Assembly: GCA_044223005.1 (NCBI GenBank)
Contig: JBGAML010000001.1
Location: forward strand, 96,001 to 160,000
Direction of reading: 5' to 3'
DNA length: 64,000 nucleotides
Source: Candidatus Eiseniibacteriota bacterium
GTDB taxonomy: Bacteria > Eisenbacteria > RBG-16-71-46
In this document: piece by piece, positions 1 through 64,000 of the stretch
How positions within the stretch are numbered: position 1 is the stretch's first letter
Layout of the letters: each line of letters opens with the position of its first letter
Notes under the pieces: generated by a model
What the model was told of the DNA's origin: nothing
Databases searched by the model: none
Seen by the model: only the letters and a program-made list of their open reading frames with translations
Made by a program: the position numbers and the translations under genes

Positions 1-489
1 GGGGTCGACGGACGTTCCCGAGTAGTCGATCACGATGTCGACCGGCGTGCCGAACTGCGTGCCGTCCGGACCGAACTCCACCTGGACCGTGCCGTCCGAC
101 GCGTGCGCGACCGAAATGCCCTTCGGAACCTCGAGCGAGCCCGCGTGGAGGTCCAGCCCCCAGCGGCCCGAACCGATGTGCGTCTCGAGGCCGGGGAGCA
201 CCAGCCGCACGACGTCGAGCACGAACTGCAGCGTGCCCTCGAGGGGCGTCGCGTCCGGGTCCTTGACCGGCTGCAGGGGCGCCACCGACGTGTTGCGCGG
301 GCCGAAGTCGACGACGACCGGAATCTTCACCGCCGACGGGGCGTTGCCCGCCGCGGGCAACCCGGTCGAGACGCTCGTCCCTTCCGGTGCGAGTCCGGAG
401 TCGGGACTCGTCGGGGCGACGCGCCCGCATCCGGCGAGCAGCATCACCGCGACGGTCGCGACGGCGAGAACTCGATACTGGCGTGACAT
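1..489 (-). CDS. Lipoprotein, runs off the window edge (ZU5-like motif region)
   Basis: Manual translation from the ATG at 489: MSRQYRVLAVATVAVMLLAGC (lipobox) ... VEFGPDGTQFGTPVDIVIDY. AGGAGG RBS upstream. Not in the ORF track because there is no stop in the window. Confidence 0.75.
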   Translation of the reverse strand, partial: MSRQYRVLAVATVAVMLLAGCGRVAPTSPDSGLAPEGTSVSTGLPAAGNAPSAVKIPVVVDFGPRNTSVAPLQPVKDPDATPLEGTLQFVLDVVRLVLPGLETHIGSGRWGLDLHAGSLEVPKGISVAHASDGTVQVEFGPDGTQFGTPVDIVIDYSGTSVDP

Positions 490-558
490 CTCTCGTCCTC
501 CTGGGGATGGGGCCACGGGCCCGGGGGATGTCGCTTGCGTGCGGCACCCCTTCCCCAG

Positions 559-574
559 CGCAATGGTCGTGCCC
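559..574 (-). promoter_or_regulatory. Sigma-54 (-24/-12) promoter
   Basis: Minus strand GGGCACGACCATTGCG matches TGGCACG-N4-TTGC, about 70 nt upstream of the lipoprotein start. Confidence 0.7.
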
Positions 575-857
575 TCGCGACGGCGGAGCGCGTTGCGACA
601 CGCGAATGCGCGCGGCCGCGGATCCCGCGCCGGCGCAGCGCATTCGCGAATCGCGAGACGGGGGCGTGCCGCGCGCAACCCGGCGGCGAGACGGACCGCG
701 AGCGACGTGGGGCCGTGCGCGCACCGGCTGGGGAAACCGCCCCGCGCATTCGACGCGCGAGTCTCGGCTCCGCTCGCGGGAGTTGCCGGAACCGCCGCAA
801 ACGAACGGCGCGCGAGCGGGTGATCCGCTCGCGCGCCGTGACGATCCGACCGCGCCG

Positions 858-3800
858 TCAGACGTTGCGATGGCAGCTGTAGCAGGACGTCGCGCTGTAG
901 GTGTAGCCGGACTTGCCCTGGTGATCCTTGTCGACACTCGTCTTGTTCGAGTGCTCGTGGCAGGCGATGCACGTGAACGTCGCCAGGTTGCTCGGCGCCG
1001 TGTGGCAGTCGGCGCAGACGGTCCACTTGCTGCGGTGCTTGCCCGAGTAGATCTTGAACCAGCTCGCGTCGTGGGTGGTGATCTTGCCGGTCGACCAGGT
1101 CGTGGTCGTGTGACACGTCCCGCACTGGGCCGAGGGGAAGAAGGCCTCGGTGTGCGTCGGGGATGCGGAGTTCCAGTCGGCCTGGTGGCACGAGAGGCAG
1201 GCCGTGCTCTTGCCGTCGTAGACGCCGTCCGAATGGCACGACGTGCACGACGCGGAGACGTGCGCGCCGGTCAGCGGGAACGACGTGTTCGAATGGTTGA
1301 ACGTCGTCACCCACGTGCTCGTGTTGTGGCACGTGGCGCAGGCGTTGGTCGGGAACGACGCCGCGGTGTGCGGCGGCGTGGCCGTCGTGTACTTGGCCTG
1401 ATGGCACGAGTAGCAGGCCGTGCTCTTGCCGTCGTAGACGTTGTCCCCGTGACACGACGAGCAGGCGGCGGACACGTGCGCGCCCGTCAGCGGGAACGAC
1501 GTGTTGGCGTGGTTGAAGAGACCGCCCGACCAGGTCGAGGTGCTGTGGCAGACCGCGCACTGCGACGTCGGGAACGACGTGGCGTTGTGCGTCGGCGTCG
1601 CCGAGGCGTAGTCCGACTGATGGCAGGAGTAGCAGGCGGTGCTCTTGCCGTCGTAGACGCCGTCGTTGTGGCACGACACGCAGGCCGTGCCGACGTGCGC
1701 ACCCGTGAGCGGGAAGGACGTGGTCGAGTGGTTGAACGTCGTCACCCACGTCGACGTCGAGTGACACGTGGCGCAGGCGTTGGTCGGGAACGACGCCGCG
1801 GCATGCGGCGGCGTCGCCGAAGCGTAGGTGGAGGCGTGGCACGAGTAGCACGCGGTGCTCTTGCCCGCGTAGACGTTGTCGCCGTGGCACTGCACGCAGG
1901 TCGTGGAGACGTGCGCGCCGGTCAGCGGGAACTGCGTCAGCGAATGGTTGAAGAGCCCGTTCTGCCACGTCGAGGTCGAATGGCAGGTACCGCACTGCGC
2001 CTGCGGGAACGACGTGTTGTTGTGCGTCGGCGTCGCCGAGGCGTACGTGGACGCGTGGCACGAGTAGCACGCCGTGCTCTTGCCGTCGTAGACGCCGTCG
2101 TTGTGGCACGCCGTGCAGGCCGCCCCGACGTGCGCACCGGTCAGCGGGAACGACGTGGTGGAGTGGTTGAATGTCGTCACCCACGTGGATGTCGAGTGGC
2201 AGGTCGCGCAGGCGTTGGTCGGGAACGCTGCCGCCGTGTGCACGGGCGTCGCCGTCGCGTAGGTGGACGCGTGGCACGAGTAGCACGCGGTGCTCTTGCC
2301 CGCGTAGACGTTGTCGCCGTGGCACTGCACGCAGGTCGTGGAGACGTGCGCGCCGGTCAGCGGGAACTGCGTCAGCGAGTGGTTGAAGAGCCCGTTCTGC
2401 CACGTCGAGGTCGAATGGCAGGTGCCGCACTGCGCCTGCGGGAACGACGTGTTGTTGTGCGTCGGCGTCGCCGAGGCGTACGTGGACGCGTGGCACGAGT
2501 AGCAGGCGGTGCTCTTGCCATCGTAGACGCCGTCGCCGTGGCACGACGTGCAGGCTGCGCCGACGTGCGCGCCGGTCAGCGGGAACGACGTCGTCGAGTG
2601 GTTGAACGTCGTCACCCATGTCGACGTCGAATGGCAGGTCTTGCACGCGTTGGTCGGGAACGCCGTCGCCGTGTGCGTCGGCGTCGCCGAGGCGTACTTG
2701 GACTGGTGGCACGAGTAGCAGTCCATGCTCTTGCCCGCGTAGACGCCGTCGCCGTGACAGGACGCGCAGTCCGTCGAGACGTGGGCGCCCGTCAGCGGGA
2801 ACTTCGTCAGCGAGTGGTTGAAGAGCCCGTTCTGCCACGTCGAAGTCGAATGGCACGTGCCGCACTGCGCCTGCGGGAACGACGTGTTGTTGTGCGGCGG
2901 CGACGCCGAGGCGTACTTGGCCTGGTGGCACGAGTAGCAGGCGGTGCTCTTGCCGTCATAGACGCCGTCGTTGTGGCAGGACGTACAGGCCGCCCCGACG
3001 TGCGCGCCGGTCAGCGGGAACGACGTGGTGGAGTGGTTGAACGTCGTCACCCACGTCGACGTGCCGTGACAGGTCTTGCACGCGTTGGTCGGGAACGCGG
3101 TCGCGTTGTGCGTCGGCGTCGCCGACGCGTACTTGGCCTGGTGGCACGAATAGCAGTCGGTGCTCTTGGCGGCGTAGACGCCGTCACCGTGGCACGAGCT
3201 GCACGCCGCCGTGACGTGCGCGCCGGTGAGCGGGAACTGCGTCACCTGGTGGTTGAACAGGCCGCCGCTCCAGGTCGCCGTCGAATGGCAGGTGCTGCAC
3301 TGCGCCTGCGGGAACGACGTGTTGTTGTGCGGGGGCGTCGCCGCAGCGTACTTGGCCTGATGGCACGAGTAGCAGGTCGTGCTCTTGCCGGCGTAGACAC
3401 CGTCACCGTGACAGGACGCGCAGGCGGTCGTGACGTGCACGCCGGTGAGCGGGAACGCCGTCTTGGAGTGATCGAACGCCGTCGACCAGGAGCTGGTCGA
3501 GTGGCACGTCTTGCACTGCGCCGTCGGGAACGCCGCGGCCGTGTGCGTCGGGGTCGCCGAGGCGTACTTGGCCTGGTGGCACGCGTAGCAGTCGGTGCTC
3601 TTGCCCGCGTAGACCTTGTCGCCGTGGCACGAGGCGCACGCGGTGGTCACGTGCGCGCCCGTGAGCGGGAACTGGGTCTTCGAGTGGTCGTAGACCGCGT
3701 CGGCGAACGTGCGAGTGTTGTGGCAGGTCGCGCACTGGCTCGCGGCGAACCCGGCCGAAGCGTGGTCCGGCTGGGCATGCGTGTAGTCGTTGTTGTGGCA

Positions 3801-4523
3801 CGACGCGCAGTCCGTGGAAGCGGACTTGAAGTCGCTGCCGCTGTGGCACTGGGCGCAGTGCGCGTTCACGTGCGCGCCGGTCAGCGGGAAGGCCGTCTTG
3901 GAGTGATCGAACGTCGCCGACGTCCATTCGATCGCCGTATGGCAGCCCTGGCAATCCGTGGGGAACCCGGAGGCGGCGTGGTCCGGCGACTTGGTCGCGC
4001 GGTAGTCGGCCATGTGGCAGTTGGCGCAGTCGGCCCGCGTTCCCGCGAACTGCAGCTGGCCCTGTCCCGTGCCCTTGTGACACGACTCGCAGGCGACGCT
4101 GGCGTGGCTGCCGCTCAGCGGGAAGCGCGTCATCTCGTGCGCGCGAACCATCGGGCCACGGTCGGTGAACGAACGCGAGTTGTGGCAGCGGGCGCAGTCG
4201 GTGCCCATCTCGCCACGGTGCGGATCCTTGTGGCAGCTCGCGCACTGCGCGCGGGCCGTCGAGAAGTCGAGCGAGGTGTGGCAGGACTGGCAGTTGTTCG
4301 TGGCGTGCGCGCCTTCGAGCGGCATGCCGTAGCTCGCGTGGTCGAACTTCGGGCTCAGCTTGAGCTGGGTCCAGCTCGACGGCCCGTGGCAGAGCGAGCA
4401 CTCGCCCTTGAACTTGCCATGCGGGTTGTTCGTGACCTTGGGAGCAGCACCCGCGCGCGGAATGGCGACGACCGCCGCGACCGCGAGAGCGATCGCAACG
4501 GCGGGCAGCAGGACGCGCTTCAT
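858..4523 (-). CDS. Giant secreted multiheme cytochrome c (49 CxxCH motifs)
   Basis: Signal peptide MKRVLLPAVAIALAVAAVVAIPRAGA. 49 CxxCH motifs counted by hand. Repeating FNH..FPLTGAH..CxxCH..CxxCH..H..CxxCH units. Confidence 0.95.
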   Translation of the reverse strand: MKRVLLPAVAIALAVAAVVAIPRAGAAPKVTNNPHGKFKGECSLCHGPSSWTQLKLSPKFDHASYGMPLEGAHATNNCQSCHTSLDFSTARAQCASCHKDPHRGEMGTDCARCHNSRSFTDRGPMVRAHEMTRFPLSGSHASVACESCHKGTGQGQLQFAGTRADCANCHMADYRATKSPDHAASGFPTDCQGCHTAIEWTSATFDHSKTAFPLTGAHVNAHCAQCHSGSDFKSASTDCASCHNNDYTHAQPDHASAGFAASQCATCHNTRTFADAVYDHSKTQFPLTGAHVTTACASCHGDKVYAGKSTDCYACHQAKYASATPTHTAAAFPTAQCKTCHSTSSWSTAFDHSKTAFPLTGVHVTTACASCHGDGVYAGKSTTCYSCHQAKYAAATPPHNNTSFPQAQCSTCHSTATWSGGLFNHQVTQFPLTGAHVTAACSSCHGDGVYAAKSTDCYSCHQAKYASATPTHNATAFPTNACKTCHGTSTWVTTFNHSTTSFPLTGAHVGAACTSCHNDGVYDGKSTACYSCHQAKYASASPPHNNTSFPQAQCGTCHSTSTWQNGLFNHSLTKFPLTGAHVSTDCASCHGDGVYAGKSMDCYSCHQSKYASATPTHTATAFPTNACKTCHSTSTWVTTFNHSTTSFPLTGAHVGAACTSCHGDGVYDGKSTACYSCHASTYASATPTHNNTSFPQAQCGTCHSTSTWQNGLFNHSLTQFPLTGAHVSTTCVQCHGDNVYAGKSTACYSCHASTYATATPVHTAAAFPTNACATCHSTSTWVTTFNHSTTSFPLTGAHVGAACTACHNDGVYDGKSTACYSCHASTYASATPTHNNTSFPQAQCGTCHSTSTWQNGLFNHSLTQFPLTGAHVSTTCVQCHGDNVYAGKSTACYSCHASTYASATPPHAAASFPTNACATCHSTSTWVTTFNHSTTSFPLTGAHVGTACVSCHNDGVYDGKSTACYSCHQSDYASATPTHNATSFPTSQCAVCHSTSTWSGGLFNHANTSFPLTGAHVSAACSSCHGDNVYDGKSTACYSCHQAKYTTATPPHTAASFPTNACATCHNTSTWVTTFNHSNTSFPLTGAHVSASCTSCHSDGVYDGKSTACLSCHQADWNSASPTHTEAFFPSAQCGTCHTTTTWSTGKITTHDASWFKIYSGKHRSKWTVCADCHTAPSNLATFTCIACHEHSNKTSVDKDHQGKSGYTYSATSCYSCHRNV
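1100..3950 (-). repeat. Coding tandem repeats of about 216-219 bp with a higher-order 435-bp period
   Basis: About 1841-2070 and about 2276-2505 are almost identical DNA at a 435-bp offset. Identical shadow ORFs occur at 1876 and 2311. Confidence 0.9.
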
Positions 4524-4626
4524 CGTCGACAGGCCTCGGTACACGTTCGGGTGCTCCGGGATGGACGGTCGGGGCCGAACCAGGTATCCGTGGGCGACAC
4601 TCCGTACTTATACCGAGTTTCGACAC

Positions 4627-4642
4627 CGCAAGTCCCGCGCCT
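4627..4642 (-). promoter_or_regulatory. Probable sigma-54 promoter of the multiheme cytochrome, next to an AT-rich IHF-like site (about 4647-4672)
   Basis: Minus strand AGGCGCGGGACTTGCG (GG-N10-GC). The adjacent TTTCAACGTATTT resembles the IHF consensus WATCAA-N4-TTR. Confidence 0.55.
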
Positions 4643-4827
4643 GATCGAAAAATATGTGTTTCAACGTATTTTCGGGGACCGCGGTTTAGTCATCCCGCGA
4701 GTTTTCCGCCATTTCGCAACGAAGACCCGGACGTCGGCAGGCGATTCGCAATAGCGTCCGGGCCGGGGCGGCCGCCTCCGACGCCCGAGGTGCGCCCGGG
4801 GCCGTCCGCGGCTACCCTGCTCTCGGC

Positions 4828-5979
4828 ATGTCTCGCACCCCCTCCCTCCTCGCCGAATGCCGCGCCCTCCAGGCGGCGGTCGCCGCCCACCCCACGCTGG
4901 CCGCGCTCGAATCCGCCCCCGACTGGCCGCAGCTCGAAGCGCGCCTGGCCACGCTGCTGGGAACCGTGCACCGCACCGATCCCGGCCGGCCGGTGGCGCC
5001 CGCCGCCGACCCTTCCCGGGTCCGGCTGGTGCAGTGGAACATCGAGCACGGCAACTGGTACCCGCAGGTCGAGTCCGCGCTGCTCGCCCACCCGGAACTG
5101 GCCGGTGCGGACGTGATCACGCTGGACGAGATCGACCTCGGCTGCGCCCGCGCGGGCAACCGCGACGTCGCCGCCGACCTCGCCCGCGCGCTCGGCATGC
5201 ACGCCGCATGGGCCCCGCTCTTCCTCGAAACGACCGTCGGGCGCGACGACGACCCGCGGATGGCCGCCGGGCGAACGAACGAGGAAGGGCTGTTCGGCAT
5301 CGCGGTGCTCTCGCGCTGGCCGCTCGGCGAAGCCCGCATCGTGGAGCTCCCGAGTCCGCGCCGGCTGCAGTTCGAGCTCGAGCGCATGATCGGCCGCCAC
5401 GGCGCGCTGATCGTGGAGGTGCTGCGCCCCGGCGCGCCGTTCGTGGCCGTCGCCGCACACCTCGAGGTGCACCGCACGCGTGCGCACCGCGCGGACCAGA
5501 TGCGCGCGATCGTGGACGCGCTCGCCGGCGAGCGGCGCCCCGTGGCGATCGCGGGCGATTTCAACACGCACACGTTCGACCGCGGGCTCTGGCACTCCGC
5601 CCTGCACGGGGCATCGGCGCTGCTCCTCTACCCGGGCGCGCTGCTGCGCCGGCGGCTGCTGCACCCGGACGAGGGCTTCGCGCACGAGCCGTTGTTCGAC
5701 GAGTTGCGGCGCGGCGGCTTCGCGTGGGCGCCGTACGTCGACTTCGCGCCGACGCTGCAGCTGCGCTTCGACCGGCTCGAGGAGCTGCAGATGCTGCCCG
5801 GCCCGCTGCACGCGCTCGCCGATCGCGTGCTCGGTTGGGCGGTGCGCCGTGGGGCGCTGCGGCTCGACTGGATCTGCGGCCGCGGCTGGCGCGGCGGTTC
5901 GGGTCGCACCGTGCACGGCCTGGACGGCCGCGATCTCGCCTCCGACCACGCCCCGATCGTCGCCGACCTGGCCGGCTGA
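4828..5979 (+). CDS. Endonuclease/exonuclease/phosphatase (EEP) family protein
   Basis: QWNIEHG, AGDFN, LDWI and SDHAP motifs. Confidence 0.85.
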   Translation: MSRTPSLLAECRALQAAVAAHPTLAALESAPDWPQLEARLATLLGTVHRTDPGRPVAPAADPSRVRLVQWNIEHGNWYPQVESALLAHPELAGADVITLDEIDLGCARAGNRDVAADLARALGMHAAWAPLFLETTVGRDDDPRMAAGRTNEEGLFGIAVLSRWPLGEARIVELPSPRRLQFELERMIGRHGALIVEVLRPGAPFVAVAAHLEVHRTRAHRADQMRAIVDALAGERRPVAIAGDFNTHTFDRGLWHSALHGASALLLYPGALLRRRLLHPDEGFAHEPLFDELRRGGFAWAPYVDFAPTLQLRFDRLEELQMLPGPLHALADRVLGWAVRRGALRLDWICGRGWRGGSGRTVHGLDGRDLASDHAPIVADLAG

Positions 5980-6095
5980 GTTCAGCACGGCCAACCGGCG
6001 GCTCTGCTAGGGTCTGCTCGCACCCCGCGCGCCGCGCGCGGCCGGCAACCGGCGGCCGGCGGTGGCCGTAGGCCGAACATCACCCGAGACCGACG

Positions 6096-6887
6096 ATGTC
6101 CGAATACGCCATCGAAACCCAGGACCTCACGCGCACGTTCGGCGCCCAGACGGCGCTGGACGCGCTCACGCTGCGGGTCCCCGAAGGCTCGTTCTTCGGG
6201 TTCCTCGGGCCCAACGGCGCGGGCAAGTCGACGACGATCAACATCCTCACCGGGCTGCTGTCCCCGACCTCCGGTTCCGCGCGCATCCTCGGCTACGACG
6301 TGGTGTCGCAGGACCTCGAGATCAAGCGCCGCATCGGCGTCGTGCCCGATGGCCTGCACCTGTTCGACCGCCTCACCGGCATGGAGCACCTGCGCTTCGT
6401 CGGCGAGATCCAGGGCCTCGCGCCGGCGGTCGCGCGCGAACGTGGGCGCGAACTGCTCGAGGCCATGGACCTGGCCGCGTCGGCGAACAAGCCGATCTCC
6501 GGGTACTCCCACGGCATGCGCAAGAAGCTCGCCCTCTCGTGTGCGCTGATCCACGAGCCGCGCGTCCTCTTCCTCGACGAGCCGTTCGAGGGCGTCGATG
6601 CGATCGCGACGCGCGAGATCCGCGAGCTGCTGCAGCGGCTGGTCGCGAAGCGCCGGGTGACCGTCTTCCTCACCTCCCACGTGCTCGAGGTCGTCGAGCG
6701 CCTGTGCACGCGGGTCGGGATCGTCGCGAAGGGACGGCTCGTGGCCGAGGGCTCGCTCGACGAACTGCGCCGCGCCGAGGACGGCTCGACGCGCTCGCTC
6801 GAGGATCTCTTCCTCGACAAGGTCGGCGCCGCGCGGCCCGATGCGGCGGACGGCCTCGACTGGCTGACCGGAGGCCGCGACGCGTGA
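6096..6887 (+). CDS. ABC transporter ATP-binding protein
   Basis: GPNGAGKST Walker A, YSHGM signature, LFLDEP Walker B. Confidence 0.95.
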   Translation: MSEYAIETQDLTRTFGAQTALDALTLRVPEGSFFGFLGPNGAGKSTTINILTGLLSPTSGSARILGYDVVSQDLEIKRRIGVVPDGLHLFDRLTGMEHLRFVGEIQGLAPAVARERGRELLEAMDLAASANKPISGYSHGMRKKLALSCALIHEPRVLFLDEPFEGVDAIATREIRELLQRLVAKRRVTVFLTSHVLEVVERLCTRVGIVAKGRLVAEGSLDELRRAEDGSTRSLEDLFLDKVGAARPDAADGLDWLTGGRDA

Positions 6888-8524
6888 GAACGCTGCGGCT
6901 CCTGCTGTGGCTGCGGTGGAAGCTGTTCCTCGGCGCGACAACGGTCGGCAACCGTGTCGGCGGCGCGGTCTTCACGTTCCTGATGCTGGTCGCGTTCTCG
7001 CCCGCGTGGCTCGGCGGCGCCATCGGCGCGTTCGGCGGGGTCGAGCGCTACGGCGCTCCCGCGGCGATCGTCGCGTTCGGGATCGCCCAGCTCGCGTGGA
7101 TCATGCTCGGCCTGCTCTCGGGCGCGCTCGGGCGCGCGTTCGACCTCGACCTGTTCCTCCGCTACCCGGTGCGGCCGCGCACGGTGTTCTCGATCAACGT
7201 GGTCGCCTCGCTGCTCTCGCCCACGCCGCTCATGATCCTGCCGACGATCGTCGGCGTCGCGCTCGGAGCCGGCGCCCGCTCCGGTCCCGGCGCGATGGTC
7301 GCGGCGGCGGCCGGCGGCGCGCTGCTCATGCTCGTCACGGCCGCGCTGCTGCAGGTACTGCTCGCGCTGCTCGACGAGGCGCTGCGCCGCGAGAGCGTGC
7401 GCTACATCGCGACGGGCCTCATGGCGCTGGTCTTCGTGGGCCTGCAGTTCGTGGCGCGCCTCGCGATGCGCCACCTCGCGCAGGACCTGGCGCAGCGCGT
7501 CCTGCACCGCGAACTCGGCGCCGACGAGGCGCTCGCGCTCGCCGCCGGGCTGTTCGTGCGCATCCCCACGATCGGCGCGCCGGCCGCGGTCGTCGCCGGT
7601 GCGCTCGACGGCGCGCCGCTGCGGCTCGCGCTCGGGATCGCGGGCTCGCTGGGGCTGCTCGCGCTCGCGATCGTTCCGGGCGCCGCGCTGATGCGCCACA
7701 CCGTGCGCGGCGGCGAGAGCCACGCGGCCCGGCCCGCGGGCACCGTGCGCGAATCGAACGGCGGGTTCGGGCTCGGCCGCTCGTTCCTGCCGCCCGTGGC
7801 GGCGCTCGTGCTTCGGCGCGAGGTGCTGCAGACGCTGCGCCACCCGCAGCGCCTGATGTCGGTCGTGATGGCGCCGCTCATCAGCATCGTCTTCTTCTTC
7901 ACCGCCCGTCCCGGCCACAACCACGGAATCATCAGCGCGCTGTTCGTCCTGCTGATGCTCGCCTCCGCGGCGGGCTCGTCCAGCCTGCTGCTCTTCGCCT
8001 ACGACGGGCCTGGCGTGCGTTCGTTCTTCCTCCTGCCGTGCCGCGCGCGGGACGTCCTGCTGGGCAAGAACCTCGAGCAGCTCATGCGGCTCGTGATCCA
8101 GGTGATGCTCGCGCTCGTGGTGCTCGGCCTGCTCGCCCGCGGGCTCTGGACGCCGCTCTTCGTCACCGCGCTCATCGCCGCGATCGCGGTCATCGCCTGC
8201 ACGCTCGCCGCGGGGACGGCGGTATCCATCCGCCAGCCCGTGCGCGCCCGCCGTCGCGGACTCACCGGCCGAGGCGCGAACAGCTGGGAATCGATGGCCG
8301 TCTCGATCGGCACCTGGCTCGCCGGCGCGCTCGTCGGCGGCATCATCTGGGGTACGCGCCGGCTCTCGGGTCCGTGGGCGGATCCGGCCGGACTCGCGGT
8401 GGCCGTTCTCGCGCTCGCCGCGGGGATCGCGATCTGGTGGCGGTCGCTCGATCTCAACGCGGCCCTCATGCTGGAGCGGCGCGAGCGGCTGATCGAGGTG
8501 CTCGGGCGCATCGAGGAGGAGTGA
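6884..8524 (+). CDS. ABC-2 type permease / multi-TM membrane protein
   Basis: GTG start overlaps the ATPase stop. Many hydrophobic segments. Confidence 0.8.
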   Translation: MRTLRLLLWLRWKLFLGATTVGNRVGGAVFTFLMLVAFSPAWLGGAIGAFGGVERYGAPAAIVAFGIAQLAWIMLGLLSGALGRAFDLDLFLRYPVRPRTVFSINVVASLLSPTPLMILPTIVGVALGAGARSGPGAMVAAAAGGALLMLVTAALLQVLLALLDEALRRESVRYIATGLMALVFVGLQFVARLAMRHLAQDLAQRVLHRELGADEALALAAGLFVRIPTIGAPAAVVAGALDGAPLRLALGIAGSLGLLALAIVPGAALMRHTVRGGESHAARPAGTVRESNGGFGLGRSFLPPVAALVLRREVLQTLRHPQRLMSVVMAPLISIVFFFTARPGHNHGIISALFVLLMLASAAGSSSLLLFAYDGPGVRSFFLLPCRARDVLLGKNLEQLMRLVIQVMLALVVLGLLARGLWTPLFVTALIAAIAVIACTLAAGTAVSIRQPVRARRRGLTGRGANSWESMAVSIGTWLAGALVGGIIWGTRRLSGPWADPAGLAVAVLALAAGIAIWWRSLDLNAALMLERRERLIEVLGRIEEE

Positions 8525-8600
8525 GCGCCGCGTTGCGGCCGTCGCGCGCGCCCGTTAGGCTCCCTCGCCCTCACTCCGTCGCGACTCCCCCGAGGAACCC

Positions 8601-9755
8601 ATGAACGCCCCCACGCCCCGCTCGCTCGCCGTGATCGGCGCCGGCCCGGTCGGCCTCGAAGCCGCCGCCGCCGCGCTCGAAGCCGGATTCGACGTCCACG
8701 TGTTCGAACGCGGCGAAGTCGGCGCGCACCCGCTCGCCTGGGGCCACGTCCGGATGTTCACGCCGTGGCGCGCGAACGTCGGCCCGGCCTCGGCGCGGCT
8801 GCTCGCGCGGAACGGCTGGACCCCGCCGGAGCCCGAGACGTGCCCGAGCGGCGCCGAGCTCGCCGCGACGCTGCTCGCGCCGCTGGCGGCGTGCCCCGAG
8901 CTGAAGGGCCGCATCCACGAGCATTCGCACGTCGCGCACGTCTCCCGCCGCGGCCGGCGCCGCGGCGAGGGTCTCGCAGACGGCTCGCGGCGCAGCGCGC
9001 CGTTCCGGCTGCTCGTGCGCGACGCGGGCGGACGCGAGAACTTCCTGCACGCGTTCGCGGTGATCGACGCGAGCGGCGTCTACGGGACGCCGAACCGCGC
9101 CGGCACCGGCGGCATCCCGGCGCGCGGTGAGACCTACCTCGCGCCGCAGATGACCGTGCGCTGCGACGACGTCGCCGGGTTGCGGCGCGCGCGTCACGCG
9201 GGACGGCGCACGCTGGTGATCGGCGGCGGCGCTTCGGCCGCCACGACGGTCCTCGCGCTGGCCGGCCTGGCCGCCGAGGTGCCCGGCACCACGGTGGCGT
9301 GGGCGACGCGCGCCGCGGGCGGCCCGTTCGCCGGTGAACGCGAGAACGATCCGCTGCCCGCGCGAGCCGCGCTGCACGCCGCCGCGCACGCGCTGCGCGA
9401 CGGTTCCGACCCGGCGGTGACCGGGATCGGTGGCGCCGAGGTGGAGGGCTTCGAGTTCAACTCCGCGACCCACCGCTACCGGGTCGCGCTCGCGCAGGAC
9501 GGCCGTACGCGCATCGAGGAAGTGGACGAAGTGGTGATCAACACCGGCTTCTCCGCCGACGACTCGATCCATCGCGAACTCGACGTGCGCCTTCCCGACG
9601 GCGAGGCCAGCGCCGAGCCGCTGGAGCAGGTCGAGCCCGACTACTGGATCGTGGGCGCCAAGTCGGCCGCGCGCGCGAGCGACGTGCGGCTCGAGAAGGG
9701 TTACGCGCAGGTGGCGGCCGTGGTCGCGCGCCTGTCCGCGGCGTTCCCGGCCTGA
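8601..9755 (+). CDS. FAD-dependent oxidoreductase (flavin monooxygenase-like)
   Basis: IGAGPVG FAD motif, VIDASG, second IGGGASA nucleotide-binding motif. Confidence 0.85.
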   Translation: MNAPTPRSLAVIGAGPVGLEAAAAALEAGFDVHVFERGEVGAHPLAWGHVRMFTPWRANVGPASARLLARNGWTPPEPETCPSGAELAATLLAPLAACPELKGRIHEHSHVAHVSRRGRRRGEGLADGSRRSAPFRLLVRDAGGRENFLHAFAVIDASGVYGTPNRAGTGGIPARGETYLAPQMTVRCDDVAGLRRARHAGRRTLVIGGGASAATTVLALAGLAAEVPGTTVAWATRAAGGPFAGERENDPLPARAALHAAAHALRDGSDPAVTGIGGAEVEGFEFNSATHRYRVALAQDGRTRIEEVDEVVINTGFSADDSIHRELDVRLPDGEASAEPLEQVEPDYWIVGAKSAARASDVRLEKGYAQVAAVVARLSAAFPA

Positions 9756-9765
9756 GGCGCGGCGA

Positions 9766-11463
9766 TCAGCGCTGCACGGTGACGCTGCGCGTGGCGAGCG
9801 AGCGGCCGTCGACCGTGAGGCGCGCGAAGTAGACGCCGCCGGGAAGACGCCGGCCGGCATCGTCGCGGGTGTCCCACTCGATGCGATGCCCGCCGGCGTC
9901 GAACGCCTCGCGGGACAGCGTCCGCACGCGGCGCCCCATGGCGTCGAAGATCGCGAGGTCCGCGCGTCCCGGCTGCTCGAGCGCGAACGCGAGCGACGCG
10001 CGATCGCTCGCCGGGTTCGGAGCCGCGAGCATGCGCCCGGCCACCGGCGGCGGGATCACTTCGAGCGGTACGCGCTCGCAGTAGAGGTCGTTGGTGCCAC
10101 GCAGGTCGACCCACATCGCGATGCCCACGGTGTCGGGGCCGGACACGATCGCCGACTGGAACTGGCTGCCGCTCGCGGTGCAGATGCCCTCGCCCGTCGC
10201 GGCCCACACCGCGACGCCGAGCGAGTCGAGCCGCTGCGCGTAGATGTCGGTGCCCGCGCCGGTGCGATCGTCCTCCCACGCGAAGAGCGCGCCGCCGAGC
10301 CCGTCCGCCGTCACCGCCGGGAACAGGTGCGTTCCGGGGCCGGCGTACACCGGCTGGCCGGAGGGATCCCACAGCAGCGTGGCCGAGCCGTCGATGCGCT
10401 GGGCGTAGACGTCCGCGCGCGTGCGCGTGTCGGTCCACGCGAGCACGATGCCGCCGCGCGCATCGGTGGCCAGCGCCGGCGCCAGCTGGTCCGCACCGTT
10501 CGTGCACGCGGCGACCCCGTTCGCGGGCGCGGTCAGGAACCCGAGGCCGCTGACGCGCTGCGCCCACACCGCGAACGCCGGACCCCGCAGGTCCTGCCAC
10601 GCGATCCATGCGCCGCCCGCGCTGTCCGCGACGGCGAGCGGATGGAACTGGTCACCGTCCGCCGTGCACACGGGCAGGCCGTCGGTGGCGAAGAACGCCT
10701 GGCCCTCGGGACCCACGTGCTGCACGAGCACGTCGAGCCCGGCCGGGTCCTGCTGCGACCACGCGACGAGCGCGCCACCCGCGAAGTCCGGGACGATCGC
10801 GGGCTCGTACTGCGCGGCGCTCGAACTGCTGACCGGAACGCCGTCGAGCGCCCAGCGCGGCGCACCGGCCTCCGGCTCGAGCCGCTGCGCGTAGATGCGC
10901 GGGCCGTCGCGGTAATCCTCCCACGCGATCACGACGCCCGCGGGCGAGGCGCCCGTCGTGTCGGTCGCGATCACGGGCATGCCCTGCTGGCCCACCACCG
11001 TGCAGACGGGGACGCCGTTGAATGCCCACACGGGCGTGCCCGTGGAGTCGACGCGCTGCGCGTACACGTCGCCCGCCGGGTCCGTGCGGAAGTCGCGCCA
11101 CGCGACGATCACGCCGCCCGCGCCGTCGGAAACCAGGATCGGCTGCTCCTGCTTGTTCGCGCCGCCGCAGGTGAGCACGCCTTCGGTGTGCCAGAGCACC
11201 GCGCCCGACGCGCTCACGTGCTGCACGTAGATGTCCGAGAGCACGAAGCGCGTGTCGGTCCACGCCGTGAACATGCCGCCGGCGCCGTCGCTGATCGCGT
11301 TCCGGTAGTTCTGCGAGCCGGTGGCCTTGCACACGGGCACGTTCACCGTCGGCCCGGGCCACTGCGCGCGCGCGGGCATGGCGGCGCCCGCGAGCAGGAA
11401 CGCGAGAAGCGCGGCCACTCGCCCCCCTCGGGCGAACGCGATGCGGAACGGATGTCGGTGCAC
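9766..11463 (-). CDS. Secreted beta-repeat protein with C-terminal FlgD/T9SS-CTD-like domain
   Basis: Signal peptide ending ARA-Q. Repeated SDGAGG..AWxDxR..DIYAQR units. C-terminal APNP...IFDAMGRRVRTL...WDTRDDAGRRLPGGVYF. Start position is approximate. Confidence 0.85.
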   Translation of the reverse strand: MHRHPFRIAFARGGRVAALLAFLLAGAAMPARAQWPGPTVNVPVCKATGSQNYRNAISDGAGGMFTAWTDTRFVLSDIYVQHVSASGAVLWHTEGVLTCGGANKQEQPILVSDGAGGVIVAWRDFRTDPAGDVYAQRVDSTGTPVWAFNGVPVCTVVGQQGMPVIATDTTGASPAGVVIAWEDYRDGPRIYAQRLEPEAGAPRWALDGVPVSSSSAAQYEPAIVPDFAGGALVAWSQQDPAGLDVLVQHVGPEGQAFFATDGLPVCTADGDQFHPLAVADSAGGAWIAWQDLRGPAFAVWAQRVSGLGFLTAPANGVAACTNGADQLAPALATDARGGIVLAWTDTRTRADVYAQRIDGSATLLWDPSGQPVYAGPGTHLFPAVTADGLGGALFAWEDDRTGAGTDIYAQRLDSLGVAVWAATGEGICTASGSQFQSAIVSGPDTVGIAMWVDLRGTNDLYCERVPLEVIPPPVAGRMLAAPNPASDRASLAFALEQPGRADLAIFDAMGRRVRTLSREAFDAGGHRIEWDTRDDAGRRLPGGVYFARLTVDGRSLATRSVTVQR

Positions 11464-11589
11464 GGGAGTCGGGCTCTCCGGGAGGACGCGGGCGCAGGGA
11501 CGCCCCGCGCCGGCAAATCGTCCCTGCCCCGGATGGTGCTTGTCAACGGTGGGCTCGCGCCCCTGCGATCCGGCGGGTAACCTGCGGCC

Positions 11590-13053
11590 ATGCCGCTCGC
11601 TCCCGCCGTTCTCGCCGAACTCGAGGCCCTGCTCGGCCCCGGCGGCGTGCTGGCCGGCCGCACGGACCGCTTCACCTACGAGGCCGATGCGCTGGTGCTC
11701 GAGCGGCACTCGCCGGACGTGGTCGCGTTGCCGCGCTCGACCGACGAGGTCGCCGCGGTGGTGCGCTGGGCCGCGGCGCGCGGGCTCGCGGTGACCCCGC
11801 GCGGAGCGGGCACCGGCCTCGCGGGCGGTTGCACCTGCGAGCAGGGCGGCGTGGCGCTCTCGCTCAACCGCATGGATCGCGTGCTGGCGGTCGACGCGGA
11901 GCGGATGTTCGCCTGGGTGCAGCCCGGGGTCGTGAACCTCTGGCTCTCGCAGCAGCTCGCGCCGAGCGGGCTGCATTTCGCGCCCGACCCGGCGTCGCAG
12001 CAGGTGAGCACGATCGGCGGCAACGTCGCGACCAACGCCGGCGGTCCGCACTGCCTCAAGTACGGCGTGACGCTGAACCACGTGCTCGGCATCACGGTCG
12101 TGCTCGCGGACGGCACCGCGGTCACGCTGGGCGGCGACGCGTGCGACGCGCCGGACTTCGACCTCGCGGCGGTCGTCACGGGCAGCGAAGGCACGCTCGC
12201 GATCGTCACCGAGATCTGCGTCCGCCTCCTGCCGGTGCCCGAAGCCGTGAAGACGCTCCTCTTCGACTTCAGGACGATCGAGGACGCGTGCGTCACCGTG
12301 TCGCGCGTGATCGCCGAGGGCATCGTGCCCGCGGCGATGGAGATCATGGACCGGCACACGGTGGAGCTGGTCGAGGCGTGGCTGCACCTGGGCCTGCCGA
12401 CCGACGCGGCCGCGGTCCTGCTGATCGAGGTCGACGGCCCCGCCACGGCGCTGCCGGGGCAGGCCGAGCGTATCGCCGCGATCGCGCGCGAGCAGCACGC
12501 GCGCTCCGAGCGCGTGGCGCGCGACGAGGCCGAGCGGGTGCAGCTCTGGCGCGGCCGCAAGTCGTCGTTCGGCGCCTACGGCCGCTCGGCGAGCGGCTTC
12601 TACATCATGGATGGCGTCGTGCCGCGCACGCGGCTGGCGGAGGCGCTGACCAACATCTACGCGTTCGCGGCGGCGCGCGGACTGCACGCGGGCAACGTGT
12701 TCCACGCCGGCGACGGCAACCTGCACCCGCACGTGCTGTTCGACGCGAACTCGCCGGAGCAGCAGCAGGCGGCGCTCGAGGTCTCGCACGAGATCCTGCG
12801 CATGTGCATCCGGTTCGGCGGCACGATCTCGGGCGAGCACGGCGTCGGGATCGAGAAGCGCCCGATGATGTCCGAGCTCTTCACGCCCGCCGATCTCGAC
12901 GCGATGGACCGGCTGCGCGGCGCGTTCGATTCCGCGCGGCGGCTCAACCCGGGCAAGGTGCTCCCCGGTGGCGGCGGCTGCGGCGAGGCGCACGCGCCCG
13001 CGCAGCTGGGCGGCATGACCGTGCGCGACGACGTCCCGGGAGCGTGGATATGA
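11590..13053 (+). CDS. glcD: Glycolate oxidase subunit GlcD (FAD-linked oxidase)
   Basis: PRGAGTGLAGG, PDPAS, HCLKYGVT, HAGDGNLHP and GEHGVG motifs. Confidence 0.9.
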   Translation: MPLAPAVLAELEALLGPGGVLAGRTDRFTYEADALVLERHSPDVVALPRSTDEVAAVVRWAAARGLAVTPRGAGTGLAGGCTCEQGGVALSLNRMDRVLAVDAERMFAWVQPGVVNLWLSQQLAPSGLHFAPDPASQQVSTIGGNVATNAGGPHCLKYGVTLNHVLGITVVLADGTAVTLGGDACDAPDFDLAAVVTGSEGTLAIVTEICVRLLPVPEAVKTLLFDFRTIEDACVTVSRVIAEGIVPAAMEIMDRHTVELVEAWLHLGLPTDAAAVLLIEVDGPATALPGQAERIAAIAREQHARSERVARDEAERVQLWRGRKSSFGAYGRSASGFYIMDGVVPRTRLAEALTNIYAFAAARGLHAGNVFHAGDGNLHPHVLFDANSPEQQQAALEVSHEILRMCIRFGGTISGEHGVGIEKRPMMSELFTPADLDAMDRLRGAFDSARRLNPGKVLPGGGGCGEAHAPAQLGGMTVRDDVPGAWI

Positions 13054-14270
13054 GCCCGCTCGCGCTGCCCGCGGACCGCACGCGCGACACGGCCGCATAC
13101 GCGATCGGCGGCGTCCGCCCCGCGCAGGCCGCGCGCCCCGCGACGCCGGAGGAAGCCGTCGCGGTGGTGGACGGGTGCGCGCGCGCGCGGCTCGCACTCG
13201 TGCCGTGGGGTGGCGGCACGGCGCTCGCCCACGCGCCGGCACCGGAGCGCTACGACGTCGCGCTCGACCTGACGGGCCTCGCGCGCGTGGTGCGCCACGA
13301 GCGCGACGACTTCACCGTCACCGCCGAGTGCGGCGTGACGCTCGCGGCGCTCGGCGCGCTGCTCGAGCGGCACGGCCAGGAGCTGCCGCTCGAGGCTCCG
13401 GCGCCGGAGCGCGCGACGTTCGGCGGCGTGCTGGCCGCGAACGCGAGCGGCGCCCGACGGCTCGCGCTGGGCGCTCCGCGCGACCGGATCCTCGGCGCGC
13501 GGTTCGTGCTGGGCGACGGCACGTTCGCGCGCACGGGCGGGCGCGTGGTGAAGAACGTGGCCGGGCACGCCGTGCACCGACTGCTGGTCGGCGCGCGCGG
13601 AGGACTCGGCATCCTGCTCGAAGCGAGCGTGAAGCTCCTGCCGCAGCCACCCGCGCGGGCGGCGGTCGTGCACGGCGTGGACGCCGGCACGCTGGCCGAC
13701 CGGGCGCGCTGGGCGACGTTCCCGCGCCGCGAGCCGGCGGTTCTCACCGTCGTCGGCGCCGCCGCCACCGCGGGCGCGCCGGCACTCGCGACCGGTGCGC
13801 CGTTCACCACCGTCACGGGCTTCGAGGGCGACCCCGCATGGGTCGACGCGTCGGTCGCGTTCGCGACGCAGGCGCTGGGCGCGCCGGTGCGCGTGCTGCG
13901 CGACGCGGAGGTGCCCGCGCTCTGGCGCGCGCTCGCGGCGCTCCCGGCGACCCGCGGCCCGCGGTTCGTCTTCACGACCGCGAGCAACACGCCCACGGCG
14001 CTGCGGGCGATCGCCCGCGACGACGACGCGGATTCGCTCGTCTTCCACGCGCCCGCGGGGCGCCTGTCGCTCTCGCCGGCACCGGACGCCGCGGCCGCTC
14101 GCATGGCGGCGCTGGCGGCCGCCGGCTTCACGCCGATCGCGGTGCAGGGCGTGGACGCGGCTCTGCCCGCGGCGCCCGCCGCGGTGCGGGCACTGCGCGA
14201 GCGGATCGCGGAAGCGCTCGATCCGGCGGACACGCTCGCCTTCACCGCCCGCTGGCGCGCCGGGCGCTGA
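13050..14270 (+). CDS. glcE: Glycolate oxidase FAD-binding subunit GlcE-like
   Basis: ATGA overlap with glcD. GGGT, RDRILG and GGRVVKNVAG motifs. Confidence 0.8.
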   Translation: MSPLALPADRTRDTAAYAIGGVRPAQAARPATPEEAVAVVDGCARARLALVPWGGGTALAHAPAPERYDVALDLTGLARVVRHERDDFTVTAECGVTLAALGALLERHGQELPLEAPAPERATFGGVLAANASGARRLALGAPRDRILGARFVLGDGTFARTGGRVVKNVAGHAVHRLLVGARGGLGILLEASVKLLPQPPARAAVVHGVDAGTLADRARWATFPRREPAVLTVVGAAATAGAPALATGAPFTTVTGFEGDPAWVDASVAFATQALGAPVRVLRDAEVPALWRALAALPATRGPRFVFTTASNTPTALRAIARDDDADSLVFHAPAGRLSLSPAPDAAAARMAALAAAGFTPIAVQGVDAALPAAPAAVRALRERIAEALDPADTLAFTARWRAGR

Positions 14271-14347
14271 CGGCGCGTCCGCCGCGGTGTACGGTGGCGC
14301 CGCCGTCGCGGCGCGCGCCGCGGCACGCTTCCACCGGAGGTGAAGCC

Positions 14348-15340
14348 ATGCGCATCGTCCTCGCCCTGCTGCTCACCACCGCGTGCGCCACGCCCGCCGT
14401 CGCGGCCCGCCGCGACCCGCTCGCGCACACGTACTCGATCGTCGCGCGCGACCCGCGCACCGGCGAGCTCGGCGTGGCGGTGCAGTCGCACTACTTCTCG
14501 GTCGGGCCGGTCGTGCCGTGGGCCGAAGCCGGCGTCGGCGCCGTGGCGACGCAGTCGCTGGTGCTGGTCGACTACGGCCCGCAGGGGCTCGAGCTCATGC
14601 GCAAGGGCTTCACCGCGAAGCAGGCGCTCGATTCGCTGCTCGCCGCCGATCCGCACCACGAAGGCCGCCAGGTCGCGATGGTCGACGCGCACGGTGGTGT
14701 CGCCGCGTGGACGGGACCGGCGTGCATTCCCGACGCGGGCGACGCGCAGGGCGAACAGTTCAGCTGCCAGGCGAACCTGATGGCCAACGCGACGGTATGG
14801 CCGGCGATGAAGACCGTGTTCGAGCACGCGGAGGGCGACCTCGCCGAGCGCATGATGCAGGCGCTCGAGGCCGCCGAGCGCGCGGGCGGCGACATCCGTG
14901 GGCGGCAGTCGGCGGCGATCCTCGTGGTGAAGGCCACCGGCTCGGGCAAGCCGTGGAACGACGTGGTCGTGAACCTGCGCGTCGAGGACCATCCGCAGCC
15001 GCTCGTCGAACTGCGCCGGCTGCTGCGGCTGCGCCGGGCCTACAACCTCGAGGACCAGGGCGACGCGTTCACGTCGGAACAGCAGCCCGAGAAGGCCGCG
15101 CAGGCCTACGCCGAGGCGATGCGGCTCGCGCCCGACGTGGTGGAGCTGCAGTTCTGGGCGGCGTCGACCATGTACCAGAACGGGCGCAAGGAAGAAGCGC
15201 GCGCGCTCTTCCGCAAGGTGTTCGCCCGCGAGCCGCGCTGGGCGCCGCTGATCCCGCGGCTCGCAAAGGTGGGCCTGTTCCCGAACGACCCCGCGCAGAT
15301 CGACGACGTCGTGAAGCTGGCCCCGCCGGCGAAGCGGTAA
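14348..15340 (+). CDS. Secreted DUF1028 (Ntn-hydrolase-like) protein with TPR tail
   Basis: Signal peptide. HTYSIVARD, GVAVQS, GGDIRGRQSAA and LRVEDHPQP motifs. Confidence 0.85.
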   Translation: MRIVLALLLTTACATPAVAARRDPLAHTYSIVARDPRTGELGVAVQSHYFSVGPVVPWAEAGVGAVATQSLVLVDYGPQGLELMRKGFTAKQALDSLLAADPHHEGRQVAMVDAHGGVAAWTGPACIPDAGDAQGEQFSCQANLMANATVWPAMKTVFEHAEGDLAERMMQALEAAERAGGDIRGRQSAAILVVKATGSGKPWNDVVVNLRVEDHPQPLVELRRLLRLRRAYNLEDQGDAFTSEQQPEKAAQAYAEAMRLAPDVVELQFWAASTMYQNGRKEEARALFRKVFAREPRWAPLIPRLAKVGLFPNDPAQIDDVVKLAPPAKR

Positions 15341-15352
15341 CACCGCGAACGA

Positions 15353-15387
15353 CTCGGGGCCCGCACCACGAGGGTGCGGGCCCCGAG
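15353..15387. terminator. 15-bp perfect hairpin between convergent genes
   Basis: CTCGGGGCCCGCACC-acgag-GGTGCGGGCCCCGAG. Confidence 0.7.
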
Positions 15388-15417
15388 CACCTGCGAACGT
15401 CGGGATCGGGCCGGCGC

Positions 15418-16584
15418 TCAGCCGCCGATCGCGCTGCGCGCGCCCTGGTCGCGCCAGGGTCCGCGTTCGCGGTCGGTCACGCCGCGCAGCTCCTCGAGCA
15501 GCGCCGTGACCGACGCCGCGCGGGAGTCCCACGTGTGGCCGGCACGCACGGTCTCGCGGGCGCGTGCGCCCAGCCGGGTGCGCTGCGGCGCGTCGGCGAC
15601 GAGGTCCGTGAGGGCCTGCGCCAGTTCGGCGCCGTCGCTCGGCGACACCAGCCGCGCGTCGTATCCCGGCGTGGCGACTCCGCGCACGCCGTCCGTGGCC
15701 GGCGCCACGACCGCGCGCTGCAGCGCCATCGACTCGAGCAGCGCGAGCGGCGTGCCACCGTCGTCGCCCCCGCCGGTCACGACGACGTCGCAGAGCGCGA
15801 GGTGCGCCGGGACCGCGCGGTGCGGCACGCGGCCGCAGAGCACGAGCCGAGTGTGCGTGCGATCGGCGACACGCAGCGCGGGGTTGCGCTCCTCGCCGTC
15901 GCCGATCACGACGAGACGCGCGCCCTGCTCGGACGGCAGCGTGGCGACGGCCTCGACGAGGGGCAGCAGCCCGCTGTCCGCGTGCAGGTCGCCGAAGAAG
16001 CCGACGCGCACGCCACACGCCGGCAGGCAGAGCTGCTCGACGGCGCGCTGGACCAGTTCGGGCGCGGGCGCTTCGAGGAACTCGGCGCCGGCGGCGTTGG
16101 TCACCACGGCCACCGGCCGGTCGCCGTCCATCAACTCGCGCAGGCGGCTCCCCGAGTTGGGGCTCGTCGTGATCGCCCCGCGCGTCAGCGCCAGCGCTTC
16201 GGGCAGCGCGCCGCGCACGGAGGTGCTCGTGGCGAGACCGCCCGCGCTCAGGTCGCCCTCGATGTCGTACACGTGCGGGATGCCGGCTTCGCCAGCGGCG
16301 CGCACGCCCTCGAGCGAGCCCGGCATCAGGCGCTCGAGCACCACGTCGGGTTCGATCTGGGAGAAATGCCAGTCGATTTCGCGAACGCTCACGGGCATGC
16401 GCAGCGTGCGCACTCGGACGCCCGACTCCGCTGCCGCCGCATCCGCATCGGCGCCGGCGCAGAGCATGGTCACGTCGTGGCCCGCGCGCGCGAGGGCGAG
16501 CGCAAGACCGCGCAGGCGCACGGGCCAGCGGCGGCCGTCGCCGGTGATCAGCTCGGGATCCGTACAGAGCAGCGCGATGCGCAT
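15418..16584 (-). CDS. Glycosyltransferase family 4
   Basis: MRIALL, GHDVT, LVVIGDG, GRVPH and PLALLESMA motifs of the GT-B fold. Confidence 0.85.
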   Translation of the reverse strand: MRIALLCTDPELITGDGRRWPVRLRGLALALARAGHDVTMLCAGADADAAAAESGVRVRTLRMPVSVREIDWHFSQIEPDVVLERLMPGSLEGVRAAGEAGIPHVYDIEGDLSAGGLATSTSVRGALPEALALTRGAITTSPNSGSRLRELMDGDRPVAVVTNAAGAEFLEAPAPELVQRAVEQLCLPACGVRVGFFGDLHADSGLLPLVEAVATLPSEQGARLVVIGDGEERNPALRVADRTHTRLVLCGRVPHRAVPAHLALCDVVVTGGGDDGGTPLALLESMALQRAVVAPATDGVRGVATPGYDARLVSPSDGAELAQALTDLVADAPQRTRLGARARETVRAGHTWDSRAASVTALLEELRGVTDRERGPWRDQGARSAIGG

Positions 16585-16797
16585 GCGCGCCTCTCGAGGG
16601 ATTTGGGTCACGGAGGGGAACGAGGGACCTGTCCAGAACCGTGAAGCAGGCGCACTTCCGCCGCTTCTCATCCTCAGAGGTGGGGCGGGCGTCCCGTTGG
16701 ATACATCCTCCCCCGGTGGCGCCCGGCGCGGGGCCGTCGCCGGGGGCCGAACGAGCCCGCACGTGCGCAACGACAACGACTTCGCTAAGGTTTCGGC

Positions 16798-17487
16798 ATG
16801 ACACCCCCTCGCCCCGCCGGCGGCCTCGACCCCGAACGGGACGCCCGGCTCGTGGAGTCCTGCCTCGCGGGAGACGAGCGCGCGTGGAACCAGCTGGTCC
16901 GGCGGCACGAGCGGCTCGTGTACGCCGTCGCCCGCGCATGGCGGCTGGAGGAGGACGATCTCGCCGACGTCTTCCAGGAGGTCTTCGCGGCCCTGGTCCG
17001 CGGCCTGCCCCGGCTGCGTGACGGCCGCTCGCTCGTGCGCTGGCTCTCGAGCACGACCGATCGCGTCGCGCGCACGCGCGCGCTGCGGCGGCGGCGCGAG
17101 CTGGCGTTGCGGCAACAGGACGAAACGGTGCTCGAGCGCCTGCCCGGTGGCGACGAGCCCGTGGGCGCCGATCTCGAGCGGCTCGAGCACCAGGCTGCGG
17201 TGCGACTCGGCATGGACACGTTGCCGGATCGCTGCCGGCGGCTGCTGCACGCGCTCTACTACGAGGATCCCGCGCCCGCGTACGCCGATCTCGCACGGCG
17301 GCTGGGAGTTCCCGTGGGCTCGCTCGGTCCGACGCGGGCGCGCTGCATGGAGAAGCTGCGCGCAGCACTCGCGAGATGGGCCGGCGGCGGTATCACGGAG
17401 GCGGAAGGCGGCACCTCTACTGCCGCGAGCGGGACCGGCTCCGAACCCGGCGACGATCCCGCGCACGAGTCCACGGAGCACCCATGA
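16798..17487 (+). CDS. ECF RNA polymerase sigma factor
   Basis: Region 2: GDERAWNQLVRRH..DVFQEVF..WL. Region 4: LPDRCRRLL..YADLARRLGVPVGSLGPTRARC. Confidence 0.9.
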   Translation: MTPPRPAGGLDPERDARLVESCLAGDERAWNQLVRRHERLVYAVARAWRLEEDDLADVFQEVFAALVRGLPRLRDGRSLVRWLSSTTDRVARTRALRRRRELALRQQDETVLERLPGGDEPVGADLERLEHQAAVRLGMDTLPDRCRRLLHALYYEDPAPAYADLARRLGVPVGSLGPTRARCMEKLRAALARWAGGGITEAEGGTSTAASGTGSEPGDDPAHESTEHP

Positions 17488-18098
17488 GCCCATTCGCCCG
17501 ATCCCGCGATCGACACCTCGACCTGCGCACGGTCCTCGACTACCTGGACCAGCGCCTCGACGCCTCGTCCCGGCGTGCCGCCGACGACCATCTCGGCCGG
17601 CCGTGCGAGACGTGCCGGGAGCAGGTGCGAGAGGTCGGCGAACTCCTCGAAGCGATGCGCCGCGACCGCACCGAGGACGTGCCGGAGCGGCTGCACGCGC
17701 TCGCGGTCGCGGCGTTCGCGCCGCGGACCGCGCCGGCGCCGGCGAAGCGCCTCGCGGAGATCCTCGCCGAGCTCGTATTCGACTCGCTGCGCTCGCCGCT
17801 GCCCGCGACCGCACGGCGTTCGGTCGGCGAGGCCCGCCGCGTGCGCTTCCGTGCGGGCGACGCGACGCTCGATCTCGAGCTCGAGCCCGAGGGCGCGACG
17901 ACGCAGTCGCTGCGCGGCCGGCTCGAGGCCGAGGACGCCGCGCTCTGGACGCTCGAGTTCCGCGCCGGCACCGAGCGCGCGCGCGTCCACCCCGACGCCA
18001 CGGGCGCGTTCGTCGTCGACCGCCTGCCCCTGGGTGCGCTGGAAGCGCACCTCGAAGGTCCGCTCGGACGATTCCGGCTGCCGCCGCTCGAGCCCTGA
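17484..18098 (+). CDS. Soluble zinc-finger anti-sigma-like protein
   Basis: ATGA overlap with the sigma gene. HLGRPCETC is a ZAS-like motif. C-terminal beta-rich domain (LVFDS..RRVRF..LDLEL). No TM segment. Confidence 0.75.
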   Translation: MSPFARSRDRHLDLRTVLDYLDQRLDASSRRAADDHLGRPCETCREQVREVGELLEAMRRDRTEDVPERLHALAVAAFAPRTAPAPAKRLAEILAELVFDSLRSPLPATARRSVGEARRVRFRAGDATLDLELEPEGATTQSLRGRLEAEDAALWTLEFRAGTERARVHPDATGAFVVDRLPLGALEAHLEGPLGRFRLPPLEP

Positions 18099-20890
18099 TG
18101 ACCGCCGCCGGCCTGCTCGAGCGCATCGAGTCGCTGCGCCGGTCGGAACCCGCCCGGGCGCTCGCCGAACTCGAAGCGGGATTCGGCGCCGCCACGCGCG
18201 CCGCCGATCCCGCCGAACGCGGCGCCCTGTGGCGCACACGCGCGCACGTGCTGCGGGCGCTGACGCGGACGCGGGAGGCCGCGACCTGCTATCGCCGCGC
18301 GGCCGCGTGGTACGGCCGGGCGCGCGATGCTCGCGAGCAGGGCCGCTGCGACATCGGGCTCGTCGACGCGCTCATGTACCTCGGCCGCTACGGCGAGGCG
18401 CGCCGCGCCGCGGCCCACGGCCGGCGGCTGCTCGCGCGCGCCGGCGACCGGCCGGCGCTCGCGCGGCTGCTCAACAACGAAGGCAATCTCTGGCACCGGC
18501 TCGACCTGCCCCAGCGCGCGCTCGAATGCTACCGCGACGCGGTGCGCGCACTGGAGAAGGCCGGTGACGCGCGCAGCGCGCGCATGATCGGCACCAACGT
18601 CGGCAACTGCCTCTCGCTGCTCGGCCGCTGCGACGAAGCGCGCGCGCACTACCGCGCCGCGCGTCGCGCGCACGCCGCCGCGGGCGCCGAATCCGAAGCG
18701 CTGAACGCGGCCTACAACCTCGCCTACCTCGACTTCCTCGAGCATCGCGACGAAGCGGCGCTCGCCGGGCTCGCGGGCGTGCGTGAGGACGCGCTGGCCC
18801 GCGGCATCCCGTCGCTCGCGGCACTGGCTCGGCTCGACCGCGCCGAGATCTTCCTGCGCATGGGCGCGCACGAGGAGGCGCTCGAAGAGGCTTCGGCGGC
18901 GATCGAGGCGTGCGCGGCGATCGGCCTGCGCTACGAAGAAGGCAAGGCGGAGCTGTTCCGCGCGCTCGCGCGCTTCCGGCTGGGCGCGCCGGCCGCCGCA
19001 CGGCGCGGGATCGAGCTCGCGCTCGAGCGCTTCGACGCGGAAGGCAACCGCGTCTGGACCGGCGAAGCGCTGCTCGGGCTCGCCACGGTGTGGTGGAAGG
19101 ACGGCAACCCGCTCGCGGCGGCGGCACTGCTCGCGGCGGCACGGCGGCGGTTCGCCGAAGCGGGCGATCGCGAACGCCTCGCGTGCGCCGCGATGCTCGA
19201 ATCGCGCGCGCGTCTCGCGTCCGGCGACGCGCGCGGTGCCGCGCGCTGCCTGCGGCTCGCGCCGGCGGACGGCGGCTCGTCGCGACTGCGTCACCTGCGG
19301 CTCGCGGCGAGCGCGGCGCTGGCCCGGCACGCGGGCGACGTCGCGCGCGCGCGCCGGCTGCTCGGGCGCGCGGCCGACACGGCCGAGCGTCTCGCGGCGC
19401 GCATCCTCGACGAACAGTGGCGCGCGTCGTTCTGGGGCGAGTGGGGCTGGCCGCACCGCGAGCGCGCGGCGCTCGAACTGGCCGAGGGCCGCTTCGAGGC
19501 CGCGTTCGACGCGCTGGAGGCCGGGCGCGGGCGCGCGCTCGTCGGCCGCGCCACGCGCCGCTCCGCACGCGGCGCCGCGCTGCCGGCGTCGGTGCGCCGC
19601 TGGGCGGCCACGCGCCAGGCGCGCGAGCGCGTGCGCCGGGCGGGCGAGACCGTGGCCGGCGCGGCGCCGGGAGCCGACGAGCGCGAACCGCGCGAAGCCC
19701 TGGAGACGCGGGCGCCGCGGGCGGTCCGCGCCGCGCAGCTCCGCCGCACGCTGCCTCCGCGCGCACTGCTGCTCGACTATCTCGTGCACGACGGCGTGCT
19801 GGGCGCGCTGGCGGTGGCGCGCGAGGGCCTCGACGGCCGCGCGGCGCTCGTCTCCGAGGCGCAGCTCTCGCAGATGGTGCACGCGCTGCTCTTCGCACTC
19901 CGCGGCGCGGCGTACGTTCCCACCGATCGCCGCAACGACGACCCCGGTCTCGATCGCGCGCTCGCCGAGCTCGCCGGCCTCGTGCTCTGGCCGCTGCTCG
20001 CCGGACGCGAACCCGGTGCGCTCGCGATCGCACCGGCCGGTCCCCTCGCGCGGGTCCCGTGGGCGGCGCTGCCGATGCCCGACGGACGCACGTTGTGCGA
20101 GACGTGCTCCACCGTCGTGGTGCCGGGCCTCCGGCTCGGCCTCGCGCAGCGCGCGCCCTCGCGACCCGCCGCACCGCACCCGCTCGTGATCGCCGCCGAC
20201 GCGGGCGAGCTCGCCGCGGTGGGCCCCGAGACCGACGCGGTGCTCGCGGCGTTCCCGGGCGCGCGCCTGCTCGCGGGCGCCGACGCGACCGCCGAGCGCT
20301 TCCGCGCGCTGGCGCCCGACGCGCCGTGGATCCATTTTGCCGGCCACGGCGGCTGGCGCGCCGACGCGCCGCACGAGTCGGGCCTGCGCCTGTACGATCG
20401 CTGGCTGCTGGCCGGCGAGCTCGCCGACCTCCGGCTGCGCGCGAACTGGGTCACGCTCTCGGCGTGCCACACGGCGCGCGCGCTGGTGCATCCGGGCGAA
20501 GAATGGTTCGGGCTCGCCCGGTCGTTCCTGCTCGCCGGGGCCGGCGCGGTCGTGGCGGCCCAGTGGGACGTGGAGGATGCGCCCACGAGCGAGCTGATGG
20601 CCGGGCTCTATCGCCGGCTCGCCGACGGCACGCCGCTCGCCGGCGCGCTGGCCGCAGCGCAAGCGGCCCGGCGCGCGGCTGGAGCGCACCCGCTCGACTG
20701 GGCGGGGTTCGTGGCCCTCGGTGGCCCGGCGCTCCTGGGCCGAAGTGGCCCCGACGCTGGGGGAAATGACGGCGCCGGCAGGCGTTTCGCTCGGAACCGC
20801 GCGGTCGTGAAGCGTCATCGCGAGGAGGAACGCTCATCGCGGGCGTTCGACAAAAAACGTGAGAAGGTCTTCGCCGATAGGCTAGACTGA
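18098..20890 (+). CDS. TPR-CHAT (caspase-like) protease
   Basis: TGATG overlap with the upstream gene. N-terminal TPR-like helices (LLNNEGNL, TNVGNCL, YNLAYL). Catalytic HFAGHG and LSAC motifs, plus HPLDWAGF. Confidence 0.9.
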   Translation: MTAAGLLERIESLRRSEPARALAELEAGFGAATRAADPAERGALWRTRAHVLRALTRTREAATCYRRAAAWYGRARDAREQGRCDIGLVDALMYLGRYGEARRAAAHGRRLLARAGDRPALARLLNNEGNLWHRLDLPQRALECYRDAVRALEKAGDARSARMIGTNVGNCLSLLGRCDEARAHYRAARRAHAAAGAESEALNAAYNLAYLDFLEHRDEAALAGLAGVREDALARGIPSLAALARLDRAEIFLRMGAHEEALEEASAAIEACAAIGLRYEEGKAELFRALARFRLGAPAAARRGIELALERFDAEGNRVWTGEALLGLATVWWKDGNPLAAAALLAAARRRFAEAGDRERLACAAMLESRARLASGDARGAARCLRLAPADGGSSRLRHLRLAASAALARHAGDVARARRLLGRAADTAERLAARILDEQWRASFWGEWGWPHRERAALELAEGRFEAAFDALEAGRGRALVGRATRRSARGAALPASVRRWAATRQARERVRRAGETVAGAAPGADEREPREALETRAPRAVRAAQLRRTLPPRALLLDYLVHDGVLGALAVAREGLDGRAALVSEAQLSQMVHALLFALRGAAYVPTDRRNDDPGLDRALAELAGLVLWPLLAGREPGALAIAPAGPLARVPWAALPMPDGRTLCETCSTVVVPGLRLGLAQRAPSRPAAPHPLVIAADAGELAAVGPETDAVLAAFPGARLLAGADATAERFRALAPDAPWIHFAGHGGWRADAPHESGLRLYDRWLLAGELADLRLRANWVTLSACHTARALVHPGEEWFGLARSFLLAGAGAVVAAQWDVEDAPTSELMAGLYRRLADGTPLAGALAAAQAARRAAGAHPLDWAGFVALGGPALLGRSGPDAGGNDGAGRRFARNRAVVKRHREEERSSRAFDKKREKVFADRLD

Positions 20891-20913
20891 ACGGCCTTCG
20901 GAGGAACTCGGCC

Positions 20914-22236
20914 ATGAGAGCCCGTCCCGCCCACATCTCGATATCGCTCCTCGCCCTGGCGGCCATCGCCTCGCTCGCGGTTTCGTGCGCGCGAGACCTC
21001 CCGACGGCGGCGCCCCGCAGCGTCGAAACGCGTGCGGGAGCCCGTCACCTGACCGGCCAGGACATCTCGCAGGAAATCGTCGTCACGCTGGCGCCGGGGG
21101 CCCACGCCGTCGACGTCGCTTCGACTTACGGCGCCGTGCTGCTGCTCGCGGACGACCAGCGCCGCGTCGCGGTCCTCCACGCGGGCCCCGCCGACGATGC
21201 GACCGATCTGCGCACCCGGCTCGCTTCCGACCCGCGGATCACGACGACCGAGTCGAACCGCTACCTGCAGCCGGCGGAATCGCGCCAGAAGAGTTTCGCG
21301 TTCGACGACGGTCTCGGCACGCCGCAGACGTACAACGCGCAGCCGGCCGCGGAATCCATGCACCTGGGTGCGGCGCACCTGACGAGCCTCGGCGACGGCG
21401 TCCGGGTCGCGATCCTCGACACGGGCATCGACGCCACGCACCCGTACCTCGCCGGCCGCGTGGTCGCCCAGCACGATTTCATCGATGACGACGCCGATGC
21501 GTCCGAGCACCCGCTCGGGCTCGACACCAACGGTGATGGCGAGATCGACGAAGCGTTCGGTCACGGCACGCACATTGCGGGCATCGTCGGCCTCACGGCT
21601 CCCGCGGCCCAGCTGGTCGTCGGCCGCGTGCTCGATTCGGACGGCATCGGCGACGTGGTCACGGTCGCCCAGGGCATCCGCTGGGCCGTCTCGCAGGGCG
21701 CGCAGGTCATCAACCTGAGCCTCGGGGCGCTCGAAGAGAGCGATGCGATCGAGGACGCGATCGAGGATGCGCAGCAGGCCGGCGTCGTCGTCGTGGCGGC
21801 GGTCGGCAACTGGGGTTCCGAAACGCCGCGCGAGTTCCCGGCCAGCATGCCGGGCGTGGCCGCGATCGCCGCGTGCGATGCCTACGGCGTCCCGGCCGAA
21901 TGGACGTCGTACGAGCCGTACGTGGCCCTGAGCGCGCCGGGCGTGGCGATCCGCAGCACCTACCCCGGCGGCGGCTACCGCCTCTGGAGCGGCACGTCGA
22001 TGTCGGTGCCCTTCGTCGCGGGCACGGCAGCGCTCCTGCGGCAGGTCCACCCCGACTGGTCGGCGTGGCAGGTCATGATCCGCATCCGCGGCTCCGTGGC
22101 GCCGCTCCAGTACGTGCCGGCCACTGCCGTCGGCAAGCTCGGTTCGGGCATGCTCGACGTGGGCGCCGCGCTGGCTCCGGACGCGGTCGCCAACGAGGAC
22201 GACGGCGGCGGCGACGTGACGCCCGTGCGCCACTGA
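20914..22236 (+). CDS. S8 subtilisin-family serine protease, lipoprotein
   Basis: Lipobox LAVSC. Catalytic triad motifs ILDTG, GHGTHIAG and SGTSMS. Confidence 0.92.
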   Translation: MRARPAHISISLLALAAIASLAVSCARDLPTAAPRSVETRAGARHLTGQDISQEIVVTLAPGAHAVDVASTYGAVLLLADDQRRVAVLHAGPADDATDLRTRLASDPRITTTESNRYLQPAESRQKSFAFDDGLGTPQTYNAQPAAESMHLGAAHLTSLGDGVRVAILDTGIDATHPYLAGRVVAQHDFIDDDADASEHPLGLDTNGDGEIDEAFGHGTHIAGIVGLTAPAAQLVVGRVLDSDGIGDVVTVAQGIRWAVSQGAQVINLSLGALEESDAIEDAIEDAQQAGVVVVAAVGNWGSETPREFPASMPGVAAIAACDAYGVPAEWTSYEPYVALSAPGVAIRSTYPGGGYRLWSGTSMSVPFVAGTAALLRQVHPDWSAWQVMIRIRGSVAPLQYVPATAVGKLGSGMLDVGAALAPDAVANEDDGGGDVTPVRH

Positions 22237-22250
22237 CGATCACGACGACC

Positions 22251-22290
22251 CGAACGGGCCCGCGGATCCTGCGATCCGCGGGCCCGTTCG
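22251..22290 (+). terminator. 18-bp perfect hairpin after the S8 gene
   Basis: CGAACGGGCCCGCGGATC-ctgc-GATCCGCGGGCCCGTTCG. Confidence 0.75.
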
Positions 22291-22368
22291 CTTGGGTGCG
22301 ATCGGAGGCTCGCACTATGCTGCGGCCGCGCAACCCTCATCCCCACCACCCGCCCGGCGAGGAACGGC

Positions 22369-23319
22369 ATGAACACGAACCCGATCGCATCCCGTCAGCG
22401 CCGGCGCCGCCTCGCGGGCGCGGCTGCACTCCTGCTTGCGGTCGCGGCCGGCTGCTCGCGGCGCGAAGCGAGCGCCCCGGCGTCGGCGACGATGGCCATC
22501 GAAGCCCCCGCACCGTCGCGCGCCGCTGCGCCGTCGGGTGTCGCCGACGAGGCCGTCGCCGCTGGTGATCCGGGCGCCCCGGGCCCCGCGGCCGTCCGGC
22601 GGCAGCTCGTGCGCAACGCGTCTCTGGACCTCGTCGTCGCGGACGTGGATTCCGCCGCCGCGCGGATCGAGACCATCGCAGTCGCCGAAGGCGGCTGGCT
22701 CGCCGACGAGAACGGCCGGCGCGTCGACGGCTTCCCGAGCCGGTCGATGACGCTGCGCGTGCCCGCGGCCCGGCTCGATCCGTTCCTCGCCCGCGTGAAG
22801 GCGCTCGCGCAGCGGGTCGAGGGCCAGTCGATCACGACCGAGGACGTGACCGACCAGGCGGTGGACCTCGAGGCCCGCCTGCGCACGCTGCGCGCGACCG
22901 AGGAGGAGCTGCTCGGGCTCCTTCGCGAGACACGCGCGCGCGGCGGCAAGGCCGAGGACGTGATGGCGGTCTACCGCGAACTCACCGGCATCCGCACGCA
23001 GGTCGAACAGCTCGACGCCCAGCGGCGCACGCTCGCCGGCCAGGTCGCGATGTCCGCCGTGACGGTGTCGCTCACCGCGGACGCGGCGACGCGGCCGATC
23101 GCCGGCGCGCCATGGAGCCCGGGCCGCACGGTGCGCAACAGCCTCCGCACCCTGCTCGGCGGCCTGCGCGGCCTCGGGGACGCGGCCATCTTCGCGGTCG
23201 TCGTGCTGCTGCCGCTGGGGCTGCTGCTCGCGTTCGCGGCGTGGCTCGTGGCGCGCGTGCTGCGCGCGACGCTCGGCCGGCTGTTCCGCAAGCCCGGCGA
23301 CGCGGGTCCGCGGAGCTGA
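22369..23319 (+). CDS. DUF4349-family lipoprotein
   Basis: Lipobox AAGC. TLRVPA and EDVTDQAVDLEARL motifs. C-terminal TM. Confidence 0.85.
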   Translation: MNTNPIASRQRRRRLAGAAALLLAVAAGCSRREASAPASATMAIEAPAPSRAAAPSGVADEAVAAGDPGAPGPAAVRRQLVRNASLDLVVADVDSAAARIETIAVAEGGWLADENGRRVDGFPSRSMTLRVPAARLDPFLARVKALAQRVEGQSITTEDVTDQAVDLEARLRTLRATEEELLGLLRETRARGGKAEDVMAVYRELTGIRTQVEQLDAQRRTLAGQVAMSAVTVSLTADAATRPIAGAPWSPGRTVRNSLRTLLGGLRGLGDAAIFAVVVLLPLGLLLAFAAWLVARVLRATLGRLFRKPGDAGPRS

Positions 23320-23337
23320 CCCTCGCCCGAAACGCCG

Positions 23338-23366
23338 GCGCGGCCCGGAGTTGTTCCGGGCCGCGC
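23338..23366. terminator. Hairpin between convergent genes
   Basis: GCGCGGCCCGGA-gttgt-TCCGGGCCGCGC. Confidence 0.6.
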
Positions 23367-23400
23367 GGCTCCGCGTGCGATCGGGGGCGTCGCCCGTCGG

Positions 23401-23979
23401 TCACCAACCGGCCTTCGCTTCGAGCGTGCCGTAGCGCGAGAAGTGGTAGAGCGGAGCCACCGTGTCCTTCGAGGTCACGTCCTGGTAGCCGCCCGTGATG
23501 TGCGTCCACGTGGCCAGGGTGGGATCCCAGTACGCGGGCAGCAGCGAGTCCGTCGTGTTGCAGCCGGTCGTCTTGGTGCGCAGCGTGAGCGGAACGCTGA
23601 AGCCGTTCAGGCTCGCCGGCGAGATCGTGAGATCGCACATCAGCTTGCTCTCGTCCGGCACCGACAGCGTGATCGTGCCGCTGCCGTACCACGCGCCCGG
23701 CGGGACCGTGAGCGTGAAGCGGCCCACGCAGATCGACCCGCCCTTCGCGCCGTCGATCGCCACCGACTTGGACTTGGACGACAGCGGCGGATCGGAGACC
23801 GAGACGGGCTGCGCGGCCGTCGTGCCGCCGGTGAGCGTATTCGTGTTGACCCGTCCGGCGGTACCGCCGGTATCGACCTTCTTCGCCTGCGCCAGCCCGG
23901 TGCCGAGCGACACCGCCATGACGAGCGTACAGACGGTCATGAGCATGCGGAGCGGGTGCGTACTCTTCTCTCGGTTCAT
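23401..23979 (-). CDS. Secreted hypothetical protein (ZU5-like)
   Basis: Signal peptide ending AQA. IDGAKGGSI..LTVPPGA..FSVPLTL..LYHFSRY. Confidence 0.75.
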   Translation of the reverse strand: MNREKSTHPLRMLMTVCTLVMAVSLGTGLAQAKKVDTGGTAGRVNTNTLTGGTTAAQPVSVSDPPLSSKSKSVAIDGAKGGSICVGRFTLTVPPGAWYGSGTITLSVPDESKLMCDLTISPASLNGFSVPLTLRTKTTGCNTTDSLLPAYWDPTLATWTHITGGYQDVTSKDTVAPLYHFSRYGTLEAKAGW

Positions 23980-24039
23980 GTCGCGGCTCTTTCGGGTGAA
24001 GAGGGGACTTCCGTTCGCATCATCCGAAGAGAAGGCAAT

Positions 24040-24055
24040 CGCAGGACCCGTGCCG
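24040..24055 (-). promoter_or_regulatory. Sigma-54 promoter
   Basis: Minus strand CGGCACGGGTCCTGCG (GG-N10-GC), about 60 nt upstream of the start. Confidence 0.6.
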
Positions 24056-24309
24056 TGGGGAAATCCACCCCGGGCTCCGCGCGATCCCACCCGGCGCGCG
24101 CGAAATGCCCGTGGATCGCGGGGTTCGCGCGTGCGTCCGCGCGCGGGCGCGGGGTGCGATCCCCCGGACGGCGGGCCGCGGCGTCGCCGAATTGCGGCTC
24201 ACCCGCTCGCCCGCTGCGGAGTGCGTTCCGCGGTCGCTCGCCGAGGGCGGCCAGAGAGCGCGAGGCCGCCGTCGCGGCAGAGCCACCCTTCAAGGTAGAG
24301 TGCGCGCCC

Positions 24310-25167
24310 ATGTCGGCGAACAGCGACTTCCGGATGCCGGACCTGCGATTCGTGCCCGTGGACGACGTCTTCCCGCACGAACGCCACGACAACCAGCGCA
24401 CCCAGCCCCTCGTCGCGAAGCTGCGCGAGTCGGGCGTGCTTCGCAATCCGCCGATCGTCACCCAGGTCGGCGACGGCCACCGGGTCGAGCCGCGCTACGT
24501 GGTGCTGGACGGCGCCAACCGCTCCACCGCTGCGAAGGCCGCCGGCTGGCCGCACGTGGTCGCGCAGGTGGTGCGCTACGAGACGCCGACCGTGCACCTG
24601 CACACGTGGTACCACGCGCTCACGGCCGAGGCGCGCGGCGCCCTCGAGACCGGGCTCGCGGCGCTGCCCGGGCTCGAATGCCGGCACGAGACGCCGCTGC
24701 ACGCCCGCGCCATGCTCGCGCGCCGCGAGGCGCTCGCGGTCGCGATGCTGTCCGAAACCGAGGCGCTGGTGCTGCTCGGCGGCCGCAGCCTGCGCGATCG
24801 CAACGCGCTCCTCAACGCCGTCGTGCACGTCTACCAGGATCGCGTACCCTACATTCGCGTCGCCACGGACTCGCTCGCGCAGGCGCGCTTCGAGCATCCC
24901 GAGATCTCGGCGCTCGTCGTGTTTCCGCGCTACGATCCCGCCGAGGTGATCGAGCTCGCGGGATCGGGCGAGCACCTGCCCGCCGGCATCACGCGGCACG
25001 TGATCCAGTGGCGCGCGCTGCGGCTCGACGTCCCCGTGGCCCTCTGCGAGGACCGGACGCGCACGCTGGACGAGAAGAACGCATGGCTGCGAACATGGCT
25101 CGAGCAGCGGCTCACGCAGCGCCGGGTGCGCTTCTACGAGGAATCCACCGTCATGTTCGACGAGTGA
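24310..25167 (+). CDS. ParB/Srx-fold SbnI/SerK-like serine kinase
   Basis: PHE..LRNPPIV..YVVLDGANR. The C-terminal PAGITRH..RALRLDVP..RFYEE resembles SbnI. Confidence 0.65.
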   Translation: MSANSDFRMPDLRFVPVDDVFPHERHDNQRTQPLVAKLRESGVLRNPPIVTQVGDGHRVEPRYVVLDGANRSTAAKAAGWPHVVAQVVRYETPTVHLHTWYHALTAEARGALETGLAALPGLECRHETPLHARAMLARREALAVAMLSETEALVLLGGRSLRDRNALLNAVVHVYQDRVPYIRVATDSLAQARFEHPEISALVVFPRYDPAEVIELAGSGEHLPAGITRHVIQWRALRLDVPVALCEDRTRTLDEKNAWLRTWLEQRLTQRRVRFYEESTVMFDE

Positions 25168-25171
25168 CCCG

Positions 25172-26200
25172 ATGAAAGCCGTCGTGTTCGACCGCTTCGG
25201 CGGTCCCGAGGTGCTCGAGACCCGCGAGATCCCCGAGCCGGTGATGGGCCCGGACCAGGCGCTGGTCCGCGTGCGCGCCTGCGCGATCAACCACCTCGAC
25301 CTGTGGGTGCGCGGCGGGCTGCCCGGGCTCTCGCCCGTGATGCCGCACGTGCTCGGCAACGACGTCGTGGGAGAAGTGCTGGCCGTCGGCGAAGCCGTGA
25401 AGCACGTGCAGCCCGGGCAGAAGACGCTCGTGCTGCCGACGCTCTCGTGCGGCGCGTGCCCCGCGTGCATGAACGGCGACGACAACCTCTGCCGCCAGTA
25501 CGACGTGCTCGGTCGCGGCGCGCAGGGCGGCTACGCCGAACGGATCGTGGTGCCGGGCGTGAACTGCCTGCCCTACCCCGAACGGCTCGCGTGGGAGGAG
25601 GCGGCCGCGGTGCCGCTCGTCTTCCTCACCGCGTGGCACATGCTCGTCGGGCGCGCGCACCTGCGCGCGGGCGAGGACGTGCTCGTGATCGGCGCCGGCA
25701 GCGGCGTCGGGACCGCCGCGATCCAGGTCGCACGCCTGCTGGGCGCGCGCGTCATCGCCACCGCCGGCGCGCCGGAGCGGCTCGAGCGGGCGCGGGCGCT
25801 GGGCGCGCACGAGACGATCGACCATGCGCGCGAGGACGTCGCGGCGCGGGTGCGCGCGCTCACCGGCAAGAAGGGCGTCGAGGTCGTGTTCGAGCACGTG
25901 GGCGGCCGCATCTTCGAGGCGGGGGTCGCGGCGCTGGCGCGCAACGGCCGGCTCGTCACCTGCGGCGCCACCACCGGCGCGAAGGTCACGCTCGACGTGA
26001 ACCTGCTCTTCGGCCGTCACCTCGCGCTGCTCGGCTCGTGGATGGGGCGGCGTGCGGAGCTGGTCGAGGTCCTGAAGCACGTCGAGTCGGGCGCGCTGCG
26101 TCCCGTCGTCGACACGGTGCTGCCGCTCGCCGAGGCGCGCCGCGCCCACGAACGGATCGAGTCCCGCGCCCAGTTCGGGAAGGTGGTGCTGGTCCCGTGA
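25172..26200 (+). CDS. Zinc-binding alcohol dehydrogenase / quinone oxidoreductase family
   Basis: CGACPAC..C structural Zn site, GAGSGVG, FGKVVL. Confidence 0.9.
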   Translation: MKAVVFDRFGGPEVLETREIPEPVMGPDQALVRVRACAINHLDLWVRGGLPGLSPVMPHVLGNDVVGEVLAVGEAVKHVQPGQKTLVLPTLSCGACPACMNGDDNLCRQYDVLGRGAQGGYAERIVVPGVNCLPYPERLAWEEAAAVPLVFLTAWHMLVGRAHLRAGEDVLVIGAGSGVGTAAIQVARLLGARVIATAGAPERLERARALGAHETIDHAREDVAARVRALTGKKGVEVVFEHVGGRIFEAGVAALARNGRLVTCGATTGAKVTLDVNLLFGRHLALLGSWMGRRAELVEVLKHVESGALRPVVDTVLPLAEARRAHERIESRAQFGKVVLVP

Positions 26201-26580
26201 GCCGCCGTCGCCGCCGCTGGCTGAACCTCGAGAACAAGCACGAACCCCTCGCCCCGGCGCACGTCTACCGGCGCCGGCTGCGCAACAGCGCCGCGAGCGC
26301 GCTGGCGCTGATCGCCGTCTCGCTGCTGATCGGCGTGGCCGGGTACCACTGGATCTGCGGCATCCCCTCGTGGGTCGACTGCCTCTACAACGCGTCCATG
26401 ATCCTCGGCGGCATGGGTCCGGTGGCCGAGATCGGCTCCGACGCGGGCAAGGTGTTCGCCTCGTTCTACGCGCTCTTCAGCGGCGTCGTGCTGCTCGCCA
26501 GCGTCGGCGTGACGATCGCGCCCGCCGTGCACCGCGTGCTGCACCAGTTCCACGTCGAGTGCGAGGACGATCCCTCGTGA
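26197..26580 (+). CDS. Small 2-TM membrane protein with a potassium-channel-like fold
   Basis: TM - LYNASMILGGMGP pore-like helix - TM. GTGA overlaps on both sides. Confidence 0.65.
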   Translation: MSRRRRRWLNLENKHEPLAPAHVYRRRLRNSAASALALIAVSLLIGVAGYHWICGIPSWVDCLYNASMILGGMGPVAEIGSDAGKVFASFYALFSGVVLLASVGVTIAPAVHRVLHQFHVECEDDPS

Positions 26581-27968
26581 GCGTTCCCCCGCCCGCGGCC
26601 GGCCGGTCCTGGTTCGACGCGGCGGACGCGCCCACGCGGCGCGAGCTCGACACCTGCATCCACTGCGGCCTCTGCCTCACGGCGTGCCCCACCTACCGCA
26701 CGCTGAAGATCGAGCCCGACTCGCCGCGCGGACGGCTGTGGCTCATGCGCGGGCTCGCGGAGGGCGCGATCGAGCCCGACGACGCGCTCGTCGGTCACCT
26801 CGACCGCTGCCTCGACTGCCGCGCGTGCGAAACCGTCTGCCCCGCGGGCGTACCGTACGGCCGCATGCTCGAGGCGACGCGCGGCCAGGTGGAGCGCCGC
26901 GTGCGCCGGGGCTCGCCGCTGCGCGCGTTCGCGGGCTGGGTGCTCGCCGAGGTGCTGCCACACCGCGAGCGTGTGCACCTCGCGGCCGACCTCCTGCGGC
27001 TCGGGCAGGTGGGCCCGCTCGGGCGCTGGCTCGCCGGCGACGGCGCGGGGCTGCTGCCCGCGTTCGCGCGCCGCGGGTTCGCGACCACGCCCCCGATCGC
27101 GCCGCGCGGCGAACGCGCGCTCGCCGCGGTCGCGGCGCGGCTGCCCGCCGGCGCGACGATGCGCGAGACGCCGGACGGCGTCGTGTTCGCGCCCGCCGGG
27201 ATCCCGAAGGCGCGCGTGGCGCTGCACGAGACGTGCGTCATGGAGGCGATGTTCCCGCACACGCACCGCGAGACCGTGCGGCTGCTCGTGCTCGCGGGGC
27301 TCGAGGTGACCGCACCGCGCGCCGGCACGTGCTGCGGCGCGCTGCACGCGCACGCCGGGCGCCCCGAGGAAGCGAAATCGCTCGCGCGCCGCAACGTGCA
27401 CGCGTTCGGCGCGGAGTTCGAGTTCGTGGTGTCGCACTCGGCGGGCTGCGGCGCGGCCCTCCGCGAGGCGGGCCACCGGCTGGAGCACGACCCGGAGGCG
27501 GAGGCGTTCGCCGCGCGCGTGCGCGACGTGTCGGAAGTGCTCGAGCAGTTCGGGCTGCCGCCCGCGCACCGCCCGCTCGCGGCGCCGGGGGGCGCGCGGC
27601 CGCTGCGCGTGGCGATGCACGATCCCTGTCACCTCGCGCACGCGCAGAAGGTGCGCGAGGCTCCGCGGCGGCTGGTGCGCGCGCTGCCCGGCGTCGAGCT
27701 CGTGAACCTGCCCGAGAGCGACTGGTGCTGCGGCAGCGCCGGCGTCTACAACCTCGTCCAGCCCGAGCTGGCCGACGCGCAGCTCGCCGGCAAGCTCGAC
27801 CGCGTCGCCGCGGTGGCGCCGGACGTGGTGATCGCGTCGAACCCCGGCTGCCTGCTCCACATGCAGCGCGGCGCCCGCGAGCGCGGGATGCACGTGCGCT
27901 TCCTGCACCTCGCGGACCTGCTCGGCGAAGCGTACCCGCCGCCCGCGCGCCGCGCGCACGGCGCGTGA
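26577..27968 (+). CDS. glcF: Glycolate oxidase Fe-S subunit GlcF
   Basis: CIHCGLCLTACP, CLDCRACETVCP, two CCG domains, HDPCHL. Confidence 0.88.
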   Translation: MSVPPPAAGRSWFDAADAPTRRELDTCIHCGLCLTACPTYRTLKIEPDSPRGRLWLMRGLAEGAIEPDDALVGHLDRCLDCRACETVCPAGVPYGRMLEATRGQVERRVRRGSPLRAFAGWVLAEVLPHRERVHLAADLLRLGQVGPLGRWLAGDGAGLLPAFARRGFATTPPIAPRGERALAAVAARLPAGATMRETPDGVVFAPAGIPKARVALHETCVMEAMFPHTHRETVRLLVLAGLEVTAPRAGTCCGALHAHAGRPEEAKSLARRNVHAFGAEFEFVVSHSAGCGAALREAGHRLEHDPEAEAFAARVRDVSEVLEQFGLPPAHRPLAAPGGARPLRVAMHDPCHLAHAQKVREAPRRLVRALPGVELVNLPESDWCCGSAGVYNLVQPELADAQLAGKLDRVAAVAPDVVIASNPGCLLHMQRGARERGMHVRFLHLADLLGEAYPPPARRAHGA

Positions 27969-29260
27969 GCGCGCCGCGCCTCTCGCGCCGCGCGGTGGCG
28001 GCGCTCTTCCTCGCGCGCCAGCGGCTGGACCGCCCGCGCGGCCGGCGGCTCGGGGCGAGGGCGCTGCGCGACTTCGCCGAGGCGACGTGCGGCGTGCAGA
28101 TCGACAGCGTCAACGTGGTCGATCGCGCGCACCACCTGTCGCTGTGGAGCCGCTTCGGGCCCTACGACCGGCGCAGGCTCGAGAAGCTGCTCTACCGCGA
28201 GCGCGTGCTGTTCGAGTACCTCTCGCACGTCGCGTGCTTCGTCGCGACGAGCGACCTGCCGATCTGGAAGTCGATGATGCAGGCGCTGCCCGAGCGCTGG
28301 CGGCAGCGCTGGGGCGACGACCCGCCCGCGACGCTCTGCGACCAGGTCGAGGCCGAGATCGCCGCGCACGGTACCCGCGGCAACGCCGACTTCGAGCGCC
28401 CGGGCGGTGGCCGCGCCGGCGGCTGGTGGAGCTGGAAGCCGGCCCAGCACGCGCTCGACTACCTGTGGAAGTGCGGCCGCATCGCGGTCCACTCGCGCGA
28501 GAACTTCCAGAAGCGCTACGCCGTCATGGACCGCGTCCTGCCCGCCTGGCGCGACACCGAGGCCGTGCCGTACGCGTCGCTGCCGCGCGTGCGCGTGCTG
28601 CGCTCGCTCGCGGCGATGGGCGCCGCGACGCGTGCCGACCTCGCGGGCTACTGGACGTGGCCGCGCCTGCCCGCGGCGACGATCGGCGGCGCGCTTCGCG
28701 ACCTCGTGGACACGGGCGAGGTCGTGGAGCTGCGCGCCGACTTCGACGATGCGCCCTACTACGCGCGCGCCGAGGACCTGCCCGCGCTGGCGCGCGCCGC
28801 GCGCGTCCGCCGGCCCTCGCGCGGCACCACGCTGCTCTCGCCCTTCGACTCGCTGCTCTGGCACCGCGACCGCGTCGAGCGGCTCTGGGGCTTTCGTTAT
28901 CGCATCGAGATCTACGTGCCCGGCCACCAGCGCACGCACGGCTACTACACGCTGCCGCTGCTGCACGAGGGCATGTTCGTCGGCCGCGTCGACCTCAAGA
29001 CGCATCGCGACGCGGGCGTGCTCGAGGCGCGGCACGTGCATCTCGAGCCGTGGCTCGGCCGGGCCGCGGACCCGCCCGGCGTGTGCTGGGGCGCGCCCCC
29101 GGACACCGCCGGCGTCCTCGCAGGGCTCGCCGACGCGCTCCACTCGCTCGCGCGCTTCGTCGGCGCGGAGCAGGTCCGCGTGGGGCGCGTGACGCCGGCC
29201 GCCGCGAAGCCGGCGCTGGCCCGCGCCCTGCGGGCCGCGGGGAGCGGTTCCGCCCGCTGA
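27965..29260 (+). CDS. ycaQ: YcaQ/AlkZ-family (HTH_42) DNA crosslink glycosylase
   Basis: VQIDSVNVV (QxD motif), LLSPFD, YRIEIYVP and GYYTLP motifs. Confidence 0.8.
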   Translation: MSAPRLSRRAVAALFLARQRLDRPRGRRLGARALRDFAEATCGVQIDSVNVVDRAHHLSLWSRFGPYDRRRLEKLLYRERVLFEYLSHVACFVATSDLPIWKSMMQALPERWRQRWGDDPPATLCDQVEAEIAAHGTRGNADFERPGGGRAGGWWSWKPAQHALDYLWKCGRIAVHSRENFQKRYAVMDRVLPAWRDTEAVPYASLPRVRVLRSLAAMGAATRADLAGYWTWPRLPAATIGGALRDLVDTGEVVELRADFDDAPYYARAEDLPALARAARVRRPSRGTTLLSPFDSLLWHRDRVERLWGFRYRIEIYVPGHQRTHGYYTLPLLHEGMFVGRVDLKTHRDAGVLEARHVHLEPWLGRAADPPGVCWGAPPDTAGVLAGLADALHSLARFVGAEQVRVGRVTPAAAKPALARALRAAGSGSAR

Positions 29261-29376
29261 AACCGCCCGCGCGGCCGCCGTCCGCCGCAGGGGAATCGCT
29301 GCTGCGCCGCCGGGGGCCCAGCCAGTACAATTGCCCCGCTCGAATCCTGCCTCCATCCCGAACGAGGGACCCCCGC

Positions 29377-31980
29377 ATGTCTCGCCCGGCTGCGCTCCGC
29401 ATCGCGTCGTTCGTGCTCCTCGCCGCACTGGTGGCGGCCGCCGTTCCCTTCCTTCGCGAGCGCCTGGGCGGGGAATCCGAAGAACGCGAAGTCGAGCACG
29501 CGCCGTCGGACTGGTTCTACGCCCAGCGCGCCGAGCACGACGGCGGGATTCCCGAGGCGCGTTTCCGCGCCGCATTCGAGCGGGCCGGCGTCGAACGCGC
29601 CGCGGCGGCGCGCGCGGGACTCCGCGAGGCGACGGCACTCACGTGGCAGCCGGCCGGACCGTTCAACATCGGCGGGCGCGTGACCGGGGTGGACGTCGAT
29701 CCCGGCGGCACGATCTGGCTCGGCGCCGCCAACGGCGGCGTGTGGAAGTCGACGACGGCGGGCGCCCACTGGACGTGCACCACCGACGCGATCTCGATCA
29801 TGTCCGTGGGCGCGGTGGCGGCCGACCCGACGACGGCCGGCACGGTGTGGTGCGGCACGGGCGAGGCGAACAGCTCCGTCGACTCGTACGACGGCAACGG
29901 CGTCTGGCGCACCACCGACGGTGGTACGACGTGGGCGCCCATGGGCCTCGCGGCCACGGCGCGCATCGCGCGCATCTGGGTCGATCCCGCGAACCCGCTG
30001 CACGTGCTCGTCGCGGCGATGGGCCGCCAGTTCTCGACCGGCCCCGACCGCGGGCTCTACCGCACGCTCGACGGCGGCGGCACGTGGAACCAGGTGCTGT
30101 TCGTCAACGACTCGACGGGCGTGAACGACATCGCGGTCAATCCGGCGCACCCCGACACGATGTGGTGCGCGACGTGGGAGCGCCTCCGCCGCAACACCTA
30201 TCGCCGCGCGTCGGGCCCCGGCTCCGGCATCTGGCGCAGCATCGACCGCGGCGCCACGTGGACGCGGCTCGCGAACGGACTGCCGACGCCGACCGACTCG
30301 GTCGGGCGGATCTCGCTCGCCGTCGCGCGCTCGGCGCCGTCGACCGTGTACGCGCAGATCGTGACCGGCGCGAGCCTCAGCTACGTCGGCCTCGGCGTGT
30401 ACCGCACCACGGACGCGGGCGACCACTGGCAGAAGCGCGACACCGGCACGACGTTCAAGTACTCCTTCGGCGGCACCGCGGGCTTCGGCTGGTACTTCGG
30501 CAGCATGGCCGTGGACCCCGCGAATCCCAACCAGGTCTACACGCTCGGCGTGAACCTGCTGCGCTCGCTCGACGGCGGCGTCACGTTCGCCGACCTCACG
30601 GGTGCGGCGCACGTGGACCACCACGCGATCTGGATCGATCCCGCGAACGGCCAGCACATCCTGCTCGGCAACGACGGCGGCTTCTACTCGACCACCAACG
30701 GCGGCACGTGGACGGGCACGACCGACCTGCCCATCTCGCAGTTCTACGCGGGGGACGTCGACGCGACGAACCCGGCACGGATCTTCGGCGGCCTGCAGGA
30801 CAACAACTCGGTCATGACCGCGAGCGGACCGTCGAGCTGGCTCGCCGTGCTCGGCGGCGACGGCTTCTGGATGCTCAGCGACCCGGTGACGCCGAACGTC
30901 GTGTTCAGCGAGTGGCAGAACTGCAGCAGCGGTGGCGGCTTCAAGCGCTCGACCACCGGCGGCCCCTCACCCGCGTCCACCTCCGGCTGGAACGGTTCCG
31001 ACCGCTGGGGCTGGTCGACGCCGATCGCGATGAACCCGCTCAACCACAACGTGCTCGTGAGCGGCAGCCAGTTCGCCTACCGCAGCGACAACAACGGCGT
31101 GACGTGGGTGAAGTCGAGCGCCCAGAACTTGTCCACGAACCCGGTCTCGCAGCTGGTCTACGGCTGCATCACGACGATCGCCATCTCGGCCGCGGACACG
31201 TCGCTCTACTACGCCGGCACCGACGATGGAAAGGTGTGGCGCTCGACCAATCGCGGCGCCGCATGGACGGACGTCAGCGCCGGGCTCCCCGGGCGCTGGG
31301 TGACGCGCGTCGTGCCCGACCCCGTCGACCCGCAGGTGGTCTACGTCACCGAATCGGGCTTCTCGTCCGACGAGACGCCGGCGCTCGTCTGGCTCAGCCG
31401 CGACCGCGGCGCGACCTGGCAGTCGATCGGCGGCAACCTCCCGAACGCGCCCGGGAACGACCTGGTCGTCGACCCGCTCGACTCGGCGACGCTCTACCTC
31501 GCGACCGACCTGGGGGTCTGGGTGACCCGCAACGGGGGCGCCGGCTGGTCGCCGCTCGGGGCCGGGCTGCCCATGCAGGCCGTCTTCGACCTCACGCTCC
31601 ACGCCGCCACGCGGCGGCTCTTCGCCTTCACGCACGGCCGCTCGGCGTGGTCGCTCGACCTCACCGGCATGCCCGCCGCGGCGCCCCCGGCGGCCGCGCC
31701 GGCAGGCCTCGCGCTGTCGGCCCCGTGGCCCAATCCCGCGCGGGGAGCGGTCCAGATCGCACTCACGCTCGCGCGCGACGCCGACGCGGAAGTCGTGTTG
31801 TGGGACGTGTTTGGCCGCCGCGTCTCGACGCTGCACACGGGGCGTCTCGCGGCCGGACGGCACGTGCTCGCGTGGGACGGACGCGACGCGCGCGGCGCTC
31901 GTGTGCGTGCTGGCGTCTACTTCGCGCGCGCCTCGAGCGGCGGTGAGAGCCGCACCGCGCGGGTCGTCTTCGGCGACTGA
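29377..31980 (+). CDS. Secreted BNR/Asp-box (VPS10-like) beta-propeller protein with FlgD-like C-terminus
   Basis: Repeated S/TxDGGxTW Asp boxes, GNDGG, GGLQDN, THGRS. C-terminal PNP..WDGRD..GVYF. Confidence 0.88.
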   Translation: MSRPAALRIASFVLLAALVAAAVPFLRERLGGESEEREVEHAPSDWFYAQRAEHDGGIPEARFRAAFERAGVERAAAARAGLREATALTWQPAGPFNIGGRVTGVDVDPGGTIWLGAANGGVWKSTTAGAHWTCTTDAISIMSVGAVAADPTTAGTVWCGTGEANSSVDSYDGNGVWRTTDGGTTWAPMGLAATARIARIWVDPANPLHVLVAAMGRQFSTGPDRGLYRTLDGGGTWNQVLFVNDSTGVNDIAVNPAHPDTMWCATWERLRRNTYRRASGPGSGIWRSIDRGATWTRLANGLPTPTDSVGRISLAVARSAPSTVYAQIVTGASLSYVGLGVYRTTDAGDHWQKRDTGTTFKYSFGGTAGFGWYFGSMAVDPANPNQVYTLGVNLLRSLDGGVTFADLTGAAHVDHHAIWIDPANGQHILLGNDGGFYSTTNGGTWTGTTDLPISQFYAGDVDATNPARIFGGLQDNNSVMTASGPSSWLAVLGGDGFWMLSDPVTPNVVFSEWQNCSSGGGFKRSTTGGPSPASTSGWNGSDRWGWSTPIAMNPLNHNVLVSGSQFAYRSDNNGVTWVKSSAQNLSTNPVSQLVYGCITTIAISAADTSLYYAGTDDGKVWRSTNRGAAWTDVSAGLPGRWVTRVVPDPVDPQVVYVTESGFSSDETPALVWLSRDRGATWQSIGGNLPNAPGNDLVVDPLDSATLYLATDLGVWVTRNGGAGWSPLGAGLPMQAVFDLTLHAATRRLFAFTHGRSAWSLDLTGMPAAAPPAAAPAGLALSAPWPNPARGAVQIALTLARDADAEVVLWDVFGRRVSTLHTGRLAAGRHVLAWDGRDARGARVRAGVYFARASSGGESRTARVVFGD

Positions 31981-32232
31981 TCGGGGACGCGCGCGAGCCG
32001 CGAAACGCCCCCCGCACGCGATCCGGCGACCGACATGCGTTTCGACCGCTCCAATCGCGGCCCGAACCTTGCGTGCGATTTCGACCGCGCCAGACGGGGC
32101 CCAAACGCACCCCCCATGCAGATTCCCCTTTGAATCCGCGGCCATCCGCTGCTATACCCACGTCCGGCGACGGCGCACGACTCGCGCCCGCTCGAGATGG
32201 ATGTCCATCTATTCACAGGAGGAAGGATCCCC

Positions 32233-32514
32233 ATGGCCAAGATGATGACGAAGACCCAGGTCGCCGGGCACATCGCGACGAAGTTCGAGATCAGCAAGAA
32301 GGCCAGCACGCAGATCCTCGAAGAGCTCGCGACCCTCGCGGCCAAGCAGGCGAAGAACGGCTTCGTGTTCCCGGGCGTCGGCAAGCTCGTCGTCGTGAAC
32401 CGCAAGGCCCGCATCGGCCGCAACCCGCAGACGGGCGAGTCGATCAAGATCCCGGCCAAGCGCGTGCTGAAGTTCCGCATCGCGAAGGCGATGAAGGACG
32501 CCGTCCTCAAGTAG
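32233..32514 (+). CDS. hup: HU-family DNA-binding protein
   Basis: ARIGRNPQTGESIKIPAKR motif. AGGAGG-like RBS. Confidence 0.92.
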   Translation: MAKMMTKTQVAGHIATKFEISKKASTQILEELATLAAKQAKNGFVFPGVGKLVVVNRKARIGRNPQTGESIKIPAKRVLKFRIAKAMKDAVLK

Positions 32515-32545
32515 ACGGTACGCGGCTTCGCGCCGCTCGCGTCCG

Positions 32546-32570
32546 GGCCCCGGTGCCATGCACTGGGGCC
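32546..32570 (+). terminator. Intrinsic terminator after hup
   Basis: GGCCCCGGTGC-cat-GCACTGGGGCC followed by TTCGCGTTT. Confidence 0.65.
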
Positions 32571-32657
32571 TTCGCGTTTCCCCCGGAATCCGCGCCCGGA
32601 GAGCCCGTTCAGCGCACCGCCGAACCTGCCGATGACACGGAAGACTCGGAGGTTGGC

Positions 32658-33926
32658 ATGCCCGTGGACGTCACCCTGCTCGAACGCCTGCCGGATCCGG
32701 TACTGCTCGTGCAGGCGAACGGCGACACCCTGTACGCGAACCGCGCGTGGCACGAACTCGCGGCCCGGCATTCGGCCGAGCCGCGTCTCGCTGCGCTGTT
32801 CGGTCCGCCCGCGCAGGTGCTGCTCGCCGAAGCGAAGCGCGCCGGTCGCGCGAGCGCGTTCCTGCCGCTCGCGATCGCGTCGCAGCGTGCGCAGGGCTAT
32901 CGCGTGACGGTGCGCGGAGACGCCGAGGACGGCACGTTCGCGGTGCAGCTCGCCGACCTCAGCGAAGAAGTCGCCTGGCGCCACCAGCTGTTCCTGCGGA
33001 ACAGCGAACTCACCGTGCTCAACGACATCGGCACCGCGCTCTCGGGAACGATCGAGTTCGACGCGCTCGCGCAGCGGATCTGGGAACAGACTGGGCGCAT
33101 CATGGACAACTCGAACTTCTTCATCGCGATCCACGATCGCGATCGCAGCGAAGTGCGCTTCCCGGTCTGGATCGAGGACGGGCGCGTGATCGCGACCGGC
33201 GACGCGCGGCCGTTCGGCAACGGGCTCGCCGAGTACGTGCTCATGAGCCGGCAGCCGCTGCTCCTCAACGGCGACGTGGCCGCCCAGCTCGAGCAGATGG
33301 GCATCGCGCGCCCCGAGAGGTCGTGCCTGTCGTTCCTCGGCGTGCCGATCCTCTCCGAGGGTGAAGCCATGGGCGTGCTCGCGCTGCTCGACTACGCACA
33401 GCCCAACCGCTACGGCCGCCACGAGCTCGGGATCCTCAACATCGTCGCGACGCAGGCCGCGTCCGCGATCCGTACCGCGTGGATGTTCGAGGCCATGCGC
33501 GCCGCGTACGACGAGCTGGCCTCGACGCAGGCGCGGCTGCTCGAATCCGAACGGCTCCGCGGCGTGACCGAGACGGTCGGCGCCCTGAACCACGAAGTGA
33601 ACAACCCGCTGGCCACGATCGTGGGCACCGCGCAGCTGCTGCTGCGCGGCAAGAGCGTCGAACCCGAGACGCGCACCAAGCTCGAGCGCATGCTCGAAGC
33701 CGCCAAGCGGATCCAGTTCGTGACCAGCAAGATGGCCACGCTGATCCAGGCGAACTCGCGCGCCTACCCCGGCCAGACGCAGATCCTCGACCTGCGCCGT
33801 TCGATCGCGCGCGAGGAAGGCGGCGACGACCCGGTCGAGCGGCTGCGTTCGCTGCTCGCCGGTCCCGGCGGCGTCGGCGACGCCGGCGCCACGCGCACGC
33901 CGCCCGCGAACCCGCCCGCCGCCTGA
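32658..33926 (+). CDS. PAS-GAF-HisKA protein lacking a HATPase domain
   Basis: LPDPVLLV PAS start, a GAF domain (SFLGVPI) and the H-box LNHEVNNPL. No N/G boxes follow. Confidence 0.8.
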   Translation: MPVDVTLLERLPDPVLLVQANGDTLYANRAWHELAARHSAEPRLAALFGPPAQVLLAEAKRAGRASAFLPLAIASQRAQGYRVTVRGDAEDGTFAVQLADLSEEVAWRHQLFLRNSELTVLNDIGTALSGTIEFDALAQRIWEQTGRIMDNSNFFIAIHDRDRSEVRFPVWIEDGRVIATGDARPFGNGLAEYVLMSRQPLLLNGDVAAQLEQMGIARPERSCLSFLGVPILSEGEAMGVLALLDYAQPNRYGRHELGILNIVATQAASAIRTAWMFEAMRAAYDELASTQARLLESERLRGVTETVGALNHEVNNPLATIVGTAQLLLRGKSVEPETRTKLERMLEAAKRIQFVTSKMATLIQANSRAYPGQTQILDLRRSIAREEGGDDPVERLRSLLAGPGGVGDAGATRTPPANPPAA

Positions 33927-33987
33927 CCCGCGGACCGCGTCCGGCCGTCGTGGACGCGGGCGGCCCGCTCTGGCAGTGTCCCGGCCC

Positions 33988-34916
<929 letters not shown>

Positions 34917-34920
<4 letters not shown>

Positions 34921-35627
34921 ACCCGGCGCTCGTGTTCCCGCTGCTGCGCCAGCGGCTCGGCAGCCCGTTCCGCGTCGTGCTGCTGCTCATGCTGTCGCTG
35001 CCGCCGCTCGCCGTGGTGGCGTTCACGCGCGCGCTCGCGCCCGTGCACGGCAGCGCACTCGGTCTCGCGCTCGTGTTCGCCGCGGGCGCGATCGGCCAGG
35101 ACGTCTCCTCCGGCGTGCTGCACCTGACCTTCGCGCGCCCGGTCACGCGTCCCGCGTACGTGCTCGGCCGCTGGGCCGCGGCCGCGGGCGCGGCGACCGC
35201 GCTGTCGTGGACGCTGCTCGTGCTCGCCACCGCGATCGCTGCGGCGCGCGGCGCGGCCCCCGGCGTGGGCGAGATCGCCGGGGTCGCGCTCGAGAGCGCG
35301 CTGGTCGCGAGTGCCGCCGTGGCGGTCATGCTCGCCTTCTCGTCGCTCGCCAACGGACTCGGCGATCTCGCGCTCTATGCGATGTGCTTCTTCTCGCTGC
35401 AGGTGCTGGGGATGGTCGCGTCGTCGCGCAACTGGGCGGTCGCGCTCCGCGTCGTGGAGGAGCTGCAGCACACGCTCTCGCCCGAACCGGCGATCCTGTC
35501 GTGGTTCGTGGCCCACGGCCCGGTGCCGTGGTCGGGCCTGCTGGGCGCGCTCGCCACGACCGCGCTCGGGCTCGGCGTCGCGATCGCGGTCGTCAATCGC
35601 AAGGAGCTCTCGTATGCCGCCGGCTGA
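34917..35627 (+). CDS. ABC-2 permease
   Basis: GTGA overlap with the ATPase gene. About 6 TM segments. ARPVTR motif. Confidence 0.8.
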
Positions 35628-36162
35628 CGGCCGTCCCGGCGACACGCGTCGCGATCCCCGGCTGCTGCTGGCCGCGGGCGCGATCCTGCTCGTGCTGCGG
35701 CTCGTGGCGGGCGCGTGGGAATCCGGGCGACCGATGACGACGGCCGAGGACCGCGTGCGCTGGCGCGAGCCCGGGGACGCGAATCGCGAGGCGGTGCTCA
35801 CGGGCAAGCCCGTGCTCTACACGTTCGGCGCCGCGTGGTGCGGGCCGTGCCAGGTGCTGCGCCACGACGTGTTCGCCGACGCGAAGCGGGCGGCGAAGCT
35901 CGAGGAGTACGTGGTCCCGGTTCACCTCGAGGACCGCCAGCGCGAGGAGGGCCGCAACGCGCCCGCGGTGGATTCGCTCGAGCGCGCGTTCGCGGTCGAC
36001 GCGTTCCCGACGCTCGTCGTGTGGTCGCCCGCGACCGGCCGCCACGAAGTGACGCGCGGCTACGGTGGCGACGCCCGCGCGCTCCTGGACTGGATCGCAC
36101 GCTCTTCCTACCGGGTGCGCATGCCCTCGGGCGCCGCACCCCCGGCCCTGTCGCATCCCTGA
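35614..36162 (+). CDS. Membrane-anchored thioredoxin-family protein
   Basis: WCGPC and AFPTLVV motifs. N-terminal TM. Confidence 0.85.
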   Translation: MPPADGRPGDTRRDPRLLLAAGAILLVLRLVAGAWESGRPMTTAEDRVRWREPGDANREAVLTGKPVLYTFGAAWCGPCQVLRHDVFADAKRAAKLEEYVVPVHLEDRQREEGRNAPAVDSLERAFAVDAFPTLVVWSPATGRHEVTRGYGGDARALLDWIARSSYRVRMPSGAAPPALSHP

Positions 36163-36207
36163 GCCGCGGGGCGTCCCGGCGGCCCGCTTCCCCCACGTGG
36201 AGGTGTC

Positions 36208-36564
36208 ATGTACGTCTGGGTCCTGCTGATCGGCCTCTGCGCCGGCGTCCTGTCGGGCATGTTCGGCATCGGCGGCGGCATCGTGATCGTGCCGGCGCTC
36301 GTGCTGCTCTTGAAGTATTCGCCCCAGAAGGCCACCGGGACCTCGCTCGGCGCCCTCCTGCTGCCGGTCGGGTTCCTCGGCGCGATCCAGTACTGGAAGC
36401 GCGGCGACGTGGACGCGCGCTCGGCGGCGCTGCTCGCGCTCGGGCTCTTCCTCGGCGCGTTCGCGGGCGCGCGGATCGGGCTCTCGCTCTCGCCGCAGGT
36501 CATGCGGCGCGCGTTCGCCGTGTTCCTCGTGGTGATCGCGACGCAGCTCTGGTTCCGCCGCTGA
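36208..36564 (+). CDS. TauE/SafE-family membrane protein (half-size)
   Basis: GVLSGMFGIGGGIVIVP and ATGTSL motifs. Confidence 0.85.
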   Translation: MYVWVLLIGLCAGVLSGMFGIGGGIVIVPALVLLLKYSPQKATGTSLGALLLPVGFLGAIQYWKRGDVDARSAALLALGLFLGAFAGARIGLSLSPQVMRRAFAVFLVVIATQLWFRR

Positions 36565-36574
36565 CGGCGGAACG

Positions 36575-37432
36575 TCAGCGCGCGAGCGCGGCGATCGCCT
36601 GCGGGCGCATGCCGCGCTCGAACCGGCGCACCAGGTCGGCGAGTTCGCCGGGCCGGTCGAGCATGACGAAGTGCCCGGTCCCGGCGATGCGCGCGGGCAC
36701 CAGCAGCCGGATCCGCCCGTAGCCGAGCGTGTCCGCGCACGCGCGCCAGTCCTCGCCGGCCGGCCACGAGCGTTCGGACAGCACCGCGAGTGCGGGCACC
36801 GTGAGGTCGGACATGCGCGGTGAGAGGTCCGCCGTGACCGCGATGCGGATCCACGCCTTCATCGTCGTGGAGTCCACCCGCTCGGCGTCACGGAACAGCG
36901 CCTCGCCCTGCAGGGAGTCGCGGCCGAAGCCGAGGTAGCTCTCGTGCAACGTGCCGCGATAGTCGCGGTCGAGCGCCGCGAGCAGCTGCTCGCGCGTCGC
37001 CGCATCGACCTGCGGCCGCAGCGCCGTCTCGACCAGCACCAGCGCGCGTACGCGCGCGGGGTCGTCGAGCGCCGCGGCCGCCGCGACGAGGCCGCCCACC
37101 GAGTGCCCGACGAGCACGACGGGCTGGCGGCACTGCTCGGCGATCGCGCGATCGAGTTCGTGCGCCGCGGCCTCGAGCGTGAACGGGCTCGGAGCCTCGG
37201 CGAGTCCGTGCCCGGCCAGCTCCACCAGCACGACGCGGTGATCGCGCGCGAGATCGCGCGCCATCGGCATCCAGTGCTCCGCGTCGGAACCGAGCCCGTG
37301 CACGAGCACGACTTCGGGCCCGTGGCCGAACGCGCCCAGGGCGGGCGTGCGGCGAGCGGGCATCGGCGCGCGCGAGAGCACGAATGCGAGCGCGAGCAGG
37401 ACCGTGACGGCGACGAGGAGGCGAGGGCGCAT
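36575..37432 (-). CDS. Secreted alpha/beta hydrolase
   Basis: VHGLG, nucleophile elbow GHSVGG, catalytic His in GHFVMLDRP. Confidence 0.9.
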   Translation of the reverse strand: MRPRLLVAVTVLLALAFVLSRAPMPARRTPALGAFGHGPEVVLVHGLGSDAEHWMPMARDLARDHRVVLVELAGHGLAEAPSPFTLEAAAHELDRAIAEQCRQPVVLVGHSVGGLVAAAAALDDPARVRALVLVETALRPQVDAATREQLLAALDRDYRGTLHESYLGFGRDSLQGEALFRDAERVDSTTMKAWIRIAVTADLSPRMSDLTVPALAVLSERSWPAGEDWRACADTLGYGRIRLLVPARIAGTGHFVMLDRPGELADLVRRFERGMRPQAIAALAR

Positions 37433-37596
37433 GGCGTGGGCGTCCGGCGGTACCGGACGCCATGGTCATCGGCACGTCGCGACCCCGGCTTGCGCCCGTT
37501 CGGGGCGCGCCGGCCGCGGCCGGCACGAGTGACGCCGCGCACGGCCCGGTGTACGCTTCGGGCGCTTTCGCGCCGCTCCCCCCGGAGAACCCCTCC

Positions 37597-40416
37597 ATGC
37601 CCGCGCCGCCCCTGCTGCGACGGCTCGTCCGCGGACTCGCCTGGTCGATCGCCATGAGCGTGGCCGCGTTCGTGACCTGGACGTGGCTCCGCCCCGAGCT
37701 GGTGCCACCGGTTTCGCCCGGCGTCGGCATCGCGCTCGCGGCGATGCTGGTGGAAGGGGCCACCATGCTGCCGTGGGTGTTCGCCGCGTTCGCGACGAGT
37801 GCGGCACTCGTGGGTGCGCCCGCCGCGGGCGCGACGGCGGCAGCCGTGATCGGGACGCTGCAGGTGGTCGCGGCCTGGACCGCGATCCGGCACGCGTTCC
37901 GGCTGCGCGGCGACCTCGCGAGCCTGCGCGAAGTCTCGCTCTTCTTCGTCGCCGCGCTCGTCGCGTCGCTGCTCGGCGCCACGCTCGGCGCCGCCGGGCT
38001 GCTGCGGTTCGCCTCGCCCGCCGAGGTGCCGCCCGTGCCCACGTGGCTCTACCTGTGGACGAGCCAGATGCTCGGCGTGCTGCTGTTCGTGCCGCCGCTC
38101 TACGCGACCTTCCGCGACACCGAGCGGCCGGGTTGGAACCGCGGCACGCTCGAGAGTCTCGCCAGCTCCACGCTCGCGCTGGCGCTCGCCGGCGCACTCT
38201 TCCTCGCGCCCGGCGTATCGATCAACGAAGGCCGGCTGCTGCCGCTCGCGGCGCTGCCACTGCTCGCGTGGGGCGCGCTGCGCGGCCCGCGCATGATCGC
38301 GCTCTGGGTGCCGGTGCCATTCGTGATGCTGGCCGTGGCGGGCTCGCAGCTGCACGTCGGCGTGTTTGAGAACGCCGTGTTCCCCGTCGGCATGCTGACG
38401 TTGCAGGGCATGGCGAGCGCGATCGCCGTGAGCACGCTCGCGATCACCTCGACCGAGCACAGCCGCCGCATGGCGCACCGCGCGACGCGGGCCCGCGAAG
38501 CCCAGCTCCGCCGGGTGCTCGAGAGCACCCGCGACGGCTTCTGGGAGTGGGACGGACGCGCGCAGCGGCTCGACGTGAGCGCGCGACTTTGCGAACTGCT
38601 CGGCGTCGCGCCCGGCGAGCTCTCGCGGTATCCGGACAGCTTTCTCGAGCGCGCGCACCCCGACGATTCCGGTGTCGCGCGCGCCATCGTGATCGAGCAC
38701 CTGCGAGGCAGCGGCGAGCCCTACCACGCCGAATATCGCGTGCGGCACGCCGACGGGCACTGCATCTGGGTGCTCGAACGCGCACGCGTCGCAGAGCGGG
38801 ACACCGACGGCCGTCCCCTGCGCGTGGCCGGGACGCTCACGGACATCAGCCGCCGCAAGCTCGCGGAGCGCGAGCTGCGTGCCGCGCGCGAGATGTTCGA
38901 GAGCTTCATGCGGCACAGTCCCGCGCTCGCCGCGATCCGCGACGCGCAGGGCCGCGTGCTGTTCATGAACGACACCATGGTGCGCTCGGTGTGGGGCGAT
39001 CATCCGCCCGAGTGGCACGGCCGGCACGTGCGTGACCTCTTCCCGCCGCCGGTCGCCGAGATCATCCTCGCCACGGACCGGCGCGTGTTCGAGTCCGGGC
39101 AGTCGGTGGTCGAGGAGCGCCAGCTCTACGCCCCGCGCGAGCCCATGACCGGCATCGTGATGAAGTTCCCGCTGCGCGGCCCCGACGGCGAGCCACTGGT
39201 GGGCGGCGTCGCGGTGGACGTCACCGCGCAGCGCCAGGCCGAAGCCAACCAGCGCGCCTTCGAGGCACGGCTCGACGAGGAACAGCGGCTCGAGAGCCTC
39301 GGCCGCATGGCAGGCGGCGTCGCGCACGACTTCAACAACATCCTCACCGGCATCCTCGGCTGGACCGACCTCGCGCGCGAACAGCTGCCGCCCGGCGACG
39401 ACACGCAGCCCTACCTCACCTCGATCCGCCAGGGCGCGCAGCGCGCGAGCGCGCTCACGCGCCAGATGCTCGCGTGCTCGGGCCGCACCCGCACCGAGGT
39501 GCGGCCGGTGGCGCTGGACGAGCTCGTGCGCGAGATGCAGCCGCTGCTCGAGGTCTCGATCCCGCGGCACGTGAAGCTGGAGGTGCTCGTGCCGGAGGCG
39601 CTGCCGCCGGTGATGGCGGACGAATCGCAGCTGCGCCCGGTGGTGACGAACCTCGTGCTCAACGCCGCCGAAGCCTCGGGAGGCTCGGGCGGCACCGTCA
39701 CGGTCCGGCTCACGTCGCGACGCTTCGCCGGCGACGACCTCGCGTCGCGCTGGAGCGCCGAGCTGCCCCCCGCGGGGCCGTACGTCTCGCTCGAGGTCAC
39801 GGACCACGGATGCGGCATGGGCGAAGAGACGCTCGCGCACGTGTTCGATCCGTTCTTCACGACCAAGTTCCCCGGCCGCGGCCTCGGCCTGCCCGCCGCG
39901 CTCGGGATCGTGCGCGCGCACGGCGGTGTGATGCAGGTCGAGAGCACGCTCGCGCTCGGTTCGACGTTCCGCGTGCTGCTGCCCGCCTGCGCCTCCGACG
40001 CGGCACCCGAGCCGCCGGCCCACACGGGCACGTGGCGCGCCGAGGGCGTGGTGCTGGTCGTGGACGACGAACCCGGCGTGCGCGACATGGCCGGCATGCT
40101 GCTGCGGCGGATCGGCTTCGACGAAGTGCTCGTCGCCGCGACGGGCGCCGAAGGCATCGAGTGCTTCCGCGCGAACGCCGGCCGGATCCGCGTCGTGCTG
40201 CTCGACCTGCACCTGCCCGACGTCCACGGCGTGCGCGTGCTGGCCGCGATGCGCGACGTGCGAGCCGACGTGTGCGTGCTCGTCTCGACCGGCGACGCCG
40301 CACCTGAATGGCCGCGAACGCATGGCGAGCCACCCGCGGGGTTCGTGCCCAAACCCTACCGGCTCTCGGACCTCGCGCGCGCCGTGCGCGACGCGCTGGC
40401 CACCGCGCCCGCCTGA
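37597..40416 (+). CDS. Hybrid sensor kinase (MASE1-like TM, PAS x2, HisKA/HATPase, REC)
   Basis: AHDFNN, NLVLNA, DHGCGM, FDPFFTTK, GRGLGL and LVVDDE motifs. Confidence 0.92.
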   Translation: MPAPPLLRRLVRGLAWSIAMSVAAFVTWTWLRPELVPPVSPGVGIALAAMLVEGATMLPWVFAAFATSAALVGAPAAGATAAAVIGTLQVVAAWTAIRHAFRLRGDLASLREVSLFFVAALVASLLGATLGAAGLLRFASPAEVPPVPTWLYLWTSQMLGVLLFVPPLYATFRDTERPGWNRGTLESLASSTLALALAGALFLAPGVSINEGRLLPLAALPLLAWGALRGPRMIALWVPVPFVMLAVAGSQLHVGVFENAVFPVGMLTLQGMASAIAVSTLAITSTEHSRRMAHRATRAREAQLRRVLESTRDGFWEWDGRAQRLDVSARLCELLGVAPGELSRYPDSFLERAHPDDSGVARAIVIEHLRGSGEPYHAEYRVRHADGHCIWVLERARVAERDTDGRPLRVAGTLTDISRRKLAERELRAAREMFESFMRHSPALAAIRDAQGRVLFMNDTMVRSVWGDHPPEWHGRHVRDLFPPPVAEIILATDRRVFESGQSVVEERQLYAPREPMTGIVMKFPLRGPDGEPLVGGVAVDVTAQRQAEANQRAFEARLDEEQRLESLGRMAGGVAHDFNNILTGILGWTDLAREQLPPGDDTQPYLTSIRQGAQRASALTRQMLACSGRTRTEVRPVALDELVREMQPLLEVSIPRHVKLEVLVPEALPPVMADESQLRPVVTNLVLNAAEASGGSGGTVTVRLTSRRFAGDDLASRWSAELPPAGPYVSLEVTDHGCGMGEETLAHVFDPFFTTKFPGRGLGLPAALGIVRAHGGVMQVESTLALGSTFRVLLPACASDAAPEPPAHTGTWRAEGVVLVVDDEPGVRDMAGMLLRRIGFDEVLVAATGAEGIECFRANAGRIRVVLLDLHLPDVHGVRVLAAMRDVRADVCVLVSTGDAAPEWPRTHGEPPAGFVPKPYRLSDLARAVRDALATAPA

Positions 40417-40471
40417 AACGTCCGCGGCGCGCCCCCGAAGGAGGCGCGCCGCATCGCGGACCCGCGCGAAG

Positions 40472-41317
40472 CTACTTGCGTCGCGGCGTCGCGAAGCTCT
40501 GCGTGGCGAAACCCGCGACCATCGTCGCGAGCGTGTCGGGCTGCTCCTTCATCACGAGCATGCCCGCGTTGGCGATCCGCCGCGGCGCGACCGCCGTCGT
40601 GTCGTCGTAGCCGAACGCCTTGAGCGTGGCGCCCGCGCTCGCGCCTTCCTTCCACTGCCGCTCGGTGAACACGGCGGCGAGCGGCACCTTGAGACCCTTG
40701 ACGTCGTTGTTGCTGTCGGCGCCGAAGATCTGCCGGAAGTACGCCTTCACCGTCGCCGGCGGCACGGCCGCCATGAGCGCGTAGAGCCGCACGTTCTCGA
40801 TCGAGTCACGCCCCATCTTGGAGAACGCCATCTGCGAGAACTGCTCGTAGTTCTCGTCCATGAACTTGATGATCTGGTCGCGCTGCTGGTCGGGAATCGG
40901 GAACGGCGACTTGAGCCGCGTGTCGATCAGGAACACGCCCCGCACGTGCTCGGGATGCGCCGCCGCCGCGCCCAGCGCGAGCATGCCGCCGAGGCCGCTG
41001 CCCACGACGATCGTGCTCTCGGCCTTCTGCGTCGCGAGCAGCGCGTCGAGCGACAGCGACGCCGCCTGCAGCGAGAACGGATCCGGCAGCGGGCTCGAGC
41101 CCTGCCCCGGGATCTCGACCATCACGCAGTGGTAGCGGTCGCGGAGCTTCTTCACGGTCGGCAGCCAGTCGGTGCGCGTACCGCCGAGGCCGGGCACGAA
41201 CACGATCGTCGGACCAGTGCCCATCTCCAGCGTCTGCAGGTTCGGTCCGTCGGCATGCACGAGCGCGGCCGTCGTGGCGACGACCAGCGCACTGATCCAC
41301 AAGGCTCTGAGTTTCAC
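40472..41317 (-). CDS. Secreted alpha/beta-hydrolase-fold protein, probably catalytically inactive
   Basis: The fold motifs are present, but GSGLGG replaces GHSxGG and GMLVM replaces GHxxM. Confidence 0.8.
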   Translation of the reverse strand: MKLRALWISALVVATTAALVHADGPNLQTLEMGTGPTIVFVPGLGGTRTDWLPTVKKLRDRYHCVMVEIPGQGSSPLPDPFSLQAASLSLDALLATQKAESTIVVGSGLGGMLALGAAAAHPEHVRGVFLIDTRLKSPFPIPDQQRDQIIKFMDENYEQFSQMAFSKMGRDSIENVRLYALMAAVPPATVKAYFRQIFGADSNNDVKGLKVPLAAVFTERQWKEGASAGATLKAFGYDDTTAVAPRRIANAGMLVMKEQPDTLATMVAGFATQSFATPRRK

Positions 41318-41447
41318 GGGGGTCCCTCTCCCTGGACGTTCGCGTGGGGCTTCCGCGGCTCTTCTTACACCCGGGTCCGCGGGCGCGCCACCGCGCGAGG
41401 GCGAACGCAGCACCCGCCGGGTATCGACGCGATTTCGGACTTGCGTC

Positions 41448-41465
41448 ACTGCACATTTGTGCAGT
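41448..41465 (+). promoter_or_regulatory. Putative LexA/SOS operator in a sigma-70 promoter spacer
   Basis: Palindrome ACTGCACA-TT-TGTGCAGT, between TTGCGT (41441) and TAATGT (41465). Confidence 0.75.
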
Positions 41466-41547
41466 AATGTGCCGTGCACCGGCGGAGCCCGCCGCGCCGC
41501 GCCGGCGCGGGACGGCCGCCGGGAAACCCCGCTGGACGAACGGCCCC

Positions 41548-41802
41548 ATGCGAAGCGAAGCGATCGACGAAGCGGTGGCGGTCCGGGCCGATTTCAGCGG
41601 CGGCACGGTCACGCCCGTGGCGTTCCGGCGCCGCGGGCGCGAGCACCGCGTGAAGCGCGTCAACACGCGGTGGGTGGATCGCGCCGGGCGGCACCCGTGC
41701 TTCTACTTCTCCGTCACCGACGAGAGCGGCGACGTCTACCAGCTGCAGCTGCAGTCGGGCGACCTCGTGTGGTGGCTCGACACGGTGACCATGGAGGCCT
41801 GA
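41548..41802 (+). CDS. Small DUF6504/ImuB-C-like protein
   Basis: PVAFRRRGREHRV..W..YFSV..GDVYQL..WWL pattern. Lies downstream of the SOS-like box. Confidence 0.65.
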   Translation: MRSEAIDEAVAVRADFSGGTVTPVAFRRRGREHRVKRVNTRWVDRAGRHPCFYFSVTDESGDVYQLQLQSGDLVWWLDTVTMEA

Positions 41803-42205
41803 CGCGACTCGCCCGGGCGCGGCGCCAGGTCGGCCGCAGGACGCGGACGGCCTTCGGGCACGAACGGATGGCACCCGTAGACCCGCGACGAGGCGCCGTG
41901 GCCGGGCGAAGGCGGTGGAATGCAGTGACGTAAGGAAGCAAGCGGCCGACGCGCCGCTCGAGGCAGTACCGGGCGCGCTCGTGTCCGGCACCGGCAATCG
42001 CGGGGATGGTCGGTCCGGCACGGCGCGCCCGGGGAACGTGACGGAACGCGGGGCGCCTCGTGCCCCGTGATTCGTCGCGCATCGCGGAACCGCGCGGCCG
42101 TGCGGGCCATGGCACGCGCCGCGCGGCTGCGATCGCCCGTGCGCCCCGCGCGGCGAGACCCTAGACTGGGCGTCCCCTGCGTTCGCCCCCGCACCGGAGA
42201 CCGAC

Positions 42206-42913
42206 ATGAGCAGCTACTTCACCGCCGACTCGCTGCGGTTCCTGCGGGGCCTGGCGCGCAACAACAAGAAGACCTGGTTCGAGGCGCACCGGACCGAGTA
42301 CGAGCAGCACGTCAAGCAGCCGATGATCGAGCTCGTCGAGGAACTCGTCGTGCGCCTCTCGCACGTGGCGCCCGAGATGACCGGCGACCCCAAGCGCTCG
42401 ATCTTCCGCATCTACCGCGACGTGCGCTTCTCCAGCGACAAGTCGCCGTACAAGACGCACGCGGCGTGCTGGTTCTACCACTCCGCGGCTTCGTCCAAGG
42501 TGGGCCGCGAAGCGGACGGCGGCGGTGCCGGGCTCTACTTCCACCTGCAGCCGGGCGCCTCGTTCGTGGGCGGCGGCTGCTGGATGCCGCCGCGGCCGGC
42601 CCTCAAGCGCTTCCGCGACGCGATCGTCGCCGACACGCGGAGCTTCGAGCGCATCGTGCTCGCACCCGCGCTCAAGAAGCGCATGGGCAAGCTGAGCGAG
42701 GACAGCATGCTCACGCGCGTGCCACGCGGCTTCGACCCGGAGCACCCGTCGGCACCGTGGCTGCGCTACCAGTCGTTCACGGTCGGCCGCGCGCTCACCG
42801 ACGCGCAGGTGACGAGCGCGCGGCTCACCGCCACGTTGATCGAGGACTTCGGGCGCATCATGCCACTCGTGCGCTGGCTCAACGGCACGCTCGGGTTCGA
42901 AGCGGGCGACTGA
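42206..42913 (+). CDS. DUF2461 (TIGR02453) family protein
   Basis: NNKKTWFEAHRTEYE, FRIYRDVRFSSDKSPYK and PRGF motifs. Confidence 0.9.
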   Translation: MSSYFTADSLRFLRGLARNNKKTWFEAHRTEYEQHVKQPMIELVEELVVRLSHVAPEMTGDPKRSIFRIYRDVRFSSDKSPYKTHAACWFYHSAASSKVGREADGGGAGLYFHLQPGASFVGGGCWMPPRPALKRFRDAIVADTRSFERIVLAPALKKRMGKLSEDSMLTRVPRGFDPEHPSAPWLRYQSFTVGRALTDAQVTSARLTATLIEDFGRIMPLVRWLNGTLGFEAGD

Positions 42914-42974
42914 AACGTCGCGGCGTGCGCCGCGCACGCCGCGAATCACCACCCTCCCCCGGATCGGATGAGCG

Positions 42975-43232
42975 ATGTTCTCGCCCATGCACCTGTTCGG
43001 CCTGTTGCCGGGGCGCATCCAGTACGTGATCTGGATGACGGCGTTCGCGATCATGGCCGCGCTCGGCGTCCTGGGCGTGGTGCGCCTCGCGAGCGCCGGC
43101 GAGTGGGGCTACGCGATCGTACCTGCCCTGATGCTCGCGTTCGCGCTCTGGGCCATGTCCCGCGTGCGCGCGCTCGTGCGCACCGAGCAGGCCGCGCGCG
43201 CCTCCGGAGATCGCCCGGATCCGATCGAGTGA
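42975..43232 (+). CDS. Small 2-TM hypothetical protein
   Basis: Two hydrophobic segments and host-like codon usage. Confidence 0.55.
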   Translation: MFSPMHLFGLLPGRIQYVIWMTAFAIMAALGVLGVVRLASAGEWGYAIVPALMLAFALWAMSRVRALVRTEQAARASGDRPDPIE

Positions 43233-43335
43233 GAGACGCGCGACGCCGGTCAGCGGCGTATCACGAGGTGGGAAGTTGAACGCGAAGGACAAGCGCACCG
43301 GGGTCGGGCGGGCAACGCAAGGAGACCAGAGCTCG

Positions 43336-43839
43336 ATGGCCAAAACGATATCGCCGACCGCCCTCACGCTTGCGATACCCGTGATCGTGATGTGTGTTGC
43401 GCTGGCGTCGGCACGGGCGCAGGCTCCCGACAGTCGTCGCATGGCACCGGGGCGCTTCCTGAGTGTCATGGTGAGCAGCAACGACGACCTCACCGTCGTC
43501 GACCCGCTTGGCCGGACTGTGCGAGCCGGTTCCGGTGTGCCTGATTCGCTGTGGCGTTCGGAGTTCGAGGCAAACTGCTCCGTGTTGCCCGAAGGCGTCT
43601 CGGTGCTCGTGACCGACCCGTCATCGGGGAGATGGCACGTCTATGCAGCGGTCGAGTCAGCGGGTGCGACCGCGCAATTGACCGTCGGGTACTGGCAGGT
43701 CGGTGTAGTCCGTAGCGAGGTGAAGCAGGTTCCTTCGAGGGCGTACGCGCACTGGGCCCTGACTCTCCGACCTCCAGGAGCGCGTGCGCCCGGTCTTCTG
43801 CGCGTGTCGGAGCACGGGACCGCGAGGAAGATCCACTGA
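43336..43839 (+). CDS. Hypothetical secreted protein (atypical composition)
   Basis: GGAG RBS. Signal-like N-terminus ending ARA-Q. Visibly lower GC3. Confidence 0.5.
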   Translation: MAKTISPTALTLAIPVIVMCVALASARAQAPDSRRMAPGRFLSVMVSSNDDLTVVDPLGRTVRAGSGVPDSLWRSEFEANCSVLPEGVSVLVTDPSSGRWHVYAAVESAGATAQLTVGYWQVGVVRSEVKQVPSRAYAHWALTLRPPGARAPGLLRVSEHGTARKIH

Positions 43840-43888
43840 TCCGGGAATCACCGGCACGCCCCGCGCCTGGGGATACGAGGAGTGCAAG

Positions 43889-44113
43889 ATGAATGGCCAG
43901 CCGAAGCCCCGCGATCCCGACGAGCTCTCCGTTTCGGAGAAGATCATCCGCGTTCAGGACCTGTGGGACGACATCGCGCGATCGCCCCGTGACGTCGAGA
44001 TCACGCCGGCGCAGCGCGAGGAAGCCGAGCGCCGCTTGCTCGCCCACGAGAACCATCCGCAGGAGTGTTCTTCGTGGGAAGCGATCCAGCGCCGGCTGGA
44101 AGGCGAGCGGTGA
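43889..44113 (+). CDS. Addiction-module antitoxin (TIGR02574-like)
   Basis: LSVSEKI..LWDDI..EAERRL..SWE pattern. Overlaps the toxin start. Confidence 0.8.
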   Translation: MNGQPKPRDPDELSVSEKIIRVQDLWDDIARSPRDVEITPAQREEAERRLLAHENHPQECSSWEAIQRRLEGER

Positions 44114-44442
44114 GGCGCCCGGTTCATCTGCTGCCCGAAGCGGAACGAGAACTGGAAGATGCGTTCAGGTGGTATGAACGCCAACGGAAGGGGCTCGGTC
44201 TCGAGTTCCTGCTCGCATTCGACGCAGTGGTCGAGAACCTGCGGCGCCTTCCCGAGGGACACGAACTCGTCGCACTCCGGACACGCAAGGTACTCTTGCG
44301 GCGTTTCCCCTATCTCGTGCTGTACGCGGTGGAGGCCGACCGCATCCTGGTCACGGCGGTCTTCCACGGCCGGCGCGATCCTCGGCGTCGATCGGATCGC
44401 GTTCGCGAGGCCGCTCCCGACATGGCACGCGCCTCCGCGTGA
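44110..44442 (+). CDS. RelE/ParE-family toxin
   Basis: PEAERELEDAFRWYE..GLGLEF..RRFPY..VTAVFHGRRDP. Confidence 0.88.
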   Translation: MRRPVHLLPEAERELEDAFRWYERQRKGLGLEFLLAFDAVVENLRRLPEGHELVALRTRKVLLRRFPYLVLYAVEADRILVTAVFHGRRDPRRRSDRVREAAPDMARASA

Positions 44443-44575
44443 CGTCTTCATGCGGCGGGTCGTCCGCCGCACGTTCTCCAGTCGTGCCGCGATATCGCGG
44501 CCGCGACGCCATCCCCCAAGGCACTCCGTCGGACCCGTCCCGAACCACGATCGACTCTCCAATCGTGCTTGCCTG

Positions 44576-44591
44576 CTGCACATTTGTGCAG
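44576..44591 (+). promoter_or_regulatory. Putative LexA/SOS operator upstream of dinB
   Basis: Identical CTGCACATTTGTGCAG inside the 17-bp spacer between TTGCCT (44569) and TAGCCT (44592). Confidence 0.8.
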
Positions 44592-44639
44592 TAGCCTGAA
44601 GGCACATCGAATCGCCTCCCACCCGCGGAAGACGCCCCC

Positions 44640-45845
44640 ATGTCCCGCACCGTGCTGCACGTCGACATCGACGCGTTCTTCGCCTCCATCGAGCAGCAGC
44701 GCACGCCCGCGCTGCGCGGCAAGCCGGTGATCGTGGGGGCGGGCGTGATCGCGTCGTGTTCGTACGAGGCGCGCCGCCACGGGCTGCACGCGGGCATGAC
44801 GCTCACCGAGGCGAAGCGTCTCTGCCCCGACGCGGTGATCGTCGAGGGGCACGCGCAGGTCTATCGCTGCTTCGCCGAGCGCATCTTCGACCGCTGCCGC
44901 GAGCTCTCGCCCGACGTCGAGACGTACCTCGACGAAGCCTATGTCGAGCTCACGGGCACCGAGCGCGTGCACGGCGACTTCCGCGACGCGGGCTCGCGGC
45001 TGCGCGCGGCGATCCTCGCCGATACGGGCCTCACGGTGACGTGCGGCATCGCGCCCAACCGCATGCTCGCCAAGCTCGTCGGCAAGACGGTCAAACCCGA
45101 CGGCCTGGCGTCGCTCGCCGAGGAGGACGCGGACGCGTTCCTGGTCGACCGTCCGATCGAGCAGCTCGCGGGCGTGGGGCGCGCGCACGCCAGGACGCTG
45201 CGCTCGATGAACGTGGGCACGATCGGGGCGCTGCGTGCGTTCCCCGCGCCGGCGCTCGAGGCGCTCTTCGGCGCGCCGGGGCGGCTGCTGTTCGAGCGCT
45301 GCCGCGGCCGCGACACGGCGCCGGTCACGGCGCGCGAGATCCCGGTCACGCTCTCGCGCGAGACGTCGTTCCACCGCGACACGGGCGACCTCGCCGAGAT
45401 CGACGGCATGCTCGAGTACCTGGTCGGCCGCGCGTGTCGCGCCGTGCGCGAGCTGGACCTGGCGGCACGCACGGTGGCGGTGCGGCTGCGCTACTCGGAC
45501 GGCGAGGGCGCCGAGCAGGCGCGTTCGCTCCGCAGCCCCAGCGCGGTGGATCCGGTGGTGCTGGCGCTCGCGCTCGAGCTGCGCGCGCGGCTCTTCACGC
45601 GCCGCGTCTCGCTGCACGCGATCGGCGTCACGCTGTCGGGCTTCGCGCGCGACGCGGCCGAGCAGGGCGCGCTCTTCGACGAGGTGGAGGCGGGCCGTCG
45701 CGCGGCGCTCTGCGAGGCGCTGGACGACGTGCGCGGCAACTTCGGCCACGGCGTCGTGGTCTCGGGCCGCGCGCTCCACCTGAAGGGCCGCGTCGCGCAG
45801 GACCGCCACGGGTTCGTGCTGCGCACGCCGTCGCTCACCAAGTGA
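44640..45845 (+). CDS. dinB: Y-family DNA polymerase (DinB/Pol IV-like, catalytic residues intact)
   Basis: HVDIDAFFA, SYEAR, LDEAY, AK..KPDG motifs. QGALF clamp-binding-like motif. Confidence 0.9.
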   Translation: MSRTVLHVDIDAFFASIEQQRTPALRGKPVIVGAGVIASCSYEARRHGLHAGMTLTEAKRLCPDAVIVEGHAQVYRCFAERIFDRCRELSPDVETYLDEAYVELTGTERVHGDFRDAGSRLRAAILADTGLTVTCGIAPNRMLAKLVGKTVKPDGLASLAEEDADAFLVDRPIEQLAGVGRAHARTLRSMNVGTIGALRAFPAPALEALFGAPGRLLFERCRGRDTAPVTAREIPVTLSRETSFHRDTGDLAEIDGMLEYLVGRACRAVRELDLAARTVAVRLRYSDGEGAEQARSLRSPSAVDPVVLALALELRARLFTRRVSLHAIGVTLSGFARDAAEQGALFDEVEAGRRAALCEALDDVRGNFGHGVVVSGRALHLKGRVAQDRHGFVLRTPSLTK

Positions 45846-45861
45846 TCCGGAGGACCATCCC

Positions 45862-46428
45862 GTGACGCCCCGACGACTCGAGCTCCCTCCCCTGCCCGTG
45901 CCGGGCGCCCCGCGCGTCCTGCTGCTCACCGGCACCTGCGGCAGCGGCAAATCCACCATCGCGGAAATCCTCGGCGCGCGCCCGGGCTGGGCACACGTCT
46001 CCGAGGACACGATCTGGGCGTCGTGCATCGGGCGCGACCGCGGCGCGTTCGGGAGCCCGGAGCACCGGGCGAAGCGCCGGCTGGTGCACGCCATCGCGTT
46101 CGCCGCGATCCGCGCGGCGATCGCCTGCCGCGGCCGCGTGGTGCTGGACGCCACGGTGCACGAATCGCCACCCGAATCGTACGAGGAGTACCGCGCGTTC
46201 TTCCGCCGCGAGGAGATCCCGTGGGCGCTGCGCGTGCTGCACCCGGACCTGGACGTGGCGGTGGCGCGCGACGCGGCGCGCGACGGCTGGCGCGCGGGCC
46301 GCGAGCGCGTCGCGAACCTGCGCGAGAAGTTCACGGCCCACGCGTTCCCGCCCGCCTGGTACCTCGACACGTCGCGCGACACGCCACAGGACACGGTGCG
46401 CCGGCTCGTCGACTGCGGCCTGGCCTGA
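45862..46428 (+). CDS. P-loop kinase (AAA_33-like)
   Basis: GTCGSGKST Walker A, VVLDAT, LDTS. Confidence 0.8.
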   Translation: MTPRRLELPPLPVPGAPRVLLLTGTCGSGKSTIAEILGARPGWAHVSEDTIWASCIGRDRGAFGSPEHRAKRRLVHAIAFAAIRAAIACRGRVVLDATVHESPPESYEEYRAFFRREEIPWALRVLHPDLDVAVARDAARDGWRAGRERVANLREKFTAHAFPPAWYLDTSRDTPQDTVRRLVDCGLA

Positions 46429-46453
46429 ACGGCTCGCCCGCCCCGGAGCGACC

Positions 46454-49400
46454 ATGACCTTCACGCCCCTGCGCGTCCGCTCGCACGGCTCGCTGCTCGC
46501 GGGCGTCGCGAGCCCGGAGCAGCTCGTGGACCGCGCACTGGAGCTGGGACACGACGCGCTCGCGCTCACCGATCGCGACAACCTCTACCTCGCCGTGCGC
46601 TTCCTGCAGGCGTGCGCGAAGGCGCCGCTGCGCGCGCTGCCGGGCGCGGAGCTCACGCACGAGCGCTCGGCGGCGCTGCTGCTCGCGGCGGACCGGCGAG
46701 GCTGGGCGAACCTCTGCGCGCTGCTCACCGCGCGCCGGCTGGATCCCGCGTTCGACCTCGTGCGCGCGCTCGGCGAGCGCGCGGCGGGGCTGCAGGTGAT
46801 CGTGGAATCGCCCACGCTCGCGGCGGCACTGCTCGCGGCGGGCGTGCCGCCCGCGGTGCGCGCCGACGACGAACGCGCGAAGCCGCTCGCGCGCCGCGCG
46901 GGCCTCTGGCTCGGCGTGCGCGGGCTGCCGTTCGAGCGGGCGCGGCTGCGCGCGAAGCTCGCCGAGGGCTGGCGGCTGGGCGTGCCGGCGGTGGCGACGG
47001 GTGACGTGATGCTGCGCGATCCCGGCGACCACGAGGCGCACCGCGTCGCGGTGACGGCGGCGGCGGGCGAGCTGCTGGAGCGCATGCCGCCGTCCGCGTT
47101 CTGCGCGCGCGAGGCGTGGCTCGCCTCGCCCGCCGAATGGGAACGGCGGATCCGCGCCGTGTGCGGCGGCGCGGGTTGCGCCGAGGCGGCCGACGAGCTG
47201 CTCGCGAACAACGCGGCGCTCGTGCGCCGCTGCCGCTGCGAGATCGAGACGGGCACGCCGATCTTCCCGCGCGCGCCGCTGCCCGAGGGCGTCACCGCCG
47301 AGGGCCGGCTGCGCGCGCTGGCGCTCGCGGGCGTGCCGCGCCGCTACCCGGCGCCGGCGGCGCGGCGTGCGGCGCTCGCGCGGCTGGACGAGGAACTGTC
47401 GCTCATCGCGCACATGGGCTTCACCGACTACTTCCTGCTGGTCGCGGACATCGTCGGTTTCGCGCACGCGCGCGGCATCCCGAGCGTGGGCCGCGGCTCG
47501 GGCGCGAGCTCGATCGTGTCGTACCTGCTGGGCGTCACCAGCGTGGACCCGATCCGCTACGGGCTCTGCTTCGAGCGCTTCCTGCACCCGCAGCGGCGCG
47601 ATTGTCCGGACCTGGACGTGGACCTGTGCTGGCAGCGCCGCGACGAGGTGATCGCGCACGTCTACGCGGCCTACGGCGGCCCGGACCCCGAGCGCTCGCC
47701 GCGCGTGGCGATGATCTCGACACACGCGACGCTGGGCCCGCGCTCGGCGTTCCGCGAGGCGGCCAAGGCGCTGGGCGTGCCGCTGCCGCGCGTGAACGCG
47801 CTGGCCCGCCGCGTGCCGCGCGGCGAACTCCCGGACGCCTCCGCGCTGGAAAGAACGCTGCACGCGGGCGGCGCGGACGAGTTCCGCGAGCCGCGCATCG
47901 CCGAGGCGTTGCGCCTGGCGGCGAAGCTCGCGGGCGCGCCGCGCCACCTGTCGATCCACTGCGGCGGCCTGGTGATCGGCGATCGCGAGCTCACGCACTA
48001 CCTGCCGCTGGAGCGCGCGGCGAAGGGCGTGATCGTGTCGCAGTTCGAGATGCGCGCGGTGGAGGCGATCGGGCTCGTGAAGATGGACCTGCTCGGCAAC
48101 CGCGCGATCACGACGATCGGCGAATGCGTGGCCCTGGCGAGCGCGTGCGGGGCGGGCGAGAACGCGGCGTCGGGCGCATGCGCCGGGTCGTCGATTGGCC
48201 GCGCGGTGTCTCACCCGATCGTCGAGGCAGCGCTTGGCCGGTCACGGTACCCGGTTGGCCAGGAGTCCCGGGTGCTGCACTCTCACAGGGAGGAGTCGCG
48301 AAGTGAGCGGGAGCCATGGATGGCGGAGCGAACGGAGCGCCTAGCGGAGCGAGGGCAGGATGCCCGAGTGCAGCGTCCTCCCTGTGAGAGTGCAGCACCC
48401 GGGGCGACGCCTCCACGATCGGGTGAGACCGAGAGTTCACCGGCGACGATTCACCCGACGACCGGCGACCCGCTCGCAGCGACGCCCCCCACCCTCGATC
48501 CCGAACTCGTGCCCGAGGACGATCCGGCGACCGCGGCGGCCGTCGCGAGCGGGGACACGCTCAACTGCTTCCAGCTCGAGTCGCCCGCCATGCGCCACCT
48601 GTTGCGCATGCTGCGGGCGCGCACGCTCGACGACACCGTCGCGGCGGTCGCGCTCGTGCGGCCCGGGCCCGCGGAGTCCGGCATGAAGGAGGCGTTCTGC
48701 CGGCGCGCGCGCGGGCTCGAACCGATCGCGTACCCGCACCCGCGACTGCGCGAGACGCTCGCCGAGACGCACGGCGTGATGCTCTACGAGGAGGACGTCA
48801 TGCGTGTCGCGTCCGCGCTCTGCGGACTGCCGCTCGCCGAGGGCGAGACGCTGCGCCGCGCGATCGCCGGCGCGCGGAGCGACGAGGAGTTCCGCTTCCT
48901 CGAGCGCGGCTTCCTCGCGCAGGCCGCGCGCGCCGGCGTCGCGCCCGAACCCGCGCAGGCCGTCTGGCGCGAGCTCGCGCGCTTCGCGGGCTACGCGTTC
49001 TGCAAGGCGCACGCGGCGGGCTACGGGCGGCTCGGCTGGCAGAGCACGTACTTCAAGACGCACTTCCCCGCCGCGTGGGCCGTGGGCGTGCTGCACCACC
49101 ACGCCGGCATGTACCCGACCTGGGTGCACGTCGAGGACCTGCGCCGTCACGGCGTCAGGTTCCTCGCGCCCTGCGTGCAGCGCTCGGGCTGGACCAGCGC
49201 GCTCGTGCCGGCGTCGCCCGGCGCCGCGCCGCTCGCGGGGCGTGGCGGCACCGTGCGCGTGGGTCTGCACCGCGTGACGGCGCTCGCGCACGCGACCGGC
49301 GAACGCATCGTCGCCGCGCGCGCGGCGCGGCCATTCGCGAACCTCGCCGACTTCGCCGACCGCGCGCGGCCCACGCCGCCCGAGCTCGAGACGCTCGTCC

Positions 49401-50089
49401 TGGCCGGCGCGCTCGACTGGACCGGCCGCTCGCGCGCGGCGCTCCTGCTCGAGGCGCGCATCGGCGCGGCGCTCGCCGCCCACGCGCCCGCGCGGCGGAA
49501 CGCGGCGGCGGAAGCCTCGCTCGTCGCGCCCGACGGCGCGCCGCTCGCGCCCCCGGCCGCCGCGCCGCGGCCGGGTGGCGAAACGCTGCCCGAACTGCCC
49601 GAGCTCTCACTCGCGGCACGCGTGCGCGGCGAGTTCGCGGCGACGGGGCTCTGGTTCGCGGCCCACCCGCTCGCCGCGTTCGGCGCGGCCGGCGCGCGGC
49701 GCGGCACGGTGCCGGCGGCGGAACTGGGCCGCCACGTCGGACGCCGCGTCGCGATCTGCGGCATTCCGTGCGCCTCGCGCCGCACCGAGGCGAAGTCGGG
49801 CGGGTTCGTGCTCTTCACGACGCTCGCCGACGAGACCGGGCTCGCCGAGTGCGTGCTGTTCCCGCGCGACTACCCGCGCCTGGGCGCCGCCCTGCGCGGC
49901 GAGATCGTGCGCGCGGAAGGCCGCGTGGACGACTCGCTCGGCGCGCTCACGCTCGTGGTCGAACGCGCGAGCGCCGCGGGCGCGGCGCCGAGCGGCACCG
50001 AGAGCGCGCCGTCACGCAACCGCGCCGACTCCCCCGCCGCACGCGCCGGCGAGACCGGCCCGCCCTCGCGCTACCGCGCGGCGGGGTGA
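46454..50089 (+). CDS. dnaE2: Error-prone DNA polymerase III alpha (DnaE2-type) with an in-frame insertion
   Basis: PHP domain, GRGSGASS, PDLDVD, KMDLLG, FQLES, YAFCKAHA, C-terminal OB fold. Co-located with dinB. Confidence 0.88.
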   Translation: MTFTPLRVRSHGSLLAGVASPEQLVDRALELGHDALALTDRDNLYLAVRFLQACAKAPLRALPGAELTHERSAALLLAADRRGWANLCALLTARRLDPAFDLVRALGERAAGLQVIVESPTLAAALLAAGVPPAVRADDERAKPLARRAGLWLGVRGLPFERARLRAKLAEGWRLGVPAVATGDVMLRDPGDHEAHRVAVTAAAGELLERMPPSAFCAREAWLASPAEWERRIRAVCGGAGCAEAADELLANNAALVRRCRCEIETGTPIFPRAPLPEGVTAEGRLRALALAGVPRRYPAPAARRAALARLDEELSLIAHMGFTDYFLLVADIVGFAHARGIPSVGRGSGASSIVSYLLGVTSVDPIRYGLCFERFLHPQRRDCPDLDVDLCWQRRDEVIAHVYAAYGGPDPERSPRVAMISTHATLGPRSAFREAAKALGVPLPRVNALARRVPRGELPDASALERTLHAGGADEFREPRIAEALRLAAKLAGAPRHLSIHCGGLVIGDRELTHYLPLERAAKGVIVSQFEMRAVEAIGLVKMDLLGNRAITTIGECVALASACGAGENAASGACAGSSIGRAVSHPIVEAALGRSRYPVGQESRVLHSHREESRSEREPWMAERTERLAERGQDARVQRPPCESAAPGATPPRSGETESSPATIHPTTGDPLAATPPTLDPELVPEDDPATAAAVASGDTLNCFQLESPAMRHLLRMLRARTLDDTVAAVALVRPGPAESGMKEAFCRRARGLEPIAYPHPRLRETLAETHGVMLYEEDVMRVASALCGLPLAEGETLRRAIAGARSDEEFRFLERGFLAQAARAGVAPEPAQAVWRELARFAGYAFCKAHAAGYGRLGWQSTYFKTHFPAAWAVGVLHHHAGMYPTWVHVEDLRRHGVRFLAPCVQRSGWTSALVPASPGAAPLAGRGGTVRVGLHRVTALAHATGERIVAARAARPFANLADFADRARPTPPELETLVLAGALDWTGRSRAALLLEARIGAALAAHAPARRNAAAEASLVAPDGAPLAPPAAAPRPGGETLPELPELSLAARVRGEFAATGLWFAAHPLAAFGAAGARRGTVPAAELGRHVGRRVAICGIPCASRRTEAKSGGFVLFTTLADETGLAECVLFPRDYPRLGAALRGEIVRAEGRVDDSLGALTLVVERASAAGAAPSGTESAPSRNRADSPAARAGETGPPSRYRAAG
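48208..48429. mobile_element. Nested inverted-repeat (MITE/REP-like) element in frame within dnaE2
   Basis: Outer IR 48208-48228/48409-48429 (20/21 match). Inner IR 48267-48294/48376-48403 (28/28 match). Internal mini-hairpins GCCATGGATGGC and GGGCAGGATGCCC. Confidence 0.75.
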
Positions 50090-50097
50090 GCGCCGCG

Positions 50098-50685
50098 TCA
50101 GTCGCCGCGGATCGTGTGGCGCGCGATCGCGAGCACCTCGCCGGGATGGAGCGCGTCCGACTGCAGCACCGCGCGCACCATGCCCCGCTCGTCGACGATC
50201 ACGAGCCCGGGCTGGATCGACGACGTGTCGTCGTCCCACATGCCGAAGAGCTGTGCGGTCTCCCCGGTGGGGTCGCTCAGGAGCGGGGACGCGATGCGGT
50301 TCCGGCGCGCGAACTCGCCGAGCGTCGCTTCGCCGTCCTGGCAGAAGCCGACGAGCACCGCGTCGAGGTCGTGCATGGCGTCGTCGAGCGAACCGAATTC
50401 GCCAAAGCCGCTCCGCCCGCGATCGAACACGATGACCGACCAGTGGCCGAGGAGATCCGCGCGAGTCAGCGGCTGCCCGAGCGAGCTGTCGAGCCGGAAG
50501 TCCGGCGCGGGATCACCGGGCGTCAGATCGACGACGTTGCTCCCGACCGAACCGCTCGGCGGGATCGTCGTGCGCGGGACGTCGATCGGTGGGACCGGAT
50601 CGCGGGGTGACGGCGGCTCCTGCGCGCCCGCGGGAACGGCGACGCCGAGCACGAGAACGAGGGCGAGACATGCGACGCGTGGCAT
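50098..50685 (-). CDS. Secreted AhpC/TSA redoxin-fold protein lacking the peroxidatic Cys loop
   Basis: GDPAPDFRL, PLLSDP and IVDERG motifs are present. No TxxC or CxxC. Confidence 0.75.
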   Translation of the reverse strand: MPRVACLALVLVLGVAVPAGAQEPPSPRDPVPPIDVPRTTIPPSGSVGSNVVDLTPGDPAPDFRLDSSLGQPLTRADLLGHWSVIVFDRGRSGFGEFGSLDDAMHDLDAVLVGFCQDGEATLGEFARRNRIASPLLSDPTGETAQLFGMWDDDTSSIQPGLVIVDERGMVRAVLQSDALHPGEVLAIARHTIRGD

Positions 50686-50853
50686 GGCGACCTCCCGGGT
50701 GAGGGAACGCTCCGGCGAACCGGCTTCACCCGATCGGACGGGCGCACGAGGCGGAAGGTTCCCGCGCGCGCGAGGATCGCCCGGAGAATCCACCGCGCGC
50801 TGACGCGATGGGGCGGGACGGGACATCGCGGAGGCCGCGTGTCCGGGGCGTGT

Positions 50854-51834
50854 TCAGCGCGAGGCGCCGGCGGCCTCCGCCCACGTGCGCACGATCGCGC
50901 CGGCCGGTTCGATCGAGCGGATGCCGGCGACGCTGCGGCCGGCCTGCCAGTACTCGCGCGCGCCGCGCGGGTCGAGCGAGTCGCGGCGCAGCGCCCACGC
51001 GGAGCGCAGCGCGAAGATCGAGCGCATGAGGTGCTTGGTGCGGCCGCCGCGCAGCATCCAGCGCTCGAACGCGTTCACCGTCGTGCCCGAGCGCTCGACG
51101 TGAGGCGTGCGCAGCACGGCGACCGGGATCCCCGTGAGGCGCTCGGTCAGGACGACGTCGTCCTCCTTCGCGCCCACGATCGCCTGCTTGTAGGCGTCGC
51201 TCGCGCGGCACTCCGGCGTCGCGATGAAGCGCGTGCCGCACTGGACGCCCGCGTAGCCCAGGCGCAGCGCGGCGGCGAATCCGGCGGCGTCGCCGACGCC
51301 GCCCGCGCACACGACCGGCAGCCCGAACGGGCGGAGCTCGTCGAGCAGCTCCTCGACGCCGCGCGGTCCGGCGTGCCCGCCGGCGCGGCGGTTCACCGCG
51401 ATCAGGCCGTCCACGCCACCGTCGCGCGCCTTCGCGGCCCACTTCGCCTCGGTCACGTCGTGGTAGACCACGCCGCCCACCGCGTGCGCCTTCTCCACCA
51501 CCCAGCGCGGGTTGCCGAGCGAGGTGACGAAGAAGCGCACGCCCTCCTCGAGCGCGACGTCCACCCACTCGCGCATGCGCTCCATGTACCTGCTCGAGGA
51601 CTTCTCGATCAGCGCGTTCATGCCGATCGGCTTCGCGGTGAGCGAGCGGATGAGCCGGAGTCCCGCGCGGAAGTCGTGTCCGTGCACGAACGTGAGCGAG
51701 ATCGGCTGCACCACGCCGAGCCCGCCGGCCTCGGAGACGGCGGCCACCAGCTCGGGATTGCTGCACGGATACATGGGGCCGCAGACGAGCGGCACCTCGA
51801 TCCTCGCGTGGCGCGTGAGCGGCGTGTCGATCAC
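50854..51834 (-). CDS. Nitronate monooxygenase family flavoprotein
   Basis: AVSEAGGLG, AGGHAG, AGGVGD and GTRFIAT motifs. Confidence 0.9.
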   Translation of the reverse strand: MIDTPLTRHARIEVPLVCGPMYPCSNPELVAAVSEAGGLGVVQPISLTFVHGHDFRAGLRLIRSLTAKPIGMNALIEKSSSRYMERMREWVDVALEEGVRFFVTSLGNPRWVVEKAHAVGGVVYHDVTEAKWAAKARDGGVDGLIAVNRRAGGHAGPRGVEELLDELRPFGLPVVCAGGVGDAAGFAAALRLGYAGVQCGTRFIATPECRASDAYKQAIVGAKEDDVVLTERLTGIPVAVLRTPHVERSGTTVNAFERWMLRGGRTKHLMRSIFALRSAWALRRDSLDPRGAREYWQAGRSVAGIRSIEPAGAIVRTWAEAAGASR

Positions 51835-52544
51835 GGGCGCTTCTTCCTCGCGACGCTCGCGGCCCGGGAGGGCTTCACCATCTTCGCGGGCTTCGCGCCG
51901 ACATGTGGCGAGAGATGGAAACGCAGCGGCGGGATCCGCTCCCCCGCCGCGCAGCACTCGATCAGTTGCTTCATCCGCCGCGCGCGCGTCGCTTCCTGTT
52001 TCGCGGTCAGGATCCACCACGTGGCGGCCTTGCGGTAGGAGGGCGCCGCGGCGCTCCACCACGCCCACGCGATGCGATTCCGCCGCAGGACCGCGGCGAG
52101 TTCGGCCGGGAGCTCGGCGGGCCGGCGCTCGTAGGAGTAGATGCCGGTGCGCTTCTCGGCCCGCGCTTCGAACGCGCGCTTGCCGGCGGGCCGCACGCGC
52201 CCTTCGTGCTCGAGTTCGGCGAATCGCTTCACGTTGACCGTGCTCCAATTGCTCGACGTCTTGCGCGACGTGAAGCGGATCACGTAGCTCGCCGCATCGA
52301 GGCTCTTGCGCAGCCCATCGATCCACCCGAAGCAGAGCGCCTCGTCCACCGACTCCGGCCACGTGATGCTGGGCTGCCCCGTGCCGACGCGGCGAAAACC
52401 CACCCACAGCGCCTCGCCCCGGGCGTGGTGCGCGGCGAGCCACGCGCGCCACGCGGCGGGCGTCGCGAAGAAGCGCGGGTTCGCGGCGTCCGAGCCCGGC
52501 GTGCCGCCGGCGGGCGCCTTCGCGGCCGGCGGGCGCGCGCTCAC
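51831..52544 (-). CDS. YdeI/OmpD-associated family protein
   Basis: EALCFGWIDG, WSTVN and AKQEATRARR motifs. Confidence 0.85.
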   Translation of the reverse strand: MSARPPAAKAPAGGTPGSDAANPRFFATPAAWRAWLAAHHARGEALWVGFRRVGTGQPSITWPESVDEALCFGWIDGLRKSLDAASYVIRFTSRKTSSNWSTVNVKRFAELEHEGRVRPAGKRAFEARAEKRTGIYSYERRPAELPAELAAVLRRNRIAWAWWSAAAPSYRKAATWWILTAKQEATRARRMKQLIECCAAGERIPPLRFHLSPHVGAKPAKMVKPSRAASVARKKRP

Positions 52545-53029
52545 TTCGGCTCCACGAGCCCGAGCCGCCAGCGTGCGGTCACCGTGGCGACCACGTCGCC
52601 CGCGGCGTCGCGGATCGGGGCCTGCACGTCGAACTCGAGGTCCTCGGTCACCGCGGGCACGACGACGCGGCTCTCGGCGACCAGCCGGCCTCGCGCCTTC
52701 TTGCCGTAGTCCGTGCGCAGCGAGACCACGATGCTGCGGACGCCCGGCGGCAGCGCGGTCACCATGGCGAGCCCGCTCGCCATCTCGCCCAGGTTGGCGA
52801 GCGCCACCGCGTGAATCGAGTTCAGGTGGTTGCGCACGCCGCGGCGGTCGGCGAGCGAGATCCGCACGAACCCGGGCTCCAGCGATTCGACCCGCGCCCC
52901 GAGCGCCCCCGAGTAGGGCACGAGATTGCCGAACGCGAGCATGAACAGCGTGCGCCCGAACGGCAGCGGCGCGCAGCGCCGCCAGAGCCCGAGCACGCGG
53001 GCGCCGGGTGCGGGCGCGGGCGCGCTCAT
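52541..53029 (-). CDS. Hotdog-fold thioesterase (PaaI/DUF4442-like)
   Basis: NHLNSIHAVAL and YGKKARG motifs. Confidence 0.85.
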   Translation of the reverse strand: MSAPAPAPGARVLGLWRRCAPLPFGRTLFMLAFGNLVPYSGALGARVESLEPGFVRISLADRRGVRNHLNSIHAVALANLGEMASGLAMVTALPPGVRSIVVSLRTDYGKKARGRLVAESRVVVPAVTEDLEFDVQAPIRDAAGDVVATVTARWRLGLVEPK

Positions 53030-53592
53030 GCGAGCACCTCCGGATCGGCCTTCAGCGCCTCGAGCACGAACGCGATGTGCGCGTCCAGGTCCTCGCCGAG
53101 TTCGGCGGTGCCCTGGAGGATGTCCTCGCGGCTCACGTTGCGCGCGAAGTCCGCGCGCTTGAGCTTCTTCCTCACCGAGGCGACCTCGACGCCCGCGAGC
53201 GAGCGGTCGGGCAGCACGAGCGAGCAGGCGACCAGGAAGCCGCAGAGCTCGTCGCACGCGAACAGCGCCTTCGCCATGCGCGTGTCGCGCGGCACGCCGG
53301 TGTGGGTCGCGTGGCCGAGCACGGCACGGCAGACGTCCTCGGGCCAGCCGCGCTGGCGCAGGACCTCGACCCCCGCCGCGGGATGGCGTTCGAGGTCGGG
53401 ATGCCGCTCCCAGTCGAAATCGTGGATCAGCCCCGCGAGCGCCCAGCGGTGCTCGTCCTCGCCGAACCGCCGCGCGTAGGCGCGCATCGCGGTCTCGACG
53501 CAGCGACAATGCCGGCGCAGGGCCGGGTTGTCGATCCACTCGTGCAGCAGCGCGAGCGCCTCCTCGCGCGTCGGGACGTGCTCGACGGACAT
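53026..53592 (-). CDS. HD-domain phosphohydrolase
   Basis: H..GLIHDFD..H..ACDEL..FARNVSR. Confidence 0.88.
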   Translation of the reverse strand: MSVEHVPTREEALALLHEWIDNPALRRHCRCVETAMRAYARRFGEDEHRWALAGLIHDFDWERHPDLERHPAAGVEVLRQRGWPEDVCRAVLGHATHTGVPRDTRMAKALFACDELCGFLVACSLVLPDRSLAGVEVASVRKKLKRADFARNVSREDILQGTAELGEDLDAHIAFVLEALKADPEVLA

Positions 53593-53680
53593 CGGGGCTC
53601 CCGGCGGGTGACGTGCGGCACCAACGGCGAGGCCGGCGCCGCGCGCCGGCCCGGGAACGCGGGCGCGGAGGCCCGCGGCG

Positions 53681-53917
53681 TCACTTCTTGAAGAACTCCT
53701 TGTTCTTCGCGATGAAGCTGTTCCACTTCTCCGGCACGCCGTTGTCCGGGAAGATCGCCTGCACGGGGCACGCGGCCTCGCACGCCTGGCAGTCGATGCA
53801 CTCGTCGGGATGGATGTAGAACTGGTCATCGCCCTCGTAGATGCAATTGACCGGGCAGACCTCGACGCAGGACTTGTCCTTCACACCGACGCAGGGCTCG
53901 GCGATCACGAACGGCAT
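53681..53917 (-). CDS. fdxA: Ferredoxin (7Fe FdxA-type)
   Basis: CVGVKDKSCVEVCP and CIDCQACEAACP. Confidence 0.9.
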   Translation of the reverse strand: MPFVIAEPCVGVKDKSCVEVCPVNCIYEGDDQFYIHPDECIDCQACEAACPVQAIFPDNGVPEKWNSFIAKNKEFFKK

Positions 53918-54189
53918 GGAAACCACCTCCGGAGGATGGATCGGCGCGACCCGGGACCGCGGGCGCACGTCCTTGGGATGAGCGGCGGAGTCTAGGGTGC
54001 CGCACGGACCGAGGCAAGGCCCGCCCCGGTGCGTTCGACTCGCCGCCGCGGCGACGCCGGCCCCTGCCGCGAGACCGTTCGCCGCCCGGGGGCGACCGTT
54101 CGCCGCCGTCGCCTTGACCCTGTCGGGTGCTCACCGGATGATCGCATCGAGTGGTCGTTCCGTTCCTCCGGCCTTCCCCCACGGTACCC

Positions 54190-55371
54190 ATGAGCACGCC
54201 CTCCGACCTTTCCGCGCTGCGCATCGATCGCGGCGGCCCGCCCCCTTCGACGGGTCGCTCGCGCCTGCCCGTCGTCCTCGTCGTCCTCGCGCTGGCCGTG
54301 ATCGCGATCGTCTTCGCCGTGATGCGATTCGGCCCTCACGCGCTGGCCGTCCAGGCCGGCACCGCCGAGGCCACCGGCGGGGGCAGCGCGAGCGGCGAGG
54401 GCATCACGGCCAACGGCTACGTGGTCGCGCGCACCAAGGCGAGCGTGTCGTCCAAGATCCTCGGCCGCCTGTCGTGGATCGGGGTCTCCGAGGGGACGCG
54501 CGTGCGGGCCGGCGAGGTGATCGCCCGGCTCGACGACGCGGACGTCGATGCGGCCGCGAACGCCGCCCGGGCGAGCGTCGCGCAGGTCGAGGTGCAGCTC
54601 GCGCAGGCGAAACGCGAACTCGCGCGCACCCAGGCGCTCAAGCGGGACAACCTCGTCGCCGATGCGAACCTCGAATCGGCGCAGATGCAGGTGGACGTGC
54701 TCGCCGCGCAGCTCAACAGCGCCCGCGCGCAGGTGGCGCTGGCGCAGGCCAACCTCGAGAACACGCGCGTGCGCGCCCCGTTCGACGGCACGGTGCTGCG
54801 CAAGGACGCCGAGGTCGGCGAGATCGTCGCGCCCTCGTCGGCGGGCGGCGGGTTGACGCGCACGGCGATCGTCACGATCGCCGACCTGCACACGCTCGAG
54901 GTCGAGGTCGACGTGAACGAGGCGTACATCGCCCAGGTGCGCGGCGACCAGCCCGCGCGGATCACGCTCGATGCGTACCCGGACACGTCGTTCAGCGGCC
55001 GCGTGCGCCAGGTCGTGCCCACCGCGGACCGGCAGAAGGCGACCGTGCTCGTGAAGGTGTCGATCCTCGACCACGACCCGCGCATCCTCCCCGAGATGGG
55101 CGCCAAGGTCGTGTTCGAGAGCCGGGGCGCCGCGCAGGCGGCCGCGCCGCGCCGCGTGATGGCGCCGGCGGCGGCAGTCGTGCAGTCGGGCGGCTCCGCG
55201 TTCGTGTGGGTGATCGACGGCGAGGTCGTGCACAAGGTCAACGTGGACGTGGGCGCCGCGCGCGGCGACCGGGTCGAGATCCGGCAGGGCCTCGCCGGTG
55301 GCGAGAGCCTCGTGCTGGGAGCGCCCGCGGGCCTGAAGGACGGCGCGCGGGTGAAGGTCGGGAGCCGCTGA
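54190..55371 (+). CDS. Efflux periplasmic adaptor (MacA/YknX-like MFP)
   Basis: N-terminal TM, ANGYVVA, RAPFDG, DVNE, coiled-coil hairpin. Confidence 0.9.
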   Translation: MSTPSDLSALRIDRGGPPPSTGRSRLPVVLVVLALAVIAIVFAVMRFGPHALAVQAGTAEATGGGSASGEGITANGYVVARTKASVSSKILGRLSWIGVSEGTRVRAGEVIARLDDADVDAAANAARASVAQVEVQLAQAKRELARTQALKRDNLVADANLESAQMQVDVLAAQLNSARAQVALAQANLENTRVRAPFDGTVLRKDAEVGEIVAPSSAGGGLTRTAIVTIADLHTLEVEVDVNEAYIAQVRGDQPARITLDAYPDTSFSGRVRQVVPTADRQKATVLVKVSILDHDPRILPEMGAKVVFESRGAAQAAAPRRVMAPAAAVVQSGGSAFVWVIDGEVVHKVNVDVGAARGDRVEIRQGLAGGESLVLGAPAGLKDGARVKVGSR

Positions 55372-55396
55372 CCGCGGCGGCCCGGGGAGAACGAGC

Positions 55397-56068
55397 ATGG
55401 CGTGGGTCGAAGTCGAGAACGTTCGCAAGGTCTACCAGCGCGACACGCAGGCGATCCCGGTCCTGGACGACCTGTCGCTGAAGATCGAGGAAGGCGAGTT
55501 CGTCGCGCTGATGGGCCCGTCGGGCAGCGGCAAGACGACGCTGCTCAACCTGATCGGCGGCATCGACCAGCCGACGAGCGGCCGCATCGTGGTCGCGGGG
55601 ACGGACATCGCCCGCATGAGCGGCGGGGACCTCGCGAAGTGGCGCTCGCAGACCATCGGCTACATCTTCCAGCTCTACAACCTCATGCCCGTGCTGACCG
55701 CGCTGCAGAACGTGGAGCTGCCGCTGCTGCTCTACAAGATGAGCGGCGCCGAGCGCCGCAAGCGCGCCGAGTTCGCGCTCGATCTCGTGGGCCTCGCCGA
55801 TCGCAAGAGCCACTTCCCGCGGCAGCTCTCGGGCGGGCAGGAGCAGCGCGTCGCGATCGCGCGCGCGATCGTGAGCGACCCCAAGCTCATCCTCGCCGAC
55901 GAGCCCACGGGCGACCTCGACCGCAAGTCGGCCGAGGAGGTGCTGCAGCTGCTCGAGCGCCTCAACTCCGAGTTCAAGAAGACGATCGTCATGGTCACGC
56001 ACGACCCCCACGCCGCCGAGCGCGCGCACCGACTGGTGCACCTCGACAAGGGCGTGCTCACGAGCTGA
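55397..56068 (+). CDS. ABC ATPase (MacB/LolD-type)
   Basis: GPSGSGKTT, LSGGQEQR and ADEPTG motifs. Confidence 0.95.
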   Translation: MAWVEVENVRKVYQRDTQAIPVLDDLSLKIEEGEFVALMGPSGSGKTTLLNLIGGIDQPTSGRIVVAGTDIARMSGGDLAKWRSQTIGYIFQLYNLMPVLTALQNVELPLLLYKMSGAERRKRAEFALDLVGLADRKSHFPRQLSGGQEQRVAIARAIVSDPKLILADEPTGDLDRKSAEEVLQLLERLNSEFKKTIVMVTHDPHAAERAHRLVHLDKGVLTS

Positions 56069-56079
56069 AGGGACCCCGC

Positions 56080-57261
56080 ATGCTCCGGCTCGTGATGGTG
56101 AACCTCGGCCGCAACAAGCTGCGCACGCTGCTCACCCTGGGCAGCGTGTTCGCGGCGCTGTTCCTGTTCAGTTCGCTCGGCGCGATCCTCGACACCCTGC
56201 AGGCGGCGGCCGACTCCGGCAGCCGCGAGCGGCTCGCCGTGCGGCACGCGATCTCGCTCACGAACTTCCTCCCGCGCAACGACAAGGATCGCATCCTGAC
56301 GATCCCGGGCATCAAGCGCGTGTGCACGCAGACCTGGTTCGGCGGGCAGATCCCGACCGAGAAGCGCATGCGCCAGCAGTTCGCGGTCGACGACGATTTC
56401 TGGCCCATGTACCGCAAGGACATGCGGATCTCGCAGTGGTCCGAGCCGCAGGCGGCCGTGAGCCTGCCGCCCGACACTGATCCGCACCTGGCCGCGTACG
56501 CGGTGGAACGCACGGCCTGCGTCGTGGGCGCGGACCTGATGAAGACGCAGGGCTGGAAGCTCGGTCAGACGATCCACCTGAACGGCACGCTCTTCCGCGG
56601 CACGTGGGACTTCACCATCCGCGGGGTCTACGAACGCCTGCCGGGCGGCACGTGGCCCGAGGACCTGATCCTGTTCCACAACGAGTACCTGCGCGAGAAC
56701 GGACTTCGCGGCAACGACCTCGTCGGCGTGTTCAAGGCCGAGCTGGTCGACAAGTCGCAGTCGGCCGCGATCGCGAAGCAGGTCGACGCGATGTTCGAGA
56801 ACTCGGACAACGCCACCAAGACCGAGAGCGAGCAGGCCTTCGGCGCGGGATTCATCAGCATGTTCGGCAACGTGCCGTTCGCGCTGCGCATGATCGGGTT
56901 CGCGGTCGTGTTCACGATCCTCGTCATCTCCGCGAACACGATGGTCATGTCGGTGCGCGAGCGCACGAGCGAAGTCGGCGTGATGAAGACGCTCGGCTTC
57001 AGCGACGGCGCGATCTTCGGGATGATCGTGGCGGAGGCCGCGCTGATCACCACCGGCGGCGGCCTCGCGGGCGCGCTCGCCGCGAAGCTGCTCCTGGTGC
57101 GCATCCCGAACGTCCCCATCTTCAACTCGCTGGTCATCACCTGGGGCACCGTCGCCATGGCCGTCGCCATCGCGATCGGCCTCGGCGTGGTGAGCGGCTT
57201 CATCCCCGCGTGGCAGGCCTCGCGCCTGCGCATCGTGGACGCGCTGCGGCGCGTGGACTGA
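56080..57261 (+). CDS. MacB/FtsX-type ABC permease
   Basis: RNKLRTLLT and SVRERTSEVGVMKTLGF motifs. Confidence 0.9.
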   Translation: MLRLVMVNLGRNKLRTLLTLGSVFAALFLFSSLGAILDTLQAAADSGSRERLAVRHAISLTNFLPRNDKDRILTIPGIKRVCTQTWFGGQIPTEKRMRQQFAVDDDFWPMYRKDMRISQWSEPQAAVSLPPDTDPHLAAYAVERTACVVGADLMKTQGWKLGQTIHLNGTLFRGTWDFTIRGVYERLPGGTWPEDLILFHNEYLRENGLRGNDLVGVFKAELVDKSQSAAIAKQVDAMFENSDNATKTESEQAFGAGFISMFGNVPFALRMIGFAVVFTILVISANTMVMSVRERTSEVGVMKTLGFSDGAIFGMIVAEAALITTGGGLAGALAAKLLLVRIPNVPIFNSLVITWGTVAMAVAIAIGLGVVSGFIPAWQASRLRIVDALRRVD

Positions 57262-57271
57262 AGAGCCGGCC

Positions 57272-58552
57272 ATGGCGATCCCGTTCGTCTACAACGTCCG
57301 CAACGTGATGCAGCGGCCCGCCGCGACCGCGGCCACCGCGATCGGCATCGGGCTCACGGTCGCGGTGCTGCTCGCCGCGCTCGCGCTGGCCGAGGGCTTC
57401 CGTTCGACGCTCCAGGCCGCCGGCTCGCCCGAGAACGCGATCGTCACGAGCCACGGCGCCGACTCGGAGGTCATGAGCGGCTTCGCGCGCAGTGCCGGCG
57501 ACATCCTGCGCTCGAGCCCGCGCGTGGCGACCGGCCCCGACGGGCGCGCGCTCATCAGCCTCGAGATGGTGGCGACGACCAACCTGCCACGCATCGGCCA
57601 GAAGGGGTCGTCGAACATCCGCGTGCGCGGGATCGACGTGAACACGATCGGCGCCCGCGTCTCGCCGGTGATCACGCAGGGCCGCATGTTCACCCCCGGC
57701 ACCGACGAGGTGGTGGTCGGCGTGGGGATCGCGCCGCGCTTCGAGCACTGCTCGGTCGGCGACCAGATCAAGGTGCAGAAGCGCCTGCTCAAGGTCGTGG
57801 GTCTCTTCTCGGCGGGCGGCAGCTCGTACGAGTCCGAGGTCTGGGGCGACCAGAACGTGCTGCAGCCGCTCTTCCACCGTGACGGCGGCTGGCAGGTGGC
57901 GCTGCTGCGCATCGACGAGAAGTTCCCGCTCCCGCCCGCGGTGGAGGCCGACCTGAGGCAGAAGGCCGCGAGGAAGTCCTCGTGGTCCGACCGGCGAACC
58001 GAGGCCCAGCGCTTCGCCGAACTGGCGCGCGACTGGCGCTTCGCGGCGCTCAAGAAGGAGCTGGAGGACGACCCGCGCCTCGGCGTCGAGGTGAAGCGCG
58101 AGGACCTCTTCTACGCCGAGCAGTCGGTCGTGATCGCGACGATGGTCACGGTACTCGGGACCTTCATCACGATCATCATGGCGGTCGGCGCGCTCTTCGG
58201 CGCCGTGAACACGATGTTCGCGGCCGTGAGCGGCCGCACGCGCGAGGTGGCGACGCTGCAGGTGCTCGGCTTCCGCGGCGGGTCGATCCTCGCCTCGTTC
58301 GTGACCGAGTCGGTCCTCATCTCGGTGCTGGGCGGCGTGCTCGGCTGCCTGCTCGCGCTGCCCATCAACGGCATCCGCACGAGCACGACGAACTTCCAAT
58401 CGTTCAGCGAGGTCGCGTTCCAGTTCCGCGTGACGCCACCGCTCATGGTGATCGCCCTCGTCTTTTCGGCGCTGCTCGGCGTGGCCGGCGGCTTCTTCCC
58501 CGCGCTCAAGGCGGCCACGCAGCCGATCGCCCGCACGCTGCGCGGCGGCTGA
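57272..58552 (+). CDS. MacB/FtsX-type ABC permease (second subunit)
   Basis: NTMFAAVSGRTREVATLQVLGF and GGFFPA motifs. Confidence 0.9.
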   Translation: MAIPFVYNVRNVMQRPAATAATAIGIGLTVAVLLAALALAEGFRSTLQAAGSPENAIVTSHGADSEVMSGFARSAGDILRSSPRVATGPDGRALISLEMVATTNLPRIGQKGSSNIRVRGIDVNTIGARVSPVITQGRMFTPGTDEVVVGVGIAPRFEHCSVGDQIKVQKRLLKVVGLFSAGGSSYESEVWGDQNVLQPLFHRDGGWQVALLRIDEKFPLPPAVEADLRQKAARKSSWSDRRTEAQRFAELARDWRFAALKKELEDDPRLGVEVKREDLFYAEQSVVIATMVTVLGTFITIIMAVGALFGAVNTMFAAVSGRTREVATLQVLGFRGGSILASFVTESVLISVLGGVLGCLLALPINGIRTSTTNFQSFSEVAFQFRVTPPLMVIALVFSALLGVAGGFFPALKAATQPIARTLRGG

Positions 58553-58670
58553 ACCTCGCCGGGACACTGCGGAGGCATTCTCGGCGCCGGGCGACGCGAA
58601 ATCGCCACGGCGCCGAGCCGTTTCGCGACAGGGCGGCCGCGCAACTCGCGTTCCTGCATCGGAGGGTGCG

Positions 58671-58686
58671 CGGCACGGAACCTGCG
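58671..58686 (+). promoter_or_regulatory. Sigma-54 promoter (overlaps an ECF-like GGAACC-N16-CGTCC)
   Basis: CGGCACGGAACCTGCG, about 100 nt upstream of the gene at 58785. Confidence 0.55.
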
Positions 58687-58784
58687 ATGGCTCGACGACG
58701 TCCACATGCCAGGCAACGGTCCCGGCGCACGAAGGCGCCCGGGCCCCACGGTGGCCGCGCACGTCCCACGAAGGGAGTTCCGTC

Positions 58785-59249
58785 ATGAAGCGAACCCTCG
58801 CGCCGTTCCTGCTGCTCGGTCTGATGGCCGCGGTGCCGGCCTTCGCCGAGACCTCCGTGCACGTCGGCATCAACATCGGTGCACCGCCGCCGGCCGTCGT
58901 CTACCACCACGAGCCGCGCTGGGTGATGGTGCCGAACGAGCGCGTGTACGTCGTCGACGACGATGCGCTCGGCTACGACTACTTCCGCTACGGCGGCTGG
59001 TACTGGATCTACGACAACGACAACTGGTACCGCGCGCGGCGCTACCGCGGCCCGTTCGTCGCGGTGCGCGCCGACTGGGTGCCCGCGCCGATCTGGCACC
59101 TGCGTGCGAGCAACCACTACCGCTGGCGCCACCGCCCCGGCGACATGCCTCCGGGCCTGGCGAAGAAGTACGGACGTGGGTACGGACACGGCGACTACGG
59201 GCGCGGCGACGATCACGGGCGTGGCCACGGGAACGGTCGCGGCCACTGA
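58785..59249 (+). CDS. Secreted aromatic/His-rich hypothetical protein
   Basis: Signal peptide ending AFA. VGINIGAPPP, PPGLAKK and a G/H-rich tail. Confidence 0.8.
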   Translation: MKRTLAPFLLLGLMAAVPAFAETSVHVGINIGAPPPAVVYHHEPRWVMVPNERVYVVDDDALGYDYFRYGGWYWIYDNDNWYRARRYRGPFVAVRADWVPAPIWHLRASNHYRWRHRPGDMPPGLAKKYGRGYGHGDYGRGDDHGRGHGNGRGH

Positions 59250-59331
59250 CGGCGAGCGAAGCGCGAACGGGGCCGGCGGCACCAGCCGCCGGCCCCGCGT
59301 GCGCGATCGTGCCTGCCCCATCAAGTAAAGT

Positions 59332-59976
59332 TCAACGTAGCTGCCGGACAATTCGCAGGATTGTTTCTTTGCGGAGAATCCGCAGCTGTTGGTCGTCGGG
59401 CGTGAAGACGAACGCGAAGTCGGCTGAGCATGCGAGTAGCCTGCCCTCAAATGCCTCTTCTCCTTCGGACCCGCTGGCGACCACCACCCTTGTAGTGCGC
59501 TGCCACCCGTTGCGAATCGAATCGCTCTCCTTGCGCACAAGGGACGTCAAGGCGTACGCGGTCAACCCGACAATAATGATGGGCGCCAAAAGGTAGAGCC
59601 GCACTGCATTCCACCAAGGAATGGACTTTGAGGCGATCCCGATGGGAAGTGTGGTGCGCTCCATCAGGACATGGCGAACCGCGTTGGCCAGCCATAGCAA
59701 AGCCGTGGCGAGCACTCCGACGAAGAGCACGTCGAGCCGTCGCAATCCAGCCATGAAGAAGTCTTCCGCGTTCGCGAAGACGAGGTAGTCGACGCCGAAG
59801 CTCCTGAAGAGCAGTTCGTAGAAGATGAAGCCGAGAACTGTGACCAACAGGAAACTGACTGTTGTGAAGAGTGCAAGCTGTTTCGCGATCAACTCGACTT
59901 GATCGGCAGCCCGCTTACGAGCTTCGGTGTGAGACTCAAACCTTGGTAACCCATGCTGCTTGGGTGGAGCATTCAT
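59332..59976 (-). CDS. Hypothetical membrane protein in a lower-GC islet
   Basis: Three TM segments and atypical codon usage. TAGGAT lies 7 nt upstream of the ATG. Confidence 0.65.
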   Translation of the reverse strand: MNAPPKQHGLPRFESHTEARKRAADQVELIAKQLALFTTVSFLLVTVLGFIFYELLFRSFGVDYLVFANAEDFFMAGLRRLDVLFVGVLATALLWLANAVRHVLMERTTLPIGIASKSIPWWNAVRLYLLAPIIIVGLTAYALTSLVRKESDSIRNGWQRTTRVVVASGSEGEEAFEGRLLACSADFAFVFTPDDQQLRILRKETILRIVRQLR

Positions 59977-60117
59977 GGTGGCGATCCTAGAACATGTTGG
60001 CGGGAACAACCTGCGGCGTGTTCGAACCCAAGCGTCTTCTCGATCGCCGGACCTGATCAAGTGGAATTCAGCAGCGCTCGGCCTGAAAGTGAGGCCTAAT
60101 GCCGCCACCGAATGCTC

Positions 60118-60450
60118 TCAACCACTTGGCGTCTCCGACAACCTGCCCTTGCCGAAGAGCAGCGCCACCGGCACCGCGAAGGCGATGCCGCCGGCGAGCG
60201 CGAGCAGCACGAAAGCGCCCCAGTGCAGGCGGCTCAACCCGCAGCGCACGAACAACCAGGCGAGCACGCCGGTCATGACGAGCGCCTCGATCACGAACGC
60301 GGCCGAGACCGGGTTCGCGAGCGCCGCGGCGAGCGCACCCGGCCGCGCGAGAAGCCCGTAGAGGAACGCGCCGTTGAGCCCGGCGAAGCCGAACGTGGCC
60401 AGCGCCATGAGAGAGAGCCGCTCGCGCGGCGAGAACGGGGTCGTCGGCAT
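60118..60450 (-). CDS. Small 3-TM membrane protein
   Basis: GGAG RBS. MPTTPFSPRERLSL followed by hydrophobic helices. Confidence 0.7.
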   Translation of the reverse strand: MPTTPFSPRERLSLMALATFGFAGLNGAFLYGLLARPGALAAALANPVSAAFVIEALVMTGVLAWLFVRCGLSRLHWGAFVLLALAGGIAFAVPVALLFGKGRLSETPSG

Positions 60451-60635
60451 GGCGGTCTCCGGAACGGCGGAATCGACGAACGGCGGTCGGCGACCGCCGG
60501 GGCGCGCATCGTAGCGCAGCCGCGCGCGTGGCCTGGCGCGGATTCCGATGCCGTTCCGCGCGGGGACGGAACCACGAGCGGGACCGGGGCGCGTGCCCCG
60601 GTCCCGCCCGGTCCGCCGTCGGCGCTTTCGCGCGC

Positions 60636-62576
60636 TCACCTCAGCCAGGCCACGCGCAGTACGGTCGTGCGGCCGCCCGAGTCGAAGCGCGCGAGGTACA
60701 TCCCGGGCCGGATCGTGCCCGCATCGCCGTGGCCGTCCCAGCGCACGCTCTCGCCCGCGCGCAGCGTGCGCGTCCAGACGCGGCGCCCGAGCAGGTCCAC
60801 CACGTCGAGTCGCCCGCCCGCGGCCTGCGGCGCGTGGAACTCGACCGCGCCGCGCGCGGGATTCGGCGAGGCCGCGAACGCGGCCGCGCCGGTGACGCCC
60901 GGCGGCTCCACGCCCCCGGGCGACGCGCAGCCGACGCCGCGCGCGCCGATCGCGCCGTAGACACCCGTGGAGGCGCACGGCGAGCCCGATGCCACGCCGA
61001 AGTCGCCCGCGGGCAGGTCGCAGGGCAGCGGATCGGCGGCGAGGTTGCTGTCGGCCGGGGACGCGACGCCTGCGTACGCCGCGCCGAGGTCGTGCCACGC
61101 GTCGTTGAACGCGAACGAGCCGCGGAACGGTCCGTCGACGCGCAGACCGCCGCCGACGTTGGCGACGGTGAGGTTCCGCTGCACGACCTGGGCGATGCCG
61201 GTGAGCGAGAGCGGCGGCACGACGCGGACGCCGGGTCCGCCGTTGCCCACGCAGGTGCTGGACGCGAGCGAGTCCGTTCGATCCGTCGCGGCGGTGGTCG
61301 CGAACGCGATGCCGTCGCCGCCGTTCGCCCACGCGACGTTGCCGATCGCCGCGACGCCGCCGCTCGCGAACCGGAAGCCCGCACCGCCGTTGTGATCGCT
61401 GAGGCAGTTCCAGATGCGGCTCGGCAGGAAGCTGGTCGCCTTGCCCGGCTCGTCCACGACGCGGATGCCGTCGCCGGCCACGTGCGAGACGTGCACGCGC
61501 GTCATCTGGACGCCGGACATGCCGTTCGCGCAGTGCACGTCGAGACCGTGACCGCCGGCCCCGTCCACGACGACGTCGCGGATCGGATACGTGACGTAGA
61601 ACGCGGGCAGGTTCTCGGAGACCTCGATCGCGATGCCGGTGCTGGCGAGCACCGTGTCGGCGGCCAGGGAGACCTGCGAGTTCCCCGTACCCGGCCAGCG
61701 GATCGCCTGGCCGCAGTTCACGAAGCGCGAGTTCGACACGGCCAGCGAATACACGGTGTGGAAGCTGTATGCGCCGCTCGCGCCCAGTTCGACCGCCGCA
61801 CCGGCGATGTCGTGGGCGACGCAGCGGTCGATGACCCCGCCCTCGCCGGAACCGCCCGCGAACACCACGCCGCGCTCGGCGCTCGAGAACGCACAACGCG
61901 TGAAGAGGATCCGATCGGCGTCGTCCCCGTGCGCGACGACCAGCGTGTCGGCCGGCCCATCGAACGTGCAGTCGACGAGCCTCACGTCGCCGGTCCCGCT
62001 CGAGGAGGTCTGGAGCCGCGCGGAGTGGAACCGCAGGTGGTCGAGCGTCCCGTAGTTCCCGTAGTGGAGCAGCATCGTCGGACCGTGGAAATCGCAGTCG
62101 TGGAAGTTGGCCGCGGACATTCCCCCGGCGTCGGACTGCACCGCGCCGGCGAGGACGCAGGCCCGGAAGTCGATCGCCGTCGCGCGCCCACCCGACACCC
62201 CCGGCGCGAGGTCGTGCGTGAACGTGAACCCGGCCAGGAACCACGCGGGGGTGGTCGGGGCGGCGCTCGAGGTGATGCCGTCGAGGAACGTCACCGCGGC
62301 GCCACCGGTCCCGACGATCGCCGCAGGGGGAATCGCCGCGGAGAAGGCGGGCGTCTCGGCGTACGTGCCCGGGAGCACGAGCACCGAATCGCGCGCCGAG
62401 ACGGCGAGCTGCGCGACCGCCGCCGAGATCGTCGTGAAGTCGCCGCCGCCGGCGGCATCGACCACGTAGTGGGTCGCGCGCGCGGGGCGTACGCCCGCGA
62501 GGACGAGGAGCGAAGCCGCCAGCAGGCCGGCGGCTGCGGGAATCCCGCGGGCCCGGCGGTGGATCTCGCGGTGCAT
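60636..62576 (-). CDS. Secreted parallel beta-helix (pectin-lyase-like) protein with FlgD/CTD-like tail
   Basis: Signal peptide. GGGDFTTISAAV..PGTY, NGGxG repeats, ADP..SGSPC. C-terminal SPNP..GRRV..WDG..GMY. Confidence 0.85.
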   Translation of the reverse strand: MHREIHRRARGIPAAAGLLAASLLVLAGVRPARATHYVVDAAGGGDFTTISAAVAQLAVSARDSVLVLPGTYAETPAFSAAIPPAAIVGTGGAAVTFLDGITSSAAPTTPAWFLAGFTFTHDLAPGVSGGRATAIDFRACVLAGAVQSDAGGMSAANFHDCDFHGPTMLLHYGNYGTLDHLRFHSARLQTSSSGTGDVRLVDCTFDGPADTLVVAHGDDADRILFTRCAFSSAERGVVFAGGSGEGGVIDRCVAHDIAGAAVELGASGAYSFHTVYSLAVSNSRFVNCGQAIRWPGTGNSQVSLAADTVLASTGIAIEVSENLPAFYVTYPIRDVVVDGAGGHGLDVHCANGMSGVQMTRVHVSHVAGDGIRVVDEPGKATSFLPSRIWNCLSDHNGGAGFRFASGGVAAIGNVAWANGGDGIAFATTAATDRTDSLASSTCVGNGGPGVRVVPPLSLTGIAQVVQRNLTVANVGGGLRVDGPFRGSFAFNDAWHDLGAAYAGVASPADSNLAADPLPCDLPAGDFGVASGSPCASTGVYGAIGARGVGCASPGGVEPPGVTGAAAFAASPNPARGAVEFHAPQAAGGRLDVVDLLGRRVWTRTLRAGESVRWDGHGDAGTIRPGMYLARFDSGGRTTVLRVAWLR

Positions 62577-62680
62577 GGGAACGGCCTCCGTGGCACGGGT
62601 CGGTCGACGGCGTCCGGAACGCGGCTCGCATCCGACGAGGTCGGGGCGCGAACCGTACCGACGGGGGACACGGGGCGCCT

Positions 62681-62696
62681 TGCACCGCGCGTGCCG
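62681..62696 (-). promoter_or_regulatory. Sigma-54 promoter
   Basis: Minus strand CGGCACGCGCGGTGCA (GG-N10-GC). Confidence 0.55.
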
Positions 62697-62980
62697 CCCA
62701 GGTGAGAATCCCGCATCTTCGCGCCGGCGCGCGAACTGCCCCTTCCGCGCCGGGGGAACGCACACGACCTCGCCGGAAGAAGCGTCAACCGGGCCGACAC
62801 CCGCCGGCCCCGGACGAATCGTCCAGAACGCGCGAATTCGTGCGACGGACCGGGCCGTGCGCGCACCGTTCCCGGCCGCGTGCGACTCCTACCCTCCGAC
62901 GGCCGGGTCGCCTAGCGGCCCGGAAGCACGGCGGCTAGAATCCGCTGCGCTCGTTTTCCAACGCCATTCACGGAGGCATC

Positions 62981-63946
62981 GTGTCGACGCCGCACGAGGT
63001 GATCATCCTGGGCTCCGGCCCCGCCGGTTACACCGCCGCGATCTACGCCGCGCGCGCCAACCTGAAGCCGCTCATGTTCTCCGGCCTGCAGCCGGGCGGC
63101 CAGCTCACGATCACGAGCGAGGTCGAGAACTACCCCGCGTTCCCGGACGGCATCCTCGGCCCCGAGTTGATGGAGAAGTTCCGCGCGCAGGCCGAGCGCT
63201 TCGGCACGCAGATCGTGGACGCCGAGGTCGAGAGGGTCGACTTCTCGCAGCGCCCGTTCCGCGTCTGGTCGGATGGCAAGGAGTACGTCGCGAACAGCGT
63301 GATCGTGGCCACCGGCGCGAGCGCGATGCTGCTGGGCCTGCCGAGCGAGCAGCGATTCATGGGCTTCGGGGTCAGCGCGTGCGCGACCTGCGACGGGTTC
63401 TTCTTCAAGGGCAGGCGCGTCATCGTGGTCGGCGGCGGCGACACGGCGCTGGAAGAGGCGACCTACCTCACGCGCTTCTGCGCCGAGGTCGTGATCGTGC
63501 ACCGGCGTGACCAGTTCCGGGGCTCGAAGATCATGCAGGAGCGCGCGCTCGCGAACGAGAAGATCCGCGTGATCTGGAACGCCGAGATCGCCGAGGTGAT
63601 CGGCGAGGCCGAGAAGAAGGTGACGGGCGTGAAGCTGCGCGACACGAAGACGGGCGCGATCACCGAGATGCCGATCGACGGCGTGTTCGTCGCGATCGGG
63701 CACAAGCCGAACACGGCGTTCCTGCAGGGCCAGCTCGCGATGGATTCGCGCGGCTACGTGCAGGTGAAGCCGGGCACGTCGTACACGAGCGTCGAGGGCG
63801 TCTTCGCCGCCGGCGACGTGCACGACGCGGTCTACCGCCAGGCGATCACCGCGGCCGGCAGCGGCTGCATGGCCGCGATCGACGCGGAGCGCTGGCTCGA
63901 GGCGCAGGCGCACGCGGCGCACGCCGCGGGCGCGGCGCGGCACTGA
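62981..63946 (+). CDS. trxB: Thioredoxin reductase
   Basis: GSGPAG, GGQL, CATCDG, GGGDTA, HRRD and RQAITAAG motifs. Confidence 0.95.
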   Translation: MSTPHEVIILGSGPAGYTAAIYAARANLKPLMFSGLQPGGQLTITSEVENYPAFPDGILGPELMEKFRAQAERFGTQIVDAEVERVDFSQRPFRVWSDGKEYVANSVIVATGASAMLLGLPSEQRFMGFGVSACATCDGFFFKGRRVIVVGGGDTALEEATYLTRFCAEVVIVHRRDQFRGSKIMQERALANEKIRVIWNAEIAEVIGEAEKKVTGVKLRDTKTGAITEMPIDGVFVAIGHKPNTAFLQGQLAMDSRGYVQVKPGTSYTSVEGVFAAGDVHDAVYRQAITAAGSGCMAAIDAERWLEAQAHAAHAAGAARH

Positions 63947-63968
63947 TTCCAACCCCCGGGAGGCCGTC

Positions 63969-64000
63969 GTGGAGCGCGAAGTCCTCGAGTTCGACGTGCA
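63969..64000 (+). CDS. Start of the next gene (possibly an ETF-ubiquinone oxidoreductase-like flavoprotein)
   Basis: GGAGG RBS, then GTG-EREVLEFDV. Only 10 codons are visible. Confidence 0.4.
   Translation, partial: MEREVLEFDV

Follow-up and report, generated by a model that had tools for sequence, protein, structure and literature searches.

An ECF sigma factor, a zinc-type anti-sigma-like protein, a TPR-CHAT protease and an exported subtilase in a conserved operon of uncultured Eisenbacteria

What could an ECF sigma factor, a small soluble protein, a caspase-like TPR-CHAT protease and an exported subtilase, encoded one after another, be doing together? The question is raised by a window of 64,000 nucleotides (the whole stretch of DNA that was analysed) from a Candidatus Eiseniibacteriota genome (4.52 Mb, 99.3% complete; Eisenbacteria-like), in which four genes follow each other at 16798-22236 (+) in the order ECF sigma, 204-aa protein, TPR-CHAT and S8 (Table 1). 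An earlier, sequence-only reading of this DNA had listed the elements of the cassette, and we found each of them at the position claimed for it: the four genes, an ATGA overlap between the sigma stop and the ATG of the 204-aa protein, a TGATG overlap between the stop of the latter and the start of the translationally coupled CHAT gene, a gap that places the S8 start 23 nt past the CHAT stop, and a hairpin with an 18-bp stem. The hairpin has a folding z-score of -5.26 (0 of 200 shuffles folded equally well), is without a T-tract and is absent from the output of a consensus terminator scan; it is the probable mark of the operon end.

Table 1. Coordinates of the cassette and of its upstream neighbour (positions in the window)
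Feature	Position	Strand	Evidence or remark
GT4-type glycosyltransferase gene, predicted sigma target	15418-16584	-	Glyco_trans_1_4 E 9e-20; Glycos_transf_1 E 3e-17
Divergent promoter motif GTATCC-N16-CACCTCT (putative)	16676-16704	-	Strict match; faces glycosyltransferase gene
TAAGGT, -10-like hexamer	16786-16791	+	Read from sequence; 6 nt before sigma ATG
ECF sigma factor, 229 aa	16798-17487	+	Sigma70_r2 E 2e-9; TIGR02937 sigma70-ECF E 1.4e-18
Internal promoter motif GTATCA-N16-CACCTCT (putative)	17390-17418	+	Strict match; 66 nt before anti-sigma ATG, facing anti-sigma-CHAT-S8
Soluble anti-sigma-like protein, 204 aa	17484-18098	+	Zinc-type helical domain, linker, CarboxypepD_reg-like beta-sandwich
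Cytoplasmic TPR-CHAT caspase-like protease, 930 aa	18098-20890	+	CHAT E 1.5e-45, residues 623-875; TPR_12 E 8.5e-9
Exported S8 subtilase lipoprotein, 440 aa	20914-22236	+	Peptidase_S8 E 3.5e-43
Hairpin, 18-bp perfect stem, 4-nt loop	22251-22268 / 22273-22290	+	3' of S8

The sequence-only reading had left conservation of the four-gene order to a search of other genomes. We compared 15 related loci from other genomes, with S8 scored only where the contig extended far enough. The succession of sigma, anti-sigma-like and TPR-CHAT genes was kept in 15 of 15 loci, and S8 followed in all 10 scorable ones; such recurrence in other genomes puts the arrangement far beyond chance. The cassette was found again in eight additional genomes of the phylum sample, and one genome (G004) carries two copies in tandem. 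Its distribution is patchy (15 of 61 genomes; two of five in the genus). Its neighbours are metabolic and envelope genes, with DUF1028 and GT4 genes being syntenic.

The middle protein carries the motif H36-LGRP-C41-ET-C44 (H-x4-C-x2-C, one residue longer than the canonical H-x3-C-x2-C), and its family has the invariant set H-x24-H-x4-C-x2-C. Positions H11, H36, G38, P40, C41 and C44 are invariant in 27 homologues; in a wider set of 49 sequences, the most distant at 20-30% identity, no change is seen at H36, L37, C41, C44, D100 or F176, and H11 and R111 are each retained by at least 90%. The window's own protein matched no Pfam family at E <= 0.01, and its match to RsrA (E 0.0036) lies far below the cut-off. 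Of the 27 close members, 12 gave weak zf-HC2 matches, the best at E 0.045, and nine matched CarboxypepD_reg; by the Pfam cut-offs, two of the 21 distant members exceed zf-HC2 and one exceeds CarboxypepD_reg. A sequence profile search of the PDB with this family gave four matches at E <= 10, two of which, 3hug_B (E 0.13) and RsiW (E 0.81), are zinc anti-sigma factors. The AF2 model consists of helices, a low-confidence linker (residues 78-114) with the conserved motifs LVFDS...A.R and RRSVGEARR, and a confident sandwich; a Foldseek search with the model produced zero matches at E <= 0.001, with ChrR at ranks 4, 7 and 10. The highest 19-residue hydropathy mean is 0.85, and the protein is therefore without a membrane helix. 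The invariant His/Cys set, the distant zf-HC2 matches and the PDB profile matches bear out the claim that this protein shows the typical features of a zinc anti-sigma domain; it is predicted to bind the sigma.

The CHAT protein carries WIHFAGHG and VTLSAC. That its His/Cys dyad (presumably H750 and C790) is intact, as had been claimed, agrees with the invariance of WIHFAGHG and WVTLSAC across nine orthologues, which have 75% mean identity, the TPR half being as conserved as the protease half. We found no signal peptide in the CHAT protein. AF2 modelled the CHAT half poorly (pLDDT 40-75); the top Foldseek matches of the CHAT model were DdvA (8rw5, E 8.3e-9), separase and Csx29, the last at ranks 29 and 42 with alignments of only 12-14% identity. 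At least eight of the 12 CHAT genes of the genome adjoin an ECF sigma gene and sit with differing systems (membrane anti-sigma, kinase, soluble anti-sigma); this diversity speaks for placing CHAT proteins in the signalling layer.

The S8 protein has the triad motifs DTGI, HGTH and GTSMS and a signal peptide ending LAVSC. All 13 S8 sequences looked at contain HGTH and GTSM[SA], nine of the 13 match D[TS]G[IV] (the Asp motif of the other four was left unread), and most have a signal peptide with Cys followed by R.LPTA.

The cassette holds two copies of a bipartite motif, GTATCM-N16-CACCTCT. In all 15 loci the internal copy lies at an unchanged distance from the start of the anti-sigma gene, whether within the sigma tail or between the sigma and anti-sigma genes; the divergent copy is on the same side in 14 of 14 related loci holding the region. 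There are only four strict matches in the 4.52-Mb genome, with ~0.06 expected from base composition. Across 61 genomes we counted 34 matches versus five for a reversed control, and 31 of the 34 fall in 12 of the 15 genomes with the anti-sigma family, leaving three for the 46 genomes without it; the C9 site scored <18 bits on a position matrix that included spacer columns. Further copies precede the gene of another secreted S8 protein; in relatives, they also precede genes of different secreted proteins. Co-occurrence of motif and cassette suggests that, among the genome's 29 sigmas, the one encoded here reads the motif. From the placement of the motif and its tracking of the cassette, the proteases are predicted to be outputs and to belong to a feedback loop. 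The suggestion that S8 is an output gains from the sigma-type promoter facing anti-sigma-CHAT-S8 and from the motif copies in front of S8 genes; its direct action on the anti-sigma is not supported, since the lipoprotein is exported and sigma, anti-sigma and CHAT are proteins of the cytoplasm. On the divergent side, the glycosyltransferase likely starts at ATG 16584 (MRIALL...), preceded by GAGAGG; GT4 is present in 13 of 15 related loci, adjoining sigma in eight and sitting behind two more glycosyltransferase genes in five.

The sigma orthologues have 67% mean identity (alignment of 13). The low-complexity sigma tail begins at about residue 195, and the internal promoter region serves as its coding sequence; in the same alignment G198-I199, with the codons GGTATC, is invariant. 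The tail is missing in six of the 13 aligned orthologues, it is unstructured in one subfamily, and its presence is explained by the promoter motif encoded in its DNA. The sigma ATG is without a Shine-Dalgarno sequence, and a consensus sigma-70 scan upstream of it returned no full promoter. Related loci have, as judged by eye, a TAnnnT hexamer 6-12 nt upstream of the sigma start; TAAGGT could be the -10 element of the sigma gene, and a leaderless start of its mRNA is possible.

Set beside the observed gene order, conservation, motifs, topology and distribution of the motif with the cassette, the model towards which we lean is an ECF54-type cassette where a zinc anti-sigma holds the sigma, signal-gated cleavage by CHAT frees it and the motif promoters are the output. 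The sigma gene would be transcribed from its own -10-like element, perhaps into a leaderless mRNA, and its product kept inactive by the soluble cytoplasmic anti-sigma encoded next, whose N-terminal helical domain would bind zinc via H11, H36, C41 and C44, with a disordered yet conserved linker leading to the putative CarboxypepD_reg-like beta-sandwich. TPR-CHAT would be the signal-gated step: the TPR solenoid may bind a cue or partner, and the His750/Cys790 site, by analogy with Csx29, would cut the anti-sigma in the conserved linker, with a candidate cut site close to Arg111, a residue kept throughout the family, within RRSVGEARR; LVFDS, for its part, may be conserved as a fourth helix that binds sigma and not as a place of cleavage. 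The sigma-binding fragment would be lost after the cut, as with Csx30 in type III-E systems, and free sigma would read GTATCA-N16-CACCTCT promoters. The promoter inside the sigma 3' end would drive anti-sigma, CHAT and S8, providing negative feedback together with output and leaving the sigma itself not autoregulated; the divergent one would drive glycosyltransferase genes, and a few elsewhere would serve the additional S8 that is secreted and, among relatives, different secreted proteins.

Still, CHAT could be merely an output because its gene sits behind a sigma-type promoter, together with anti-sigma and S8, as outputs would. The zinc anti-sigma domain would then itself be the sensor (of oxidised thiols, electrophiles or loss of the metal, similarly to RsrA or ChrR), with CHAT and S8 being regulon members only and CHAT having no role in sigma release. 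We regard this as unlikely: CHAT directly follows anti-sigma in all 15 loci and is translationally coupled to it here, most CHAT genes of the genome accompany ECF sigma systems of differing kinds, and solved precedents put TPR-CHAT upstream of sigma release. The sensor function would suit the invariant His/Cys zinc set, whose spacing we take to be like that of ChrR, and the presence of ChrR among the Foldseek matches, weak as these are (all above E 0.001). The C-terminal domain of ChrR is a cupin and its zinc motif is H-x3-C-x2-C, whereas here a CarboxypepD_reg-like sandwich is combined with H-x4-C-x2-C. What the two share is solubility and an N-terminal helical zinc domain (His, His, Cys, Cys) followed by a C-terminal beta domain (ChrR/SigE of Rhodobacter sphaeroides; PDB 2q1z, 2z2s).

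It is less probable still that CHAT acts without cutting the anti-sigma, either by cutting or trimming the sigma (negative control) or by sequestering the anti-sigma beta-sandwich on the TPR solenoid (partner switching). The well-folded, separate C-terminal domain of the anti-sigma is a potential docking module, the TPR half is conserved as much as the protease half, and the sigma tail is unstructured in one subfamily; however, pure scaffolds usually lose the dyad and flanking motifs, which are invariant here, and the tail, absent in six of 13 orthologues, is accounted for by the promoter encoded there.

The group ECF54 and its genomic context were reportedly described by Huang et al. in 2015. 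In the parts of the review PMC8999054 and of the supplement of Casas-Pastor et al. 2021 (PMC7826278) cited here, the ECF54 neighbourhood contains sigma, a CarboxypepD_reg protein, a subtilase and TPR-CHAT; the supplement predicts a target promoter with GTATCAG at -35, and CTCC is reported at -10. The same parts (PMC7826278; PMC8999054) give the group as 100% Actinobacteria and without an anti-sigma, with proteolytic regulation proposed and no experiments reported. The gene combination is already catalogued in sigma-factor surveys, and the sequence-only reading overrated its novelty. We liken the cassette to ECF54 by gene content (CarboxypepD_reg protein at +1, subtilase, TPR-CHAT) and by the -35 element, which equals GTATCAG, whereas the -10 CACCTCT is not identical to CTCC. 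Unlike in ECF54, the host is Eisenbacteria-like, the N-terminal domain of the +1 protein resembles a zinc anti-sigma, the S8 lipoprotein is exported, and one promoter copy follows the sigma coding core and the other is divergent, instead of preceding sigma. What is new is the motif at the sigma 3' end plus its divergent copy, tracking the cassette over 61 genomes.

Precedents for CHAT in anti-sigma control are Csx29/Csx30/CASP-sigma and DdvA (PMC10028731 and PMC11506125, as excerpted). The DdvS/DdvA pair of Myxococcus xanthus likewise has an ECF sigma under a zinc-type anti-sigma domain plus a separase/craspase-type TPR-CHAT, and DdvA is the best Foldseek match of our CHAT model. DdvA, as presented in the excerpted part of PMC11506125, is a single transmembrane protein with a periplasmic TPR-CHAT and an incomplete active site, while here anti-sigma and TPR-CHAT are separate and cytoplasmic with the dyad motifs intact; the DdvS regulon is given there as CBASS and CRISPR-Cas, as against glycosyltransferases and secreted proteins predicted here. 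The Craspase arm combines a cytoplasmic TPR-CHAT with a soluble two-domain inhibitor, as does our cassette. The sequence-only reading had cited it correctly: in the portion of PMC10028731 used here, Csx30, an inhibitor of an ECF-like sigma, is cleaved by Csx29; its N-terminal part binds the sigma, the cut falls outside that part and the fragment is lost, and the same is predicted for our protein, which consists of a putative zinc-type domain plus a beta-sandwich. Csx29 is activated by Cas7-11 with target RNA (same portion of PMC10028731), whereas here there is no Cas protein and no PADLOC match, and the CHAT is only distantly similar to Csx29 (see above).

The suggested defence role is not supported: PADLOC was negative for sigma, anti-sigma and CHAT, and the sigma is predicted to act on glycosyltransferases, subtilases and further proteins that are secreted. 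A cassette for anti-phage defence or abortive infection that descends, without Cas, from the signalling arm of type III-E Craspase is very improbable: although its architecture resembles Csx29, its distribution is patchy and DdvA/DdvS governs a defence island (PMC11506125, excerpted part), Cas1 was not found in the 99.3% complete genome nor cas genes near the cassette (in line with the CRISPR independence claimed earlier), and the genes around it, with DUF1028 and GT4 in synteny, belong to metabolism and the envelope.

Uncultured Eisenbacteria thus carry these four genes as a genuine and conserved operon. Its sigma factor, its zinc-type inhibitor in disguise and its caspase-like protease of the cytoplasm probably regulate the exported protease as well as genes for sugar transfer.

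The window has a G+C content of ~74%, so we called genes by third-position G+C and then checked the calls against Pfam; the features discussed here are collected in the table. The cassette sigma factor is of the ECF type, having no regions other than sigma-2 and sigma-4. The ATGA and TGATG overlaps joining the first three genes, as well as the 23-nt gap before the S8 gene, can be read directly in the sequence, as the sequence-only reading had it, and the hairpin it placed 3′ of S8 is present too (18-bp stem, 4-nt loop, folding z −5.26), without a T-tract. A scan of positions 16400-22500 for consensus promoters and terminators found nothing. Three metatranscriptome runs (sludge or wastewater) contained short contigs matching parts of the anti-sigma-like, CHAT and S8 genes with 0-1 differences; these matches are assembled contigs making up a small share, possibly with DNA carry-over and without transcript ends; the missing cover of the sigma gene is uninformative.

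Features of the cassette, of its surroundings and of related loci in the same genome (window positions unless a contig or a locus handle is given)
Feature	Position or locus	Strand	Evidence or remark
FlgD_ig-like-ending secreted protein	9769-11709	-	
DUF1028 domain fused to TPR repeats	13838-15337	+	just past the glycosyltransferase gene
GT4 glycosyltransferase gene	15418-16584	-	5′ of sigma, opposite strand
Motif copy	16676-16704	-	
ECF sigma gene	16798-17487	+	Sigma70_r2 E 2e-9; TIGR02937 sigma70-ECF E 1.4e-18 at residues 29-191
Motif copy	17390-17418	+	
204-aa anti-sigma-like gene	17484-18098	+	ORF, conserved residues
TPR-CHAT gene, 930 aa	18098-20890	+	CHAT PF12770 E 1.5e-45
S8 gene, 440 aa	20914-22236	+	PF00082 E 3.5e-43
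Hairpin	22251-22290		
DUF4349 gene			3′ of the cassette
FlgD_ig-like-ending secreted protein	29083-31977	+	
Other FlgD_ig-like-ending secreted proteins	L009, L014, L016		
Strict motif sites, own genome			two cassette copies, one on contig 9, one on contig 11
Strict motif copy on contig 11	63572-63600	-	
Gene-less stretch of ~240 nt	L055:1255-1494	-	faced by the contig 11 copy
Own-genome CHAT loci	L015, L016, L017, L018		CHAT, then sigma, then ~230-aa protein
Own-genome CHAT locus	L011		sigma-like, membrane protein, CHAT lipoprotein
Own-genome CHAT loci	L012, L014		sigma, Ser/Thr kinase with DUF4384, CHAT

The broader surroundings are metabolic (FAD oxidases, the DUF1028-TPR protein, an alcohol dehydrogenase). 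A plus-strand ORF at 15374-16801 was considered as a fifth coupled gene and rejected: it has no Pfam match, and the glycosyltransferase is encoded on the opposite strand. Five of the 15 related loci likewise have a DUF1028 match upstream, as does L040, a further locus. In this genome an FlgD_ig-like domain sits at the C-terminus of many large secreted proteins, a second S8 protease included, and may be a lineage-typical sorting or anchoring domain.

The gene order, which the sequence-only reading took to mark a functional module, proved to be conserved. In 15 related loci (L020-L034, one genome per species) tblastn placed the sigma gene 5′ and CHAT 3′ of the anti-sigma-like gene in every case, and S8 followed CHAT in all 10 loci reaching that far, two of which carry a second S8 gene in tandem; five of the 15 CHAT genes are cut by a contig end. 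The CHAT matches in L020 (2590-5320) and L031 (6004-9290), and the anti-sigma match in L031, are split between frames, which is due to frameshifts or assembly errors. The anti-sigma-like proteins share 48-64% identity with that of the window, the sigma factors ~60-70%, the S8 proteins 46-56% and the CHAT proteins 63-73% (8 complete orthologues aligned); with identities spanning 46-73%, the gene order has outlasted considerable divergence. The anti-sigma family was found in 15 of 61 genomes of an even sample of the phylum and in two of five genomes of the same genus, a patchy distribution that makes the cassette accessory.

Homologues of the 204-aa protein form 98 clusters of nearly uniform length (~203 aa), and the named relatives of the cassette, whether found with this protein, as related loci or by the sigma search, are Candidatus Eisenbacteria MAGs. 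One planctomycetal family member used as query gave three weak loci; one of them, L037, holds a sigma gene, an anti-sigma-like gene and the start of a CHAT gene without the motif described below, and is uninformative. Genome G004 carries two complete sigma/anti-sigma/CHAT/S8 cassettes in tandem (L068, contig 8, 9000-27000). In the second of them N16-CACCTCT is kept and the −35 word reads GTACGA, not GTATCA; it looks as though the two sigma copies were drifting apart in promoter choice.

In an alignment of 27 homologues of the middle protein, H11, H36, G38, P40, C41 and C44 are invariant, as is the RR..G.ARR stretch at residues 111-119. The zinc-type motif of the window protein is H-x4-C-x2-C; the pattern for zinc-binding (ZAS) class I anti-sigma domains is H-x3-C-x2-C plus an upstream His or Cys ligand, H11 being the upstream residue here. 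A profile search of 1.84 billion representatives returned 2085 relatives at E ≤ 0.001 (340 at E ≤ 1e-10); most of the 150 relatives listed have ~200 aa and cover the greater part of the profile, the others being shorter pieces. Ten clusters were looked up: the named ones came from Planctomycetota, Zixibacteria and unclassified MAGs, and two were called ‘carboxypeptidase regulatory-like domain-containing protein’ by their source. When 49 diverse members were aligned, H36, L37, C41, C44, D100 and F176 were invariant, and H11, P67, A74, R111 and G145 were kept in at least 90%; both His-Cys spacings occur among these members, the canonical x3 being found in some distant ones.

The window protein itself has no match to zf-HC2 and stays below thresholds for CarboxypepD_reg. 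Among the 27 close homologues zf-HC2 gave weak matches in 12 (best E 0.045) and CarboxypepD_reg matched nine (best E 0.0041). Among 21 distant members zf-HC2 was found at E ≤ 0.01 in six, two of these above the curated cut-off, and CarboxypepD_reg at the same E-value in 11, one above cut-off, while eight members match nothing in Pfam. In the AF2 model (mean pLDDT 75) helices extend to residue 95, confidence is low over 78-114, and residues 118-202 form a confidently predicted beta-sandwich. Foldseek with this model found nothing at E ≤ 0.001; ChrR stood at ranks 4, 7 and 10 (E 0.0065-0.014). A PDB profile search with the family gave four matches, including RsiW (E 0.81) and 3hug_B (E 0.13), which is titled ‘probable conserved membrane protein’ in its PDB record and which we take to be RslA of M. 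tuberculosis. Resemblance to solved anti-sigma factors, in structure and in sequence, is weak but recurs. By hydropathy the protein has no membrane helix. We read it as a soluble zinc-type anti-sigma domain joined to a CarboxypepD_reg-like domain, with predicted binding to sigma.

The CHAT protein is a caspase-like protease of clan CD. Its His/Cys dyad, described as intact in the sequence-only reading, lies in WIHFAGHG and WVTLSAC, both invariant in nine orthologues; mean column identity among these is 75% over the full length. No signal peptide was seen in the CHAT protein by hydropathy. Its AF2 model is confident for the TPR half only (~22 helices at residues 1-430). Foldseek with this model ranked the DdvA anti-sigma factor first (8rw5, E 8.3e-9) and human separase next, with Csx29 at ranks 29 and 42; the TM-scores are low (0.2-0.3), and the models indicate an architectural likeness, no close kinship. 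The S8 protein has the Asp-His-Ser triad motifs DTGI, HGTH and GTSMS and, by hydropathy, a signal peptide, and a Cys-containing lipobox-like end was present in 13 of 13 S8 sequences examined. Its assignment as a mycosin was rejected, the mycosin model scoring 174 bits against a cut-off of 278.75.

Alignment of the regions preceding sigma revealed a bipartite motif, GTATC[AC]-N16-CACCTCT, on the strand opposite to sigma, with CACCTGT or CACTTGT at −10 in some copies. In a relaxed search it was found on the minus strand 5′ of sigma in all 14 loci holding that region, and all 15 loci have it on the plus strand as well, 75-105 nt ahead of the anti-sigma start. Where sigma is of the long form, the plus-strand copy lies inside the coding tail, and the invariant Gly-Ile pair of this tail simply corresponds to GGTATC; where sigma is short (203-206 aa), the copy covers the stop codon together with the gap. 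In two of the loci (L029 and L031) a third copy is found just 5′ of S8. The motif was not found 5′ of sigma facing sigma itself.

The strict motif has four matches on both strands of the 4.52-Mb genome, with ~0.06 expected from base composition. Across the 61 phylum genomes it has 34 matches versus five for a reversed control, and 31 of the 34 fall in 12 of the 15 genomes with the anti-sigma family, the 46 genomes without the family having three. The co-occurrence of motif and cassette is plain; the genomes are related, hence these counts are not independent. In a position-matrix scan three sites exceeded 22 bits, versus none in each of three shuffles, and the contig 9 site scored <18 bits since the spacer columns were included; we therefore relied on the exact pattern. 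Matches outside cassettes that we attribute to chance are L038, inside what is by sequence an rpoC-like gene, and L039, L052 and L053, with no cassette nearby.

The genes that the motif faces form a short list. Downstream of the divergent copy lies either a GT4 gene or a trio, with a GT28-like gene ahead of two GT4 genes. The contig 9 copy lies 56 nt before the second, secreted S8 gene, which adjoins another CHAT gene. Extra copies in relatives precede secreted CarboxypepD_reg proteins (two genomes) and sortilin/BNR propellers (two genomes), and also a CsgG-like protein and alpha/beta hydrolases. The gene-less stretch faced by the contig 11 copy folds far better than its shuffles (z −5.86) and has no match in Rfam; it may be a sigma-dependent small RNA.

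Two further observations concern sigma. Its start is preceded by a TAnnnT hexamer 6-12 nt before the ATG, with no Shine-Dalgarno sequence (window 16786-16800; L020-L034), a layout which suggests that the sigma mRNA is leaderless or nearly so. Also, C22, C146 and C183 are invariant in 13 of 13 aligned orthologues, an uncommon feature among ECF sigma factors.

The independence from CRISPR claimed in the sequence-only reading was borne out: there are no cas genes among the neighbours and no Cas1 in the genome (99.3% complete), and none of the PADLOC models matches sigma, anti-sigma or CHAT. Type III-E Craspase is tied to Cas7-11 and a CRISPR locus, whereas the cassette has no such association. 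DdvA of Myxococcus xanthus is one transmembrane protein in which a zinc anti-sigma domain is fused to a periplasmic TPR-CHAT, while in the cassette anti-sigma and CHAT are two genes without a membrane helix or signal peptide. At least eight of the 12 CHAT genes of this 4.5-Mb genome adjoin ECF sigma genes; five of the ECF-linked systems have an exported CHAT with a membrane anti-sigma-like partner, two have Ser/Thr kinases, and the cassette is the sole fully cytoplasmic one. Most of the ECF-linked CHAT proteins have a signal peptide; each of their small partners shows a single membrane helix around residue 100, and an H-x3-C-x2-C-like motif occurs in several of them. These sets resemble a ‘split DdvA’ system present as several paralogues.

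The gene combination itself is already in print. In the literature the ECF54 group has the same context gene set as the cassette (a CarboxypepD_reg protein at +1, a subtilase and TPR-CHAT), known there by genomics only, and its target promoter is predicted to carry GTATCAG at −35 and CTCC at −10 (PMC7826278). In the related loci all 29 cassette sites have the −35 word GTATCA(G); the −10 word of the cassette, CACCTCT, is similar to CTCC but different. As described there, ECF54 is actinobacterial with no anti-sigma factor in its context, whereas the cassette belongs to Eisenbacteria and its +1 protein has a zinc anti-sigma-like domain; the exported S8 and the promoter positions differ as well. 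The best 120 matches of the sigma search are all Eisenbacteria-type orthologues, so the search is silent on ECF54 membership. The cassette appears to be a genuine and well-conserved variant of the catalogued system. A search of one full-text collection found no experimental study of the cassette and returned only CRISPR type III work, DdvA and two ECF surveys. What is new here is the anti-sigma evidence for the Eisenbacteria family together with a concrete map of promoters and targets.

The cassette is a conserved unit of a cytoplasmic sigma factor, an inhibitor-like protein and a protease, with an exported S8, and it is accompanied by a motif facing anti-sigma-CHAT-S8, glycosyltransferases and secreted proteins. 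From what is established for other ECF sigma factors, the zinc domain would hold sigma and the motif would be the promoter that this sigma reads. Activation of sigma would then yield more inhibitor, protease and outputs with sigma itself not raised, a wiring that fits a self-limiting pulse. By analogy with Csx29/Csx30/CASP-sigma (PMC10028731) and DdvA (PMC11506125), CHAT, gated via its TPR solenoid, would cut the inhibitor, an idea that gains support from the frequent adjacency of CHAT and ECF sigma genes in this genome. A candidate cut site is the family-wide Arg111 in the RRSVGEARR stretch of the disordered linker; the LVFDS part of this linker may instead be a fourth sigma-binding helix. 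That the cytoplasmic, caspase-like TPR-CHAT protease makes the first, signal-gated cut in a soluble zinc anti-sigma factor, at the linker Arg and with destruction of the sigma-binding fragment, is a tentative proposal, to which we give somewhat poorer than even chances.

ECF sigma factors count among the main signalling routes of bacteria, and the ECF54 group is, to our knowledge, one of those without a known regulator. If the proposal is true, ECF54-type sigma factors, listed without an anti-sigma, have one hidden in the CarboxypepD_reg protein, and with CHAT as its protease there would be a mechanism for a whole catalogued group, having relatives in several phyla. Cleavage of an anti-sigma by CHAT would be a widespread, Cas-free form of the Craspase mechanism, a natural counterpart of its sigma arm, in which sigma induces its own inhibitor, the activating protease and exported proteases, not itself. 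Synthetic biology would gain a compact transcription switch, gated by a protease and acting on a defined promoter, and the promoter map, with two mapped operon sites and a short genome-wide target list, is open to direct and cheap testing. Ecologically, exported proteases and the sugar chemistry of the cell surface would be under the control of the cassette in bacteria that abound in sludge and soil.
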